Positions 1-64,000 of a stretch of 64,000 nucleotides of DNA are shown in pieces. Every line of letters starts with the position of its first letter. The first letter of the stretch is position 1. This DNA is from Sedimentisphaerales bacterium. GTDB taxonomy: Bacteria > Planctomycetota > Phycisphaerae > Sedimentisphaerales > SM23-30. The notes under the pieces are model-generated. The model was not told the origin of the DNA and searched no databases. It was given only the letters and a program-made list of their open reading frames with translations. Where the stretch lies: NCBI GenBank assembly GCA_963663965.2, contig CAXXFK010000021.1, positions 32,001 to 96,000 of the forward strand. The letters are read 5' to 3'. A program made the translations under genes and the position numbers.

Positions 1-3000
1 CTCATTATCGACCAGGGCGGGAGCCGTATATTTCAGCGCCGAAACCCGGATCCCTGCCTCATTGTAATCGTATTCGACAATCTCGAGTTCGCCGAAACCA
101 TCATTTGTGACCACCCGTTCCAGCCGATTCTGTAAATTGTACCGATAGCTCACCGATTCGCTCTCGGCGCCGCTATCGAGCGTGAGTCTGGAGATCAGCG
201 AGCCATTGTCATCATAAGCATACTGGATCACCCGCCCATTCCGGCCCCAGTCACAAGCGCTGATCTGGTCATAACTCACCGCCGCCTGACAGCTTTGCCG
301 CAGCATGGCCGGCGAGATAATAAACAGATACGCCAGGAAGACCGATATCCCGCGCGTGGCCAGACCGAAGCGGGGCTTGATTTCACAGCCTTGGCCTTTG
401 CGAACATGATAAATAATCGCCGTGATTAACACCGGCGCCAGCATCATCGCCAGTGTGATGACCAGGAGCAATTGCCAGAGGTAACGGTCCATCCGGGTGG
501 GCAATCCCATCGCGAACGCCTTAAATCCGCCAATACGGCCTTCATGCCCCGCCATGGTATAGGTGATGTCGCCATGATCATGATACGCGTAAATCCGATC
601 CTCTCCAATATCATAAGCACAAACAGGCCCCGATTGTGTTTCATATTCCAGTTGATCACGATCGTTGTATGAATAAGTCGTTGTCAATTCCTGACCGCCA
701 ACGGTTACAGTTCGACTGGAGCGATTGCCGACAAGATCGTACCCATATTCGATTTGATACTCATCACTACCGCCCAATAACGAGCTTTCATCTATCAGAC
801 GATTCAATAAATCATAACTATATGTCACAACGCGATTTTCAGTGCTGCCGTTTTGTTGGACTTGCTCGGTCACGCTATGACGAAGACCATCCGCATAATG
901 CGTATAAATAAAGCTGCTTAATACTCCGGGATTGGGATTGGTCAATGCGTCATATTTCGAGTCATAATTATGCAATCCCGTCAGGCGATGCAGGGCGTCA
1001 TAATGATAACAGGGCGAAACGGAATTGCCCAATTCCATAGATTTTCGACTGCCCGCCTCATTATAACCATAGCGGTTATTCATTGCCTTAAGATTGTCGT
1101 TAGCGCTCTCTAAGCGATTCAGGCAATCATACTCATACTGAGTATCGCTATATACGGTAGTACTGTCATCCCGCTTATGTGTCCAGGTTCGATTCTTTTG
1201 CCCCGTAATCAGGTTATAGCCATAGTTTACCACACCCTGGGGCGTTGTGATCGATTCGATCTGGCCATCGAAATCATAATCAATCTCTTCCACCACTACA
1301 GGATCTTCGCCGGCAACGGTTTTGGTTGTTTGCCATAGTCGTCCAAGGTTATCATAATCGTAATGATATTTTTCCGACCAGTTGTCTTCAGAATCATCAT
1401 AGTTCTGATTCAGATAATTGCCCTTATCGGTATCATCTTCGGCGTAATATCGCTTTTCTTCAAGCCGGCCGTCATTATTATACAAATACGCCACGGCCTG
1501 TTCTTCGTAATCGGTATGCAGCTTTAACCGATTCTGTTCATCGTACTGCCAGGATTCAAAGAGGGTGCTTCCGTGGTTCGTATTCAGTTCATTGTATATT
1601 TCATCAGCAGTATCCAATTCCTCAAATGCCTCAATGACCTCCACGTCTGAATAGTTATCTGAATACAGGAAAGGCTGATACTGGACTGTCTGCTGCTGGA
1701 ACTCATTATATTTAGATACTGTTATTCTCCAAAGCGGATCAATTTTTGCAACCTGGTTACCGTATTGATCGTAAATATAACGATAGCTCGGATGTTCAGT
1801 TCCATCGTCCGGATCGGGCAGGGTAACTTTGATTAACTGACCGGTTACCGGATCATATTCATACTGCTTCTTATCATTATTTGTAAGCGCCCCAAGAGTT
1901 TTTATTGTCGGTTCGGTTTCCCATTCCTTCCGGCCATAGACATCATATCCAACATGAATAAATGTGATGCCAATACCGTCAACACTGGGCAATTGGGTCG
2001 TGATCAGTCGGCCCTGTTCATCATAAGAATACTCGGTTCGATGCGCATATCTGTAAATAGGGCTGCCATCCGGTTCTGAAATTCCGCCATTCGCATCAAA
2101 AGAGCCAGGCTCATAAGTATATTTTCGTTGATTGCCATCATAAGCCGTCCGCGCGGTATACTCATAATCATAATCCGCCACAGCGATCGAATTCAGATCG
2201 GTATCGATGACATGCCATTTGCCCTCGAGGCGATAGTCCGTTGTATCATCCAGATTAAAGGCCTGATGATCCAGCGTCATAATCTGGCGGCCGGCCAGGT
2301 CGTAGCGATAGCCGGTGACGCGTTCGTAGCCGCCATCATCGAGTACGACCGCTCTCGATGTTCTACCGGCGCAATCATATTCGGTCCGGGAATAAGACAA
2401 CTCATTTCCCGCAACCGGCTGGACACGGGTCTGCCCATCCACCACCCACCAGGCCAACTCGGATTCACCCGCATCCTCACTCGAAGCCCAGGCGTTACCG
2501 GCGATGTAATTGGCTGGCACCCGTTTACCGGCAACCCGGCACGTCTTGTCGACAAAAGTTTCCAGGTGAATCCGCACATTGGCCCATCGACGGGTACGCT
2601 CAACCTGGCCCAATGCATCGTAGACGGTTTCAGTGGCGGTAGCAGGCTGGCCGTACTCGTGGGTATCGACCGACACTAAGGTCCGGCCTTCCACATCGTA
2701 CAAGGTTTGCGATACGGTCAAAATATTGGCAGGATCATTTAAATAGCTATCAACATCGATCCCGGACGCAGGCGCCCGGGCCGTTACGGTTTCCACTACC
2801 TGGCCCAGTTCATCATAGTAATACCGGGTGAGATTCCGGTTTTCATCGATGGTATAATCAACCTGGCCGATACAGTTATAGACCGTTTCACTAAGCGTTC
2901 GCTCACTGACCTGGGTCATATCGCTTTCATCGTAGACTAACTGCTTCGTTTGGGTGGTTCGCCCTTGCCGGTCCAGGGTCGGTTTATTTAGAATCCGTTT

Positions 3001-4950
3001 AATGACCGACGTTTCAGCCGGATCTTGCCATCTCGTCCAGCTTTCCACCTGATTGCCATTCGCATCATATTTGCTGAACTGGCGATAGACAGGCGTCTCA
3101 TTGTATCGATGAGGTTCGCTGACACTATAGGGCTGATCGAAGGAATTGCTTACATCTACATTATACCAATACGTGGTATAAATTTCATTTTCATTGGTCG
3201 GATTGTCATCGATATCCTGAATCACCTGACATATCCGGCCCTGTTCATATTCATACTCGGTCCGGGACAGGATGGCGCCGGGAATCTGCAATATCTCACT
3301 TACTGGTAATATGCCTGCGCTATTGGCAAAATACTGGGATTCCGGTTTGATCTGTGCAGTGGATCTCAAGAAGTCACGATTTTCAAGGTCCACACGATAT
3401 TCATTTACAGTTACCGATACCGGATCGTAACTGACTAACAATCCGTCACCGTTCAGGGCAGCATTTTTTCCGGATATGGAAACGTCCACGCGCCCTTTTT
3501 CATCATAAACCGTAATCGAGACATTATTGACCGGATCGATTGTCACTTCATGGTACAGTTTGGATGTGCCGGGATAGTTATAATACTCATAACGCGTTAC
3601 CGCATCAACCGGAACTTCCGGGTAATTTTCCGGATTGGGAACCTTTTGCGTCACACTGGTCGGCCGGTCCGGCTGCGCCACACTCGAATAACCATATAAG
3701 GTTTCTCGGGCAGGTGCACCCGATACGATTCGGGTTTCTGATACAACGTTGCCGCGTTCATCGTATGCGTAAATAGTTGGATTGGTTTTATCCGGGTCAC
3801 TGCGCGAATACACGGTCTCGGTTTTGCCCGAGATAGCGTGACTAAGGGTAATCTGGTTGCCTTTCGCGTCGATGGTCCCGGTCAGCCGGCCCTGGTCATC
3901 ATAAAGATAACGGATCGGTTTCAAACCGCGTGGATCGATAATATCGGTGATATAATGATCTTCCGGTGTAAACCGGGCAATCAACTGTCCATCCTCATTG
4001 CGATTTTCACCGTCATAACAATATTCAACCGTTTCCTCAGGCTCGCCGGTTTCATCCAGTTTATGAACATATTTCAGATTACCCGAACTGTCATATTCAT
4101 AACTGAGCAGCGGCGCCTGAGTATGATTGGGAGAATTAACCTTGGATATCCGATTATCTTCCCAATCGAGTGTAATCGATTTGGAGAACGATGTATTACC
4201 ATTTAAACAGGATTTAACCTCAACACAACGCGGATGCTCGCCGTCGGAATTCTCATCATAAATAAATTCAATCTTATCGCCACTGGTCATCTCGATAGAG
4301 GCCAGGAAGGGCTTGCCATATGCCTGATATTCAAACAAATCTTCTTCCTTTAAGGCATTATCATATCCCTGCACAAAATGACTGCCATAATCTTTCCGCT
4401 CAAAGTTATAAACCGTTCCATCTTGCAGGGTCAGTTTATACCCCGGGAAATCCTGAATACCAAGATTAAGTGGCGCATTGCTTATTAGAGGGATATTATA
4501 TTTATTGCCAATAGCCCAGAAATAGCCGACTCCATACATTCCACCACCATAGCATAATTTGCAGGTTATGGATGTTTCTAAAACGTCATTTACTCCATCG
4601 GGAGCCTGATAGACGACTTTCCAGTTATTAGTGCCGGGACCGCTACATGGCAACAGTGTATAGGCAAACACAACTCGTCGGCCATCCGGTAGCGTCAAGG
4701 TCACATCACGATCAAAATCTCCTCCCATGCGGCACGTCCATTTGCCATTGTCTTCGCTTTTCGTTATGCGTCGCTCATTCAGTTGCATATCCAGATTGGC
4801 AAATGAATAGCTCCAGCCATAACCAAATTCGCTATCATAATCTTTATGCAGACTGTTATAGGTCCGCGACACTCGGATAGGGACTCCTCCAATTGGAATT
4901 ACCAGATCTTCCTGGGTAAATTGCACATTACCTATCTTGAGAGAACTGCT
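1..4950 (-). repeat. Rhs/YD-repeat core of the giant protein (approximate boundary)
   Basis: Begins with KIGNVQFTQEDLVIPIGGVPIRVSRTYNS...FGYGWS, typical of the Rhs N-terminal region, followed by many YD-type repeats (QYAYDDNGSL, YRYNLQNRL). Confidence 0.85.
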
Positions 4951-7900
4951 TAATGCAATTTGCGTTTCGTCGGTATCATAATGACCGTGGCATCGGACAA
5001 CCAGTTTCAAATTATAGACACCATTCGGTACATTAGTTAAATCCAACTCGCCCAGTATACCTGTGTCATTCTCATTTCCGATACGTTGTCTTCGATACCC
5101 ATTGATTAAATATCCCGGTGTCAGATTTCGATAGAAGGTTCCATTATCATCAAAGATTTCGACCAAATATTCAATATCGCTATTGGCCGATCTATGATAC
5201 GCCTTACCCATTAAGGTAAACAGACCATCCTGAATAATAGTGGGCGGCGTTCCATCTACATGAATATTCAATAAATTATTATCACCAAACAGATCATCGT
5301 CATCATCAACTGGATTCAAATTGCTGATTTTCGCCACCGGCTTACCCAATGCTAATATAAATTTCACTGTCTCGGCTAAGGGATTTCCAGAGACATCATA
5401 CAATGTTGCAATCCAGGTGCCATCATCCTCTTCAGTCAAATCGCTCAGCCAGGCATCATCTGTAATATAGGTAGTTGCGTTCTGGTCATCCGCTTCAAAT
5501 TCATATCCATTACTAAGGACAATTTTACTCCAGGGCACTGTCATATTGAAGGTAAGTACTTGTGGGTAGTCTTCGACAACTCGGGGAGATACTGAAAACT
5601 GATTTTGTACTCCAAACTGTTTAGTCGAACTGCTTCGATTGCCGGCATTATCAATCGCTTCAAGTGTTAATGTATAACTTGACCCATTTCTTAAATGAGC
5701 CGTACTGAATTCACATGTTAAAGCATTACTGTGTTCGACACAAAGTATTTGCCCATTGCTCAATTTCAAGATCATCACTTGAATGCCGGAACCGCCATCT
5801 TCATCATGAGCATCTGCATTAACGGTTATCGATCCTGTCACTGAGTTGTCATTATCGATATTACTGGCTCTATTGTTATAGGTACCGGTAAAGCTATCGA
5901 TCGTCGGCGCCGCTTGATCTTCGCCCCGGGGAAGAACTGAAACGGTTATCGAATCTGAAATATTTGAATCCTCATTTGCAACTATCGTCATATCATAATC
6001 AGACGGTTCCTGGAATGACACGAACGGATTAATCACCGTATTGGATGGATCAAAGGCAATACCGTTAGTAATCTGCCATTGGACTTGAGTATCAGCAGGC
6101 AATACCCAGGCATCCTTGAGCCATATCTCATTTTGGGGCCATGTTACCGTTTGGTCTTCCCCGGCATTAACCAGGATTCCTTCGGTATCGGCACCTACAT
6201 ATATTACAACAGTATCAGTCGCCGTATCATCCTGACTTAAGGCAGTAAGCAAATGATCTTTTACAGATACCGTAATCTTATACAGTCCTGGCCTATTAAA
6301 GGTAATTTCAGGATTATCAGGTGCTGTCGTATCAATTGAGTATATGTCTGGCTCTGCAGTCCAGATGACTTCTAAGCCATTATCTCCAAGAACCAGAATA
6401 TCATCTTTGATGATCACATCATCTAAAGATATACTGACTTGCGCCTCGGTTAAAAGAATTGACCGGTTACGACCGGCATAAACGATCGGCAAGCTATTTT
6501 CTGGGTAAATCTCAATCACCATGAAATCAGATCCAATAAGCTGATCCTCACTGGATGGACCCTGAGTTCCCAGATCCTCATACACATTCAAGGTTACGCG
6601 ACACTTACCACTAGTTTGAATACCCTCTTCGAATGTTATGATATTTTCATTTTCTCCAGATCCGGCAGCTGCAGTGAAATCAAAATCACTTGCATACTGC
6701 CAGGCTAAATAATAACCAGAGACGCCCTGGTAAGCGATGGGAAGGTCACCAAGAATCATTGGATAAATTGAGACCGGCTCCTGACCCGCAATCCAAGTAC
6801 GATCCGGCCCAAGATCAACATATATACCTGATCGGTTAATCGTTGCGATAGCAGATGAACCGGTAATAACCGTGTTATCCTGAGAAGACAAAAGTTCAAG
6901 AGAAAAGACATATTGACCCGGATTATTAACGAGCGCTATGTAATCCACTTGATGAGTATCTGGATTGAACCGGGTTGTTATTTGAACATCATCCGGTGTT
7001 CCACTGTGATACCAATTATAATAAGTAGCTTCTTGATCTGCTCCCAATTCGGGTTGTGCGATCAATAAGATTTCTACCGGATTGTCATCAATCTGAGTCG
7101 CTACTGCTGGTTCAATTGCAGCCGTTATGGATATGGCCGGCTCCCAGGATATGCTTATAACCAGTGAGTCCATATCGATAATAGCATCGTTTTCATCCAG
7201 GGCCAGGAGATACAACGGATAGTCACCTGCGCCAGGCAAAGTAATGCTTGTATTCAAGTCACTATCATCTTCCAGCCAGATTTCTTCGGTTCCATAGTAC
7301 AGCCATTTTGTCCTGGGAGTTGTGCTCATACCCGATAACTGCACATTCAAGTTGTCTTGAAGAAGATTGAGAGAAATATCTTCGCCGGCATCAACCCAAT
7401 CCGGCGAATATAGATCCTTCGACCCGGAAATAGATACTTCCAATATGTCGATAGCTACTAACTGTGAGGTATTATCATAAGCCGATAAAGATACCTCATA
7501 AAGTCCCGGAGCTAAGCCAGACACCTTGGCCCAGGTCGATAACTGCTGTGCATTGCCAAACTCGAATAAACCATTTGGCGAGCTCCACTTAAATGTATAT
7601 TGACTGGGATCGGCTCCCAATAGCGTTCCTTTTAAATTTATATAACCCGCAGGCGCATCATTTTCTAAACTGGCGGATAACTCAATCGTGGATTCCTGAA
7701 CACAGATTTCCACATAATCCGCTCCTATCATATCACCGTAAGAATTTGTGGCTATTAATGCAATTTGATAGTCGCCGACTTTACCAAACAGAACCTCAGG
7801 ATTAAGAGTATGGTTTTCAGCTTCATACATCATAAAACCATCAGGACCACTGATCTGCTGCCAGACAATAGCATACGGCACTTCACCAGCAATGGAACCC

Positions 7901-10900
7901 TTTAATTGAGTTCCTGCCACAAAGCCCGGCGAACCCAATTGTAAGATCTGATCCATGCCGGCTTCAACCGTAACGACCGGATGATCGACTAATACGAATA
8001 CGGTATCTGAACCGACAAGTCGCAAATCACGTAAGACAGTAAATTGAAATTGATATAATCCCGGTTCAGAGAAATTCACTAATGTATTCGTTTGTGATGG
8101 ATCGTTAATATGAGCTGAGGACGGTCCTGATATGACAGACCAACTGGAAGTATAGCTGGCGTTCGCAATACCATTAATCATTCCTGATAGTTCTACATCA
8201 CCCCCTAATACAATATTTTGGTTCTTCTGATAAACCTCATCATCAATTTTGATCTGCGCTTGAATGACTTCATTTCTTGCCAGAGCAATCCAGACCGTAT
8301 CGCCGCCCACTACGCGACCGACATTATCTTTGACTTTCAACAGTAATCGATAGGTCCCCGGCAAGTCATAAGTGAATGTGACCTGGGGATTCAAAACACT
8401 TGAATTTGAAAATGCCACATTACTGCCTTCTGGCTGACTGATCACGGACCATTCATAACTGATTTCAGACATACTATTATATGGAACATCTTTGAGCTTG
8501 ACATAAGCATCATCGAACCATACCGACAGTTGATTTTGTCCAACTGGATAATCGATGATTCGACTCACGCCGGCAGATATGGTTAACGGTGAATATTCGT
8601 AGGCACCGAAATCTATGTTGGAATTACCAGACTGCTCATTATACATAATGCGAGGTTGATCATTGATATCGATATATAGATCACTTTCGACAATTTCACA
8701 ACCTCCCCTGATCGCACCTGAAGTATTTAATAAAGAATTAAATATATTTTCGTTATAGAAATTTTCATCTATGTCATCACGATTAATATTAAATCCAGCT
8801 CCATCACATCCATAATAGAGCTTTCCATCATCCCCAGGTATCAAAATATTATTAAATATTTGCGGATATCCATAAGGAAACGATGAAAAACTATTATATA
8901 TTCTATAATTACTTTCTGAAGGCGGATTTTCAATAAAAGGACTATCGATAGTATTATTCCATATCATCCCTTCGCCACATGCTTTATACAAAAACAATTG
9001 ATGATACATTCCTTCGCCATTATCTGATACAATATTACCAATAATTCGAGGGGTTCCAGCATAAGTATATCCATCAAAATCATCGTTCTCAAAACATATA
9101 CCATATCTTGAATTATCAAAGATTTGATTGCAACTGATAACTGGTCCTGATTGACCGCACGTATAAATGCCACTATGACTATTTCCATAAATAATGCAAT
9201 TCTCAATCCTGGGCGATGCCTCATTAATACAATTTATTCCACTTTTTCCACCCATAATTGATAAGCCTTTTATAGTAGAATCATTATGACTTATCTCTAT
9301 AATATTAAGACCTGCATCCGGCGAAATAATTGTTGTGTTTTGGACCTCATCCCAATTATCTGGCTGCACACTTCGAATAATCATCGAAGGGTACTCATTT
9401 GAAAGTATTATTCTTTCGTTATAATCACCGGCTCCAACGATAATTTCTTCATCATTACTGACTACTTCACTTACAGCCATTGATATTGTTTGATATTTCT
9501 TGCTTTGAGTAATATTAATAACCGTAGACTCGCCAGTATCAAGTAATTTGGGTTCCAGGTAACTTTCTAATGTTGAATTATTAGTACTACTTGTCCAGCG
9601 CCCCCAAACCCATACATTACCGAAACGGTCTTTAGCAAAACTAACCCGATTACCAGCAGATATGGAAATAACATCAGACATATCAACATTACATACTTTT
9701 ACCGGAGTAGCCTTGAATTCGTTTCCGCTACTATTACTTTCAATGCCTAATTGACCATAAGAATTATTACCCCATGACCATACATTTCCATACTTATCCA
9801 ATGCTAGGCTATGATCAATACCAGCATCGATTGAAATAATATTCTTAAGTATGTTCGACCCCTGTTCACCGTTCTCGATAAATTGTTCACCGCCATTTAC
9901 ATATATCGGTTCATAAGCCACCTCGAGTTCAGTATCGTTAGTTCCTAAAAGACAATTATTTGGATAGCAAGAATTTAAGCCCCAAGCTAACACTCGGCCA
10001 TCATATTCATTACTATCGATATCATCTAACATCTCTAAGGCCAACACATGATCCTTACCTGCAGATATTGACACGATATTCTCTAAATAATCTGAGTCAT
10101 TGTACAGTTGACTACCACGATGTACAGGTAAAGGACTCACAATATTGCTATTAATAGACCCAATACCTAACATACCGCCATAATAATGACCACATGAATA
10201 CACCTTTCCTTTACCATCTCGAATGATGCCGTCGTCAAGAAAGAAAGTTCTCCAGAAATGCGAAGTGCTGATATTTATTACATTTTGAAGCGAACTAACA
10301 TCATTAATATTCTTGGGTAAGGCTGTATTAAAATATCCATTCGAATCATCATCACAGCCTGATTCTCCATCAAAGCTGCATCCCCAAAACCAAGCGCGCC
10401 CTAACGAATCATAGGCAAATCGGCTATGAGCATTTGATGCCATACCAATAATTATAGGTTCTGTTACTATTCCAAAATCCATTTTTTGAGGTATTCTTGT
10501 ATTGCCAAGACAATTACATAAACTTATATCATAATCTGACCATCCCCATGAATACAGATTACCACTTAAATCAATCGCCATTGAGTTATAAGCGCCAGTT
10601 GATATAGCAATAATACCAGTCAAATAACTACCAGAATTTTGAACATTACTATGAACGAGTTGAAAATATGGATACCAACTCGAATCATAAGTATTATCCC
10701 AACCTAAGGCCCCTCCTTCCCCTTCCGCATTCGTGAAACGATTACAACCTATTGATTTTGTAGTATGATCGCTATTAATACATAAAGCGTGCACATCAAT
10801 GTATGTTGCATCATATGAATCACTGCATGATATATTATACGTAGATTCAACACGAACTGTAACATTATCTTCAAGGATAATATCATTAACTAATACCTTA

Positions 10901-13900
10901 AGAGCAAAAATATATATACCCGCCCGATAGTCTTGAAAGTGTACTTTTGTTTCTATAGAGTCGCTATTATCAATAGCAACCTCAGCTCCTATAGGAGCAT
11001 GCTTTAAGCTCCAGGTAATCTGTTCAACTGACTCATTAGAAGTATCGACGATCCCATATAAGTATGCAAAATTTCTAGGCAAATATGTAACTTGGTAATC
11101 TCCGGCATCAATTGAGTAAATTGGATTCTCTGAGACTATCTCGATATCCAATAAATCGTAACTGGTAAACTGGCCATCGGAAACCTCCAGACGGAATACA
11201 TAATGACCACATTTTGTGAAGTCGGCAATAGCATGCAAGATTTCTGGATCTTCAATCGTGATTGACGTTTCATCACCTCGTACCAGTGTCCAGAGATAGG
11301 TAAGCTCGGCAAGACCTTCAGGTTGATCTTCAATGGTGAGTAATGGAATGGTATCCATAGTCCCAAGATCATACTTGAGCATCTTGAATTGCTCTGCCGT
11401 AGTTTTGGTATCCAGAATAAGTTTATTGTCCGTTGGATCGGATTCTACGCCCCAATATATGCGTGGCGGAGTATTGGTTTGATCTGGCCCAACTTCAATT
11501 GATACCAGATCGAATCCGGTTTTCTCACCATCACTTGCGGTTAATTTCAGAATATAGACGCCTTCACAGGTAAATACGGCTTCAACTGCTGATGCATTGA
11601 TCTGCTCGATAGCAACGGGCAATTTATTATGTTGCTCAGCATTAAATAACACATCACCCGGTCCGCTGACTTTTTCCCAATATGCCGACAGAATCCCGAA
11701 AGGTTTGCCGTCATCCTGAATAGTCGCATTCAAAGACCAGAGATATTGCTGTTCATTACCCGTATCACCAACACTGACATTATTGATTTGAACTTTGGGA
11801 GCAGATTGCCGGTTCATATCGGGCATGATACTCACCTTAATCTGATCCGCCAATATCTCACCACGATCCGCTCCATTCAGTTTTAAAACCAGATCGGCCC
11901 GATCGAATACCTCGAAATAGGCGTCATCGATGGTAAAGGTCGCTTCGGCATCGGGCTCATCGGTTGGACATTCCACGGTAATGCCTGCCGGAGAAAAGAT
12001 CGTCTCCCAGTTCCAGCTAAGCGCATTACTGCCGGTTACCTTCGCCCCGGATAACAGGGTTTGCAGTTCAGGCAGGGTAATCACCTTATTTTTTCCCGCT
12101 TCCAGAGTAAACGGCGGGATAACTTCTACAGTTACCTCGGCGCTGCCGGTGGCTCCCCGACTATCCATGACAAAAAGTTTAACCGTATGGCTCCCCAGGG
12201 CCAACCTCAGCTCGATAGAGGAACCGGTTCCGTCCGGATAGGGTTGATCGTTACCATCGGTCCAGAGATAGGACTGTATACTGTCTTGAAGGTCAACATC
12301 GCTGGATTCGCTGGTAAATGTGACTAGCGCAGTACCATCCTGATCATCATCGACCATAACCGTATTGTCCACATGAATTACTGCCTGAGGCGGGGTATTC
12401 ACAATAATAGCCACCGTATCAAACCCTGCGGCATGATAACCATCAGACACAACCAGCGTATAGGTATAGCTCCCGGCCGCTAAGGTCAATGATACCTGAT
12501 CATTCTGTCCGATCACGTTCCCGTTTTCATCCTGCCATTCGTAGGATAACTCTCCATTTTCAGGATCCAGGGAACCACTGCCATCCAGACTGACTTCTGC
12601 GGATACCCCATCAGTGATATGAACGATCTGATCCTCACCCGCATCGGCAACCGGCGGCCGGTTAATGACCACGGTGATCTCCGCCGGCCCCGAGGATGCA
12701 TCGGCCTGATCCGTCACCGTCAATCCAATCACATGCTCACCCCAGCCACAATTCAATGTTAATGTCTGGCCCGTTTCCCCGGCCAGCAACTGGCCATTAC
12801 AGGTCCAGATATACTCAATCACATCCCCGTCATCCGGATCACTCGATTGACTGCCGTCAAAAACAACCGCCACGCCTTCAATGTCATCCATATCGTGAAT
12901 CACTGTCGTATCATTGACCACAAAAAATTCCGGCGAAGCAATCGACAGACTCGCCACCGGAGAGTGATTCGTAACCACACAAATCTCATCCGCCCCAATA
13001 TCGGGAATCCCATTGATTACCCGACTATCTCCATCAATATCAACATGCCCCATGAAAGCCGCCGCTACCCCGGCATCTTTGCAAGGCGAACCTTCTTGTA
13101 GATGCCAGTTCGGTATTAATGAACTTGGAAGTACTTTACCCCAATTCCGGATAAATGTACGCATTCCCTTATACATAGATACATCATCATCAATACCATC
13201 AATACCTTCAATTTCTCTATAGTTTGCTTGAGGGCAACCTGTAACTTGATAAAGCATTCCATTTCCATTGAATTCAATATAATCACCAATTTCAAAATAG
13301 CTAGGGATTCTAAATAAAATCCAATTGTCATTAGCAGGTTGTCCTGTTCTTGGTAAATGATCACATAATAGATAGGGATTAACAAATTGAGGATCAATAC
13401 TGAAATTGTTTTCTGCATGAAAGTGATAATCCACATTCCAATCATCAGCATCCTGTTCGAAATTAGATTCATAGTTTATCCCGGGCCATAATGAAGCAGT
13501 CGGCAAAAAATAGCACAAGTTATTCATAAACCAGATATTTTGAGATGCAGACGAATTTTTAAAAGCGATATTACTTTCCCTTAATCCACAATTACATAAA
13601 AAATTCTTACTAATAATGCTGTTATTAATATATAAATATTTAAAATCATTGTCAGGACCTGATCCATGTTGCAGATATTTCATGCCTTGCCCTGCACTAT
13701 CAGACAAACAAATATTTCGGGCAATCGTACAATTAATTACTCTTGATCTCATATCTATATTACTATCACCGCCTATATATATAGCTAGTCCGGCATTATT
13801 TTCATAGGCAATATTGCCAGTTATTACGCTATTCGTAATTGTTCCCGAAATAACTGCCCCCCCACCATACCAGGCACAATTGTTTTCAATAACACACCTA

Positions 13901-16900
13901 TCTACAACTACTTTTTGCATAATACTGTAAATTCCCCCTCCGGTTGATGCAACATCTTCTCTAAAAATATTATGCGTTATTAAACAATCCTGAATTAATC
14001 CGGACATCTGAAAGATGCCGCCCCCTAGATACTCAATATCACTAAAATCTCTAACATCACATGGATTATTTCTGATTATACAATTTAAAATTGTTGCCTT
14101 TGAATAGTTACTCGAGCCAGCCTGGTTATAATATTCTGGTGCATCTGCCAATGCTCTTGAATTAATGCCACCACCCCGCACTTGATTAAGTCTACTATTT
14201 ATATATCTGGCTGTGCCACCTCCTCCCGTTATCGTAAATCCAGCTAAAACTGTATTTTGACTTTCAAAACCTCCAAATGTTATAACACTACCTATTTCAT
14301 AACCAATAACAGGTTCTCCATTATTGTTCATTGATTCATTAATACGACTAATATTACCATCCATAGTTCGACCAGTTATAATAGTGTTCATTAAAGCACT
14401 TTCATTTTCCAGATATTCGCTTCTTACGGTAATATCCTTTACATATTCACTATATGGTCGATAGTCTCCTTCAGAACCATAATCTGGATCAAAACTTACC
14501 CAACGATCGATTATATTATCACCTATATTAGTATTACAAGGTTTGTAGTTAAAAAATAATAATTCATAATAAGTCCCCGGTTTGACAATAATGACATCAC
14601 CATCCCTGGCCATCTTTATAGCATGCCCGATGGTCAGGAAAGGTTCGGTTGCTGAACCAGAATTTTCGTCATTCCCAATCCCATTTGATAAACCATCCCC
14701 ATCCGTATCACCGCCATCAACATAATAAGTATCACAAATTTTTTCATCTGCACCAATATCAGCACGATACGTTTCTAAACCTAAACTATCAAAAGTTCTC
14801 TCGTTGCCATCAATATCTACCGTACTATTGACCGCCTGACTCCCTTTTTCAATACATGGCGAATCCGGCCTCAAATGATAGCCATCCGCCTTAAACGAGG
14901 GAGGATTGTCAATGTTAAAATTGGCCTCACCATCAAACGGGACCAGAATATCATCGGTATATTTATCCTGAATACAGGAGTAGCTGATCGTATAATTCTG
15001 ACTCGTTCCGAACTGAACATCGATCGCTTGATCATCATCAGTAATAATTGCGGTCTGCCCATTAAATGAACTCGACAAACCATTCTCCCAGATGATCGTA
15101 TTCAAAATCGCCATATTCGTTTCGGAATCTGCGCAACACAGCGCGGCGCCGCTGTCATTTCCATCAATCACCGCCGGATTACTCGTCGCTCGGTTTTTGA
15201 TAATAGTGCAGTTTTCAATCGTAATTTCAGATGCTTCAGACGCATAAATACCCCCTCCCTGCTGTATGGCAACATTGTCCTTGATAACACAATTTTGAAG
15301 AGTAACCTGGCTGCCGGCGCCATAAACGCCGGCGCCGCAAGCCTGCGATTGATTATTCGTGATAAAACACTGTGCGATGGCCGGCATTCCTTCATAACAG
15401 AAAATCCCGCCGCCTCCGGTATCGGCTTGATTGTCATGAATCAAACAATGCGAAATCGTCGGACTACTCCCATAACAGAATATCCCACCTCCCTGGAGTT
15501 GATACATATTCGATATTGCATCCACTCCCAGCGCATGACCATATATCCGGATATCATCGATCATGCCATCGAATGCCCGGCCGCCATCGATACAATCTCC
15601 GGCCGTAATCGCAAGGGAGGAATCGGTCAAACGCGCACCCGATAAGGCGCTCTGTTGATTATATCCGGTCTCGACGCCATCGACATAAAGCCGGACCATC
15701 CGTTCCGTGGCATCATCGTAGGTCATCACCAGATGATACCAGCGTCCGGCCACTGGATAAAAATCGGTCTCTACCAATGACCAGGCCTGACTGCCATTGA
15801 CAAAACCGAGTAACCGTTTCGGCTCCGATGAGGTTGGACTCCATAACTGGATACTCCAGGGATGGTTGTTATTATCTCCGATATTCCGTTGACAGATCAA
15901 ATGGGAATTGATGGTATCCGAAATCGTATCAGCCCGGAACCACAACGATACGGTAAACGCACTCATGCCATCCATAATGCCTGTACCACAATTGAGGTGG
16001 TCATTCACCCCATCCAATTGCACTGCCGGCCCCTGAATGAGGTTCTCTTCAGACTGCCAGCTGGCGCCATTGACACAATTGGCTGTCAACCCGCCTATTG
16101 CGTCGACCGTTGTAGTACCACTGGCTTCGTTCAATTCCCAATTAACAACAAGATCATTCAGACCACCGTTTTTTTGCCGCGCTTGTCTTATGATTTCAAC
16201 CGCAGGTAATATGGATCGATAAAGCTTGACCTCATCTAAATAACCCATAAAGGACCGGCCGCCGCCGGCACGATTTCCTATCGTAACAGGAATAGTGCTA
16301 TCGGTGACCATCAGACCAGGTGCCGTATCCTGCGTTAAATAAGTAGCCTCCGTACCGTTTGAATACAAATAGACCTTGCGATCCCCGGCTTCATCATAGG
16401 TCATCGTCACATGATACCACTGACCGGCTTGCGGAATGAAGTCTGATTGCCCAACGACGACCACATTACCACCAGAACCATCATCAGTACACACCGCGCC
16501 ACTTAACCGATACCCCATACTGCTATTTAAGTAGAGCGACCAGCGAATCGCACTGGTATTACGTTGCGAAACCAGATGTGGATAACTCTGCAGAAAGGTA
16601 TTTTCCGTAGCCTTAAACCAGCAGGAGACACTGAATGTCCGTAAATCGGTTAAATCCGCTGGATATCCACAATCCACATAATCATCCATGTTATCAAATT
16701 CTGCCGCACCACCACCTAAATGATAATTTTCAGAAACCTGGCTGATAACGGCCCCAGACAAGGTAGCGTCGTGATCCCCCTCATTATCTTGACCATCGAC
16801 ATCCAAAGGCCAATGAGAAATGCCTAATGAAGCCAATTGTGCAATTTCAGAGTCAGATATCTGACGATGAAATAGTTTCACCTCATCCAGACACCCCTTG

Positions 16901-18180
16901 AATGGCCGATCTTCCCCTTCGCGATTTCCCAATACCACCGGTATTTCATTAGTAACATTGTCAACAATGGAACCGGGAGCCACATTCTGAACCAGATAGT
17001 CACATTCTGCACCGTTAATATACAAATGGATCATCCGGTCATTGTTCGCATCAAATGTCATGGTTACATGATACCAAACACCCGTTTGTGGAATAAAATC
17101 GGATTGACTGACCACCGTAACAGAAGACCCTGCATTATCTTTACACAGACAGGCGCCATTAATTCGATACCCCATACTACTATCCAGATACAATGACCAA
17201 CGCAAATTGCCGGCATTCCGCTGTGAGATAAGATGGGGGTAAGTCCCCGACCACGGGTCTGCTCCGCGAAACCAACAGGAGACACTCAATGAGTGTAGAC
17301 TGCTATCTAGCTCAGAGGGGATACCACAATCGATATAGTCATTAATACCATCAAAAGGCATCGCTGAGCCTGCGACACCGTCCGTGACTGAAGTCGAACC
17401 GAATACGGTCCCATCGTGATCACCGATAATATCCGCTGTCATACCTGAATCAATTGAATCCAGCGGCCAATAGGCCATTGGGTTCAAATAGGATTCTACC
17501 GCTTCGCCGTCCGTAACTGTAAATCCTTTCAAACTGGAATTCCGATCCTGCACACCGGTTATTTGTACTGCCGGGCCAAATCCAGAAGGGGCAATTACCG
17601 TATTTTCCACGACCGACCAATTTTCAGGATCAGTACTTTGTACCTTAATATTCTTTCCCAGATAATTAATATTTTCACGATAGATCCCTTGATCAACTAA
17701 AACCTTATCATTCTCCTGAGCGACTTCGATTCCCATCTGGATAGTGGCAAAGGCATTTTCACTATCCCGGCCATGATGATCATCATGACCCGATGGAGAA
17801 ACATACCAGGTATCCGTCCCGGCTGGCTCAACAGTTATTAGCACACTAGCCGGATCCGACCATTTTCCCAGATCATCTTGCACCTCAAGGATTACATCGA
17901 ATGCTACCCCATCACTGGCTCGATTAAACTTGCATTGTGCCGTTGCTTGTTGTGATCCTTGGATATAGACGGCTTCAACAGGAAACGTCCAGCGATAGGC
18001 AACAATGGCACCATCAGTATCATTGCCACTTCCAGCAAACTGAACCGTCTCCCCAACCTTCACGGTTTGTGCCATACCCGGATAGGCCGTTGGCGTACTG
18101 TTCAATGATGCCATAATTCGCACTTGAACTAAAAGTATTAAAAATACGCAAATGAGACCTTTCCTTATTTTCCAACTCAT
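1..18180 (-). CDS. Giant secreted multidomain Rhs/YD-repeat protein, >=6060 aa, 3' end beyond the left edge
   Basis: ATG at 18180 with AAGGAG RBS. N-terminus MSWKIRKGLICVFLILLVQVRIMA is signal-peptide-like. Hand translation in the same frame gives sensible domains at several sampled points (PKD AYPGMAQTVKVGETVQF; RCC1 AGIDHSLALDKYGNVWSWGNNSYGQLG; YD repeats EYDYNEAGIRVS). Every minus-strand ORF listed in 1-18180 is in a different frame, as expected if this frame has no stop in the window. Confidence 0.93.
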   Translation of the reverse strand, partial: MSWKIRKGLICVFLILLVQVRIMASLNSTPTAYPGMAQTVKVGETVQFAGSGNDTDGAIVAYRWTFPVEAVYIQGSQQATAQCKFNRASDGVAFDVILEVQDDLGKWSDPASVLITVEPAGTDTWYVSPSGHDDHHGRDSENAFATIQMGIEVAQENDKVLVDQGIYRENINYLGKNIKVQSTDPENWSVVENTVIAPSGFGPAVQITGVQDRNSSLKGFTVTDGEAVESYLNPMAYWPLDSIDSGMTADIIGDHDGTVFGSTSVTDGVAGSAMPFDGINDYIDCGIPSELDSSLHSLSVSCWFRGADPWSGTYPHLISQRNAGNLRWSLYLDSSMGYRINGACLCKDNAGSSVTVVSQSDFIPQTGVWYHVTMTFDANNDRMIHLYINGAECDYLVQNVAPGSIVDNVTNEIPVVLGNREGEDRPFKGCLDEVKLFHRQISDSEIAQLASLGISHWPLDVDGQDNEGDHDATLSGAVISQVSENYHLGGGAAEFDNMDDYVDCGYPADLTDLRTFSVSCWFKATENTFLQSYPHLVSQRNTSAIRWSLYLNSSMGYRLSGAVCTDDGSGGNVVVVGQSDFIPQAGQWYHVTMTYDEAGDRKVYLYSNGTEATYLTQDTAPGLMVTDSTIPVTIGNRAGGGRSFMGYLDEVKLYRSILPAVEIIRQARQKNGGLNDLVVNWELNEASGTTTVDAIGGLTANCVNGASWQSEENLIQGPAVQLDGVNDHLNCGTGIMDGMSAFTVSLWFRADTISDTINSHLICQRNIGDNNNHPWSIQLWSPTSSEPKRLLGFVNGSQAWSLVETDFYPVAGRWYHLVMTYDDATERMVRLYVDGVETGYNQQSALSGARLTDSSLAITAGDCIDGGRAFDGMIDDIRIYGHALGVDAISNMYQLQGGGIFCYGSSPTISHCLIHDNQADTGGGGIFCYEGMPAIAQCFITNNQSQACGAGVYGAGSQVTLQNCVIKDNVAIQQGGGIYASEASEITIENCTIIKNRATSNPAVIDGNDSGAALCCADSETNMAILNTIIWENGLSSSFNGQTAIITDDDQAIDVQFGTSQNYTISYSCIQDKYTDDILVPFDGEANFNIDNPPSFKADGYHLRPDSPCIEKGSQAVNSTVDIDGNERTFDSLGLETYRADIGADEKICDTYYVDGGDTDGDGLSNGIGNDENSGSATEPFLTIGHAIKMARDGDVIIVKPGTYYELLFFNYKPCNTNIGDNIIDRWVSFDPDYGSEGDYRPYSEYVKDITVRSEYLENESALMNTIITGRTMDGNISRINESMNNNGEPVIGYEIGSVITFGGFESQNTVLAGFTITGGGGTARYINSRLNQVRGGGINSRALADAPEYYNQAGSSNYSKATILNCIIRNNPCDVRDFSDIEYLGGGIFQMSGLIQDCLITHNIFREDVASTGGGIYSIMQKVVVDRCVIENNCAWYGGGAVISGTITNSVITGNIAYENNAGLAIYIGGDSNIDMRSRVINCTIARNICLSDSAGQGMKYLQHGSGPDNDFKYLYINNSIISKNFLCNCGLRESNIAFKNSSASQNIWFMNNLCYFLPTASLWPGINYESNFEQDADDWNVDYHFHAENNFSIDPQFVNPYLLCDHLPRTGQPANDNWILFRIPSYFEIGDYIEFNGNGMLYQVTGCPQANYREIEGIDGIDDDVSMYKGMRTFIRNWGKVLPSSLIPNWHLQEGSPCKDAGVAAAFMGHVDIDGDSRVINGIPDIGADEICVVTNHSPVASLSIASPEFFVVNDTTVIHDMDDIEGVAVVFDGSQSSDPDDGDVIEYIWTCNGQLLAGETGQTLTLNCGWGEHVIGLTVTDQADASSGPAEITVVINRPPVADAGEDQIVHITDGVSAEVSLDGSGSLDPENGELSYEWQDENGNVIGQNDQVSLTLAAGSYTYTLVVSDGYHAAGFDTVAIIVNTPPQAVIHVDNTVMVDDDQDGTALVTFTSESSDVDLQDSIQSYLWTDGNDQPYPDGTGSSIELRLALGSHTVKLFVMDSRGATGSAEVTVEVIPPFTLEAGKNKVITLPELQTLLSGAKVTGSNALSWNWETIFSPAGITVECPTDEPDAEATFTIDDAYFEVFDRADLVLKLNGADRGEILADQIKVSIMPDMNRQSAPKVQINNVSVGDTGNEQQYLWSLNATIQDDGKPFGILSAYWEKVSGPGDVLFNAEQHNKLPVAIEQINASAVEAVFTCEGVYILKLTASDGEKTGFDLVSIEVGPDQTNTPPRIYWGVESDPTDNKLILDTKTTAEQFKMLKYDLGTMDTIPLLTIEDQPEGLAELTYLWTLVRGDETSITIEDPEILHAIADFTKCGHYVFRLEVSDGQFTSYDLLDIEIVSENPIYSIDAGDYQVTYLPRNFAYLYGIVDTSNESVEQITWSLKHAPIGAEVAIDNSDSIETKVHFQDYRAGIYIFALKVLVNDIILEDNVTVRVESTYNISCSDSYDATYIDVHALCINSDHTTKSIGCNRFTNAEGEGGALGWDNTYDSSWYPYFQLVHSNVQNSGSYLTGIIAISTGAYNSMAIDLSGNLYSWGWSDYDISLCNCLGNTRIPQKMDFGIVTEPIIIGMASNAHSRFAYDSLGRAWFWGCSFDGESGCDDDSNGYFNTALPKNINDVSSLQNVINISTSHFWRTFFLDDGIIRDGKGKVYSCGHYYGGMLGIGSINSNIVSPLPVHRGSQLYNDSDYLENIVSISAGKDHVLALEMLDDIDSNEYDGRVLAWGLNSCYPNNCLLGTNDTELEVAYEPIYVNGGEQFIENGEQGSNILKNIISIDAGIDHSLALDKYGNVWSWGNNSYGQLGIESNSSGNEFKATPVKVCNVDMSDVISISAGNRVSFAKDRFGNVWVWGRWTSSTNNSTLESYLEPKLLDTGESTVINITQSKKYQTISMAVSEVVSNDEEIIVGAGDYNERIILSNEYPSMIIRSVQPDNWDEVQNTTIISPDAGLNIIEISHNDSTIKGLSIMGGKSGINCINEASPRIENCIIYGNSHSGIYTCGQSGPVISCNQIFDNSRYGICFENDDFDGYTYAGTPRIIGNIVSDNGEGMYHQLFLYKACGEGMIWNNTIDSPFIENPPSESNYRIYNSFSSFPYGYPQIFNNILIPGDDGKLYYGCDGAGFNINRDDIDENFYNENIFNSLLNTSGAIRGGCEIVESDLYIDINDQPRIMYNEQSGNSNIDFGAYEYSPLTISAGVSRIIDYPVGQNQLSVWFDDAYVKLKDVPYNSMSEISYEWSVISQPEGSNVAFSNSSVLNPQVTFTYDLPGTYRLLLKVKDNVGRVVGGDTVWIALARNEVIQAQIKIDDEVYQKNQNIVLGGDVELSGMINGIANASYTSSWSVISGPSSAHINDPSQTNTLVNFSEPGLYQFQFTVLRDLRLVGSDTVFVLVDHPVVTVEAGMDQILQLGSPGFVAGTQLKGSIAGEVPYAIVWQQISGPDGFMMYEAENHTLNPEVLFGKVGDYQIALIATNSYGDMIGADYVEICVQESTIELSASLENDAPAGYINLKGTLLGADPSQYTFKWSSPNGLFEFGNAQQLSTWAKVSGLAPGLYEVSLSAYDNTSQLVAIDILEVSISGSKDLYSPDWVDAGEDISLNLLQDNLNVQLSGMSTTPRTKWLYYGTEEIWLEDDSDLNTSITLPGAGDYPLYLLALDENDAIIDMDSLVISISWEPAISITAAIEPAVATQIDDNPVEILLIAQPELGADQEATYYNWYHSGTPDDVQITTRFNPDTHQVDYIALVNNPGQYVFSLELLSSQDNTVITGSSAIATINRSGIYVDLGPDRTWIAGQEPVSIYPMILGDLPIAYQGVSGYYLAWQYASDFDFTAAAGSGENENIITFEEGIQTSGKCRVTLNVYEDLGTQGPSSEDQLIGSDFMVIEIYPENSLPIVYAGRNRSILLTEAQVSISLDDVIIKDDILVLGDNGLEVIWTAEPDIYSIDTTAPDNPEITFNRPGLYKITVSVKDHLLTALSQDDTATDTVVIYVGADTEGILVNAGEDQTVTWPQNEIWLKDAWVLPADTQVQWQITNGIAFDPSNTVINPFVSFQEPSDYDMTIVANEDSNISDSITVSVLPRGEDQAAPTIDSFTGTYNNRASNIDNDNSVTGSITVNADAHDEDGGSGIQVMILKLSNGQILCVEHSNALTCEFSTAHLRNGSSYTLTLEAIDNAGNRSSSTKQFGVQNQFSVSPRVVEDYPQVLTFNMTVPWSKIVLSNGYEFEADDQNATTYITDDAWLSDLTEEDDGTWIATLYDVSGNPLAETVKFILALGKPVAKISNLNPVDDDDDLFGDNNLLNIHVDGTPPTIIQDGLFTLMGKAYHRSANSDIEYLVEIFDDNGTFYRNLTPGYLINGYRRQRIGNENDTGILGELDLTNVPNGVYNLKLVVRCHGHYDTDETQIALSSSLKIGNVQFTQEDLVIPIGGVPIRVSRTYNSLHKDYDSEFGYGWSYSFANLDMQLNERRITKSEDNGKWTCRMGGDFDRDVTLTLPDGRRVVFAYTLLPCSGPGTNNWKVVYQAPDGVNDVLETSITCKLCYGGGMYGVGYFWAIGNKYNIPLISNAPLNLGIQDFPGYKLTLQDGTVYNFERKDYGSHFVQGYDNALKEEDLFEYQAYGKPFLASIEMTSGDKIEFIYDENSDGEHPRCVEVKSCLNGNTSFSKSITLDWEDNRISKVNSPNHTQAPLLSYEYDSSGNLKYVHKLDETGEPEETVEYCYDGENRNEDGQLIARFTPEDHYITDIIDPRGLKPIRYLYDDQGRLTGTIDAKGNQITLSHAISGKTETVYSRSDPDKTNPTIYAYDERGNVVSETRIVSGAPARETLYGYSSVAQPDRPTSVTQKVPNPENYPEVPVDAVTRYEYYNYPGTSKLYHEVTIDPVNNVSITVYDEKGRVDVSISGKNAALNGDGLLVSYDPVSVTVNEYRVDLENRDFLRSTAQIKPESQYFANSAGILPVSEILQIPGAILSRTEYEYEQGRICQVIQDIDDNPTNENEIYTTYWYNVDVSNSFDQPYSVSEPHRYNETPVYRQFSKYDANGNQVESWTRWQDPAETSVIKRILNKPTLDRQGRTTQTKQLVYDESDMTQVSERTLSETVYNCIGQVDYTIDENRNLTRYYYDELGQVVETVTARAPASGIDVDSYLNDPANILTVSQTLYDVEGRTLVSVDTHEYGQPATATETVYDALGQVERTRRWANVRIHLETFVDKTCRVAGKRVPANYIAGNAWASSEDAGESELAWWVVDGQTRVQPVAGNELSYSRTEYDCAGRTSRAVVLDDGGYERVTGYRYDLAGRQIMTLDHQAFNLDDTTDYRLEGKWHVIDTDLNSIAVADYDYEYTARTAYDGNQRKYTYEPGSFDANGGISEPDGSPIYRYAHRTEYSYDEQGRLITTQLPSVDGIGITFIHVGYDVYGRKEWETEPTIKTLGALTNNDKKQYEYDPVTGQLIKVTLPDPDDGTEHPSYRYIYDQYGNQVAKIDPLWRITVSKYNEFQQQTVQYQPFLYSDNYSDVEVIEAFEELDTADEIYNELNTNHGSTLFESWQYDEQNRLKLHTDYEEQAVAYLYNNDGRLEEKRYYAEDDTDKGNYLNQNYDDSEDNWSEKYHYDYDNLGRLWQTTKTVAGEDPVVVEEIDYDFDGQIESITTPQGVVNYGYNLITGQKNRTWTHKRDDSTTVYSDTQYEYDCLNRLESANDNLKAMNNRYGYNEAGSRKSMELGNSVSPCYHYDALHRLTGLHNYDSKYDALTNPNPGVLSSFIYTHYADGLRHSVTEQVQQNGSTENRVVTYSYDLLNRLIDESSLLGGSDEYQIEYGYDLVGNRSSRTVTVGGQELTTTYSYNDRDQLEYETQSGPVCAYDIGEDRIYAYHDHGDITYTMAGHEGRIGGFKAFAMGLPTRMDRYLWQLLLVITLAMMLAPVLITAIIYHVRKGQGCEIKPRFGLATRGISVFLAYLFIISPAMLRQSCQAAVSYDQISACDWGRNGRVIQYAYDDNGSLISRLTLDSGAESESVSYRYNLQNRLERVVTNDGFGELEIVEYDYNEAGIRVSALKYTAPALVDNE
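5940..8580 (-). repeat. Tandem PKD/Ig-like repeats in the giant protein (approximate boundaries)
   Basis: Recurring ~100-aa units with VxAGxD starts, a central Trp and PGxYxFxL strands. Confidence 0.7.
9600..10860 (-). repeat. RCC1-like repeats (beta-propeller) in the giant protein
   Basis: IISIDAGIDHSLALDKYGNVWSWGNNSYGQLG at ~9745-9840, with similar repeats upstream. Confidence 0.8.
10870..12930 (-). repeat. PKD/Ig-like repeats in the giant protein (approximate boundaries)
   Basis: NRPPVADAGEDQ and LDGSGSLDPENGELSYEW-type motifs. Confidence 0.7.
15560..17480 (-). repeat. Three tandem LamG-like (concanavalin A fold) domains
   Basis: Three ~210-aa units sharing YWPLD/HWPLD/NWELN starts, WYHV/L-x-MT and F/YxGxL/IDE/DV motifs. 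Copies 1 and 2 also share DNA (cgataccccatact at ~17165 and ~16508). Confidence 0.85.
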
Positions 18181-18257
18181 CAGAAACACTCCTTAAAGCC
18201 TTTATTTCAATTGAATCCTTATTACCTTTACACTAATTATAACCGACAGAATTTTTG

Positions 18258-20663
18258 TTACTGACTATTTAACCATTGAGAAGCGGTATGGGCTATTTGA
18301 GTATCAGGATAATCCCGAACAATTTGTTCATATAATGCCCGTATACGCAGTTGAACTTCGACTTGGTTCAGCCGTTTTTGGTTGCTGAGTTGCTGATAAC
18401 ACATCGCCAGAGTATAACAGACACTGCCACAATGCTCATCGGCTGGCCAGTCATTCAGGAGCCTTTGATAATAGTACACGGCCAAAGTATAGTTATTAAG
18501 CAGTCGGTAGCTATCACCCAGATATAGCAATATCTCAGCGCTCCTTCTGGATGGCGGCAACTCATTTAATATCCGATTGAACACGCCAATTGCCTTGAGC
18601 AGATAGGGTTTTCGCCCAGTGCGTTGTCTGGGTTCTCCCAGGCTCCCTCGTTCATAATAATCTTCTCCCACCCGCAATGCTGCCAACTCCAGATCCGGAT
18701 GTTTTCGGTATTCAGTAAATATCTCCTCAACAGGATCGACGGCCAGATCGATCATCTGGCCCGCATTGAAATCACAGGCTAAATCCGACAGGGCTGCCAT
18801 GCCACTTAGAGCTCGAATCCGGTCATCCGAATCAGGATGTCTATCCAGAACCCACTGATACCACTGGGCCGCTTGGCTATAACGCCCCGCCTGCTTACAA
18901 TGTTGGGCACACTCGTTGACAACTCCAACAGCCATTGCCTGACCATCTAACGCCGCAATCAGGGAATCTAACTGGTTAGATACTTCGTTGGGATCTCCAG
19001 TATAAATAGTGGCGATCGCTAATCCTTTATGCAAATCAGCATTCATTCCTAATGATGGAACTTCCAAAAAATAACGATAGATCTCACTAGCTTGCTTATA
19101 TTGCTTATTTTTCAGGTAAACACACCCGATCGAATCTATTGCCTGAGCCAGACGTGGATGCTGTTGATATTGTTCAATGAGACTAGCAAATGAATCAAAA
19201 CTAGTCGACTCTTTTTGATAGAGCTCGGTTATTATCAGCCCGGCCTCTGCCAGAATCACCTGATCACTCCCAGGATAATTATTTCGTATTCCCTCATATA
19301 AAGACCTGGCCTCTTGATAATATCCGGCAACGTTATAATAATCCGCAATCTCACGTACTGTTTCTGGGCATATGCCCAAGCCGGCTCCTGTCTCCTGGAT
19401 TGTATGCACCAGAGCCATGGCGCTATTGGGATCAGACTCCTGAATCTCCAGCCAGGCCAGGTCCTTACGTGCCAGCATACCATTGTTATCATTGGGATAC
19501 ATAGCAATAATGGCTTGATAAAGTCGTCTGGCTTTCGAATATTCCTTTGTTTGATGCAGCAATGATTGACCTACCTGCTTACGTATAGAAGCCATATCCG
19601 AAATCAATATTGGCAATCCTTCGATCAGGTAATCTAATTGTTCTTCAGTCAATAATTCCAGGGCCTGTGTTTTATTCATCTCCGCCCACTTTACGACCGC
19701 CTGATAGCCCGCTTTCACAGCCGGTTGGTCTTGCAGGATACGACTGATTAAATTATTGGCGGATTGATATTGATCTACGGCCTGATAGTCACCGGCCAAT
19801 TCGAGCAGGACCGGATAGAACTCAGCCGGACTGCCGGCATCTTGGATTAATATCCGTTCAACATAACTCCGTGCTGATTCAAAATCCCCCTGTTGTATCC
19901 GGGAATAAGCCATCCCCTGATCGGCATAGAGAGGTTGACTGCCGGCAGGCCAGATATCTAATTGCTTATATAATGTTTCAGCCTGTGCAAATTCTCCTTG
20001 AATCACCCATTGGCGGGCAAGAGTACGAACATAAGGCACTGATTCTTCATGTGATGGATATCTCTGCCTTAAAACTTCTGCTACCTGAAACGCCGCCTCA
20101 GATTGTCCTGTTGCCAGTTGAATTTCACCTGCTTGGACGTACAGTTTGGCAATATCCGGGTGACTGGCCAAACCATGCAAACCGGCTTGACATACCTTCA
20201 AAGCCCATGCCATATCTTTAGCCTGACGGGCAGTTTTTACCAATTCAACCACCTGAGCCACAACAGCATCATAACTGGAGTAGCGAGACAATATTGATGT
20301 AAGCCAGGCTTGAGATCTCGATTGGTTGCCCTTTTCCCAAGCCAGTTGGCAAAGCTTCTGACAGGCAATCAATGCTTGATTTGTTTCAGGATACTGGATA
20401 ATAACCTGGTATAGCTGATCTGCCGCCTCAAATTCCTGGCCAGAAGACAGTAATTGTAATCCTTGCTCTAATTCAGAAATAGCCAGAGCAATCGGATCAC
20501 TGGATTTCTCCAAAGTTTCCTGCTGAGATAATTCAGTTAGAGTCGTAACCGCATCCTGGGCTCCCCCGATGCGATTTATTCCGAATAGCATAATTCCTAA
20601 AGCAATAAGAATTATTACCAGATCCGTATCTGCTTTACCATGCCGCCAGATAAACTTCACCAT
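18258..20663 (-). CDS. Large tetratricopeptide-repeat (TPR) protein with N-terminal signal/anchor
   Basis: Many TPR-like units (e.g. ILLYLGDSYRLLNNYTLAVYYYQRLLNDWP) and a hydrophobic N-terminal segment. The ATG at 20663 has an AGGAG RBS; the ORF-track start at 20690 lacks one. Confidence 0.88.
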   Translation of the reverse strand: MVKFIWRHGKADTDLVIILIALGIMLFGINRIGGAQDAVTTLTELSQQETLEKSSDPIALAISELEQGLQLLSSGQEFEAADQLYQVIIQYPETNQALIACQKLCQLAWEKGNQSRSQAWLTSILSRYSSYDAVVAQVVELVKTARQAKDMAWALKVCQAGLHGLASHPDIAKLYVQAGEIQLATGQSEAAFQVAEVLRQRYPSHEESVPYVRTLARQWVIQGEFAQAETLYKQLDIWPAGSQPLYADQGMAYSRIQQGDFESARSYVERILIQDAGSPAEFYPVLLELAGDYQAVDQYQSANNLISRILQDQPAVKAGYQAVVKWAEMNKTQALELLTEEQLDYLIEGLPILISDMASIRKQVGQSLLHQTKEYSKARRLYQAIIAMYPNDNNGMLARKDLAWLEIQESDPNSAMALVHTIQETGAGLGICPETVREIADYYNVAGYYQEARSLYEGIRNNYPGSDQVILAEAGLIITELYQKESTSFDSFASLIEQYQQHPRLAQAIDSIGCVYLKNKQYKQASEIYRYFLEVPSLGMNADLHKGLAIATIYTGDPNEVSNQLDSLIAALDGQAMAVGVVNECAQHCKQAGRYSQAAQWYQWVLDRHPDSDDRIRALSGMAALSDLACDFNAGQMIDLAVDPVEEIFTEYRKHPDLELAALRVGEDYYERGSLGEPRQRTGRKPYLLKAIGVFNRILNELPPSRRSAEILLYLGDSYRLLNNYTLAVYYYQRLLNDWPADEHCGSVCYTLAMCYQQLSNQKRLNQVEVQLRIRALYEQIVRDYPDTQIAHTASQWLNSQ

Positions 20664-20755
20664 CTGCTTTACTCCTAATGATAGGCCCATTGATTATTTA
20701 ATATAATATCGGTCTATTATATATTTATATATAATCTACCTTACTAGTATATGCC

Positions 20756-20890
20756 GGCAGACAACTCCCTGGTGTTGGCGCCAGGTACTCTGCCTTTGAA
20801 ACCAGTAATCAGAAAAATAAAGAAACGCCCAATGAAAGAAAAACCCGTAGCCTCCTGTCAGACTACTTTCCTCACTTCAGTAGTTTCCGC
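20756..20890 (-). ncRNA. Candidate structured 5' leader RNA (cis-regulatory) upstream of the TPR/giant-Rhs genes
   Basis: Nested complementary segments: GAAACTA/TGGTTTC, AGTGAGGAAA/TTTCTTTATT, GTAGTCT/AGGCTAC, then hairpin GGCAGA..CCTGG/CCAGG..TCTGCC. The G-U pairs work only on the minus strand. Confidence 0.5.
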
Positions 20891-20906
20891 GCTTGATTTT
20901 TTCCAC
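20877..20906 (-). CDS. Candidate 9-aa leader peptide (uORF) MEKIKRGNY
   Basis: AAGGAG at 20921-20916, 9-nt spacer, GTG start, TGA stop overlapping the first stem of the leader structure. Confidence 0.35.
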   Translation of the reverse strand: MEKIKRGNY

Positions 20907-21908
20907 TTGAACAGACTCCTTAAACGATTTACTGCATTCATAAACCACTCTATTATGAAAATCAAATTAAAAGTTTTAATTTTTTTGCCGCATTTAAAGC
21001 CACGTATTACTCTGGGTACGGCCAGGGTTAGCTTAGCCGGGATCGGGGCATATCTTACTGTCAGAATCTTTTAGTATAATTTTTAAATAGACCGTTTATT
21101 TATAAAGCGTCTCCCAATCAGTAATATGGATAGAAATTTTTAAAAATTTTGACATCGGAATCTATAACTCATTTTTCAGAAAACAGTTAGCCTTTATAAA
21201 TTTTTTATTTTTCCCCGATTACCATCTAACACAATCGAAATAATTCCTGCTGAGTTCCATTTCAGCCAGCATCCGATTTTCACATATTCATTAATATTTC
21301 TGCTATCTCGTTACTGTTCTATCGGCTTAAATCCATGCTTAAATCCCTCCGGAAGCGTCAAAGGATATTGTACGACCGTTCCGAGAACCACCTAAAAATA
21401 AGCGATATAAGTCGCAATGGTGGACAAGCGTTTCGGTTTCATATTAAGTAGCGTCTATCACACCAGTCTAATACCGGCAATATCGTTCGGTCGATTGGCT
21501 CTTAACACGCTATTGAGAAAGAGCTTAGTAATTGTTAAAATTCGTGCCGCAAAGGATAGCTAGGACATTGCATCATAGTTCCGGAAAACCCAATAAAAAT
21601 TTCCATAAAGGAATAATACTTATTGAACGATTATCAGACTTATACTGCTTACAATTGAAAATGACCGCTGGGCCGGGATATAAGCTCTACACGGGCAAAC
21701 GCTTATCTTGCGAGCGATCAGGAATTTTCATACCCATTGGGTATTATTTTCTGGTTCTTCTGAAAAATTTATGGAATGTTTATTTTTGCACGGTAAGGGT
21801 ACCTCTCCCGATATCCCCAAATGCCAGATTAGACCCCCATGTCTTTAACAAAACTTCTCGCATCCACCTCAGAACGGCATGGTTCAACCATGATAGCAAT
21901 AATTTTAT

Positions 21909-22334
21909 TCACCGCTCAAAATAATGTTCCGGATGACCCCAGGCGGCATCTTCAAGAGTCGTCTCAGCCAGTTTTTTTTCCAGCGAAACGGTTGATTGCC
22001 TCCATAATTCATACAAAAGACAGTGATCATGGGGGGCGCCGCAATCATAGTAATCCATAAAACACTCTTGAAAAAGTGGGGTTCCTTCTACCAGTTCGAA
22101 TATTTCCAGCAGGACAATGTCACCCGGAGATTTCTCAAAGACATAACCCTTTCTTTCCGCTACGTTCTTTAGAATCCCGGCTTTGGTCAACTTCCCGAAC
22201 AGGGTGACTAGCTGACGATAGGGTATCCCCTCAGCTTTTGCAATTGCATGGGCGGTAATGGGTAACTGCGTGGCATGCCTGACCATATACATCAGTGCAT
22301 GCAAAACATACGAATTGGCTTTTTTCAGTTTCAT
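21909..22334 (-). CDS. Rrf2-family transcriptional regulator (three Cys, probable Fe-S cluster)
   Basis: Winged-HTH (AIAKAEGIPYRQL...KGYVF...DIVLLEIFELVEG) and C-x6-C-x6-C. Start overlaps the upstream stop (ATGA). Confidence 0.88.
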   Translation of the reverse strand: MKLKKANSYVLHALMYMVRHATQLPITAHAIAKAEGIPYRQLVTLFGKLTKAGILKNVAERKGYVFEKSPGDIVLLEIFELVEGTPLFQECFMDYYDCGAPHDHCLLYELWRQSTVSLEKKLAETTLEDAAWGHPEHYFER

Positions 22335-23716
22335 TTCACACCTGGCATGTCAGGATTAATATTAATTTCCAACTCCGATAATTTGCGATACAACGTTGAG
22401 ACTCCCACTCCAAGGGTCTTTGCGGCTTCCCCTTTATCGCCTTGGCATAATTTCAGGATTTTAATAATATAATCCTTTTCAAACCGGCGCATGGCCTCCT
22501 GTAGCGTTCTGTCCTCATGATCGGCTCTGTCTCCCATCATGAATGCAATTCCCAAATCGGAGGCGTCCACGATCGGTCCTTCCGTAAACAGGATTGCCCG
22601 CTCGATCAGATTCTGCAACTCCCGGACATTTCCTTTCCACTCATGACTTACCAGCCGCCCTATCGCCTTGTCCGAGATTCCCGTACACTGTTTCCCTAAT
22701 TCGCGATTGTATTTTTTCACAAATTGACGCGCCAATGCCGGAATATCTTCCTTGCGGTCTCTTAAGGGCGGCAGGTGAATGCCAACCACATTTAACCGGT
22801 AGTACAAATCTTCCCGGAATTGACCGGCCGCTATTTCATTTTGCAAATTTTTACTAGTCGCTGTGACAATACGCAGATCAATCGGGATTGAGTCTGCCAA
22901 TCCTGCCGGAATAATCCGGCGTTCCTCTATGGCTCTTAGCAATTTGCCCTGACAATCCAGTGGCATATAGCCAATTTCATTCAGGAATAATGTTCCGCCC
23001 TGCGCGGCTTCCAACAATCCATTCTTGTCTTCCACTGCCGAAGTTAACTTTTTCTTTCGATGCCCGAACAACTCGCATTCAAACAGTTCTTCCCGAATAG
23101 CGCCGCAATGGATTGCCACAAACCGGCCCGAAAAATTCTGACTCAGTGAATGGATGGCATGGGCGACCATTTCCTTGCCGGTTCCGCTTTCGCCGGTAAT
23201 CAACACGTTGCTTTTAGTACCGGCTACTTTGTGAATCGTCTTGATCACACTGGCCATCAAAGGAGATTCGCTAACCATCTGATCGATATGGAATGAAGGA
23301 TCCAACTCGTTTTTCAATTGGTGGTTTTCTTCCAGAAGACGGCGGTATCTGATTTGCTGTTTGATTTTGATGATAACCTCATCCACAATAATTGGCCTCA
23401 TCACATAGTCACCGGCGCCCATTTTGATCGCCTCAATCGCCGTTTCAACCGTGTCGTAAGCCGTTATCAAGATCACCCGCGTTTTCGGACGGCCTTTCAC
23501 CACCACCTGCCATGCCCGGCTACCCTCCGCGCCCGACAGGTTTACATCCAGTACGGCAATATCGTACACCGTCTGCATAATCGCGTCAATCGCGTCAAGT
23601 CCATTGTCAACCACCGTCACTTCGAATCCTTCTTCCTGCAATACCTTTAGCAGGAATTCCCGATTAGTCGTTTCAACATCTGCCAATAATATTTTTGTCA
23701 TGACTGCCTTTTCCAT
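22331..23716 (-). CDS. NtrC-family response regulator (receiver-AAA+-Fis HTH) with degenerate sigma-54 motifs
   Basis: GESGTGKE Walker A, FREDLYYRLNV, WKGNVRELQN and a C-terminal HTH. GAFTGA is replaced by KKLTSA and Walker B reads FLNEI. Confidence 0.9.
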   Translation of the reverse strand: MEKAVMTKILLADVETTNREFLLKVLQEEGFEVTVVDNGLDAIDAIMQTVYDIAVLDVNLSGAEGSRAWQVVVKGRPKTRVILITAYDTVETAIEAIKMGAGDYVMRPIIVDEVIIKIKQQIRYRRLLEENHQLKNELDPSFHIDQMVSESPLMASVIKTIHKVAGTKSNVLITGESGTGKEMVAHAIHSLSQNFSGRFVAIHCGAIREELFECELFGHRKKKLTSAVEDKNGLLEAAQGGTLFLNEIGYMPLDCQGKLLRAIEERRIIPAGLADSIPIDLRIVTATSKNLQNEIAAGQFREDLYYRLNVVGIHLPPLRDRKEDIPALARQFVKKYNRELGKQCTGISDKAIGRLVSHEWKGNVRELQNLIERAILFTEGPIVDASDLGIAFMMGDRADHEDRTLQEAMRRFEKDYIIKILKLCQGDKGEAAKTLGVGVSTLYRKLSELEININPDMPGVK

Positions 23717-23885
23717 ACCTGCGATGATAGCTGACTCTTACTAAAATCAGCTAACTGTGCTGTTCAGCCAATTCTCCCTGCCGCGGTTCTCGGAAGATAA
23801 GATGATCTGCAACCAAAATATCTCGTTTCGTTATCATTTATCTGAATAGATCCATTTTTCGTGATTACTGAAATCGCCGGCTTGA

Positions 23886-25133
23886 CTATTCCGGCAGTTC
23901 AAAATACTCCCCGGTTCGAATCAGTTCCTCTTTTTTCCCGGCATCCAGGCCAATCTCTTCGTCAGACAAATAACAGGCGGGATCTGGCGCCCAGGGATCC
24001 TGATAATACAAATCGGCCCGAACCCGCAAACTGCCGCCGCATGCCGAAAAATACTGACACAGACGACAGCGCCCCTTGACATAATCACGGCGATTACGCA
24101 AGCCCTTTAATAGCGGCTCCCCGTTATTGCTCCATATCGTACTGAATTTGTTGTCATGTATATCTCCCAGATCATAGTGCCCCCAAAACTGATCGGCATG
24201 CACTTTGCCATTATAATCGATGCACCCGATACCCACACCGCTACTGTTCAATCCACCGCCATTCCAGGTCAGCAACTTCCAGACATCAGCCGCCAAAGGA
24301 CTGTTCTCCTCAAGTAATTTTAAATAAAGATAGACACCATCCACATGATTGTCGACAGTCAGAATATCGGTATGTTTACCCGCCGCCTTACAGGCTCTGG
24401 CATGAGCGAGAATCGTTTCGATCGCCTGACGGCTCTGGGCATGTGTCAGGTCATCCCCAAAGATGCTGCCTCCCCTGCCGCTGGGAACCAGATGATAGAA
24501 ACAAGCCCTTTCAATCCCTTCCTGCTCGAAAAAGCCAAACAATCCCTCCAGATCCTGTACATTCCGTTTCGTCAAAGTCAACCGCAAACCAACCCGGACT
24601 CCCGCGTCCATGCAATGACGGATACCCGCTACGGCATCGTCGAACGCTCCCGGCACTCCCCGGAATTCGTCGTTCGATTTCCCGATACCATCCAGACTGA
24701 TTCCCACATAGGATACACCCATTTGCTTGATTTGTCCCGCTTTTCCCCGGTCGATTAATGTGCCATTCGTGGAAATAACCGTCCGCATCCCCTGATCAAC
24801 GGCATAACCGATTAATTCAAACAAATCTTTGCGTGTCAGCGGCTCTCCGCCACTGAATAAAACCGAGGGCGCCCCAAACGCCGCCAAATCGTCCAGAACG
24901 GCTTTGGCTTCCGCGGTCGTGGGCTCATGGCTCTTCACGTTGGCCCCGCTGTCGTTATAACAGTGCACACATTTCAAGTTGCAGCGGCTGGTAATATTCC
25001 ATACGATAATGGGCTTCCGCTCCGAGGCTTTCCTGGGAACCTGTTCTTGATCTCTTTCACCACCTTTAATTCCATAACGCAACCAGTCGCCTGGCGTTAG
25101 CTGATCGCAATATAGCTTCGATATATTAATCAT
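23886..25133 (-). CDS. ahbC: Radical SAM/SPASM protein, AhbC-like (siroheme-dependent heme synthesis)
   Basis: MINISKLYC...LRYG...KPIIVWNITSRCNLKCVHCY with CxxxCxxC, and SPASM CRLC...CGG..R..A.....WAPDPACYL. Adjacent to hemA; start chosen at the ATG overlapping the hemA stop. Confidence 0.8.
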   Translation of the reverse strand: MINISKLYCDQLTPGDWLRYGIKGGERDQEQVPRKASERKPIIVWNITSRCNLKCVHCYNDSGANVKSHEPTTAEAKAVLDDLAAFGAPSVLFSGGEPLTRKDLFELIGYAVDQGMRTVISTNGTLIDRGKAGQIKQMGVSYVGISLDGIGKSNDEFRGVPGAFDDAVAGIRHCMDAGVRVGLRLTLTKRNVQDLEGLFGFFEQEGIERACFYHLVPSGRGGSIFGDDLTHAQSRQAIETILAHARACKAAGKHTDILTVDNHVDGVYLYLKLLEENSPLAADVWKLLTWNGGGLNSSGVGIGCIDYNGKVHADQFWGHYDLGDIHDNKFSTIWSNNGEPLLKGLRNRRDYVKGRCRLCQYFSACGGSLRVRADLYYQDPWAPDPACYLSDEEIGLDAGKKEELIRTGEYFELPE

Positions 25134-26445
25134 GTTGATCCTTTTTGATTTCCGGGGCCTTGTCCTCAGCAACAATCTGCTCGGCATTGGCTAAAATATT
25201 GTAAGCAAATTTTTCGGCCTCCTTGACCCCGTGTTCTCTCGACAGAATGTCAATATTCTTAATGACGCAATGACTCAGTTTGTTCACCACACGCCCGACC
25301 GAGGTCTCCAGCAGCACCTTGCAACAGGCATCCTGCCTGGGCCCGACAAAAAACTTCTCCATTTCGATGGTTTGAATCTGCTCAAAAGCGGCCTTGATCT
25401 GGCCAATCACTGGCCCGAGATCGCGCTTCAAAAACCATTCCATAAACAACGCGGTATGCTTATAGATGATCTCGACCGCCTGCTCAATATCGCCTTCCCG
25501 CAAACTGATGTTATCCTGCGCCACCCGCGCCAGATCATCAATGCTATACAGGTAAACATTGTCGATGTCGTCCACTTCCGGTTCAAAGCTACGCGGCACC
25601 GTAATGTCAATAATCAGCAACAGATGGTTTCGGCGGCGCGCCATGAGCTTCTTCATCCGTTCCCGGGTGAATAAATAACCGTCTCCCGCAGTGGCGGCCC
25701 CAACCAGAATCTCCGCATTGACAATCGCCTCATCCAGCTGCTCCCAGGCGCTGTCGCGGATGGCATGTTTCCTGGCCAGCTGACAACTGCGTTGCCGGGA
25801 CCGGTTCACCACCGTAATGTCTTGGCAGGCCTCCTGCTGAAAATGTTCAACCAGCAGGTCCCCCATCTGGCCGGCGCCAACGATCACGACTTTGGCCGCC
25901 TGAATGTCCGAAAACAATTGCCGGGCCAGTTCCACCGCCACTCCCGCCACGCTGACCCGCCGATTCGCAATCGAAGTCAACGTTATAATCTCTTTGGTCG
26001 TTCGAAACGCGTCATGAAACAGGCGGTTCAAAATCTTGCCGGTGGCCTGCTCCTCACACGACAACTTGTAGCTCTCCTTGACCTGGGCGGTAATCTGACT
26101 CTCCCCAATCACCATACTGTCCAGACTGGAACAAACCGTGAACAGATGGGTTACGGCTTCTTCATTAATCTTGATATACAGACAATCCTCGATATCGGCC
26201 CATGCGACGCCCCGGAAATTCGCCAGCCATTCTGCCAGTTCCTCCGGCTGCGGACGGGCGTTATTCTCCACCGCCACATAACATTCTACCCGATTGCAGG
26301 TCGAGAGCAACACAATCTCAACGCCCGGGTAAGCCGCTTTAAAAGCGGTCAGTGCCTGTACCGCCATCGCTTTATCGATCGCCAGTCGCTCACGGATGGT
26401 TAGCGGCGCGGTTTTGTGATTAATCCCTATCAATACAATATGCAT
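25126..26445 (-). CDS. hemA: Glutamyl-tRNA reductase
   Basis: GINHKTAP, LSTCNRVE, SLDSMVIGESQI, GAGQMG, IDITVPR motifs. Start reassigned to MHIVLIG. Confidence 0.95.
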   Translation of the reverse strand: MHIVLIGINHKTAPLTIRERLAIDKAMAVQALTAFKAAYPGVEIVLLSTCNRVECYVAVENNARPQPEELAEWLANFRGVAWADIEDCLYIKINEEAVTHLFTVCSSLDSMVIGESQITAQVKESYKLSCEEQATGKILNRLFHDAFRTTKEIITLTSIANRRVSVAGVAVELARQLFSDIQAAKVVIVGAGQMGDLLVEHFQQEACQDITVVNRSRQRSCQLARKHAIRDSAWEQLDEAIVNAEILVGAATAGDGYLFTRERMKKLMARRRNHLLLIIDITVPRSFEPEVDDIDNVYLYSIDDLARVAQDNISLREGDIEQAVEIIYKHTALFMEWFLKRDLGPVIGQIKAAFEQIQTIEMEKFFVGPRQDACCKVLLETSVGRVVNKLSHCVIKNIDILSREHGVKEAEKFAYNILANAEQIVAEDKAPEIKKDQHD

Positions 26446-27334
26446 AACGTGTCTCAATCTGAAGGCTGTGCCTGGCCGGGATATTGCCAAAATCGTGACT
26501 TGACTTACAAAAGAGCTTACTTCCAATAAATGCAAATAAAATAAGAAAGCAAATAAACAGGGTCGTCTGAGCCACTATTTTGCCATTCAACATCAGCAGA
26601 CGCCGCAAGATCAGTGTGACCAGCAATAAAAACCACGAAACAATTATTAATACGATTTTCGAATCTGTCAGCCAGTCAGCCGGCGCCATGCCTAATCCCG
26701 CGGATTTTACCCCTGCCAGGCCAATGCCACTGATCAAACCAAGGGTCAATGCCGCAAAACTCAGCTGCAATCCCAGCAGGTTCATCTTCTCCAGCTTTTC
26801 GATATTGGGCATCTTGCCGAACAACCTCAGAAACTGCCGGGTTTTCAGCTGCTGACGGCTCCATAAATACAACACACTCATACTCGCGGCAAACACCACC
26901 ATGGCCCCGGATAACGCCATCGATAACGCATGAAAAATGACCCAGGGGGTCCGGACCGCGTCCTGTAGCTCCAATGCGGGTTTGGCCACAACGGCGGATA
27001 ACCACGAGATAACAAAGAGCCCCCACCCCATCACCGACAGAAACCAGACCTGCCGCATATACACAGATAGCCATAAGGAGGTAATACCAATAAACACTAT
27101 CAGTGCCAGCATGGATTCAAAAACATCCGTGATGGGAAACGCGCCGATGGCAACCGCTCTCAAAACCAGGATCACGGCCCCCAGCGCAACCTGCAGAACA
27201 ATACATGAGATCAAATGGCGTCTAAATTGGACCTGTTCCCGGACGATCTGGACATAGCCCATAAGCGCTGTTAATGTCGTCAGTAACAGAATGCCAAAAA
27301 ATAAATGTCGTTCCAGAAGCGGCAAATCGAACAT
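26420..27334 (-). CDS. ccsA: Cytochrome c assembly / HemX-like membrane protein (CcsA family)
   Basis: About eight hydrophobic segments, WVIFH, P-x-IEKLE and DWLTDSKI..SW motifs; directly upstream of hemA. Confidence 0.75.
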   Translation of the reverse strand: MFDLPLLERHLFFGILLLTTLTALMGYVQIVREQVQFRRHLISCIVLQVALGAVILVLRAVAIGAFPITDVFESMLALIVFIGITSLWLSVYMRQVWFLSVMGWGLFVISWLSAVVAKPALELQDAVRTPWVIFHALSMALSGAMVVFAASMSVLYLWSRQQLKTRQFLRLFGKMPNIEKLEKMNLLGLQLSFAALTLGLISGIGLAGVKSAGLGMAPADWLTDSKIVLIIVSWFLLLVTLILRRLLMLNGKIVAQTTLFICFLILFAFIGSKLFCKSSHDFGNIPARHSLQIETRYAYCIDRD

Positions 27335-27607
27335 AACATTACCTGATCATATCACTGTCTGAAATCATCTTATACACTCTTTATCTTAAAATTCACAAAC
27401 TCTTATCTTATTATCAACAATGAAGATAGATAGCATTTCCGGCTAAACTCTAACAAACTTTCAGCAATAATTATAGGAAATATTTGACTGTAAATTGGAG
27501 ACAAACACCGCCCCAAAGACAGAGCAAACCCAATAACTCATTATCTGATAGATAGTTATAATATTTATCCCCATCGCCTGGAAATAAGTTTTTTTCTGAT
27601 CTGGATT

Positions 27608-29245
27608 TTACCGGCGGGCTTGCTGGTTTTTATTGAACTGCACCAACATATACTTCAGACGGCTATTGGGAATCGTCTCACGGGTATGACTGTTCCGATC
27701 CCCACTGTGTTCCAGACTCCAGCCATTCCATTCCCGATAGGCATGATAACACCAGTCCCATTGGTTCTGCTCAAAGATACCCACTGCATCTTGCAACCAG
27801 TTCAAACTGCTATCGCCCGGCGCCCAGCGGATCGCGCTGAATTCTCCAACATAAATATGAACATTAAAATCATGTTGAAATTCAAAAACTGGCATTAATT
27901 CATCCCGGAGTTTGTCCCGATTCCATAAAGTTCCGTTTATTTTACCTGGATATTCGATTCCGCCGGGATTAGTACCTATCGTCTGATGCGTAAATTGATG
28001 AGGCAAGTACATATGAAAACTGTATATGATGCCCTCCATCTCCAATGGCTTTAAGGCAGCAAATCCAGCAGGCCCACCCCACGGGCTCGGTTCAAAAACC
28101 AGGGGTTTACCTGGATCAATCTGACGAATCCTGCGACCGGCTTCCGTTGCCAGTGACCGCCAGTCCATCAGACCCGGCGCCACCGTTCCTTCTACGGCTT
28201 CGTTGAGTAAATCATACGCGTAAACACTGGGATTTCCTTTGTAACGCCGGGCAATCCGTTCCCAAAGCGACAGAAAATAATCCTGATACCGCTTGTCCTG
28301 AAACAGATCACACACGCCACCGGCCCGACGCCCCCCCGGCGGACAATGGAGATCCACCAGCACCAGAAAACCATACTTTCCTGCAGCCCCCAAAGCCTTG
28401 TCACATTCTGTCAATGCGGTTTCGATCCACTGGTCATACCTTTCCAAATCTCGCGACCATTCCTCCGCCTGTTTCATCGGCGCCCAGTTAAGCTGCCAGC
28501 GGATATGATTCACACGCCACCCGGCCAGATCTCGAAAATTTTCTTCCTGAAAATTGGGGCCATGCATTACCCCCCTTAACCGATCAAGATCATGACCAGT
28601 AAATGGATTATCATATCGACGACCGTTCCTGGGCGGACGGCCCAGAGTAATTGTTACCTCATCAAACCAGACAGTACCACTGACCTCCTCCAATCCCAAT
28701 ATTAACGTTGCTTCCCTGAGGCCCAGCGGTAATCGAATCAGTTGCTCAAATTTACGCCAATCCCATGTCCCGGAAGGGATGGGCAACTGAGGATATGTCA
28801 CCCCATCTTCTGTTTTTAATACCAGCATTACTTTAATACCATTCCAGGAGTTAGGCCCTTCACTGACATCCTGCGCCTTTACTCTTGCCGATAAGGCAAC
28901 ATACCGATCGGTAATTTCAGCAACTGGCAACTTGATTTGACGGCTAGACGAACCTTTTTCCTGACAAATAATTTGAAGGGCTCCATCAACGATCTTGCCG
29001 GGTTGTTGGGTATTTTCAATGATGTCAAATGTATTACTATACAGCGCCGGTTGGGCTGCTAAAACCATCTCAGAAAAAGAAGTCACATAGAGAATAATGA
29101 CCACTAACCAATTACAAAGATTGCCGAAATTTACAGGCCAACTGATAACACCTGCGGTCTTTGTCATTTTCAGTCGGCCTGACGGCCTTATGCCCATTCG
29201 AATGGTTTGAATAGGTGCTGATTTTTTATTGAAACAAAACATCAT
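27608..29245 (-). CDS. Glycoside hydrolase family 5-like protein with N-terminal CBM-like domain (start uncertain)
   Basis: VLVDLH, AYDLLNE (acid/base), YSFHMY, IYVGEFS (nucleophile) motifs. Confidence 0.85.
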   Translation of the reverse strand: MMFCFNKKSAPIQTIRMGIRPSGRLKMTKTAGVISWPVNFGNLCNWLVVIILYVTSFSEMVLAAQPALYSNTFDIIENTQQPGKIVDGALQIICQEKGSSSRQIKLPVAEITDRYVALSARVKAQDVSEGPNSWNGIKVMLVLKTEDGVTYPQLPIPSGTWDWRKFEQLIRLPLGLREATLILGLEEVSGTVWFDEVTITLGRPPRNGRRYDNPFTGHDLDRLRGVMHGPNFQEENFRDLAGWRVNHIRWQLNWAPMKQAEEWSRDLERYDQWIETALTECDKALGAAGKYGFLVLVDLHCPPGGRRAGGVCDLFQDKRYQDYFLSLWERIARRYKGNPSVYAYDLLNEAVEGTVAPGLMDWRSLATEAGRRIRQIDPGKPLVFEPSPWGGPAGFAALKPLEMEGIIYSFHMYLPHQFTHQTIGTNPGGIEYPGKINGTLWNRDKLRDELMPVFEFQHDFNVHIYVGEFSAIRWAPGDSSLNWLQDAVGIFEQNQWDWCYHAYREWNGWSLEHSGDRNSHTRETIPNSRLKYMLVQFNKNQQARR

Positions 29246-29547
29246 AAAACCTCATTACTGCTAATTTAAATGTTCATCAACCAGATCCCGTATCTCCCCG
29301 GACATCATGGCACTTGGTACTATATACCTATCCAAGATTGATCGTTGATCAACAATTATTAATTGATAAATTATCGGACGGTCAATATGATAACAAGAAT
29401 CATAATAATCCGGACAAGCAATAAAAAATACAAATCTTTCACAAAAAACAGGTTGTCATTTAAAGGATCAACGAAATAAAAATATGGAATAGTTATTAAT
29501 TGTCAGATTTTAACAATAATCCTTGACAGGCAGGCCCAAAATTCTCC

Positions 29548-30108
29548 TTGATGTGCGATTCCCAATACAATCTCATTCGAATCAAAGAATCCAAACAATT
29601 TTTAAGTCTCTTCATGAGATATCAAACCCGGATTCACACCTATATCCTTTATCATGTTCCCAACCGTACTGATGCCGAAGATATTTTGCAGGACACGATT
29701 GTGGTCATGCTGGACAAATTCTCCGAATTTCAGGAAGGCACTAATTTTCTGGCTTGGGGTATGACGATCGCACGCTATAAGATCCTGTCCTTTAAGCAGA
29801 AGCGCCGGAATTCCAAATTGATCTTTGATGACTCCATGATGGCCCTTTTTGAAAACGAGATAGCGGTCCAGATGGAATCCGCTCATAAAGAAGAAACCGA
29901 AGTTTTAAAAAATTGCGTCGGTAAGTTGCCTCCCAAACACAAAATATACTTGCGCTTGCGGTACGAACAAAACCTGAGTTATCGTGAAATCGCCCGGCAA
30001 ATCGATATTTCTATGCAGGCCGTTTATAAAACGATGACTCGGATCCATGTCGCGCTTCTGAAGTGTTTGCGCTTAAATTATGCCGGAGAGGTCGAACGTG
30101 AAACATGA
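29548..30108 (+). CDS. ECF sigma-70 factor (planctomycete/verrucomicrobial type)
   Basis: DAEDILQDT, FQEGTNFLAW region 2; LRYEQNLSYREIA region 4. Confidence 0.9.
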   Translation: MMCDSQYNLIRIKESKQFLSLFMRYQTRIHTYILYHVPNRTDAEDILQDTIVVMLDKFSEFQEGTNFLAWGMTIARYKILSFKQKRRNSKLIFDDSMMALFENEIAVQMESAHKEETEVLKNCVGKLPPKHKIYLRLRYEQNLSYREIARQIDISMQAVYKTMTRIHVALLKCLRLNYAGEVERET

Positions 30109-31810
30109 CGACAAAATACTATACGACGTCGCGTTTCATTTAATGCACTCTCTGGAAGGCGACATTCCTCCCGAACAATTCGAAGCGTTCAAGAATCTGC
30201 TTCGCGATAATCCCAGGGCGCGCGAATATTATTACAGCCTCCTTTCGATCAATGCTTCTCTTCATGAGGCCGAAAGCGTATTGTTACTGCAAGAGGATTC
30301 TCAATCTCAAGCATCCCGCCAGGATCTTTGGATAGCGTTATCCCGGGAAGAAAAAAACGCGCCAACTCTCGACTTGCCCATGGAAGATAAAGAGCCGGAA
30401 CCGATCCAAACTATGGAACAAATACCGGTTTCGCGTAAAAAGAGCAAATTCTCCAACTTTTCTTTTATTGTATCTCTGGCAGCCATGCTGTTTATCGCTT
30501 TGTTATTACGCCTTGATCAAACCCCTTTGATTCAGGTGGCAACCCTGTCTGACAGCGTAAATGCAGTGTTCGCAGGTAAAAAAACATACGCAACCGGTAG
30601 CCGCTTGTTTGCCCGGCTTGATTCGCTCTGGCTGCAGAAAGGGGCGGTCGAAATCACCTTTGATTCTGGCGCCCGGGTAGTGATTGAAGCCCCGGCTGAA
30701 TTCAATCTGAATTCTTCACTGAAAATGACGATAAATTCCGGCCGGCTTTATGCCCACGTTCCCGAATCCGCGCAAGGGTTCTCCGTTCAGACACCCACAT
30801 CCAATATCGTGGATATGGGGACCGAATTTGCCGTTAAAGTCGATTTTGACAGTACCAGCGACGTTCATATGATCAAAGGCAAAGCGGCTTTACAATCCCT
30901 CAAAAAGGACCGGGCATCTCTGGCTCAAATTCTCACCGCAGGGAATGCCCGTCGAGTCGAAACGTCCGGCGAAATTCAGACGATCCCTATTCGTAGCAAA
31001 GATTTCATCCGGGAATTTCTACCGAACCTGGGAATGGCCTGGCGGGGGCAACCCCTGGATCTGTCAGACTTTATCGGGGGAGGCTGCGGACTTGGCACCG
31101 GCCGACCCCAACAACAGATCGATCCGTTTATTGGCGAAATCGAGCCTTGGCGGCTTGCCCCTCAACGACAGGGTAACGGTGAATATAAGCCCATTTGGGA
31201 TAATCAGTATATTGATGGTGTATTTGTCCCCGATGGCGGCGAAGGCCCCATCCAGGTTACTACGTCGGGGCTTCTCTGGGAGGGCCCCGACACTTCTAAC
31301 TTTTTCAAGTACAATATTGTCAATTCGTTGAAGATTCTGGAAGATCTAAGCGCCTTTGAAAATTATTCCGGTAATATGCCCATCGAAGATGCCATACTGA
31401 CCCAGGCCGCAGAAGGCAATTTGCCGTTGCGTCTGATGGGCATCGCTTCGAAAGACACTCCGGTCGATTGGTCTGATACCAGTATTTTCATTCATTCCAA
31501 CCTGGGGATTACTTTTGATCTGGATGCCGCCAGAAAAGTTGTTCCTCAAGCACGAATTACCAAATTCTCCAGTTTATTTGGCGTAGGTGAAATAACTCTT
31601 CCCGGCGCTAATCTGGATATCTGGGTCCTGGTTGACGGTAAAGTCAAATACGTTTCTCGTAAAGTAAAATTCAACAGTAAACACAATATTAATATTGACT
31701 TGTCAGACACCGACCGTTTTTTAACGCTGGTGATTACCGATGGGGGTGATTGGGGCCAGACCTCTTTCGACTGGGGATTATTTATCAATCCCTGCCTGGT
31801 ATTAGAATAA
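30098..31810 (+). CDS. FecR-like anti-sigma factor with C-terminal NPCBM-like domain
   Basis: One TM helix, FecR motifs (GARVVIEAPAEF, VDMGTEFAV) and C-terminal DRFLTLVITDGGD...DWGLFINP. The GTG start at 30098 overlaps the end of the sigma gene; the ORF track gives 30080. Confidence 0.85.
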   Translation: MKHDDKILYDVAFHLMHSLEGDIPPEQFEAFKNLLRDNPRAREYYYSLLSINASLHEAESVLLLQEDSQSQASRQDLWIALSREEKNAPTLDLPMEDKEPEPIQTMEQIPVSRKKSKFSNFSFIVSLAAMLFIALLLRLDQTPLIQVATLSDSVNAVFAGKKTYATGSRLFARLDSLWLQKGAVEITFDSGARVVIEAPAEFNLNSSLKMTINSGRLYAHVPESAQGFSVQTPTSNIVDMGTEFAVKVDFDSTSDVHMIKGKAALQSLKKDRASLAQILTAGNARRVETSGEIQTIPIRSKDFIREFLPNLGMAWRGQPLDLSDFIGGGCGLGTGRPQQQIDPFIGEIEPWRLAPQRQGNGEYKPIWDNQYIDGVFVPDGGEGPIQVTTSGLLWEGPDTSNFFKYNIVNSLKILEDLSAFENYSGNMPIEDAILTQAAEGNLPLRLMGIASKDTPVDWSDTSIFIHSNLGITFDLDAARKVVPQARITKFSSLFGVGEITLPGANLDIWVLVDGKVKYVSRKVKFNSKHNINIDLSDTDRFLTLVITDGGDWGQTSFDWGLFINPCLVLE

Positions 31811-32029
31811 ATCATACCTGACTATGCCTGGCCCGGGAGAACCAGGACGTTGAATCGTTAGCAAAGGATCATGAAAAATAGTTTTCATTCATAGCCGGGG
31901 AAAACGAATCATAACAACGATGAACAAGAACCCGCGTTCACTCCTACCCATTGACTATCCTCCCGATTTCTCTATTCGATTCTTCGCATCGAATTTATAC
32001 AGAACATATTCAGGTATTGGAGAATTGCC

Positions 32030-35000
32030 ATGCCAGATAAAACATTTTACCAAATAGCCTTTTGTTTCCTGAGTTCGCTACCTTTCATCTGCCGCTCGGC
32101 CCTTGCCACTAATACAGGAGCGGTCATGCCAGACTATTTACGCTGCGAATATCGAGTCAATCCCATCGGAATCGATAATACCTCACCACGCTTAAGCTGG
32201 ACTCTCCAATCCTCTCAGCGTGGTCAAAATCAAACTGCTTATCGTATCCTCATCGCCTCTTCCTCTGAAAAACTCCAACTGGACCAGGGGGACTTATGGG
32301 ACTCCGGCAAAGTCAACAGCGCCGAAACCACCGCAATCACTTATGCCGGTACTCCCTTAACTTCAGGCCTGGACTGTTTCTGGAAAGTTAAAGCCTGGGA
32401 TAATAGTGGCAATGAGAGCCCCTGGAGCGCACCGGCTCACTGGTCTATGGGCCTATTGCAAGCCAACGACTGGGAAGCCCAATGGATAGGTTTTGATCCT
32501 GCCGATGCCATTCCATCGCTCCCGCCGGCCATGAGCCGCGCCAACTGGATCTGGAGCCATACCAATGCCAATATCAGCGCCGCGCCCGGCCTGCGCTATT
32601 TTCGGCGCTCGTTTCAACTACCGGCTGGCCAGCAGATCTCACAAGCCCATTGCTATATCACGGCTGACAATGCCTATGAACTTTATCTCAACGGCCACTA
32701 CCTTAAAAGCGGCAGCGATCACACAGTCATTTCTTCTGTTACCCTCTCAGAATTCCTGCAATCTAGAACCAACACGTTGGCAGTTCAGGTGGAGAATCAG
32801 GGCGATTCATCCAATCCGGCTGGATTACTGGCGGCAATAGTCATCGAATTTACTAATAACGAAACTCTGGAAATAGTCAGTGACAACCAGTGGCGTACCA
32901 ATTCGCAGGAAATCACCAATTGGAAGACTATCTCCTTCGATGATTCGAACTGGGCCAATACTGTAAGCCTTGGCCTGTACGGTATGTCTCCCTGGCAGCA
33001 AACAAAAATGCCCCAGCTGCCGCCCGCACGCTATTTGCGTAATGCTTACCAGCTTGCCGACAAACCCATCAAAAAAGCCCGGATATACGCTTCTGCCCTG
33101 GGCATTTATCAGCTCTATATGAATGGCCGGCGGATTTCTCAGGACTACTTCTCACCCGGTTGGGAAGACTACACTAAGCGCATCTATTATCGCACCTACG
33201 ATGTCACCAGCGTTCTGCAAAGCGGCGATAATGCTATCGGTGCGGTTCTGGCAGATGGCTGGTTCGCCGGCTATGTTGGTTACGCCGGGCAACGAAACCA
33301 TTACGGCCAGTATCTCCGTTTGCTGTGCCAGCTGAGTATTGAATATCAGGATGGCACCACTCAAACCATTGCTTCAGGCCCCGACTGGAAGGGTTCTTTG
33401 GGCCCAATCCGTCAAGCCGACTTCCTCAAAGGTGAATCTTATGATGCCCGACGGGAATTACCCGGCTGGAACACTCCAGGCTGCGACCAGAGTCACTGGC
33501 AGCCGGTCACCACCGGGCGCCCCGAGATTCAGCCGACAGTCCAGGCCGCCGTCTCCGAACCGGTGGTTGTCTTTGAAGAAGTTCATCCCGTTGCCATTAC
33601 TCAGCCTGTTCCCGGACAGTACGTGTTTAATATGGGCCAGAATTTCGCCGGTGTCGTTCGGATTCAAGTCCAGGGCCAACCCGGCCAGACCATCCAGCTC
33701 CGGCATGCCGAACGCCTCAATCCCGATGGGACTATCTATACAGCCAACCTGCGTTCCGCGACTTCTACCGATACCTATATCTGCAAGGGTGAAGGGATCG
33801 AAACCTGGCAGCCGTATTTCACCTTCCACGGTTTCCAATATGTCGAACTGACCGGTCTTGATTATCAACCTGCCCTCGATACCATAGTCGGCCTGGCTCT
33901 CAGCAGCAATACACCCACTGTCGGGACTTTCGAATGTTCCGATCCCATGGTCAACAAACTGCAATCCAACGCCGTCTGGACCCAGCGGATGAACTTTATT
34001 GATATTCCCACCGATTGCCCCCAGCGTGATGAACGACTCGGCTGGACTGGAGACGCCCAGGTCTATATCAATACCGCCTGTTATCATAACGATGTCCAGG
34101 CCTTCTTTACCAAGTGGCTCGTCGATCTGACCGACGCACAACGGTCCGACGGCCAGTTCCCTACCGTCGCGCCCTTGAAAGTTTCTGGTAGCGACGGCGG
34201 ACCGGCCTGGGCCGATGCCGGGATTATCTGTCCCTGGACCATCTATAAAATGTACGGCGATACCCAAATTCTGGCCACTCATTACGAAGCCATGAAAAAG
34301 TTCATCACCTTCTGCCATAACCGCTGCACCGTTGATCTGTTGCCGCCCGCCTCATTCCACTGTTTTGGCGACTGGCTCAACATCAATGATAATACCCCCG
34401 CTGATGTCATCTATATGGCCTATTTTGCCCATAGCACCGATCTGATGGCCCGTATCGCTGAAGCCCTCGGCCAGACCGCCGATGCCGCCAGCTACCGCCA
34501 GTTATTCGAACAGATCAAAGCCTCGTTCAATGCCGCTTATGTGGATACCAGCGGTGTTATCAAAGGGGATACCCAGACCGCATACGTCATGGCCATCGCC
34601 TATGACCTGCTGGACAATACCAAACTTGAATTGGCCGCCGGTCATCTGGTCCGCCGTATCAAAGAATGCGACTGGCATCTCGCCACTGGTTTTGTCGGCA
34701 CCAAAGACCTGATGCTGGCCCTGGCAAAGATCGGCCGCAATGATGTCGCTTACCGTCTATTGCATAACGATACCTTCCCCTCCTGGGGATACTCCATCAA
34801 GTACGGCGCCACCTCCATCTGGGAACGCTGGAACGGCTGGACACCCGAACAGGGTTTTGCTGATCCCGGTATGAATTCATTCGCCCATTATTCTTTTGGC
34901 GCGGTCTGTCAGTGGATCTTCGAAAATATCGGCGGGATCCAGACCGATGGCCCGGCCTTCAAACACATTGTCCTGAAACCTCAGCCCGGCGGTACCCTGA

Positions 35001-37522
35001 CTTACGCCAAAACCAGTTTCCAGTCCATCCGGGGCCTCATTCAGACCGACTGGCAATTGGATGGCCCGGTATTCCAATGTCAGCTTTCTATCCCGCCCAA
35101 CACCACCGCCACCTTATATATCCCCACTGACAATGCGAGCAGTGTAACCGAATCGAACATCCCTGCCACCCAGGCTGCCGGAGTAACATTCATAGAATTT
35201 AAAAATGGTTATGCTATCTATTCCCTGATGTCCGGCGCCTATCATTTTCAGTCACGCCTCAGTTGGGCCATTTTACCATGGACCTCCGATGCCGACGCTA
35301 CTATCAGCGCCGGTAAAGTTTACACCCATAAAGTCAACCTCCATACCGATGAATCCCAAACCACGATTGTCAATGGCGTCTCCTTTGAAAATGACAATAA
35401 CCGCGCCGGATCCAACTGGTCCCTGGTCACAGCGCCCCTCACTCATACCCGTACTTACGATATCCAGATAACCGGCGATGGCGCGGCTCTGGTTCGCAAC
35501 TTTTTCTATTATGAACCTGCTCAGCTTAAACTCACTGGTCTGATTCCCGGTCGTCAATACTGTCTGACTCATTATACCAGGGGCTTTGGCGATCCCGGCG
35601 AACGCTATGTCAATATTACCAGTAGTATCGACAACTCTACCTCTCTTTTCGATCAGAATTTCTTCGGCAACGGAAACGGGGCTTTGTTCCGGTACACTTA
35701 TATCGCCCCCGCCTCCGGCCAGCTCACTCTGACTTACCAGGCGGTCAATCCGGCGGATACCTGGCACCACTACGCCTTCACCAATGAAGAAGTAATTCCC
35801 GTATATCTCGATCCAGCTCCGCTGCCCGGTGCTGAAATCGAAATCGACTCCAACTTAAGCTGGACACTCAACGGCTCCCTGTCTGATCCTCAATATCGCT
35901 TGATCCTTGCCACCAATCCCAACCTGTCCAACCCCGTAACAGACGTTTCCGGCCTGACGGATAACCGTTATACGCCATCCCTGAATGCCGGTACCGACTA
36001 TTACTGGCAGGTAACTATTCTCAAAGATGATACGATCGTCTATACCAGCCCAATCTGGCAGTTCACCACGCTAACCGCTCCCCCCGACGCCGAAAAAGTT
36101 CTCCAATGGTCCTTTAACGAAACCCGGGGCGCTGTCGCATATCAATCTGTACCTGCTTCAATAGGGGATGGAACACTGATCGGATTTAACGATCCCGACT
36201 CCCCTTCAGTTCATCAGCCCGGTCTGGCAGGGAACGCCTTACTGCTCAATGGCGCGGATGAATATGTCGATATCAGTTCCGCCCATAACGCTCTGCCCAT
36301 CGCCGAAGGCCAGTCTTTCTCGATCTCCGGTTATTTCCGCACCTATGGTAATTACGGTCCGCTGTTTTCCATGCGTAACTCCAATACCGAAACCCCCATT
36401 ATCGATATTACCCTGGGAGCGGATGGCGTTCAGAACCAGCCCGGCAAAGTCTGTCTCCTCGTTCGCGAGAATAACGGCTACATGAGCTATATCAATTCCG
36501 GCCAGAACGTCAACGATGGCCAGTGGCACAATCTCATCGTTACCCGTCACGACAATATATGGACTCTTTACCTCGACGGGAACGTTCGAGCCACCATGTC
36601 CGGAAGCGCCACCGGCGCCCTTACACCCAACTGGCTGGCTATCGGCAGTTCCATCGAATGGCTCTCAGCCAATTGGCAGCCTAATTATAACCACTATCGC
36701 TTTTTCAAAGGACTGGTGGACGAATTTACCGTCTGGCAGGGTGTCCTGCAACCTCATCAAAGGACTCAGCTTCAGGCGCTGATTACGGCGCCACAGGACA
36801 TCAACTCCGATTCGATAATCGATTCGCTGGATCTTAACACCATGGCTGATCAATGGCTCACCAACCAGATCATTCCCGCCCAATCCAGCATTCTGGAGGA
36901 TATGGAAGCCTATAACGCCACGGCCATCTCTTATAGCGATTACTGGCTCAATCCTGCCGAATCCGGCTACGGCAATACCGACCTGGCTATCGTCCACGAC
37001 TCCGCCGCAGGCCAGGCCTTACAATGGAACTTTAACTTTAATGGTAACCAATATGCCAAATGCAATTTCCGTCTGCGTGATCGCCGTACGGACCTTGCGC
37101 CATTCAATCGTTTGCAGATCCGCCTGAAAAAACCAGCCTCCAATCCCGGCGATACCTTGCTACTTGACCTTTACGACGGCCGATCCAATATCGATCCCAT
37201 CAGTTCAGGTTTGTATTACAAAGGCCGCGCCAGTTTTGATCTGTCCAATCTACCTGCCAATCAGTGGACAACCCTCCAGGCCGAAATTCCCTACGACTTT
37301 GCGAACGGCTTCCCCGAAACCTGTCACGATCTCTACCAATTTGATCTGTTCATCGGCGAAACCGATCGTACCGGTTCCGGAACCCTTCTGATCGATACCA
37401 TCACCTTGATTAATGACGCGCCCGATTGTTTCCCGGCCGTTGACAGCCTCCAACCTGACCTAAACGACGATTGTATAGTCAATTTGCTGGATTATCTTCT
37501 GTTATCCCAGGTCTGGGAATGA
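32030..37522 (+). CDS. Multidomain GH78 alpha-L-rhamnosidase with LamG and dockerin-like EF-hand motifs
   Basis: LRCEYRVNPIGID, PTDCPQRDERLGWTGDAQ, GATSIWERWN, MNSFAHYSFG; C-terminal LamG and DINSDSIIDSLDL / DLNDDCIVNLLDY. Confidence 0.93.
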   Translation: MPDKTFYQIAFCFLSSLPFICRSALATNTGAVMPDYLRCEYRVNPIGIDNTSPRLSWTLQSSQRGQNQTAYRILIASSSEKLQLDQGDLWDSGKVNSAETTAITYAGTPLTSGLDCFWKVKAWDNSGNESPWSAPAHWSMGLLQANDWEAQWIGFDPADAIPSLPPAMSRANWIWSHTNANISAAPGLRYFRRSFQLPAGQQISQAHCYITADNAYELYLNGHYLKSGSDHTVISSVTLSEFLQSRTNTLAVQVENQGDSSNPAGLLAAIVIEFTNNETLEIVSDNQWRTNSQEITNWKTISFDDSNWANTVSLGLYGMSPWQQTKMPQLPPARYLRNAYQLADKPIKKARIYASALGIYQLYMNGRRISQDYFSPGWEDYTKRIYYRTYDVTSVLQSGDNAIGAVLADGWFAGYVGYAGQRNHYGQYLRLLCQLSIEYQDGTTQTIASGPDWKGSLGPIRQADFLKGESYDARRELPGWNTPGCDQSHWQPVTTGRPEIQPTVQAAVSEPVVVFEEVHPVAITQPVPGQYVFNMGQNFAGVVRIQVQGQPGQTIQLRHAERLNPDGTIYTANLRSATSTDTYICKGEGIETWQPYFTFHGFQYVELTGLDYQPALDTIVGLALSSNTPTVGTFECSDPMVNKLQSNAVWTQRMNFIDIPTDCPQRDERLGWTGDAQVYINTACYHNDVQAFFTKWLVDLTDAQRSDGQFPTVAPLKVSGSDGGPAWADAGIICPWTIYKMYGDTQILATHYEAMKKFITFCHNRCTVDLLPPASFHCFGDWLNINDNTPADVIYMAYFAHSTDLMARIAEALGQTADAASYRQLFEQIKASFNAAYVDTSGVIKGDTQTAYVMAIAYDLLDNTKLELAAGHLVRRIKECDWHLATGFVGTKDLMLALAKIGRNDVAYRLLHNDTFPSWGYSIKYGATSIWERWNGWTPEQGFADPGMNSFAHYSFGAVCQWIFENIGGIQTDGPAFKHIVLKPQPGGTLTYAKTSFQSIRGLIQTDWQLDGPVFQCQLSIPPNTTATLYIPTDNASSVTESNIPATQAAGVTFIEFKNGYAIYSLMSGAYHFQSRLSWAILPWTSDADATISAGKVYTHKVNLHTDESQTTIVNGVSFENDNNRAGSNWSLVTAPLTHTRTYDIQITGDGAALVRNFFYYEPAQLKLTGLIPGRQYCLTHYTRGFGDPGERYVNITSSIDNSTSLFDQNFFGNGNGALFRYTYIAPASGQLTLTYQAVNPADTWHHYAFTNEEVIPVYLDPAPLPGAEIEIDSNLSWTLNGSLSDPQYRLILATNPNLSNPVTDVSGLTDNRYTPSLNAGTDYYWQVTILKDDTIVYTSPIWQFTTLTAPPDAEKVLQWSFNETRGAVAYQSVPASIGDGTLIGFNDPDSPSVHQPGLAGNALLLNGADEYVDISSAHNALPIAEGQSFSISGYFRTYGNYGPLFSMRNSNTETPIIDITLGADGVQNQPGKVCLLVRENNGYMSYINSGQNVNDGQWHNLIVTRHDNIWTLYLDGNVRATMSGSATGALTPNWLAIGSSIEWLSANWQPNYNHYRFFKGLVDEFTVWQGVLQPHQRTQLQALITAPQDINSDSIIDSLDLNTMADQWLTNQIIPAQSSILEDMEAYNATAISYSDYWLNPAESGYGNTDLAIVHDSAAGQALQWNFNFNGNQYAKCNFRLRDRRTDLAPFNRLQIRLKKPASNPGDTLLLDLYDGRSNIDPISSGLYYKGRASFDLSNLPANQWTTLQAEIPYDFANGFPETCHDLYQFDLFIGETDRTGSGTLLIDTITLINDAPDCFPAVDSLQPDLNDDCIVNLLDYLLLSQVWE

Positions 37523-37553
37523 AATTCGGATGTTTCCATATAATCCGCCTATT

Positions 37554-37587
37554 AAAAAAGCCCGCTGAAAGAACAACGGGCTTTTTT
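37554..37587. terminator. Bidirectional intrinsic terminator
   Basis: AAAAAAGCCCG-loop-CGGGCTTTTTT between convergent genes. Confidence 0.88.
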
Positions 37588-37611
37588 ATTTTGTGATTGA
37601 TCGATAATGTC

Positions 37612-39036
37612 TTACCAGGTCTCCGTCACTATAAACTTAATCACATGCTCGGAATCAGGGATCGTCTTGATCGTAAACCGGGCGGTCGTTGCGTCGATCT
37701 TTTCATAATCGATATTATTCGAACTGATAACCCAGGTTCGATTTTCCATGAATTTTTCATCGACACAAACCGAAACTGTTTCAGTCTTACGGTTTTTGAT
37801 CGTTATTTCCCGCGTGGTCTGACGCCAGCCAGTCCGGGCTTTCTGATCCACGGATTTCTGTTCACCCACAATGTCGAACGCGTCCCCGATATAAAGTTTC
37901 ACCTTCTCCTCACGCGGGGTATGATCGATACTGTCTTCACCAACAAATTCCAACGCATCATCGGCCGGATCCTTCTTAAAAGTCCGGATTTTACCTGCCG
38001 GTAACGCGATACCCAGGCCATATGTCTCCTTATTATCGAACTCAAACATGATCTTAACCTTGTTTTCGCGGTTGCGCACCAGCCATGGATCAATCGACGT
38101 TTCATAAATATACCTTTTTTCCACCGGAATATCATGTACCGGTTCAATGAATTCGATCTGCTTGGTCTGGTTATTATTCAAGGTGCTGGCCCGGCCCAGG
38201 GTATACATATGGTAATCCATAAAGGCTTTCTCTTCGAATCCCGCCGGAGCGGCTTCCGGTTCCGCCATCATCATTAATTCGGTCCGGGCTCGACGGGTCA
38301 TGATTGGCGGACTGATCCGTCGAACGTTACCGGCAATCAATTTCACTTTTGCGTCCTGATAAGCGGCTCCACTTCGATTATCGATCGTAACCCAGCCGGT
38401 CAGATCCAGCGCTTTCTCATTGTCGGATATAATCGCGGTATAGTCCGCCTTCCAACTCATTCCCGTCGCCGTATAGGTAATCTGGCAAGGCTGAGCGCCG
38501 GCCAGCTTGCTCTGTGCCAGCCAGACCAGCGTCGGCCGCGTGATTAAATCCTCCGGCCGCTTTTCCAGCATGATGCGTTCCACACTGTCCCGGTTCACTA
38601 TTTCGATCATACCCGACACGGCGTTCTGGATTATCAAATCCGAACCGATCGCGGCATTCAGGATCCCCGATATCTGATTCGGGTTTCCCTGGCCACTGCC
38701 TTTCACCCAGATGTTTACTCTTTTATCGATATATCGCTTCAGTAAACTATCGGTATTGACCAGATCATATTCATAATTCTGTTCCAGAATACTTACCTGA
38801 TCAGGCTTGTTCAAACATTTGAAACTCACACTGGTTGGATCGATCGTCGCCGCCACATCGGTAAATCGTAAAGTATTCAGACCGCTTTTTAACTCCAGAG
38901 ACCGATTGTCACGAATGACGGCAAAATTATCGTTATAGACAGTGATGGCAACCGAATCACGTTCACCGGTCGCCCCTGCCACGCTGATCATGATCGCGAT
39001 AAGAAATCCAAATAGATACTGCTGTCCGGTTTTCAT
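37612..39036 (-). CDS. DUF4139-family secreted protein
   Basis: VAITVYNDNFAVIRD, ILEQNYEYDL, GIALPAGKIR, FVGEDSIDHTP motifs. The ATG at 39036 has an AAGGAG RBS. Confidence 0.85.
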   Translation of the reverse strand: MKTGQQYLFGFLIAIMISVAGATGERDSVAITVYNDNFAVIRDNRSLELKSGLNTLRFTDVAATIDPTSVSFKCLNKPDQVSILEQNYEYDLVNTDSLLKRYIDKRVNIWVKGSGQGNPNQISGILNAAIGSDLIIQNAVSGMIEIVNRDSVERIMLEKRPEDLITRPTLVWLAQSKLAGAQPCQITYTATGMSWKADYTAIISDNEKALDLTGWVTIDNRSGAAYQDAKVKLIAGNVRRISPPIMTRRARTELMMMAEPEAAPAGFEEKAFMDYHMYTLGRASTLNNNQTKQIEFIEPVHDIPVEKRYIYETSIDPWLVRNRENKVKIMFEFDNKETYGLGIALPAGKIRTFKKDPADDALEFVGEDSIDHTPREEKVKLYIGDAFDIVGEQKSVDQKARTGWRQTTREITIKNRKTETVSVCVDEKFMENRTWVISSNNIDYEKIDATTARFTIKTIPDSEHVIKFIVTETW

Positions 39037-39109
39037 AACTAACTCCTTACTGAAAATACAGTTACAATACACTATATCATAGTATCGAACGATACCCTTT
39101 TCAAACTTT

Positions 39110-39143
39110 AGGGTACCTCTAAAAATTGTTTTAGAGGTGCCCT
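39110..39143. repeat. 15-bp inverted repeat (one mismatch) between divergent genes
   Basis: AGGGTACCTCTAAAA-ATTG-TTTTAGAGGTGCCCT. Confidence 0.8.
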
Positions 39144-39247
39144 TTGTAATCTTTTAGATGTTTTACCCCCACAAAAGTATGCAATATAAATGTAAAAACT
39201 CCCCTTTATAGTATAGTAGCAAAACCGTTATTTTTGGAGATATTGAC

Positions 39248-40636
39248 ATGAATAAACAAATTTTCGTGATCTTATTAGCTTTGGGCACCCTGGTTTTCAG
39301 TGCAGAAAATGATAAAATTAAACCAAAAATGCTCGATATCTGGCCTGAAAATCCCGCTTACTGGTCTTATGACAACAAGCCGGTCCTGCTGATTGGCGGT
39401 AGTGACGATGACAACCTCTTCCAGCATCCCAAATTAAAAGAACAACTCGATCTGCTCAAAAATTGCGGCGGGAACTACATCCGCAATACCATGAGTGCCC
39501 GTAATGATCGCGGCTGGGAGGTCCAGGCCTTCTTAAAGCTGGACAATGGCCGCTACGATCTGGAACGCTGGAATCCGGAGTATTGGCAACGGTTCGAAAA
39601 TATGCTCAAATGGACTGCCGAACGTGACATTATTATACAGATCGAAGTCTGGGCCACCTTCGATTATTATCGCGAACCCTGGGCTGCCAATCCTTTTAAT
39701 CCCAGGAATAATATCAATTACACCCCCGAGACCTCCGGCCTGCCTGTTGAAGTCAACTCTCATCCAACCCGGACGGAAAACAACTTTTTCTGGTCTGTCC
39801 CCAAAGAACGCAACCAGAAAACCGTACTGAAATATCAAAAACAATTCGTCGACAAAATACTCTCCTATACCCTCTCTAGAGGTAACGTGCTCTATTGCAT
39901 GGATAACGAAACCTCTGTCACTCCCGAATGGGGCTACTACTGGTCCGATTATATCCGCAACCGGGCCCGGCAGGCCGGCGTCAAGGTCCATACTACCGAA
40001 ATGTGGGACAACTGGAACCTGGCAGACAAACAGCATAATCCATCCTTCGATCATCCCGAAATTTACTCATTCGTCGATATCTCTCAGAACAACCATCAAA
40101 AAGGCCAGCAACATTGGGATAACGCCCAGAAACAGCGCGCCCGTATTGCGGATCATATCCGTCCTTTGAATAACGTCAAAATCTACGGAGCCGATACCGG
40201 CCGGTTCGGTAACAGCCAGGACGGCCAGGAACGGTTCTGGCGCAATATCTTCGGCGGCCTTGCTTCCGCCCGGTTCCACCGCCCCGATTCTGGACTTGGA
40301 TTAAGTGAAATCGCCCAGGCCAATATCCATAGCCTCCGCCAACTCACCGACCGGATGGATTTCTTTCATTGCCGGCCACATAATGAACTTCTAGCGGACC
40401 GTCAGGATAACGAAGCCTATTGTATCGCGCAACCCGGCCGGGAATATGCCGTCTATTTCCCTCAGGGTGGCCAGGTTCAATTGAAACTGGACCGTTCCCA
40501 ACCGGTTTCCATTCATTGGCTGGATATTGCCAAAACAACCTGGCAAAAACCAATCCACAACCAATCAGGGAACACAATCAACCTCAAATGCCAGAACAAT
40601 CAGAGTTGGGCAGTCCTGGTCCAGATCAACGAATGA
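39248..40636 (+). CDS. Secreted putative glycoside hydrolase (clan GH-A-like TIM barrel) with C-terminal beta domain
   Basis: Signal peptide; GGNYIR, YDLERWNPEYWQR, LYCMDNE; C-terminal AYCIAQPGREYAVYFP. Confidence 0.65.
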   Translation: MNKQIFVILLALGTLVFSAENDKIKPKMLDIWPENPAYWSYDNKPVLLIGGSDDDNLFQHPKLKEQLDLLKNCGGNYIRNTMSARNDRGWEVQAFLKLDNGRYDLERWNPEYWQRFENMLKWTAERDIIIQIEVWATFDYYREPWAANPFNPRNNINYTPETSGLPVEVNSHPTRTENNFFWSVPKERNQKTVLKYQKQFVDKILSYTLSRGNVLYCMDNETSVTPEWGYYWSDYIRNRARQAGVKVHTTEMWDNWNLADKQHNPSFDHPEIYSFVDISQNNHQKGQQHWDNAQKQRARIADHIRPLNNVKIYGADTGRFGNSQDGQERFWRNIFGGLASARFHRPDSGLGLSEIAQANIHSLRQLTDRMDFFHCRPHNELLADRQDNEAYCIAQPGREYAVYFPQGGQVQLKLDRSQPVSIHWLDIAKTTWQKPIHNQSGNTINLKCQNNQSWAVLVQINE

Positions 40637-40648
40637 CCGCCTGACAGG

Positions 40649-42397
40649 CTAAACCATCTGTTGTCGATGGGATGAAACTGACACGACCAGACCAATCACG
40701 CTGGCAATGGCAAATAGCGTCGCCGCGAAAATCCCCATGACCTTCGCCGAACCGGGATTGATCACCGCCAGTACCGCCATCATCACGCCACAAATACCAA
40801 TACTCCATGCCACCACCAAAGCCGGCAGTCGACTGGCCCTGACTTGCCCACGGCTCTCCAGTAGGGTTTCCTCCGCGGCCAGTTGCTCAATGCGGACATA
40901 ACCCGGATCCACTCGTGAGCCCGAAACGACCTGGATAATCCCCAATATCACCAACGGCAAGATGACGCCCGTAAATGTCTTCATCATCGACATGTGAGCC
41001 TGAATCCACTCAGCCCAACCCGCCAGCGCCGGTATTGAAGCCAGAAACCCTCCCTGGTCCAGGCCAAACCGAACGATAAATCCAACAGCAAATCCTATCC
41101 CGGCCGTTACCCATACCGCCATGCGATTCACCCGGCGACTGAATACACCCCATATTGTCGGCGCTAGTAATGAAACGCACATAATCTCGGTAATCGAAAC
41201 AACCACCTTTTCAGCTCCGCCCATTACCGGGATCAACACGGCGATAACAATCAGGAATCCACCCAGTAATATTGTAAACCATCGCCCTGCCGCAACCATC
41301 TGCGTATCGCTTGGGATAACGCGACGCATGGGACGATAGATGTCGTTGGTAAGCACCCCGGAAAATACATTCAATTGCGAACTGACCATACTCGCCGTCG
41401 CTGAGAACATCGCCGCCAGCATCAATCCAACCATCCCCGGCGGCAAGACGCTTTTACAGGACAGAATATACGCGTTCTCCGCCAGCAACCGAATCTCATC
41501 GTCAGATGCCCCCTCCGGGATGGGCGACTGGATCCGCCACAACATCGGCGGCAACAGCCACAACAATGGACTTAATAAATAAAGACCGCCAAAAAGATAC
41601 GTACTCTTACGCGCGTCACGGGCGCTGGGCACACAGATAAACCGCTGGACAAAGGCCCACTCCGCCCCGATCATAAAAAAGTGGATCGCGCACCAACCCG
41701 CCAGAAAAAACCAGGTGTATTCTCCGCCAATCGGCTTGAAAAACCCATCCGGCGCCTGATGGATAAAACGGCTCACCCCGCCTACCTTGATAAATGCCAG
41801 CGGCACCACAAATAAAACCGCCAGGTTCAACACAATAAACTGCAAGACATCGGTCATCAAAACCGCCCACAACCCGCCAAACATGGTATATAAAACAACA
41901 ACCCCGCCAAAGAGAACGATGGCAGAATTCAATCCCGCCGAAGAAAACTCCCCGTTGGTCAACAATGCCATGAAAATTGTACCCAGCGCGTAAAGCGACC
42001 CGGCAGTCGTGATGATCCGGAAAGTCATCATAAACCAGGTATAAAAATGTAACGCTCCCTTGCCATACCGTTGCTGAATAAACTCTGCCGGTGTCTTAAT
42101 GCCAAGCTGCTTCCATTTCCCGGCAATGAAATATCCTACCAATAACGCTGCAACGCCATACATCAGGTTAATGGCGACCGCTACCATACCATACTTATAC
42201 GCGATCCCTCCCCAGACCACAAAAGTATTCGCCGAAAACATGGTCATGAACGCGCTCAATCCGCTGGTCCACCAGGGCGACTGACCGCCCGCCGCAAACA
42301 TATCGGCAGCGCTCTTGTTCTTGCCGGTAAACAGCATCCCCACCGCGATTATCCCTAGTAAATAACCAATGAGCACCACATAATCGGAAGTATGCAT
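40649..42397 (-). CDS. Sodium:solute symporter family transporter
   Basis: MFAAGGQSPWW.SGLS, GGLWAVLMTDVLQ, GLMLAAMFSATAS; many TM helices. Confidence 0.92.
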   Translation of the reverse strand: MHTSDYVVLIGYLLGIIAVGMLFTGKNKSAADMFAAGGQSPWWTSGLSAFMTMFSANTFVVWGGIAYKYGMVAVAINLMYGVAALLVGYFIAGKWKQLGIKTPAEFIQQRYGKGALHFYTWFMMTFRIITTAGSLYALGTIFMALLTNGEFSSAGLNSAIVLFGGVVVLYTMFGGLWAVLMTDVLQFIVLNLAVLFVVPLAFIKVGGVSRFIHQAPDGFFKPIGGEYTWFFLAGWCAIHFFMIGAEWAFVQRFICVPSARDARKSTYLFGGLYLLSPLLWLLPPMLWRIQSPIPEGASDDEIRLLAENAYILSCKSVLPPGMVGLMLAAMFSATASMVSSQLNVFSGVLTNDIYRPMRRVIPSDTQMVAAGRWFTILLGGFLIVIAVLIPVMGGAEKVVVSITEIMCVSLLAPTIWGVFSRRVNRMAVWVTAGIGFAVGFIVRFGLDQGGFLASIPALAGWAEWIQAHMSMMKTFTGVILPLVILGIIQVVSGSRVDPGYVRIEQLAAEETLLESRGQVRASRLPALVVAWSIGICGVMMAVLAVINPGSAKVMGIFAATLFAIASVIGLVVSVSSHRQQMV

Positions 42398-42418
42398 GAA
42401 TTCCTTTCTAAAAAGGGA

Positions 42419-44908
42419 TCAGCGGGTAACTACTCGCAACTGGTCACCAGTTCGTTCTGGAATAATCATAACCGATTTCATCATAAAGCCATAGCCATAA
42501 CCCAAACGTATCGGACGTCGTCCGCCAATCACAATCAGGTCATTATTTTCTCCCCCTTGTGTCGAAAACGTAACGCTACCGGAATAACAGCCTGGTTCCC
42601 GATCCGCTGCCAGATTGCAAATCCGAAATTCTCCACGCCCGGATTCAACAACAAGCGGCAACACGGACACCGATCCATCAAAACCAACCGGCGCTTTCAC
42701 CCGGATTGTGACAGTCTGTCCGGGCTCAAGAGAGTCCAGCCGCCGGCCGCTTTCTGGATCAACAATTTCAACCTTCGTATCGTACTGACAGGTATACGCC
42801 AGCCCCACATTTAATGCAGCATTAAAAGCCGTCCAGCCTTCCGGATGCCGGAAATCTCCTGTTGGATCGAATGGATAATGCTCCGTGGCGCAGGTTGAAC
42901 TGATCGTACCGCGCACCAGTTCCAGCCGGGCACAGGTGTTATCAGGAAACTTCTTGGGCCAGCCTCGTTCCACCCCCCAGAAATCTTTGGGGCCTCGATG
43001 GGCGCTATGCGCCCCCAGTGGATTCCGGCCAAACAGATCATCCCAATGCCCCGCGGCAATCTCTTCCAGACGATGGGCCTTGACTGGATCATCAATCACC
43101 GAAGCAGTCGCCAGACAAAGAGCCGGAAACGCCGCGACATTACCCGGTTCATTCCAGCCGGCGCCGCCATGCGAACCGGCCGTAAACCGGGGCAAAGTCC
43201 ATTCGATATCATCATAGCGGCGGAAATCCCACATATTATCCGATCGCGCGATCATGATATCCACCCATTGTTTGATCTTATCACGCAAACCCTCCGGCGC
43301 CTGACGCGGATAATCCCGCAAAAACAGGATCAGACCCGTCATCAGCTTATGTTCACTCATACGTTGCCCTTTTGTGGTAACCGGATCATTAAAATCCACC
43401 TGATCGATCACCCACCGGGTCTGCGCGGCCGCCGCCTGAATAAACCGTTCCGCGTCCTCCCGGCCTTCGCGCCGGGCCACTCGCGCCATCAACAGATTCG
43501 GCATAATACTATGTCCGGGGCAATGGCGACCTTTATAAGTGCCAATTGTTTCAATCACTTCAAACAGACCGGCTTTTTCCCACTGTTCAAAAGCAAAATC
43601 ACGCGCCTGCCGATAAAACGCGTTACTGAAATACGGTTTAAAATAAGCATAGCCATAAAGAAAATAAGCAAACTGCTCTACTGTCTGGGCATGGATTTGT
43701 TCCGGTAACGGATCACTCGATGGATCACGCGTAGCGGGATCCATTAAATAATACCCAATCCCCCAGTGGATCAGTTTCATGATATCCGGTACCTGATCAC
43801 CCACCGGAGGATCCAGTTCAGTAAAATAACGCCGGGTTGCCTCCATCACATCTTGATCATTTGGCGCTCGAACCAGCTTGAAATCATCCGCCAGAAATTT
43901 CGCCTTATCCGTTTCATAATTAATTTCGATCGGGGCATGCTCAAAAAATGCCGGATTGGCCAGGTACATCAATATCAGCGAAGGCACTTCATAACTGTAA
44001 TACGTACCATCTCGCCATGGACTTCCACCGTACGCCGAGGGATGTGTTCCAATGACACTGCGGCAATCAACCATAAACCGCAAAGCCGGCTCCAGACTTG
44101 CCTGCTCCATCATGAACGGACGAATCACAAACGGATCGGATTGTCCTGTCTTCAAATTTCCACCAGATACAACTACACAATATTCCTGCTCTCCGTTATC
44201 CGGTTGAAAATCGCTGAAATCACCCAATCCCTTATAGACTCGTCCCTGATAAACCGCTCGATTGGTTTTAACTTCAACGACACTGAAATCAGCCTCCCCT
44301 TCCACCAGCGGCGCGGTAAAACGCTTGGGCCCATTCAAATCATAACCGCTCTGGTTGACAAACACAAAATACGTGGTATACTCCGGCTTTGGCTTGGGTC
44401 CGCTCTTCATCACCGACTCATAACTCGCCGCCGGCGCCAATACGCGTACCTCCGCTACCCGGGCAATCCCATCATCGTTAATCACGAGCCGGATCTTGTC
44501 CGATTGAATCGCAGGCTTAATGATAAACTGTAATCCCGCCTGGGTATTCGACTGCCCACTCGCATCAGCAATCCTGCGCCACTGTGTGCCATCCCAGAAC
44601 TCAAACCGGAAATTTGAGACAGGATCCACCCATTGATCGTTCTCTTTCCACCCACTCGCCAGTTGCAGACAGCCAATCTCAACTTTTCTGCCCAGATCGA
44701 GTGTTATCATATGCGGTCCATTGCTTTTCTCGCTCAGCCAGCGACTGTCGTTGGCAACCTGATTATCGATCGCCTTTTGGGGCTGATACGGCTCCTGATA
44801 AACCGAGCTGGCCGTCACTACCGCATGCAAAGCGTAATTAACCGGTTCGTCAGCCCGACTCTGTGTTACCATCACCAGCATCACAACTAAAATTAATAGC
44901 CGCCTCAT
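42419..44908 (-). CDS. Secreted protein: discoidin (F5/8 type C) + Ig-like + divergent GH9-like catalytic region
   Basis: Signal peptide; ASSVY..YQPQKAID..SRW discoidin; VNQSGY..PKRF; GRNP and HPEGWTAFNAAL motifs. Confidence 0.65.
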   Translation of the reverse strand: MRRLLILVVMLVMVTQSRADEPVNYALHAVVTASSVYQEPYQPQKAIDNQVANDSRWLSEKSNGPHMITLDLGRKVEIGCLQLASGWKENDQWVDPVSNFRFEFWDGTQWRRIADASGQSNTQAGLQFIIKPAIQSDKIRLVINDDGIARVAEVRVLAPAASYESVMKSGPKPKPEYTTYFVFVNQSGYDLNGPKRFTAPLVEGEADFSVVEVKTNRAVYQGRVYKGLGDFSDFQPDNGEQEYCVVVSGGNLKTGQSDPFVIRPFMMEQASLEPALRFMVDCRSVIGTHPSAYGGSPWRDGTYYSYEVPSLILMYLANPAFFEHAPIEINYETDKAKFLADDFKLVRAPNDQDVMEATRRYFTELDPPVGDQVPDIMKLIHWGIGYYLMDPATRDPSSDPLPEQIHAQTVEQFAYFLYGYAYFKPYFSNAFYRQARDFAFEQWEKAGLFEVIETIGTYKGRHCPGHSIMPNLLMARVARREGREDAERFIQAAAAQTRWVIDQVDFNDPVTTKGQRMSEHKLMTGLILFLRDYPRQAPEGLRDKIKQWVDIMIARSDNMWDFRRYDDIEWTLPRFTAGSHGGAGWNEPGNVAAFPALCLATASVIDDPVKAHRLEEIAAGHWDDLFGRNPLGAHSAHRGPKDFWGVERGWPKKFPDNTCARLELVRGTISSTCATEHYPFDPTGDFRHPEGWTAFNAALNVGLAYTCQYDTKVEIVDPESGRRLDSLEPGQTVTIRVKAPVGFDGSVSVLPLVVESGRGEFRICNLAADREPGCYSGSVTFSTQGGENNDLIVIGGRRPIRLGYGYGFMMKSVMIIPERTGDQLRVVTR

Positions 44909-44973
44909 TAATCTATACTCCTTGAATCATAAATCACCGGGATTATTTCAGCCATATACCAGAGATATCACCA

Positions 44974-47391
44974 TTATTCATAACAGCGAACTTCAAACAA
45001 CGCGGCCGGCCAGCCGCTTTCGGGATGATCCAGCTCAATGCGTAGCAAATCGGTATGTACCGGATGATCAAAACGGATAATATTACGGGTTTGATGATTA
45101 TCCTCTCTGCGATAGAGACATTTCCCATCGCCGCCATAAATACGATAACTTCGCACACAACCCGGCATGATATTGAATGGATGTCCCATCAATACCGACT
45201 CCATCGGGTGATCCGCGTCCGTATCGAAGGTCAGTTCGATCCGTCGAATAGCCTTCGATTCCAACCAGCTCAAAGTAAGAACGGGTTGTGTATCACCCGG
45301 ATCAGCCACCCAGGCATTGGATTGTCCGACTGGCCGGTTAACACCACTTACCAGATTGTCCATATCCCAATTATTCTGCGGTTCATCCAGCCTGAGAGCC
45401 AGATTACGCCCAGCAGGATACCGTTGCGGAATCCAGAATTCCATCGTATCGACGCCGATGTCCCTTTCCGGTTTTTGCACCTGACTGGTATTGACACGGG
45501 GATTCGATTGCAGGACCAGTGACATCATCCCGGTAACTCGCGTTTCACTGGTGCGTATAGAAATCTCCGGATTGGCGCTTAAACAGATAAATACATATTG
45601 ATCGGACTGGATTTCCGTGGAAAAACAGACAGAGACCTTCTGGGAAGCTGACTTGAAAATCTGGATAGCCTCCGCGTCAGCGGCGGATACGGTGACTACT
45701 TTCTGTTGATTCTCACTACCCCTTGCGACGGCCTGATGGTTCTTTTGCTGACCGATGGCGGATACCTCCCCCTGAACGATTTCCGGCCGGATTGCGATCC
45801 GGACAGTTTCCAATATGGTATCCGGGGTAAAGCTGCCCTCCCGGCTGCAAATCCGCAACTGGCATTCCAGCTCGGTTGATCGCGACGCCTGTACGCTAAA
45901 TTCCATCGGCGGAATCTTTCCCGCCTTCACCGGGATCAACATGGCCCGCGCATCCTTCAGCGGCTGCCAGGGCCCATCCGCCGGTAATTCCTGCAACCGA
46001 AAACGACTGCTTACCGAGAGCAGTGCGCTGCGCGTCAGATCCTCAGGATCTTTCAAACGCAAATGCGGAATATACTGGCCGCGCTTGAGCAGTTCCTGTT
46101 GGAATTGCTCAATACATCCCGGCTGACTCAAATCACGCGGCATCAGACTGTCCCGCTTGCAAAGTGCCGCCGCCACTGCCACGGCCTGGGCATTATGCGC
46201 GCAGGTCATCATGACACGTGTCGAGCCACAGGCCACATGGCTGGCGCTGAGGAGCCGGCCTGCCAGAAATAAATTGTTAATATTCCGGCTGTACATACAG
46301 CGATACGGAATTGGATATACCCCCTTGGAATGCCATTGATCGCAACCGGGTTTATTGCTGTATATCCCATCTGCCGGATGTAAATCGATCGCCCAGCCAC
46401 CGTATGAAACGGCGTCAGCATGCCGCCGCTGTTCAATAATATCGCGCTGAGTCAGGATATAATCGCCCTCAAATCGCCGGCTCTCTCGTTTGCCTGGTAT
46501 CGTACCCACCCACTCCAGTGTCATGGTCTCCGCCTCGGGAAACTCACCCGAGTTTTTTATATAATCCCAGACGCCATAAACGATTTTCCACAACTCCCAC
46601 TTGATCGTTTCGCTGTCATGAACAGTATCGAGCCGGCCGCCATATTCGATCCACCAGAGTTGACAGCCATGTTCATTTTTCTTGAAATTACGGTACCGTG
46701 GAATCTGGGTGATATCTTTCAGGGCAAAACTCGGTGGAACATACTTTACTGGCACACCCACGTCTTTGGAATAAAAGAATATCGAATGCCCCATCAGCGC
46801 GCCATATTCTATCGAAGGGGCAAATCTTTCATCAAACTCTTCCGGCCCTTCCGCCCCCATCCGAAACGCCGCCCCGGCCAGAAAACCAACAACACCATCG
46901 CCGCTGGCATCGCAAAACAATGGCGCCGACACCTGGTATCGCGTTGCATTCTGCGGACAAAAAGCCGTTAATGACCGGATAGTATCCGGATTCGATTTCT
47001 CCAGATCGTAAACCACCGTATTCAACAACAGTGTGATATTCGGCTCTTCTATCACCTTTTCCAGCAACACGGTATCATAAATAACCGGATTGCCTTCCGG
47101 GTTGCGATACGTGTTTTCCACCAGAATCTCATCGATCACCCCGCCTTCGCGCGCCCAACGGTTATTATTTCCCATATGCGAGGTGGCGCCCAGCGCCCAT
47201 AACCTGACTTCACTCGAAGAATTCCCCCCCAGTACCGGCCGGTCCTGGATCAAAATCACCTTGAGTCCGGCCCGTGCCGCCGTTATTGCGCAACACACCC
47301 CGGCCAGCCCCCCGCCGGCAATCGCCAGATCGCAGGACAACTCAGTAACTCGCAACTTATTACTTTCAGACGGCTTACTTATCGATAACAC
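44974..47391 (-). CDS. FAD-dependent oxidoreductase
   Basis: GGGLAGVCCAITAAR, QDRPVLGGNSSSE, DASGDG, PGKRESRRFEGDY, GGWAIDLHP, GSTRVM. Confidence 0.9.
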   Translation of the reverse strand: MLSISKPSESNKLRVTELSCDLAIAGGGLAGVCCAITAARAGLKVILIQDRPVLGGNSSSEVRLWALGATSHMGNNNRWAREGGVIDEILVENTYRNPEGNPVIYDTVLLEKVIEEPNITLLLNTVVYDLEKSNPDTIRSLTAFCPQNATRYQVSAPLFCDASGDGVVGFLAGAAFRMGAEGPEEFDERFAPSIEYGALMGHSIFFYSKDVGVPVKYVPPSFALKDITQIPRYRNFKKNEHGCQLWWIEYGGRLDTVHDSETIKWELWKIVYGVWDYIKNSGEFPEAETMTLEWVGTIPGKRESRRFEGDYILTQRDIIEQRRHADAVSYGGWAIDLHPADGIYSNKPGCDQWHSKGVYPIPYRCMYSRNINNLFLAGRLLSASHVACGSTRVMMTCAHNAQAVAVAAALCKRDSLMPRDLSQPGCIEQFQQELLKRGQYIPHLRLKDPEDLTRSALLSVSSRFRLQELPADGPWQPLKDARAMLIPVKAGKIPPMEFSVQASRSTELECQLRICSREGSFTPDTILETVRIAIRPEIVQGEVSAIGQQKNHQAVARGSENQQKVVTVSAADAEAIQIFKSASQKVSVCFSTEIQSDQYVFICLSANPEISIRTSETRVTGMMSLVLQSNPRVNTSQVQKPERDIGVDTMEFWIPQRYPAGRNLALRLDEPQNNWDMDNLVSGVNRPVGQSNAWVADPGDTQPVLTLSWLESKAIRRIELTFDTDADHPMESVLMGHPFNIMPGCVRSYRIYGGDGKCLYRREDNHQTRNIIRFDHPVHTDLLRIELDHPESGWPAALFEVRCYE

Positions 47392-47486
47392 AATACGTTC
47401 CTTTATACCGGCATCTCTATCACTATACGTTATTCTCTTTTCTTGTCCTGGTCATCCGCCGATTTCTATTATAATATACCGATCGC

Positions 47487-48344
47487 TTATTTAGACAAGG
47501 TATTATCCACTTTATTCATCCAGCTGGGCCATTGCCAGGATGCCGTTCGCCAATACTGCGTATCGAATTCGCGATGCCACTTCAGTGTCCATAGCTCCTT
47601 CACCGATACCCGGCGTACCGACCAGTCCAGAAACAACATATTCACCCCGCCAAAGTGCCGGTTATGACAGATACGGTTAATCTCACCACTCGCCGGCGGC
47701 CAGATAAATTCACCATTCTGATCCGAACTGGGCATATCCGTAAAATGAGGCCGTGCTAACGGAAAACCGGCGTCAGCCAGTACAGGGATATTATTACCGC
47801 CTCGCTGATTTGTCTTTTTCCAGTTCATGTGATGATCGTAACCGGAAGCGTTCACATCCCGATTATTAATAAACCAGTTGATCCCATAGCTGCCCGAAAC
47901 ACCCAGCAATTTACTCTCCGATTCGGAAAGCGGACTGTTATAAAAACTTGGATTCATCGCTGGATCCGGATCAAAATACCAGGCCGCCCAGGGTAACTTG
48001 CCGCCTTGATGCTCATTTCGGTCAGCGCGCGGACATAACAATATCTCCGGATCCTGATACAACTTACGAGTAACATAAACCCACATATTATTCGTATCGT
48101 TGATCGGGGTGCTGGCGCTGCCACCCACCCAGCCCCGCATGAACGAACCATCATAATCACTGGTATACATGTCAAACACCACTCCCCACTGGTGCAGATT
48201 GGCCATACAGATCGAATTCTTGGCTTGATCCCGCGCCTTGCCCAATGCCGGCATTAAAATGGCCACCAGTAACGCGATGATCGATATCACCACCAGTAAC
48301 TCTATCAAGGTAAATCCATAGCGCCGCTTCTTCATAATCGTCAT
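47487..48344 (-). CDS. Prepilin-type N-terminal cleavage/methylation protein (DUF1559-like, H-X9-D motif)
   Basis: KKRRYGFTLIELLVVISIIALLVAILMPALGKAR..C..NL and C-terminal RHFGGVNMLFLDW. GGAGG RBS before the ATG at 48344. Confidence 0.9.
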   Translation of the reverse strand: MTIMKKRRYGFTLIELLVVISIIALLVAILMPALGKARDQAKNSICMANLHQWGVVFDMYTSDYDGSFMRGWVGGSASTPINDTNNMWVYVTRKLYQDPEILLCPRADRNEHQGGKLPWAAWYFDPDPAMNPSFYNSPLSESESKLLGVSGSYGINWFINNRDVNASGYDHHMNWKKTNQRGGNNIPVLADAGFPLARPHFTDMPSSDQNGEFIWPPASGEINRICHNRHFGGVNMLFLDWSVRRVSVKELWTLKWHREFDTQYWRTASWQWPSWMNKVDNTLSK

Positions 48345-48424
48345 GGCCTCCACAAGAATGAATTCGTCGATCAATTGGGTCTGGACATTAGATAATATAA
48401 CCACATTCTAACGGGTATGTCTTT

Positions 48425-48488
48425 ATTATGCCCTCAGGACAAATCCGAATCCACCCCACTTTGCGAATTTCTTTCCCCATTTTGCGAA
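48425..48488 (-). promoter_or_regulatory. Putative activator-dependent promoter with tandem operator for the prepilin operon
   Basis: CATAAT (-10) at 48430-48425, 17-bp spacer, weak TGGATT (-35), abutted by a 14-bp direct repeat with a 21-bp period. Confidence 0.45.
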
Positions 48489-48940
48489 CGATACCCGGAA
48501 CCCGATTTTTGCCGCTCTGCAGGCTGGCTTATTCTCAGCTATTCCAGTGATCAATTTACAAACTACGATTGAATCCATAGGTATATCTTGCCGCGAACGA
48601 TCTGTCTTGCCTCATAGTTGAAATTCTAAAACTACGATATAAAGCTCCCTTAACGACAATAAATCACCCTTTCAACCACGAATCATCAAATATTTATTCG
48701 CATAACCTTTTTAATGCAAATAGGATAGCCAAACAGTATTATCTGATAATTGTATTGGAAATTATCACTTGAGATATTAAACTGTATATTCTGGGCAATT
48801 TGTGATTAAGAGTGCCTGACAAAATGGATTGAGTTGCAAGCCCAACATGTGGCCGGCCGCAGTGGCAATCCCGGAGAGTCAGGTGGTTCGAATGGTTTCC
48901 CGACAGGCGAAGAATGGTTAACCTGTAAATTTAAGGAGTT

Positions 48941-50206
48941 GTGATGATTAAATTTCGGTGTCAACAGTGCAACAAGAAAATCGGTGTCCCGGATGATTAC
49001 GCCGGAAAATCGGTTCGATGTCCCCAGTGCCACACTGTCGTCAACGTCCCTCAACCGCAAGCAACAGAAACACCGGCTATGGAATCGCAACCCTATGGCG
49101 AAATAAGCGGTGGGCGATTAATGGACGCCCTGGGTGATCTGGAATCAGCTACTCCAACCAACGAGGCCTATCATGTGGCGGAAGAGGAAAAGTGCTGCCC
49201 GGCGTGCGGAAAACAACTATCAGCCAAAGCTCGAAAATGCAACCGTTGCGGCGAACGCCTGGAACCAACCGCAACAGTAGCTACTGCCCAAACCACGCAC
49301 CAGGTATTCCATCGCCCGACCGCCAAGTCATCCCGGTCGGATATCTGGTACGCCGGTTTCTGGCGTCGAACTCTGGCTTATGTGATTGATAATGTGGCGT
49401 TTTACATCATGCTGTATGGAATCTCCCGTGGCATAGGATTCATCCTGAAAAAAATGGTCGAATCCGGTGCCCTGAGCGCAGATTCCATCCGAGACAACGC
49501 CCAGATGCTCACCTGGATTTTTATGGCATTTCCAGTCATTATTTTCTGGCTCTATTATGCCATCTCGGAAAGCGGCACGCATCAGGCAACCATCGGCAAA
49601 CGCCTTCTTGGTCTTTATGTAACCGATACCGATGGCCGCGCGATCACCTTTGCCCGGGCCACCGGGCGTCATTTTGCCAAAATCTTCTCCTTCGCTTTCT
49701 TTGGTCTGGGTATCATTATTACCGGTTTTACCCGACAAAAACAGGGCGCCCATGACATGCTCTCCGGCTGCCTGGTGCTTTCTTATAACCCAACCGGATG
49801 CGGCAACCAGACCCAAAACGCCCCGCGCGGCTTTTTCCATTGGGTGGGCGTATCAGTATCCGCAGCGGTTGCGATTGCCTTGTTCTTTGCTATAGCCATT
49901 CCCGTTGGCCAACGAATCATAAATGGCTCGGCCAAAACCCCTGACAGGCAAACTTCACGCGTATCGGATCCTTCCGCTTCAGACCCGGATCAGACACCAG
50001 ACAGATCTGCCAATATCCCCTCAATCGCCGAACGCGCGGCCGCGGCTCGCGCAAACAGGGCAAACAGAACCTCACCCGGAATCGCGGATTCACAAGCCAA
50101 TCAACCGATACCCCCCTCTCCCGAAAATAATAATCCGACCTCGACGACTCAACCGCCAAATTCCCGGCCGGCCAATAGAATCCCCCGGACTCAGCGGCCT
50201 TTATAG
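48941..50206 (+). CDS. Zinc-ribbon + RDD family membrane protein (ends at an in-frame TAG)
   Basis: CxxC...CxxC ribbons; YAGFWRRTLAYVID, QATIGKR, KQGAHDMLSG RDD motifs; AAGGAG RBS. Confidence 0.85.
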   Translation: MMIKFRCQQCNKKIGVPDDYAGKSVRCPQCHTVVNVPQPQATETPAMESQPYGEISGGRLMDALGDLESATPTNEAYHVAEEEKCCPACGKQLSAKARKCNRCGERLEPTATVATAQTTHQVFHRPTAKSSRSDIWYAGFWRRTLAYVIDNVAFYIMLYGISRGIGFILKKMVESGALSADSIRDNAQMLTWIFMAFPVIIFWLYYAISESGTHQATIGKRLLGLYVTDTDGRAITFARATGRHFAKIFSFAFFGLGIIITGFTRQKQGAHDMLSGCLVLSYNPTGCGNQTQNAPRGFFHWVGVSVSAAVAIALFFAIAIPVGQRIINGSAKTPDRQTSRVSDPSASDPDQTPDRSANIPSIAERAAAARANRANRTSPGIADSQANQPIPPSPENNNPTSTTQPPNSRPANRIPRTQRPL

Positions 50207-50674
50207 CCTTTTGAAATTCCATACAGTCTGTCCGTTCCGGCCCCCTTCAAAATACAGCAGGATAGAACCAATGAAAAAATATATACGATTAACGGCGAAC
50301 GAATGAACATGAATACGGCGGGACCCATGTTCGCAATCGAAACCATCCCGACCATGATGGGACGCTCGAATCCGGAACAAATGAAAGAAGAAGCCCTCCA
50401 GCGCTACACCTTTATGCCCGGCAGTTTCAAAGAGCAAACTCCCCGGCAGGATATTGCGGCAGTAACGATTAATGGCTTAAATGGCCTCACCAGTAGTGGC
50501 ACCTGTAACCATTTCTTTACCAACGCCAATATGGAAATTGTTCAGACCATGCTTTGGAACGATAGAGTTACTTACTTCCTCTGGGGCATCGCCCCAGCCC
50601 AAGAAATGGGATCCTATCGTCCCATCTTTAAGCAAATGATCGATTCATTCAAACTGGAGGATACCCCCCGGTAA
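50207..50674 (+). pseudogene. In-frame continuation of the RDD gene after the TAG (ORF track calls 50303..50674)
   Basis: Same frame as 48941; no stop between TAG 50204-50206 and TAA 50674; no clear RBS before 50303. Confidence 0.55.
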
Positions 50675-50702
50675 ACATCCGGAATCTGGAGCGTTTGTCC
50701 TT

Positions 50703-51722
50703 TTACCACTTGAAATCAAAAACAGCATCCCGCATCGCCAGTAGATTAGCTGGCGGGATCAGGGCATGAATATCATGGCTGGAACATACAATGTACCCCC
50801 CATCGACGGCCAGCGCCTGGATATGTTCGGCAACATTCTCTTTCACCTGCTCTGGGGTGCCATGCAGCAAAACACCATCGATATCAATATTACCGGCAAT
50901 CGCAATCTGCCGGCCATGATGTTCTTTAATCCGGAAAATACTTTGCCGGCCGGCACAGGGATCGATCGGATGAATCACCCTGGCCCCCATGTCAATAAAA
51001 CGCGGCAGCAGATCTTCTACATAACCATCGATATGGAAGATGGGAATGATCTGATGATCCGTCAATAGTCTGGTTAATTCCGTCATAAACGGAAACTCAT
51101 AGAGTTCCAGCATATCCGGTGAGATCATGGAACCGGAATTCGTAATCAGACCGGAGGCGATTTTAACCGCATCTACTGGATATTCGCTGTACATCGCCAG
51201 CTCGCGCAGACAGTATTCATGCACGCGCTTCTGAAATTCCTGAATAAACTCCGGATCGGTATAGGTGGCCAGACAAAAATCCTGATAACCAATGGCCGTC
51301 GGAACGGTAAAAGCCGCAGTCTGGGCGCCGCAAACCAATCCCAGACCGGTTCCCTCAATCAATTCGAGCAATGCTTCCAACCGCCGCCGGATATCCTCCA
51401 GATCCGGAAACCAGATATCCTTCAATGAAGACTTATCTTTCATCGTGCCATCGACATAATGTCGACGCCCCTGCGGGTCTCGCATCTCCTTGCGGCCCAG
51501 CCGCCAGACATGGCTGAAATAGATCATATCATTGCCAACCAGCCTGACCAGTTCCAGGTAATCACGCGCCGGCAGATCGAACGAATGCTGACCATAATCA
51601 TAGTGCCGGCCCAGCAGCTGATTCACCACATGAATATCGAATTCCATCTCAAAAAACGGAATCTCATCGGAATGGGTATGTCGAACCGCATTTAAAAAAC
51701 GTTGTTTGTCGGGTGTACGCAT
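50703..51722 (-). CDS. Uroporphyrinogen decarboxylase / MtaA-CmuA-like family protein
   Basis: FHIDG, HPIDP, IAGNID...LLHGTPEQV, GGYIVCSSH. Confidence 0.8.
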   Translation of the reverse strand: MRTPDKQRFLNAVRHTHSDEIPFFEMEFDIHVVNQLLGRHYDYGQHSFDLPARDYLELVRLVGNDMIYFSHVWRLGRKEMRDPQGRRHYVDGTMKDKSSLKDIWFPDLEDIRRRLEALLELIEGTGLGLVCGAQTAAFTVPTAIGYQDFCLATYTDPEFIQEFQKRVHEYCLRELAMYSEYPVDAVKIASGLITNSGSMISPDMLELYEFPFMTELTRLLTDHQIIPIFHIDGYVEDLLPRFIDMGARVIHPIDPCAGRQSIFRIKEHHGRQIAIAGNIDIDGVLLHGTPEQVKENVAEHIQALAVDGGYIVCSSHDIHALIPPANLLAMRDAVFDFKW

Positions 51723-51778
51723 ACAAACTCCAACAAAGAATCGGCTTGGAAATTGATATAATAACCGGTCCCGGCGTT

Positions 51779-52780
51779 TTAGAACTGGCTCAAAAACCGT
51801 ACATCATTTTCAAAGAAATACCGGATATCGGTAATCCCATATTTACGCATGGCCAGCCGTTCGATCCCAAAACCAAACGCCCACCCGGTATATTTCTCCG
51901 TGTCATACCCAACAGCTTTAAAGACATTGGGGTGGACCATGCCGCAACCGCCCATTTCCAGCCAGTATTCCCGGCCGTTCTTGTCGTGCATCAGCAGATC
52001 CACTTCACCAGAAGGCTCGGTAAATGGGAAAAAGGATGGACGGAAACGCCAGACCGTACCGGCGCCAAAGAAAGCCTGCACAAACTGATCGATCGTGGTT
52101 TTAAGGTCGATCATACTGATCCCTTCATCCACCACCAGGGCCTCGATCTGGTGAAACATGAACATGTGGGTGGCATCAACGCTGTCTGGCCGGAATACCC
52201 GGCCCGGCGCCACCACCCGGATCGGCGGCTGTTTGTGCTCCATGACCCGGATCTGCATCGTAGAAGTCTGGCTTCTCAACAGGGAGTTATCATCAATATA
52301 GAAATTATCGAGAGGATCACGGGCCGGATGGGATTCAGGGATGTTCAGGGCAATGAAGTTGTGATATTCATCTTCCACCTCCGGACCATATCCGATCTCA
52401 AAACCCATACGCCCGAATAGTTCCAGCAACTCGTTGATGGTCTGGGTAATCAGGTGGGGCCGGCCCAACTGCGGATCCTGGCCGGGCAGGGTCACATCGA
52501 TCATCGGACCTGAGACTGCGGATTGCTGGTTTTTCAGCTCTTCCTGACGCGTTTTGAATGCCTCGTTGACCTGGTTCTTAATCTGATTGGCCAGTTGCCC
52601 GGCCTGGGGACGGAGTTCCTTGGGTAAACCGCCCAGACCGGCCAATAGATTAGTCACCAATCCCTTACGGGAAAGATACTTGATCCGGTACTGTTCCAAC
52701 TGCTCGCCGTCTTGTACCTGCTGCAGTTCCGCCAGCGCCTGTTGGCCAACTTGATTGAATTGTTCCAAGGAATCGGACAT
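51779..52780 (-). CDS. pheS: Phenylalanine--tRNA ligase alpha subunit
   Basis: HPARD, LLRSQTS, DATH..FHQIE, FPFTEPS, GWAFGFGIERL. Confidence 0.98.
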   Translation of the reverse strand: MSDSLEQFNQVGQQALAELQQVQDGEQLEQYRIKYLSRKGLVTNLLAGLGGLPKELRPQAGQLANQIKNQVNEAFKTRQEELKNQQSAVSGPMIDVTLPGQDPQLGRPHLITQTINELLELFGRMGFEIGYGPEVEDEYHNFIALNIPESHPARDPLDNFYIDDNSLLRSQTSTMQIRVMEHKQPPIRVVAPGRVFRPDSVDATHMFMFHQIEALVVDEGISMIDLKTTIDQFVQAFFGAGTVWRFRPSFFPFTEPSGEVDLLMHDKNGREYWLEMGGCGMVHPNVFKAVGYDTEKYTGWAFGFGIERLAMRKYGITDIRYFFENDVRFLSQF

Positions 52781-52861
52781 AATCGTTAAATCTGCTTCTT
52801 CGAATAATTCATCCCGGTTCTTCAGGATGCCGGTATCGGATATTATTCAAACTCTATCGGT

Positions 52862-52900
52862 AAAAAAAAAGGAACACGACCGGATGGCCGGCGGTTCCCT
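52862..52900 (-). terminator. Intrinsic terminator after rplT
   Basis: GGAAC-CGCCGG-CCAT-CCGG-TCGT-GTTCC followed by a 9-T run on the minus strand. Confidence 0.75.
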
Positions 52901-52943
52901 TTGATTCCGTTTTTTATCAGGAAAATTTAAGCCGGGCCTGCTA

Positions 52944-53303
52944 TCAGGAGGCCGCGTTTTGCCGGGCGATATCGACTATGGCATCAAAACCGGCGGCATC
53001 ATGAATCGCCATTTCCGAAAGCATCTTCCGGTTCACAATCACCTGGGCCTGCTTGAGGCCAAAAATGAACTGGCTGTAACGAATCTTCCGCTGGGTGCAG
53101 GCAGCGCTGATACGGGTTATCCACAACTGACGGAAATCACGTTTCTTGCGGCGACGGTCGCGCGTTGCGTAAACACCGGCGCGTACCACGGCCTCTTTGG
53201 CCAGACGAAGGTTTTTGCTGCGGGGACCACGATACCCCTTGGCGGCTTTAAAGAGCCTTTTCTTGGCTTGACGCCGGGCGGCGCCTTTCACTACTCTTGG
53301 CAT
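52944..53303 (-). CDS. rplT: 50S ribosomal protein L20
   Basis: MPRV...AKGYRG...RDRRRKKRDFRQLWITRISAA...NRKMLSEMAI. Confidence 0.98.
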   Translation of the reverse strand: MPRVVKGAARRQAKKRLFKAAKGYRGPRSKNLRLAKEAVVRAGVYATRDRRRKKRDFRQLWITRISAACTQRKIRYSQFIFGLKQAQVIVNRKMLSEMAIHDAAGFDAIVDIARQNAAS

Positions 53304-53396
53304 GTCAGCTTTCCTTTCATTGAATAAGCGTCTGTGACGCGAGATAACCTGCTACGGCAGCTAACAACCGGGAAGCAGGATGAGTACAGTCGAGCA

Positions 53397-53591
53397 TCAG
53401 GCATTCAGTGCGATGAGCATTTTTTTCTCTATGGCGGCCGAGACACCCAGTGTCTTACGCAGACCACGGACTCGATTGCCACTCTTCGAACTCATCAGAT
53501 GGCCCGCAAATGCTCGTTTACGAAGCACTTTACCTTTGGCGGATACTCGGAACCGCTTGGAAGCGCCTTTGTGGGTCTTCATTTTGGGCAT
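53397..53591 (-). CDS. rpmI: 50S ribosomal protein L35
   Basis: MPKMKTHKGASKRF; upstream of rplT. Confidence 0.97.
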   Translation of the reverse strand: MPKMKTHKGASKRFRVSAKGKVLRKRAFAGHLMSSKSGNRVRGLRKTLGVSAAIEKKMLIALNA

Positions 53592-53713
53592 TGCTATAAC
53601 TTTCTATAATTAAAGTATTTAACTTTTGTTTGTAAGTCTTCTGACAGCCTGCCCCCACCCGGGACCGGTCTAAGACGGACATAAGCACGGTACGGCGTGT
53701 CAGAGAATCGAGA

Positions 53714-53742
53714 ATGATATCAACTCATTGCCTTTATGTAAA
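53714..53742 (-). promoter_or_regulatory. Sigma-70 promoter of rpmI-rplT
   Basis: TTTACA - 17 bp - TATCAT with extended -10 TGn. Confidence 0.7.
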
Positions 53743-53795
53743 TATAAAAATCAGGTTTTTTTTGACAAAAACAGCACTAATGGGCAGCCCAAATA

Positions 53796-54788
53796 TCACA
53801 ATTGATCAAGAATGGAATCGATCAACTTCAGATCACTTTCACTCAATGCGATACTGCCGGCCGCTGCGTTCTGGTTAGCCTGGTCCGCATGGCGGATACC
53901 GCAAAGAACATGAGAAACACCCGGTTGGCTGAAGGTCCACGCGATCACCACCTGGGCGACCGTCGCATTGTGAGCCAGCGCCACTGGTTTGAATTGCTCC
54001 AGCATGGCATTTATTTTAACAACAAACTCAGGCTCGAACCGCTGCTTAAACCGATTGGTACGCAAATCACCCTGACCATAGTGTCGTTCCGGCGTGATTT
54101 TTCCTGTCAGTAATCCCATTGATAGGGGAGAATAGGCCAGAAAGGCTATATTTTTATCCATGCAGTAATCCAGTTGCCCTTCACAACGGGCGCCCCGATC
54201 CAGCATACTGAATTTTTCCTGGTCACTATCAATTGGACCATAAGCTTCCATCTGATCCACGGATGCGTTAGAAACTCCGATCGCGCGGATTTTTCCCTGA
54301 TCCTTCATACGTAGCAACTCCGCCATAGTCTCTTCAATCGGAGTTGTTGACTCCTGCCAGTGGGTCTGATAGAGATCGATGTAGTCGGTTTGCAGCCGGA
54401 TCAGGCTGTTTTCCAACTCTTTGCGAATGGAGTTGGGACTCAGGCAGCGATACACCTCCTTCTCTGTGGGCGCATCCTGAATGCTGTACTGATCGGTGTG
54501 AAAATGAAAATCGCCTTCCTTTTTATCCCAGACCAGGCCGCACTTGGTCGCAAGCACAACCTTGTCCCGCCGGCCGCGAATCGCCTCCCCGACGATCTCT
54601 TCAGACAACCCAAAACCATAAACCGGGGCGGTATCGATCAGATTTATGCCGTTGTCAAGGGCGGCATGGATGCCATCAACGGCTTCCTGAAAATTGGTGC
54701 CGCCCCACATCCAGCCGCCGATGGCCCAGGTACCCATTCCAATAACAGACGCTTGGATATTGGATTTGCCTAATGGTCTGTACTGCAT
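53796..54788 (-). CDS. Aldo/keto reductase
   Basis: GTWAIGG, IDTAPVYGFG.SEE, DYIDLYQTHW, GKIRAIGVSN, AYSPL..GLLTG. Confidence 0.95.
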   Translation of the reverse strand: MQYRPLGKSNIQASVIGMGTWAIGGWMWGGTNFQEAVDGIHAALDNGINLIDTAPVYGFGLSEEIVGEAIRGRRDKVVLATKCGLVWDKKEGDFHFHTDQYSIQDAPTEKEVYRCLSPNSIRKELENSLIRLQTDYIDLYQTHWQESTTPIEETMAELLRMKDQGKIRAIGVSNASVDQMEAYGPIDSDQEKFSMLDRGARCEGQLDYCMDKNIAFLAYSPLSMGLLTGKITPERHYGQGDLRTNRFKQRFEPEFVVKINAMLEQFKPVALAHNATVAQVVIAWTFSQPGVSHVLCGIRHADQANQNAAAGSIALSESDLKLIDSILDQL

Positions 54789-54859
54789 GATTTGCTCCTT
54801 ATTTTAGCAAGTTGGCAAGTGATTATCATGTCCCGTCGCCTTGCCGCCAATCTATGGGT

Positions 54860-56182
54860 TTACCTATTTTTATGCCCGAACACCGCCGCCGTCAATGACA
54901 ATATCGCCGAAATCCCCATACCGCTCAGCGTCAGAACATCAGAACCGGCCAGTTTGCCCCAGACTCCCAGCACTCCCCCCAGAAATATGGCCATAATGAC
55001 CAGCCGAACATTTAACCGCCTTTTCTTGTGCAACAGAATTGCCAGCACTACCGGTGGGATCGCTCCACAGTTAAATAGCGAATAAGCCAGCAGTAATGAA
55101 TCGATGATATTGCCTTTCAGACAAGCCAGCAAAAACGCGATCAATCCTGTTATGACGGTGACAATCCGGATTCGATGGGTCTGATTCCAACCCAGCAGGT
55201 CATGCCCCAGGGTCGACGCGGCAGTAATCAGACAGGTATCCGCTGAAGAAAAAATCGCCGAAAGCAGCCCTAGCTCAACAATCAGGCGGATCAACGGTGA
55301 CAGGTGTTCTTGAAGAATAGTGGTCAGAGCATCCTGACCCGGCTGCAGCTTTAAATGATAATGAGACCACAAACCGATCCAGGCAATGGCGATACTGACC
55401 ACAAATAGCATCCCGCCCGAAAACAAAACCCCCATCCGGGCCGTTGCCTGGTTTTTGGCCGCCAGTATTCTGCTGATAATATCCGGCCCCGCCAGAAAAC
55501 CCGTTCCGGTAACCAGCAGGAAATAGGTTATTCGAGATGAACCAAATGAATCGTTGATCAATTCAAATGACAGGAATGCGTGATCAGACTCCCATCGAAA
55601 CCAGAGCATTCCCGCAACCAGGAATATCGCCAGCAAAATAAATACCAGTTGAATCTTATCGGTATGAATCACCGATATCTGCCCACCCATCACACAGTAG
55701 GCTGTGATAATAATTGAGACTGCTGACAGCGCAACTGATTGATCGATTCCAAGTGATGTGCTGACAATTTTTGCCGCTCCCAGAAATTGCGCGGCAATAA
55801 TTCCCAGCCAGGCAACCGCAATCACCAGCGACAGGGTACGTCGGACAATTGGGCCAACCAGTCTCCCCATAAGATCTGCCAGGGTAACAACTGGATATTG
55901 CTTCACGACTCCGGCCAGTAACAGGCCGCATAAAACCAGACCGATGGCGCCACTGCCCAGCCACCAGAACGCCGGAAATCCGATCTTATAGCCCAGATTA
56001 ATTACCCCCATCGTGGAGGATGCCCCGATGACAGTTGCCATCAGGGACGCAAAGATGGCAAAGGCGGATCGGTTCGCTCCCGCCACCACAAAATGATCAA
56101 ACTGACCGCTCCGACGCCCGGTCCACCAACCAAGTAAAAGGGTTAATAGCGCGTAAACTGTTAATATAAACCAAGTTATCAA
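54860..56182 (-). CDS. Sodium:solute symporter family protein (start codon uncertain)
   Basis: FVVAG..R, ATVIGASSTMG, GGQISVIHTDKIQ, LLSAIFSSADT. Confidence 0.85.
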   Translation of the reverse strand: MITWFILTVYALLTLLLGWWTGRRSGQFDHFVVAGANRSAFAIFASLMATVIGASSTMGVINLGYKIGFPAFWWLGSGAIGLVLCGLLLAGVVKQYPVVTLADLMGRLVGPIVRRTLSLVIAVAWLGIIAAQFLGAAKIVSTSLGIDQSVALSAVSIIITAYCVMGGQISVIHTDKIQLVFILLAIFLVAGMLWFRWESDHAFLSFELINDSFGSSRITYFLLVTGTGFLAGPDIISRILAAKNQATARMGVLFSGGMLFVVSIAIAWIGLWSHYHLKLQPGQDALTTILQEHLSPLIRLIVELGLLSAIFSSADTCLITAASTLGHDLLGWNQTHRIRIVTVITGLIAFLLACLKGNIIDSLLLAYSLFNCGAIPPVVLAILLHKKRRLNVRLVIMAIFLGGVLGVWGKLAGSDVLTLSGMGISAILSLTAAVFGHKNR

Positions 56183-56447
56183 ATTTTATGGATTTCCTTT
56201 CTGTTTTGCCTCATTATTATATCGACTCAAAAGCCAATTGCCAGATCGTGACCCGGTTCATCTGTAATTAATACCCGTTTGCTGGCCCCGTAAAACAATC
56301 AACCGCTTTTGCTGCCAAAAAAACCGCTTTCGTGACATAGCTATTTGAAACAAACCCGAAACCGGAACCGAATATCGTTCCACAAACACCTGAATCGTAG
56401 ATTAAAATTGCATGATCGTATAATCCCCCAAGCCGGAAAGGACCCTC

Positions 56448-58733
56448 ATGATGAAATCAATTCTGTATCGTCGTCTGACCACCTTAATCCTCATGACCGC
56501 CTCAATACTGGCGATCGACAGCCTGTTGATTGCTCAAAGCGAATGGAAACCCGCCGACAATCCACTCATGACCCAATGGGCGGCAGATGTCGATCCCGGC
56601 GCTCCGCTCCCGGAATATCCCAGACCACAGTTTGTCCGTAAAAACTGGCAGAATCTTAATGGCTTATGGGATTACGCGGTCACAGATGAAAACGCCGCCA
56701 AACCAGTAACCTGGACTGGCAAAATCCTGGTACCCTATGCCTTCGAGTCCGCGCTCAGTGGCGTTGCCGGCCGTCTGGAACAGAACCAGGATCTCTGGTA
56801 TCAGCGTTCATTCAAAATCCCTGCCAGTTGGAATCAGCAACGAGTAATCCTGCATTTCGGCGCAGTGGATTATAAGACAACCGTTTACGTTAACAATCAA
56901 CCGGTCGGCTCGCATGAAGGCGGCTACGATCCCTTCAGCTTCGATATTACCGATCAACTCAAAACATCAGGCGCCCAGACCCTGACCGTGCAGGTTAACG
57001 ACAAAACCAACTATGACGGCAAACCGCGCGGCAAACAAACGCTCTGGCCCCAGGGTATCATGTACACCCCGACTTCAGGGATCTGGCAGACCGTCTGGCT
57101 CGAACCGGTCGCCAATGTCAGTGTCGAAGATTTCAAACTGATCCCGGATATCGACAACGATTCTCTGAAAGTAAACATCGAGGCGCGCGGCAACGCTTCC
57201 GGCGCTAAAGTCAGCCTGAAAGCAAGAAACGGTCGGCAAACAGTCGGAACCGCTGAAGGCAAAATGGGCAAGGATATCACGCTCAATATCAAAAATCCAG
57301 TACTCTGGACGCCTGACAATCCCCATCTGTATGATCTCGATATTGAAATTTCCCAGGCAGGCAAGGTAACCGATAAGGTGCAAAGTTATTTCGCCATGCG
57401 TAAAATCGAACTGGGCACTGACAACGGCCGGCCGGCCCTGCTGCTCAATGGCAAAAATGTTTTCCAGTTCGGTCCTCTGGACCAGGGTTTCTGGCCCGAT
57501 GGCATCTACACTGCCCCAACGGATGAAGCGCTTAAAAACGACATTGAAATGATGAAAAAGTTCGGCTTTAATATGGTCCGTAAACATATCAAAGTTGAGC
57601 CGGCCCGCTGGTACTATTACACCGACAAACTCGGTCTGATGGTCTGGCAGGATATGCCGTCCGCCAACTCCTACCGCCGGCAGGATCACCCGCAACCTCC
57701 CGTAGATGAAGCCGCGTATGAACGTGAATTGCGCGCCATGGTCGATAACCTCTATAATCATCCCTCGATCATTATGTGGGTCATTTTTAACGAGAGCCAG
57801 GGCCAGCATAAAACCGAACACCTGGTCTCGGTCGTACGGTCACTGGATCCCTCACGCTTGATCAACGAAGCCTCCGGCGGCGGCCATCGCGGGACCGGTG
57901 ATGTCCGCGATATGCATTCCTATCCGCCTCCGAACTGCCCAAAACCATTCGAGAATCAGGCGTTGGTTTGCGGCGAATACGGTGGTATCGGCCTGCGTGT
58001 CCCCGGCCACATGTGGCAGCAGCAGGGCAACTGGGGCTACACTGAAATCAATACTGGGACCGATCTTGAAAACCTGTATGCCAGCTTCGCCAATATGGTC
58101 AAAAAATTCAAGGATGAACGCGGCATGTGCGCGGCGGTCTATACCCAGATTACCGATGTGGAAATCGAGACCAATGGCCTGCTGACCTATGACCGCAAAC
58201 TCAAGACCGACTCCCCTGAATGGATCGCCGGGGCCAACCGCTTTGAATGGGAAGGCCCTACTTATACTCCGATAGTAGATACATCGGAAAAGGAATCCAA
58301 AACCTGGCAATACACCACCATCCGCCCCCAGGACAACTGGTTTACCAGAGACTTTGATGACTCATCCTGGACTGCCGGCGAGGGTGGATTCGGCACCCGT
58401 GAAACGCCTAATATCGGTCGCCTCGGTACTACCTGGTCCACCAGTGATATCTGGCTGCGACGAACGTTCACGCTACCGAATCTCAGCAAAAAAGAACTGG
58501 CGCAATTGAAGATCCGCGACTATCACGATGAAGACGTCGAAATTTATATCAACGGCGTACTGGCTTATCAGGCCGAACGCTGGGTAACCGGCTATGAGGT
58601 CAAGGATCTCACCGATGAAGCCCGTGCGGCGTTGATCCCCGGCGGCCAGAATGTCTTTGCGGTTCACTGCCGACAGACCGGCGGCGGCCAGTACGTGGAT
58701 GTCGGACTGGGCATTGATAACCCCAACCGCTAA
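56448..58733 (+). CDS. Secreted GH2-family glycoside hydrolase
   Basis: PEYPRPQF.R, LHFGAVDY, GPLDQGFWPDG, GFNMVRKHIK, WVIFNE, GEYGG. Confidence 0.92.
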   Translation: MMKSILYRRLTTLILMTASILAIDSLLIAQSEWKPADNPLMTQWAADVDPGAPLPEYPRPQFVRKNWQNLNGLWDYAVTDENAAKPVTWTGKILVPYAFESALSGVAGRLEQNQDLWYQRSFKIPASWNQQRVILHFGAVDYKTTVYVNNQPVGSHEGGYDPFSFDITDQLKTSGAQTLTVQVNDKTNYDGKPRGKQTLWPQGIMYTPTSGIWQTVWLEPVANVSVEDFKLIPDIDNDSLKVNIEARGNASGAKVSLKARNGRQTVGTAEGKMGKDITLNIKNPVLWTPDNPHLYDLDIEISQAGKVTDKVQSYFAMRKIELGTDNGRPALLLNGKNVFQFGPLDQGFWPDGIYTAPTDEALKNDIEMMKKFGFNMVRKHIKVEPARWYYYTDKLGLMVWQDMPSANSYRRQDHPQPPVDEAAYERELRAMVDNLYNHPSIIMWVIFNESQGQHKTEHLVSVVRSLDPSRLINEASGGGHRGTGDVRDMHSYPPPNCPKPFENQALVCGEYGGIGLRVPGHMWQQQGNWGYTEINTGTDLENLYASFANMVKKFKDERGMCAAVYTQITDVEIETNGLLTYDRKLKTDSPEWIAGANRFEWEGPTYTPIVDTSEKESKTWQYTTIRPQDNWFTRDFDDSSWTAGEGGFGTRETPNIGRLGTTWSTSDIWLRRTFTLPNLSKKELAQLKIRDYHDEDVEIYINGVLAYQAERWVTGYEVKDLTDEARAALIPGGQNVFAVHCRQTGGGQYVDVGLGIDNPNR

Positions 58734-58776
58734 GAAACAAGCTGACCGATTTCAAGATAAAAATCTTTGAGAATGT

Positions 58777-58809
58777 AAAACAGGAGCGAATATTTTCAGC
58801 TCCTGTTTT
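58777..58809 (+). terminator. Intrinsic terminator after the GH2 gene
   Basis: AAAACAGGAGC-loop-GCTCCTGTTTT. Confidence 0.78.
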
Positions 58810-58875
58810 ATTAATATATTCGCCCTGAAATAGTATGCGATTGACATCAATATCAATCAACCAGAAAGGCTCTTT

Positions 58876-61353
58876 ATGTCTCGAAATTTTATATCCACAA
58901 TCTTACTATCAATCGTTACCATCCCGGCTATTGCCGCCAATAACAGTTATCCGCTCACTCCGATTACCTTTGAAAAAGTTCAATTACAAGATGCCTTCTG
59001 GTTGCCGCGCCTGCAGACCCAGGCCGAAGTCACAGTCCCTTTCTCTCTGGAAAAAACCGAACCAGCCATCGAAAACCTGCGCCGCTGCGGCAATTTCCTC
59101 AAGGGACGCGGCGGCGAATTGCCATTTACCCATCGCTTTATTTCCTCAGACCTCTATAAAGTCATGGAAGGCGCCGCCTACATTCTGCAAACCCGGCGCG
59201 ACCCCGAACTGGAACAGCAGCTCGATGAGATCATCGACATTATTGGCGAAGCCCAGCAGGAAGATGGCTATCTGTATGTGTCTCATATCTGCAAAATCCC
59301 CAATCCGGGGGAAATGGGCAAAACCCCTTACTCCTTTGTCGTACACAGCCACGAACTGTATAACATGGGCCATATGTACGAAGGCGCGATCGCCTATTAC
59401 CGGGCGACCGGAAAAGAAAAGTGGCTCAAAATCGCGGAAAAGAATGCCCAGCATATCAACCGTGTTTTTTTTGAAGGCGATCCCAACTACAACAACGGCA
59501 AACCGGTCATGCAGGCGCCCGGTCATCAGGAACTCGAACTGGCCTTGTGCAAGCTGTATGTCGTTACCGGCAAATCTCTCTACCTGGAGATGGCCAGAAA
59601 ATTCCTTGATATTCGCGGCGTCACCTACCGGCCTTCCGGCAGTGGCACCATGTCGCCGGAATATGCCCAGCAGCACAAACCCGTCCGTGAACAGGAACGG
59701 GCCGTTGGGCACGCCGTTCGAGCCGTTTATCTCTATACCGGAATGGCCGACGTCGCCGTTTTATCCGGCGACCTGTCCTACACCAATGCCCTGCAGAAAA
59801 TCTGGCATAACATTGTCGATACCAAAATGCATATTACCGGCGGACTGGGGGCGGTTCATGGGATCGAAGGATTCGGTCCGGAATACGAACTGCCCAACCT
59901 GAAAACCTACGACGAAACCTGTGCCGCAGTCGCCAATGTCTTTTTCAATTACCGCATGTTCCTGCTTTATCAGGATGCCGGTTATTTCGACGTCGCCGAG
60001 GTCTCCCTGTTCAACAACTCCCTGGCCGGGGTAAACCTGGCCGGCAATAAATTCTTCTACGTCAATCCGCTGGAAACGGATGGCAAGCGTAAATTCAATC
60101 ATGGCCGCAGCGGCCGTTCTCCCTGGTTCGATTGCGCCTGCTGCCCTTCCAATATTGCCCGGCTCATGCCCCAGGTTTCCGGATATATGTACGCCCATAC
60201 CGACAACGATATCTATCTGACCCTCTATGCCGCCAGTACTACCGATATTCCACTGGCCGATGGAACCGTGAAGATCCGACAGCAAACCGAATATCCATTT
60301 GATGGCAAAATCGCTTTAACCCTGACCCCACAAAAAACTCAGACCTTCAAACTCCATCTACGCATTCCAACCTGGGCCGGGGCTGACCGGTTTGTCCCGG
60401 GCGATCTTTACCACTATATCGATGGTCAGAAACCCAAATGGACCCTCTCTGTCAACGGACAAACCGTCACCACCACGGTAACCAAAGGATTCGCGGTCAT
60501 CGAACGGGCCTGGAAAGCCGGGGATCGGGTCCAACTCGATCTGCCGATGCCGGTCCGCTATAATGGCTGCACCGAACAGGTTGAGGCCAATCGCAACCGC
60601 CTGGCGGTCACCCGCGGCCCACTGGTTTATTGTGCCGAAGAAATCGATAATGGCCCGTCTCCCGTTCAGGAATTTTACCTTGATAAAATTTCCCGGCAGA
60701 CAACCGTACACACGATTTCCGAGGGCATCCTTCAAGGAATCCCACAGGTGACCATCGCCGCCAGCCAGATCAATCAGCCCGTCACCCAAACCCTGAAACT
60801 GGTTCCCTATTATGCCTGGAACAACCGGGGCGATGATCAAAGCATGATTGTCTGGCTGCCTCGCAATGCCCAACTGGCCCAGGAAAGCCTTGCCACCAAT
60901 CTCACCGCCATCAATCAATATGGCAGACTCACCGCCTCTCATACCTGGGATAACGATACGGTCAAAGCCCTGATCGATGGCCAGATACCCCGCTCCTCGG
61001 TAGATAATGATATCCCGCGCTGGACCAGTTGGCCCCAAAGAAGCACGCCCCAGCAGATCACGTTTGAATTTAACCAACCGCTTGAAGTCTCCTCTGTTAT
61101 GGTTTACTGGTATGATGATGAGCCGGTTGGCGGTGGTGTGCGGGTTCCGGCCGAATGGTCGATTCAACGCAAAATTAATGGGAGCTGGCAACCTTACGAT
61201 AAGTACATTACCGATTTCTATGGAACAAGTAAAGACACCTTCAATATGGTCCGCCCCCAGAAAGTAATCACCTGTGAAGGATTGAAGATTATCATAAAAC
61301 CACAATCCAATATGGCGGTCGGTATTCTTGAATTACAAATTGAAACCCAGTAA
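58876..61353 (+). CDS. Secreted GH127 beta-L-arabinofuranosidase-like protein with C-terminal beta-sandwich
   Basis: SHELYNMGH, GHQELE, GHAVRA.Y, YDETCAA, WFDCACCPSN. Confidence 0.92.
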   Translation: MSRNFISTILLSIVTIPAIAANNSYPLTPITFEKVQLQDAFWLPRLQTQAEVTVPFSLEKTEPAIENLRRCGNFLKGRGGELPFTHRFISSDLYKVMEGAAYILQTRRDPELEQQLDEIIDIIGEAQQEDGYLYVSHICKIPNPGEMGKTPYSFVVHSHELYNMGHMYEGAIAYYRATGKEKWLKIAEKNAQHINRVFFEGDPNYNNGKPVMQAPGHQELELALCKLYVVTGKSLYLEMARKFLDIRGVTYRPSGSGTMSPEYAQQHKPVREQERAVGHAVRAVYLYTGMADVAVLSGDLSYTNALQKIWHNIVDTKMHITGGLGAVHGIEGFGPEYELPNLKTYDETCAAVANVFFNYRMFLLYQDAGYFDVAEVSLFNNSLAGVNLAGNKFFYVNPLETDGKRKFNHGRSGRSPWFDCACCPSNIARLMPQVSGYMYAHTDNDIYLTLYAASTTDIPLADGTVKIRQQTEYPFDGKIALTLTPQKTQTFKLHLRIPTWAGADRFVPGDLYHYIDGQKPKWTLSVNGQTVTTTVTKGFAVIERAWKAGDRVQLDLPMPVRYNGCTEQVEANRNRLAVTRGPLVYCAEEIDNGPSPVQEFYLDKISRQTTVHTISEGILQGIPQVTIAASQINQPVTQTLKLVPYYAWNNRGDDQSMIVWLPRNAQLAQESLATNLTAINQYGRLTASHTWDNDTVKALIDGQIPRSSVDNDIPRWTSWPQRSTPQQITFEFNQPLEVSSVMVYWYDDEPVGGGVRVPAEWSIQRKINGSWQPYDKYITDFYGTSKDTFNMVRPQKVITCEGLKIIIKPQSNMAVGILELQIETQ

Positions 61354-61436
61354 AAAACCAGACATAATAAGTGTATGAAAGCAATTCATACCAATAGTAT
61401 GACATACAATCCCTGGTTCTCAGGAAAGAACATGCC

Positions 61437-62840
61437 GTGTCATATTCCTTGAAAATCATCGACTCTCTACGCCTGTTTTGTCTAATACCGGGTATTGGTC
61501 TATTATTGAACACCACAGTTTTATCAGACACTCCCAGTCTACCCGAAACCAGGTTGCTGGATGGATCATCTCAAGCGGCTTTACCCCCTTCCCATGCTGT
61601 TCCAGACACCAATAACAGTCGTAGCAAGGATCCCAATACCCCCTTTGGGGCCTCAACGGGACATCCCACCAATCAGCAATACCAAACCGGGTTATCGCAA
61701 CATACTTCAAGAGAATTTCAGCAAGCCGTCCAATGGCTGGATACCAAATCCGCCCAGATGATCCGGCAATCTCTGCGAACCACAAAATCCGGCATCCATG
61801 CCTTCCCGCCTCAGGTCGGTTCCGGGTACGAAGCATTCTGGTTGCGGGATTATCAATACATGCTGGAAGGTAAAATTGATGCGTTTTCCGATAAAGAACT
61901 AAAAGACGCCTGCCTGTTTTTTGTGCGAGGTCAGCGACATGACGGCGCCATGGTAGACTGCATCAAATTCGATGGAACACCGATTTATATGCCCGGCTAC
62001 GGGTCCATGGGCGCCAATCCGGTTGCGGATGGCTCCCAGTTCTGCGTCGGTGTCGCGTGGCATACCTTCCGCCAGACTCATGATCGGGAATTACTGAATC
62101 AGTTGATTGATCCTTTGATACGCGCGATGGATGCGATCCCAATCAATCCCCAGACAAACCTGGTCTATATCGATCCCCAGGTACCCTGGGACAGGTGCCC
62201 CTATGGTTTTACTGATTCGATCCGTAAAAAAGGAGATATCCTGTTTTGCTCTCTGCTCTATGTCCAGGCCGGCAGGCAGCTATCCGACCTGCTATCCGTA
62301 TTAGATCGACACAAGGACGCCCGATTATGGCTCGACCGGTCCCATCAAAGCGCATCCGCCATCCGTGAAACCTTCTGGTATCCTGATATTGGCCTTTTCC
62401 GGGCCGCAACCATCGAATGCACGCAACCCGATATCTGGGGATCGGCCTTTGCCGTCTATCTTGGGGTCGCCGATCATGATCAATCAATGACGATTGCCCA
62501 ATATTTTAAAAATAACTATAACGGTATCATGAAAAGAGGTCAACTCAGACACACACCCGCTCAGACCTGGTGGGACAAAGGCTGTCGCCCTGAAACCTAT
62601 CAAAATGGCGCTTACTGGGCCACTCCGGTTGGCTGGTTCGTTTACACCCTTGACCTGGTTTCACCGGAACTGGCGGATAAAACCATTATCGACATGGTCA
62701 ATGACTTTAAAATAAACGGGGTATGGGAATGTATCAACGATCATGGCTATCATAATGTTGAAAATTACATCGACTCGGCAACCCTGCCCTTGGCCGGTAT
62801 TCGCGCGATGATATTGCGCCGAATTGAAAATGCTGATTGA
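61437..62840 (+). CDS. Putative (alpha/alpha)6-barrel glycoside hydrolase
   Basis: Y.AFWLRD, YGFTD, YQNGAYW, VWEC; N-terminal signal-like segment. Confidence 0.65.
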   Translation: MSYSLKIIDSLRLFCLIPGIGLLLNTTVLSDTPSLPETRLLDGSSQAALPPSHAVPDTNNSRSKDPNTPFGASTGHPTNQQYQTGLSQHTSREFQQAVQWLDTKSAQMIRQSLRTTKSGIHAFPPQVGSGYEAFWLRDYQYMLEGKIDAFSDKELKDACLFFVRGQRHDGAMVDCIKFDGTPIYMPGYGSMGANPVADGSQFCVGVAWHTFRQTHDRELLNQLIDPLIRAMDAIPINPQTNLVYIDPQVPWDRCPYGFTDSIRKKGDILFCSLLYVQAGRQLSDLLSVLDRHKDARLWLDRSHQSASAIRETFWYPDIGLFRAATIECTQPDIWGSAFAVYLGVADHDQSMTIAQYFKNNYNGIMKRGQLRHTPAQTWWDKGCRPETYQNGAYWATPVGWFVYTLDLVSPELADKTIIDMVNDFKINGVWECINDHGYHNVENYIDSATLPLAGIRAMILRRIENAD

Positions 62841-62848
62841 ACCGGCCT

Positions 62849-63286
62849 TTATTGCTGATGGGCTTTCGCCGCCTCCAGAAACTGCTTGAGATAGCCACGC
62901 TGAATGAATAAATCCAACGCGTCTCCGGTCAGTTTCGGATTACACCCCCAGACACATGCACGCAAATCGTGCAAATTGGCATCCATTTGGATCGACAGCG
63001 TATGGTCAATCAATAACACATGTTCCAGACGTTTATGCAGCCACGCGCTGACGGCGTTTACTTCAGGTCCCCCAACCGAAACCATCGGAACATGATGCAG
63101 TAACTCACAGTTTAAGTACCATAAGTCGCTTATTACTACCGACTTATCGCCAAAACTCTCGGGCTGATATCGTTCGATTTCTTTTTGCAGTCGATAAGCC
63201 TGTGGGCGATCATAACGCTCAGCTTGTAAATTCGATCCAGTAACGATAATGATACTGGTATTTTGTAAATCTGTATCCGGTAACAT
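62849..63286 (-). CDS. Hypothetical protein
   Basis: 145-aa ORF with AGAGAAG upstream and protein-like composition (SVGGPEVNAVS). Confidence 0.7.
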   Translation of the reverse strand: MLPDTDLQNTSIIIVTGSNLQAERYDRPQAYRLQKEIERYQPESFGDKSVVISDLWYLNCELLHHVPMVSVGGPEVNAVSAWLHKRLEHVLLIDHTLSIQMDANLHDLRACVWGCNPKLTGDALDLFIQRGYLKQFLEAAKAHQQ

Positions 63287-63523
63287 ATCTTCTCTATTCT
63301 GAATGAACTGTTATAAAAGGTGAATCGGCTCTGAATGTGACTCTAATTAATTCTATTCATGGTTTAACTCGTTTTCCTGACATTTATTATTTTTTTATAT
63401 AAAATTTTTACCCCATAACCCAAATATATTAAAATAGTTATGAAAAGAACCTGGTTTTCATGATTTAATGCCCCAACCTGATTTTCTCTGGATATTTACC
63501 TGATTTAGAAGATAATAACCCCC

Positions 63524-64000
63524 ATGATTACTATAGTTACTGGAACCGTTGGATTGGATAAGGCGGCCTACCTCAACAAAGTCGAGGGAATCTGCCGTCA
63601 AAATGGTAAAAACGTCAAAGTCTGCCATATCGGCCAGCTGATGTATAACGAAGCGCCGGATATTGCTCCGGGTCGGATCCTCGACCTGCCGATCGGCCGG
63701 CTGCGGGATCTGCGCAGCAGCGTCTTCAAAGACGTCATTAACCTGGCCAAAAAGGAAGAAAACCTGATCGTGAATACTCACGCCACCTTCCGCTGGAAAC
63801 ACGGGCTTTTCCCCGCGTTCGATTTTGATATCCTGGCTGAACTCAATGCCGATCTGTATATCAACCTCATCGATAACGTCGATGCGGTCCATTCCCGGCT
63901 GGTTCGCGACCATCAAATCGACCATTCCCTGAAAGACCTGCTGGTATGGCGTGAAGAAGAAAGCCTGGGCACCGAAATGATGATGCTGGCCTGCCGAGAA
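63524..64000 (+). CDS. Partial nucleoside-monophosphate-kinase-like (archaeal adenylate kinase-like) P-loop protein, runs off the right edge
   Basis: MITIVTGTVGLDK...LIVNTHATFRWKHGLFPAFD...WREEE; open to the window end and absent from the ORF track. Confidence 0.75.
   Translation, partial: MITIVTGTVGLDKAAYLNKVEGICRQNGKNVKVCHIGQLMYNEAPDIAPGRILDLPIGRLRDLRSSVFKDVINLAKKEENLIVNTHATFRWKHGLFPAFDFDILAELNADLYINLIDNVDAVHSRLVRDHQIDHSLKDLLVWREEESLGTEMMMLACRE

What the first reader, a model, noticed from the sequence alone, without database searches (positions are those of the whole stretch)
241..620. Two-helix transmembrane 'staple' inserted inside the Rhs/YD core
Seen: between two ordinary YD repeats (YSYNDRDQL... 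and ...QYAYDDNGSL) sits an insert of about 120 aa. It has TM1 LWQLLLVITLAMMLAPVLITAIIY (480-409), a basic loop HVRKGQGCEIKPRFGLATR and TM2 GISVFLAYLFIISPAML (351-301), followed by RQSCQA/A. Established: Rhs/teneurin YD shells are continuous beta-sheets, and the Rhs TM segments I know of lie N-terminal to the core, not inside it. Inference: TM1 acts as a stop-transfer, the basic loop stays cytoplasmic, and TM2 plus CQA acts as an internal, possibly signal-peptidase-cleaved signal that re-exports the rest of the shell and its cargo. This would tether a Sec-exported Rhs cage to the membrane, a mechanism I do not recognise as described.
Basis: partly seen in the sequence, partly recalled or inferred. 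Interest (0 to 1): 0.88.

Follow-up and report, generated by a model that had tools for sequence, protein, structure and literature searches.

The report
Membrane hairpin inside an Rhs shell
A giant secreted Rhs toxin protein of a sediment planctomycete carries a conserved pair of membrane-type helices in the middle of its toxin-holding shell, a feature not found described elsewhere that probably pins the shell to the cell membrane.

Summary
The reading frame at window 241-620 (minus strand) belongs to a 6481-aa Rhs gene that runs off the window. Between two YD repeats lies a module of about 136 aa (window 226-633). It has a short soluble lead-in ending in a conserved GLPS motif, a 24-aa hydrophobic helix, a 19-aa basic loop, a second helix with a 14-aa hydrophobic core ending in proline, and an A-x-A-type motif. 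It is not an artefact. A profile of the module finds 180 protein clusters in 1.84 billion representatives. It occurs in 28 of 301 genomes of the same order, against 2 of 401 in a phylum-wide sample. No Pfam or NCBIfam model covers it, and four full-text literature searches found no description.

The charge pattern across 53 modules fits a Sec-inserted hairpin with a cytoplasmic loop (loop K+R 5.3 against D+E 1.0; after helix 2, 0.66 against 3.0). AlphaFold models two long helices between beta strands. Signal-peptidase cleavage is open.

Two findings complicate it. The hairpin is facultative: some main genes lack it while their orphan cassettes carry it. Nearly every cargo also opens with a membrane-grade helix, which the same logic would stop in the membrane. 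New variant of a known kind; interest 0.64.

The parts
1..18189 (-). Window part (residues 1-6063) of a 6481-aa giant Rhs gene; the last 418 residues lie outside the window (G000:C21:30744-32000). Domains: signal-peptide-like start, PKD, 3x LamG_3, beta-helix/DUF1565, RCC1-like propeller, K319L-like PKD, DUF6531, RHS repeats.
18094..18189 (-). N-terminal signal-peptide-like region (residues 1-32; basic start, hydrophobic core, IMA/S).
   Evidence: hydropathy; sequence. Complete homologues P0102, P0045 and P0153 also start with signal-peptide-like sequences. No dedicated predictor was run.
649..675 (-). Last ordinary YD repeat before the insert (YSYNDRDQL, residues 5839-5847).
481..633 (-). Lead-in of the module (residues ~5853-5903): short beta strands, a small helix, and the conserved I-G...A-F-x-x-G-L-P-S-x-W motif (P5897 in 53 of 53).
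   Evidence: insert boundary; conservation; secondary structure
409..480 (-). Helix 1 (TM1), residues 5904-5927. Median length 23 aa in 53 modules; P5919 conserved in 51 of 53.
352..408 (-). Basic loop, residues 5928-5946. Median 19 aa; mean K+R 5.3 against D+E 1.0.
301..351 (-). Helix 2 (TM2), residues 5947-5963. The core from G/C to the proline is exactly 14 aa with no indels in 53 modules. L5952, A5953, Y5954, L5957 and P5960 are conserved.
283..300 (-). RQSCQA, the A-x-A-type motif. The proposed signal-peptidase site lies between A5969 and A5970 (window 283|282).
   Evidence: -3: A39 S11 C1; -1: A37 G12 T2 of 53. Cleavage itself was not tested.
226..282 (-). Return segment AVSYDQISACDWGRNGRVI (residues 5970-5988) with Y5973 (51 of 53) and W5981 (53 of 53); acidic overall.
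196..225 (-). First YD repeat after the insert (QYAYDDNGSL, residues 5989-5998). The shell tail then runs for about 250 aa to the Rhs core, outside the window.
   Evidence: TIGR03696 at residues ~6159-6241
18258..20690 (-). 810-aa TPR protein with an N-terminal hydrophobic segment, directly upstream in the same direction. A TPR gene lies directly upstream of the giant gene in G025 and G007 too.

Best explanation
The insert is a conserved, lineage-restricted membrane hairpin module carried by the exchangeable C-terminal cassettes of Sec-exported giant Rhs toxins of one planctomycete order. Homologous clusters are named Sedimentisphaerales. Proposed mechanism, all of it inferred: the N-terminal signal peptide starts export of about 5900 residues. 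Helix 1 then halts transfer and enters the cytoplasmic membrane. The basic 19-aa loop stays in the cytoplasm. Helix 2 re-opens the translocon like an internal signal, so the remaining ~270 aa of shell are exported and close the YD cage on the periplasmic side. Both ends of the insert therefore meet again at the membrane surface, and the cage is stapled to the cytoplasmic membrane through a loop between two YD hairpins. Whether signal peptidase I then cuts after the A-x-A-type motif, leaving a two-chain shell, is open (my estimate is 0.35). What the tether is for (retention, ordered folding next to the translocon, or staged release) is not known.
For: Shown:
- The two helices are two of only four hydrophobic stretches in 6481 aa.
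- The protein and three complete homologues start with signal-peptide-like sequences.
- No T6SS sheath or PAAR gene was found in the 94.6%-complete genome.
- The module is conserved in architecture but not in sequence (23-36% identity in A1). In 53 full modules, helix 1 has a median of 23 aa and the helix 2 core is exactly 14 aa. The loop carries K+R 5.3 against D+E 1.0, while the 28 aa after helix 2 carry 0.66 against 3.0.
- Small residues hold -3 and -1 of the putative site. These lie two residues apart, a spacing that fits a strand bound by a peptidase rather than one face of a helix (inference).
- AlphaFold2 on a 65-row alignment (mean pLDDT 80.1, pTM 0.68) gives helices 5899-5930 and 5943-5975 (pLDDT about 73-86, loop 59) between strands 5874-5879 and 5986-5992. 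The model is an Rhs shell by Foldseek (best E 1.9e-40).
- An insert-less homologue joins the same two YD repeats with 9 residues, so the two ends of the module must lie close together.
- Established knowledge (recalled): hydrophobic segments of this length followed by basic residues act as stop-transfer sequences in SecYEG, and basic loops are retained in the cytoplasm (the positive-inside rule).
Against: - No dedicated topology or signal-peptide predictor was available and there is no experiment. All topology is inferred from hydropathy and charge.
- The cargo begins with another membrane-grade helix within 60 aa of the DPxG motif in 47 of 60 homologues, often followed by K/R. This also holds in 4 of 5 hairpin-less cassettes (a sample biased towards hairpin loci). 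If those helices are exported and packed into the cage, helix 1 might be too. If they are not, the toxin would stay in the producer's cytoplasm.
- The 19 residues before helix 1 are also mildly basic (K+R 2.1).
- The helix 2 core is short (14 aa), has a conserved Arg at its start, and is more conserved than helix 1. Helix 1 carries one or two conserved prolines. A passive anchor need not be so specific.
- The hairpin is dispensable. The main genes of G008, G025 and G458 lack it, and only 28 of 301 genomes have it although 150 of 301 have related Rhs tails.
- How a cage tied to the inner membrane of a diderm would reach a target is unexplained.
- For cleavage: the proline-to-site distance is long, and AlphaFold keeps the site helical.
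Confidence: 0.5

Rival explanations
1. Shielded hydrophobic device for the target cell. The hairpin passes the producer's membrane, is buried in or on the cage, and later inserts into the victim's membrane, alone or with the cargo's first helix, to help the toxin cross.
For: Hydrophobic helices hidden inside Rhs/YD cages are documented for mosquito SGS1 (passages read), and a pore-forming Rhs cargo for Tse5 (abstract in the listing). T6SS Rhs effectors use transmembrane domains for target entry (abstract in the listing). Nearly every cargo here opens with a hydrophobic helix (47 of 60), so membrane-active parts seem to be a theme of this clade. Helix 2 and the prolines of helix 1 are more conserved than an anchor needs.
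Against: A 19-aa loop with about five K/R would have to cross the target bilayer for a hairpin to insert from outside. The protein is Sec-exported as an unfolded chain, and nothing is known that would keep a 24-aa segment of peak hydropathy 2.72 out of the lateral gate. The known cases are folded in the cytoplasm or by eukaryotic routes, and their helices lie N- or C-terminal to the shell, not within it.
Confidence: 0.2
2. Split-shell system. The hairpin marks the border of a separately working C-terminal subunit. After cleavage, or by separate expression of cassettes in which helix 2 serves as an N-terminal signal peptide, the shell tail plus toxin joins the anchored N-terminal part in trans, as TcC joins TcB.
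For: The module sits at the 5' edge of a distinct compositional block: GC 0.52-0.60 for residues ~5860-6220, against 0.39-0.47 upstream and 0.28-0.39 in the toxin. Many cassettes begin at the GLPS motif (8 representatives of 500-615 aa) or just before helix 2. 12 of 50 genomic matches start at profile position 57 or later. Two-chain YD shells exist (TcB-TcC entries among the fold matches).
Against: The window genome's own helix-2-first cassette has no start codon before the hydrophobic core (first start is a GTG inside it; a stop lies just upstream). Start points of the other orphans are scattered, as expected of recombination remnants. At least one 'Met' start is a gene caller's reading of a truncated copy (P0108 against P0123). 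No expression data are available.
Confidence: 0.1
3. Excisable staple. The hairpin anchors the protein only during assembly and is then cut out, by signal peptidase after helix 2 and by an intramembrane or juxtamembrane protease at helix 1, releasing a soluble two-chain cage for onward secretion.
For: The A-x-A-type motif after helix 2. Helix-breaking prolines in helix 1 (P5919 in 51 of 53; a second proline in 38 of 53), which are typical of intramembrane protease substrates (recalled). An invariant GLPS motif just before helix 1. Release would solve the problem of how a tethered cage leaves the cell.
Against: No protease gene was seen next to the locus. Nothing ties the GLPS motif to proteolysis. 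It is entirely inferential.
Confidence: 0.08
4. Artefact: a misassembly, a frameshift, or a chance hydrophobic stretch.
For: In the only runs that hold the stretch (X1 and X2, one sample, probably the source of the assembly), contigs break inside the insert because a near-identical fragment lies 16 kb downstream. Window 311-347 and 462-551 are covered only by variant contigs.
Against: Exact contigs join each YD flank to its side of the insert (1-310 and 552-1500), with no joints or indels. The same module sits in frame in long ORFs of other genomes: G007 6498 aa, G455 5886, G503 4865, G516 2468. It occurs in 180 clusters. The other frames are closed.
Confidence: 0.02

Closest known systems
Sec-exported Rhs/WapA-type polymorphic toxins with orphan cassettes
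   Same: N-terminal signal peptide, adhesin-like domains, YD shell, Rhs-associated core with a DPxG motif, variable C-terminal toxin, immunity gene, and downstream orphan cassettes. Description of the class is from Zhang et al. 2012, PMC3482391 (passages), and recall.
   Different: No internal membrane hairpin is described for them. Here the cassette unit also includes about 270 aa of shell tail and the hairpin.
T6SS prePAAR/Rhs effectors with transmembrane domains (e.g. RhsA)
   Same: Rhs cage plus hydrophobic helices in one protein. Fold match to RhsA 7q97.
   Different: Their helices are N-terminal to the cage and go with PAAR, Eag chaperones and a T6SS (abstract in the listing; PAAR-TM note in PMC3482391). 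Here no PAAR or sheath gene was found, the protein has a signal peptide, and the helices lie inside the YD region.
Mosquito SGS1 and Tse5: hydrophobic helices as cargo inside the cage
   Same: Predicted membrane helices directly after the Rhs core, as in the cargo here (SGS1 passages; fold match 8fjp).
   Different: Those helices follow the autoproteolysis site. The hairpin here lies about 270 aa before it, between YD repeats, and has a basic connecting loop.
Tc toxin TcB-TcC cocoon
   Same: A YD shell that tolerates being built from two chains and carrying an inserted domain (fold matches 4o9x, 6h6g, 4igl; the propeller insertion is recalled).
   Different: The split there is between genes. 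There are no membrane helices, and delivery goes through TcA, which was not looked for here.
Teneurins and bacterial teneurin-like proteins
   Same: A YD shell tethered to a membrane (fold matches).
   Different: The tether is an N-terminal single helix in animals, and lipoprotein, S-layer or wall-binding domains in bacteria (PMC13018210 passages). It is never inside the shell.
CdiA secretion arrest (recalled, not searched)
   Same: A giant filamentous toxin whose export pauses with the toxin end held back in the producer.
   Different: CdiA pauses at the outer-membrane transporter, not by membrane helices in the Sec pathway, and it has no YD cage.

Membership tests
Rhs/YD-repeat polymorphic toxin | YD (RHS) repeats forming a shell | tested here: met
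   PF05593 E 7e-13 and 6.7e-19; the AlphaFold model matches Rhs cages at E 1.9e-40
Rhs/YD-repeat polymorphic toxin | Rhs-associated core domain ending in the DPxG autoproteolysis motif | tested here: met
   TIGR03696 E 2.1e-18 at residues ~6159-6241; DPSGH is present in the sequence. Proteolysis itself is not testable here.
Rhs/YD-repeat polymorphic toxin | Variable C-terminal toxin with immunity gene and orphan cassettes | tested here: met
   Low-GC 241-aa tail with no family match; a small ORF directly downstream; four orphan fragments downstream. Homologues carry Tse3-like muramidase and AHH nuclease tips. The immunity function is inferred.
T6SS prePAAR Rhs effector | PAAR domain and a T6SS in the genome | tested here: not met
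   PF05488 and PF05943 not found in G000, 94.6% complete
T6SS prePAAR Rhs effector | Transmembrane helices N-terminal to the cage | tested here: not met
   The only N-terminal hydrophobic stretch is the signal region; the hairpin is at 5904-5963 of 6481
Sec signal peptide / signal peptidase I substrate (helix 2) | Basic n-region, hydrophobic h-region of 7-15 residues, small residues at -3 and -1 | tested here: met
   Basic loop; 14-aa core; -3 A39/S11/C1 and -1 A37/G12/T2 of 53. The rule itself is recalled.
Sec signal peptide / signal peptidase I substrate (helix 2) | Short c-region (about 3-7 residues) in extended form; actual cleavage | tested here: inconclusive
   9-10 residues from the proline to the site, against 5-7 in the N-terminal signal peptides of these proteins by eye. 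AlphaFold models the site as helix. SignalP is not available.
Integral membrane helical hairpin (positive-inside topology) | Two segments long and hydrophobic enough to span a bilayer, joined by a loop richer in K/R than the outer flanks | tested here: met
   Peak hydropathy 2.72 and 1.69; loop K+R 5.3 against 2.1 before and 0.66 after. Helix 2 is marginal on its own.
Tc toxin BC cocoon | Separate TcB and TcC chains, propeller gate, TcA partner | not tested
   Only fold similarity of the shell was seen; no search for TcA was made

The most novel reading that the evidence does not exclude
The hairpin and the hydrophobic helix that opens nearly every cargo together make the C-terminal cassette a three-span membrane protein. 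The last 270 aa of the cage form a periplasmic loop between helix 2 and the cargo helix, and the toxin domain is parked in the producer's cytoplasm beside its immunity protein. This would be a programmed arrest of Sec translocation, the inner-membrane counterpart of CdiA's secretion arrest, to be released by cleavage or by force when the 5000-aa outer part engages a target.
Probability: 0.1. Interest if true: 0.9.

Novelty: new variant of a known kind. Interest (0 to 1): 0.64.

Why it matters
Rhs, Tc and teneurin cages are treated as closed soluble containers whose membrane contacts, if any, lie outside the shell sequence. A conserved membrane hairpin threaded through the shell would show three things. 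The cage tolerates a membrane tether, or even a chain break, at a defined seam. Giant Sec-exported toxins of planctomycetes are assembled at the membrane. And polymorphic-toxin cassettes can exchange part of the container and its anchoring device as well as the toxin. It also raises a clear, testable question in membrane-protein biogenesis: how is a beta-sheet cage closed around a cargo when three hydrophobic helices pass the translocon on the way? The module is short, has fixed landmarks (GLPS, P5919, P5960, A-x-A, Y, W), and can be tested by ordinary topology fusions in a laboratory host.

Tried and rejected
- Frameshift or misreading: rejected, the other frames are closed.
- Misassembly: the look-up of sequencing runs listed 3 runs of one study. 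Two, from one sample, hold the stretch and are probably the source, and no RNA holder is listed. Laid contigs break inside the insert at the paralogous fragment, show no joints or indels, and give no independent support.
- The search for related loci with alignment A1 failed for lack of a conserved stretch. With the single protein it found only one weak locus, at 29% identity, in a Thermodesulfobacteriota MAG. That locus was not followed.
- Protein Atlas gave only generic Rhs clusters.
- Earlier findings of this scan: nothing by place, sequence or words.
- A link between the hairpin and the cargo helix: rejected. Hairpin-plus cassettes have the cargo helix in 19 of 19 cases and hairpin-less ones in 4 of 5. 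This used the 24 of 48 cassettes with at least 330 aa upstream; the sample is biased towards hairpin loci.
- Independent expression of the window genome's helix-2-first orphan: no start codon before the hydrophobic core.
- Cargo identity: no Pfam, NCBIfam or PDB sequence match. One call failed on wrong coordinates and was not repeated.
- A first regular expression for the core motif was too strict and found nothing; it was corrected.
- Whether the helices point out of or into the cage could not be read, because model coordinates are not exposed.
Full report
WHAT IS THERE. Window 1-18189 (minus strand) is one open frame that runs off the window. In the genome it is C21:30744-50189 and encodes 6481 aa. 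From the N-terminus it has a signal-peptide-like start, PKD domains, three LamG_3 domains, beta-helix regions, an RCC1-like propeller, more PKD domains, DUF6531 and RHS repeats. Outside the window follow an Rhs-associated core domain (TIGR03696, E 2.1e-18) ending in DPSGH, and a 241-aa low-GC tail with no family or PDB sequence match. No T6SS sheath or PAAR gene was found in the genome, which is 94.6% complete. It is therefore a giant, apparently Sec-exported Rhs polymorphic toxin. Downstream lie a small ORF, presumably the immunity gene, and four orphan cassette fragments separated by ORFs that look like transposases and a reverse transcriptase (those names are my reading of the translations and were not scanned).

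In protein numbering, helix 1 is 5904-5927, the loop is 5928-5946, helix 2 is 5947-5963, and the RQSCQA|A motif ends at 5969|5970. A 19-residue hydropathy scan of the whole protein finds only four stretches above 1.6: the N-terminus, these two helices, and one directly after DPSGH. The other frames are closed. Comparison with an insert-less relative fixes the insert at about 136 aa, residues ~5853-5988, window 226-633. That relative is the 6337-aa main gene of G025, which reads ...NTNDQLLKETSDPAGTNILVQYQYDDNGSL....

IT IS A CONSERVED MODULE.
- A 300-aa query across the insert matched 13 of 41 related genomes. The matches run through the insert in G008, G025, G022 and G007.
- A 138-aa query of the insert hit 13 ORFs in the fetched loci.
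- An 11-row alignment (A1) has 23-36% identity to the window copy.
- Its profile found 180 proteins at E<=1e-3, 103 at E<=1e-10 and 8 at E<=1e-30 among 1.84 billion cluster representatives.
- In whole genomes the module is in 28 of 301 genomes of the order (21 of 126 genera; families f1 4/24, f2 1/3, f6 9/70, f7 13/167, f4 0/26).
- In a phylum-wide sample it is in 2 of 401 genomes, both from the window's own family.
- Related Rhs tails are far commoner, at 150 of 301 genomes.
- Named homologous clusters are 'Sedimentisphaerales bacterium' or 'RHS repeat-associated protein'.
- No Pfam or NCBIfam model covers the module.

ANATOMY ACROSS 53 FULL MODULES. The set is the 52 full-length hits among the 150 listed, plus the window copy.
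- Lead-in: a short YAY...G..Y stretch, then I-G-x3-A-F-x2-G-L-P-S-x-W (P5897 in 53 of 53).
- Helix 1: median 23 aa, P5919 in 51 of 53, and a second proline six residues earlier in 38 of 53.
- Basic cluster and loop: median 19 aa, K+R 5.3, D+E 1.0.
- L-x-L-x-x-R, then a helix 2 core of exactly 14 aa with no indels, ending in P5960 (52 of 53).
- Then x2-[FL]-x2-[LV]-[AS]-x-[AG]-x3-Y (Y5973 in 51 of 53) and W5981 (53 of 53).
- The 28 aa after helix 2 carry K+R 0.66 and D+E 3.0. The 19 aa before helix 1 carry K+R 2.1 and D+E 0.4.
- Helix 2 is more conserved than helix 1.

STRUCTURE. AlphaFold2 on residues 5050-6249 with a 65-row alignment gave mean pLDDT 80.1 and pTM 0.68. It models a small helix at 5888-5893, long helices at 5899-5930 and 5943-5975 (block pLDDT about 73-86; loop 59), and beta strands on both sides. 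Foldseek places the model with Rhs, Tc and teneurin cages (best E 1.9e-40; TM-scores of 0.2-0.46 because the shell is truncated). Helix 2 is modelled as continuing through the A-x-A-type motif. I could not see coordinates, so whether the hairpin points away from the cage or into it is not known.

THE MODULE BELONGS TO THE CASSETTE AND IS FACULTATIVE.
- The main genes of G025, G008 (7392-aa ORF; no hit although its tail matches) and G458 (5745-aa ORF) lack it, while orphans downstream of them carry it.
- The main or long ORFs of G000, G007, G455, G503 and G516 carry it.
- In the window gene the module starts a block of raised GC (0.52-0.60, GC3 0.57-0.75, residues ~5860-6220), set between 0.39-0.47 upstream and 0.28-0.39 in the toxin.
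- Many database proteins begin at the GLPS methionine or just before helix 2. 12 of 50 genomic matches start at profile position 57 or later.
- The window genome's own helix-2-first orphan has no start codon before the hydrophobic core. I therefore read these as recombination remnants, not as proven separate genes.

HOW IT MOST LIKELY WORKS. The proteins start with signal peptides, so the chain meets SecYEG unfolded. A 24-aa segment with peak hydropathy 2.72, followed by a cluster of K/R, is a textbook stop-transfer. A short basic loop followed by a second hydrophobic segment with an acidic far side is a textbook re-initiation hairpin (established rules, recalled). This puts both YD flanks back on the periplasmic side, close together, which is what a 136-aa insert between two adjacent YD hairpins requires. 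I put this at about 0.5.

Cleavage after helix 2 is supported by the conserved small residues at -3 and -1. Their i/i+2 spacing suits a bound strand rather than one face of a helix (inference). Against it are the long proline-to-site distance, the continuous helix in the model and the lack of any predictor or experiment. I put cleavage at about 0.35.

WHAT DOES NOT FIT.
- First, 47 of 60 cargos start with a membrane-grade helix within 60 aa of DPxG, and 53 of 60 have at least one. Many are followed by K/R. The trait is not tied to the hairpin: 19 of 19 hairpin-plus and 4 of 5 hairpin-less cassettes have it, in a biased sample. Either these helices are pulled through and packed into the cage, which weakens the stop-transfer argument for helix 1, or they also stop. 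In that case the toxin stays in the producer's cytoplasm and the shell tail is a periplasmic loop of a three-span protein.
- Second, a passive anchor would not need the conserved prolines and the conserved face of helix 2.
- Third, nothing explains how a cage tied to the inner membrane reaches a target.

These points keep three rivals alive: a shielded target-membrane device (0.2), a split-shell system (0.1) and an excisable staple (0.08).

COMPARISON WITH WHAT IS KNOWN. In T6SS Rhs effectors the membrane helices are N-terminal and go with PAAR (listing abstract; PMC3482391 passage). In SGS1 they follow the core and lie inside the cage (PMC9935623 passages). Teneurins and bacterial teneurin-like proteins are tethered from the N-terminal side, and their 'TIP' insertion lies before the shell (PMC13018210 passages). 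Four full-text searches and term look-ups in PMC3482391 turned up no internal hairpin in a YD shell. Subscription papers and supplements were not seen. I file it as an Rhs polymorphic toxin (membership features met) with a new accessory module: a new variant of a known kind.

ASSEMBLY CHECK. Only one sample's runs hold the stretch, and it is probably the source. Contigs break at the paralogous fragment, and exact contigs link each YD flank to its side of the insert. This gives no independent support, but the family-wide evidence makes an artefact very unlikely.

Noticed in passing
G000:C21:30747-31469 (outside the window) and homologues P0002-P0153: Nearly every cargo of this Rhs clade opens, directly after the DPxG autoproteolysis motif, with a membrane-grade hydrophobic helix (47 of 60; 53 of 60 have at least one; up to 4). 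It is often followed by a K/R cluster. Hairpin-less cassettes have it too (4 of 5).
   Followed up: partly
window 18258-20690 (-): An 810-aa TPR protein with an N-terminal hydrophobic segment lies directly upstream of the giant gene. A TPR gene matching it (22-26% identity, best E 2.9e-25 in G025 and 6.5e-8 in G007) lies directly upstream of the giant gene in G025 (C17:30015-31583) and G007 (C48:68834-69856). It may be a dedicated partner or chaperone.
   Followed up: partly
L013 (G008:C4), L014 (G025:C17), L077 (G458:C15): In three genomes the expressed-looking main Rhs gene lacks the hairpin while the orphan cassettes downstream carry it, so recombination could switch the tether on or off.
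   Followed up: partly
window 1-650 and G000:C21:30744-32000: The gene's 3' end is a three-block GC mosaic: shell 0.39-0.47, hairpin plus shell tail 0.52-0.60, toxin 0.28-0.39. The first boundary falls at the start of the insert.
   Followed up: yes
L020 (G000:C21:12001-31000): The orphan array is broken up by ORFs that look like IS66-, IS256- and IS3-type transposases and a group II intron-type reverse transcriptase (my reading of the translations, not scanned). One 121-150-aa fragment is a near copy (86% identity) of the hairpin alone.
   Followed up: no
P0068, P0002: Cassettes with the hairpin carry toxins aimed at different compartments: a Tse3-like muramidase/SLT domain (cell wall) and an AHH nuclease (cytoplasm).
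   Followed up: no
window 27608-37522: The surroundings are typical of a polysaccharide degrader: GH5 cellulase, an 1830-aa alpha-L-rhamnosidase with LamG, a FecR/NPCBM protein, and a prepilin-type N-methyl protein at 47487-48404.
   Followed up: no
P0014: One hairpin cassette cluster is named by its source as from 'Coxiella sp. DG_40' (a MAG), at odds with the planctomycete names of the others. This may be a binning oddity.
   Followed up: no
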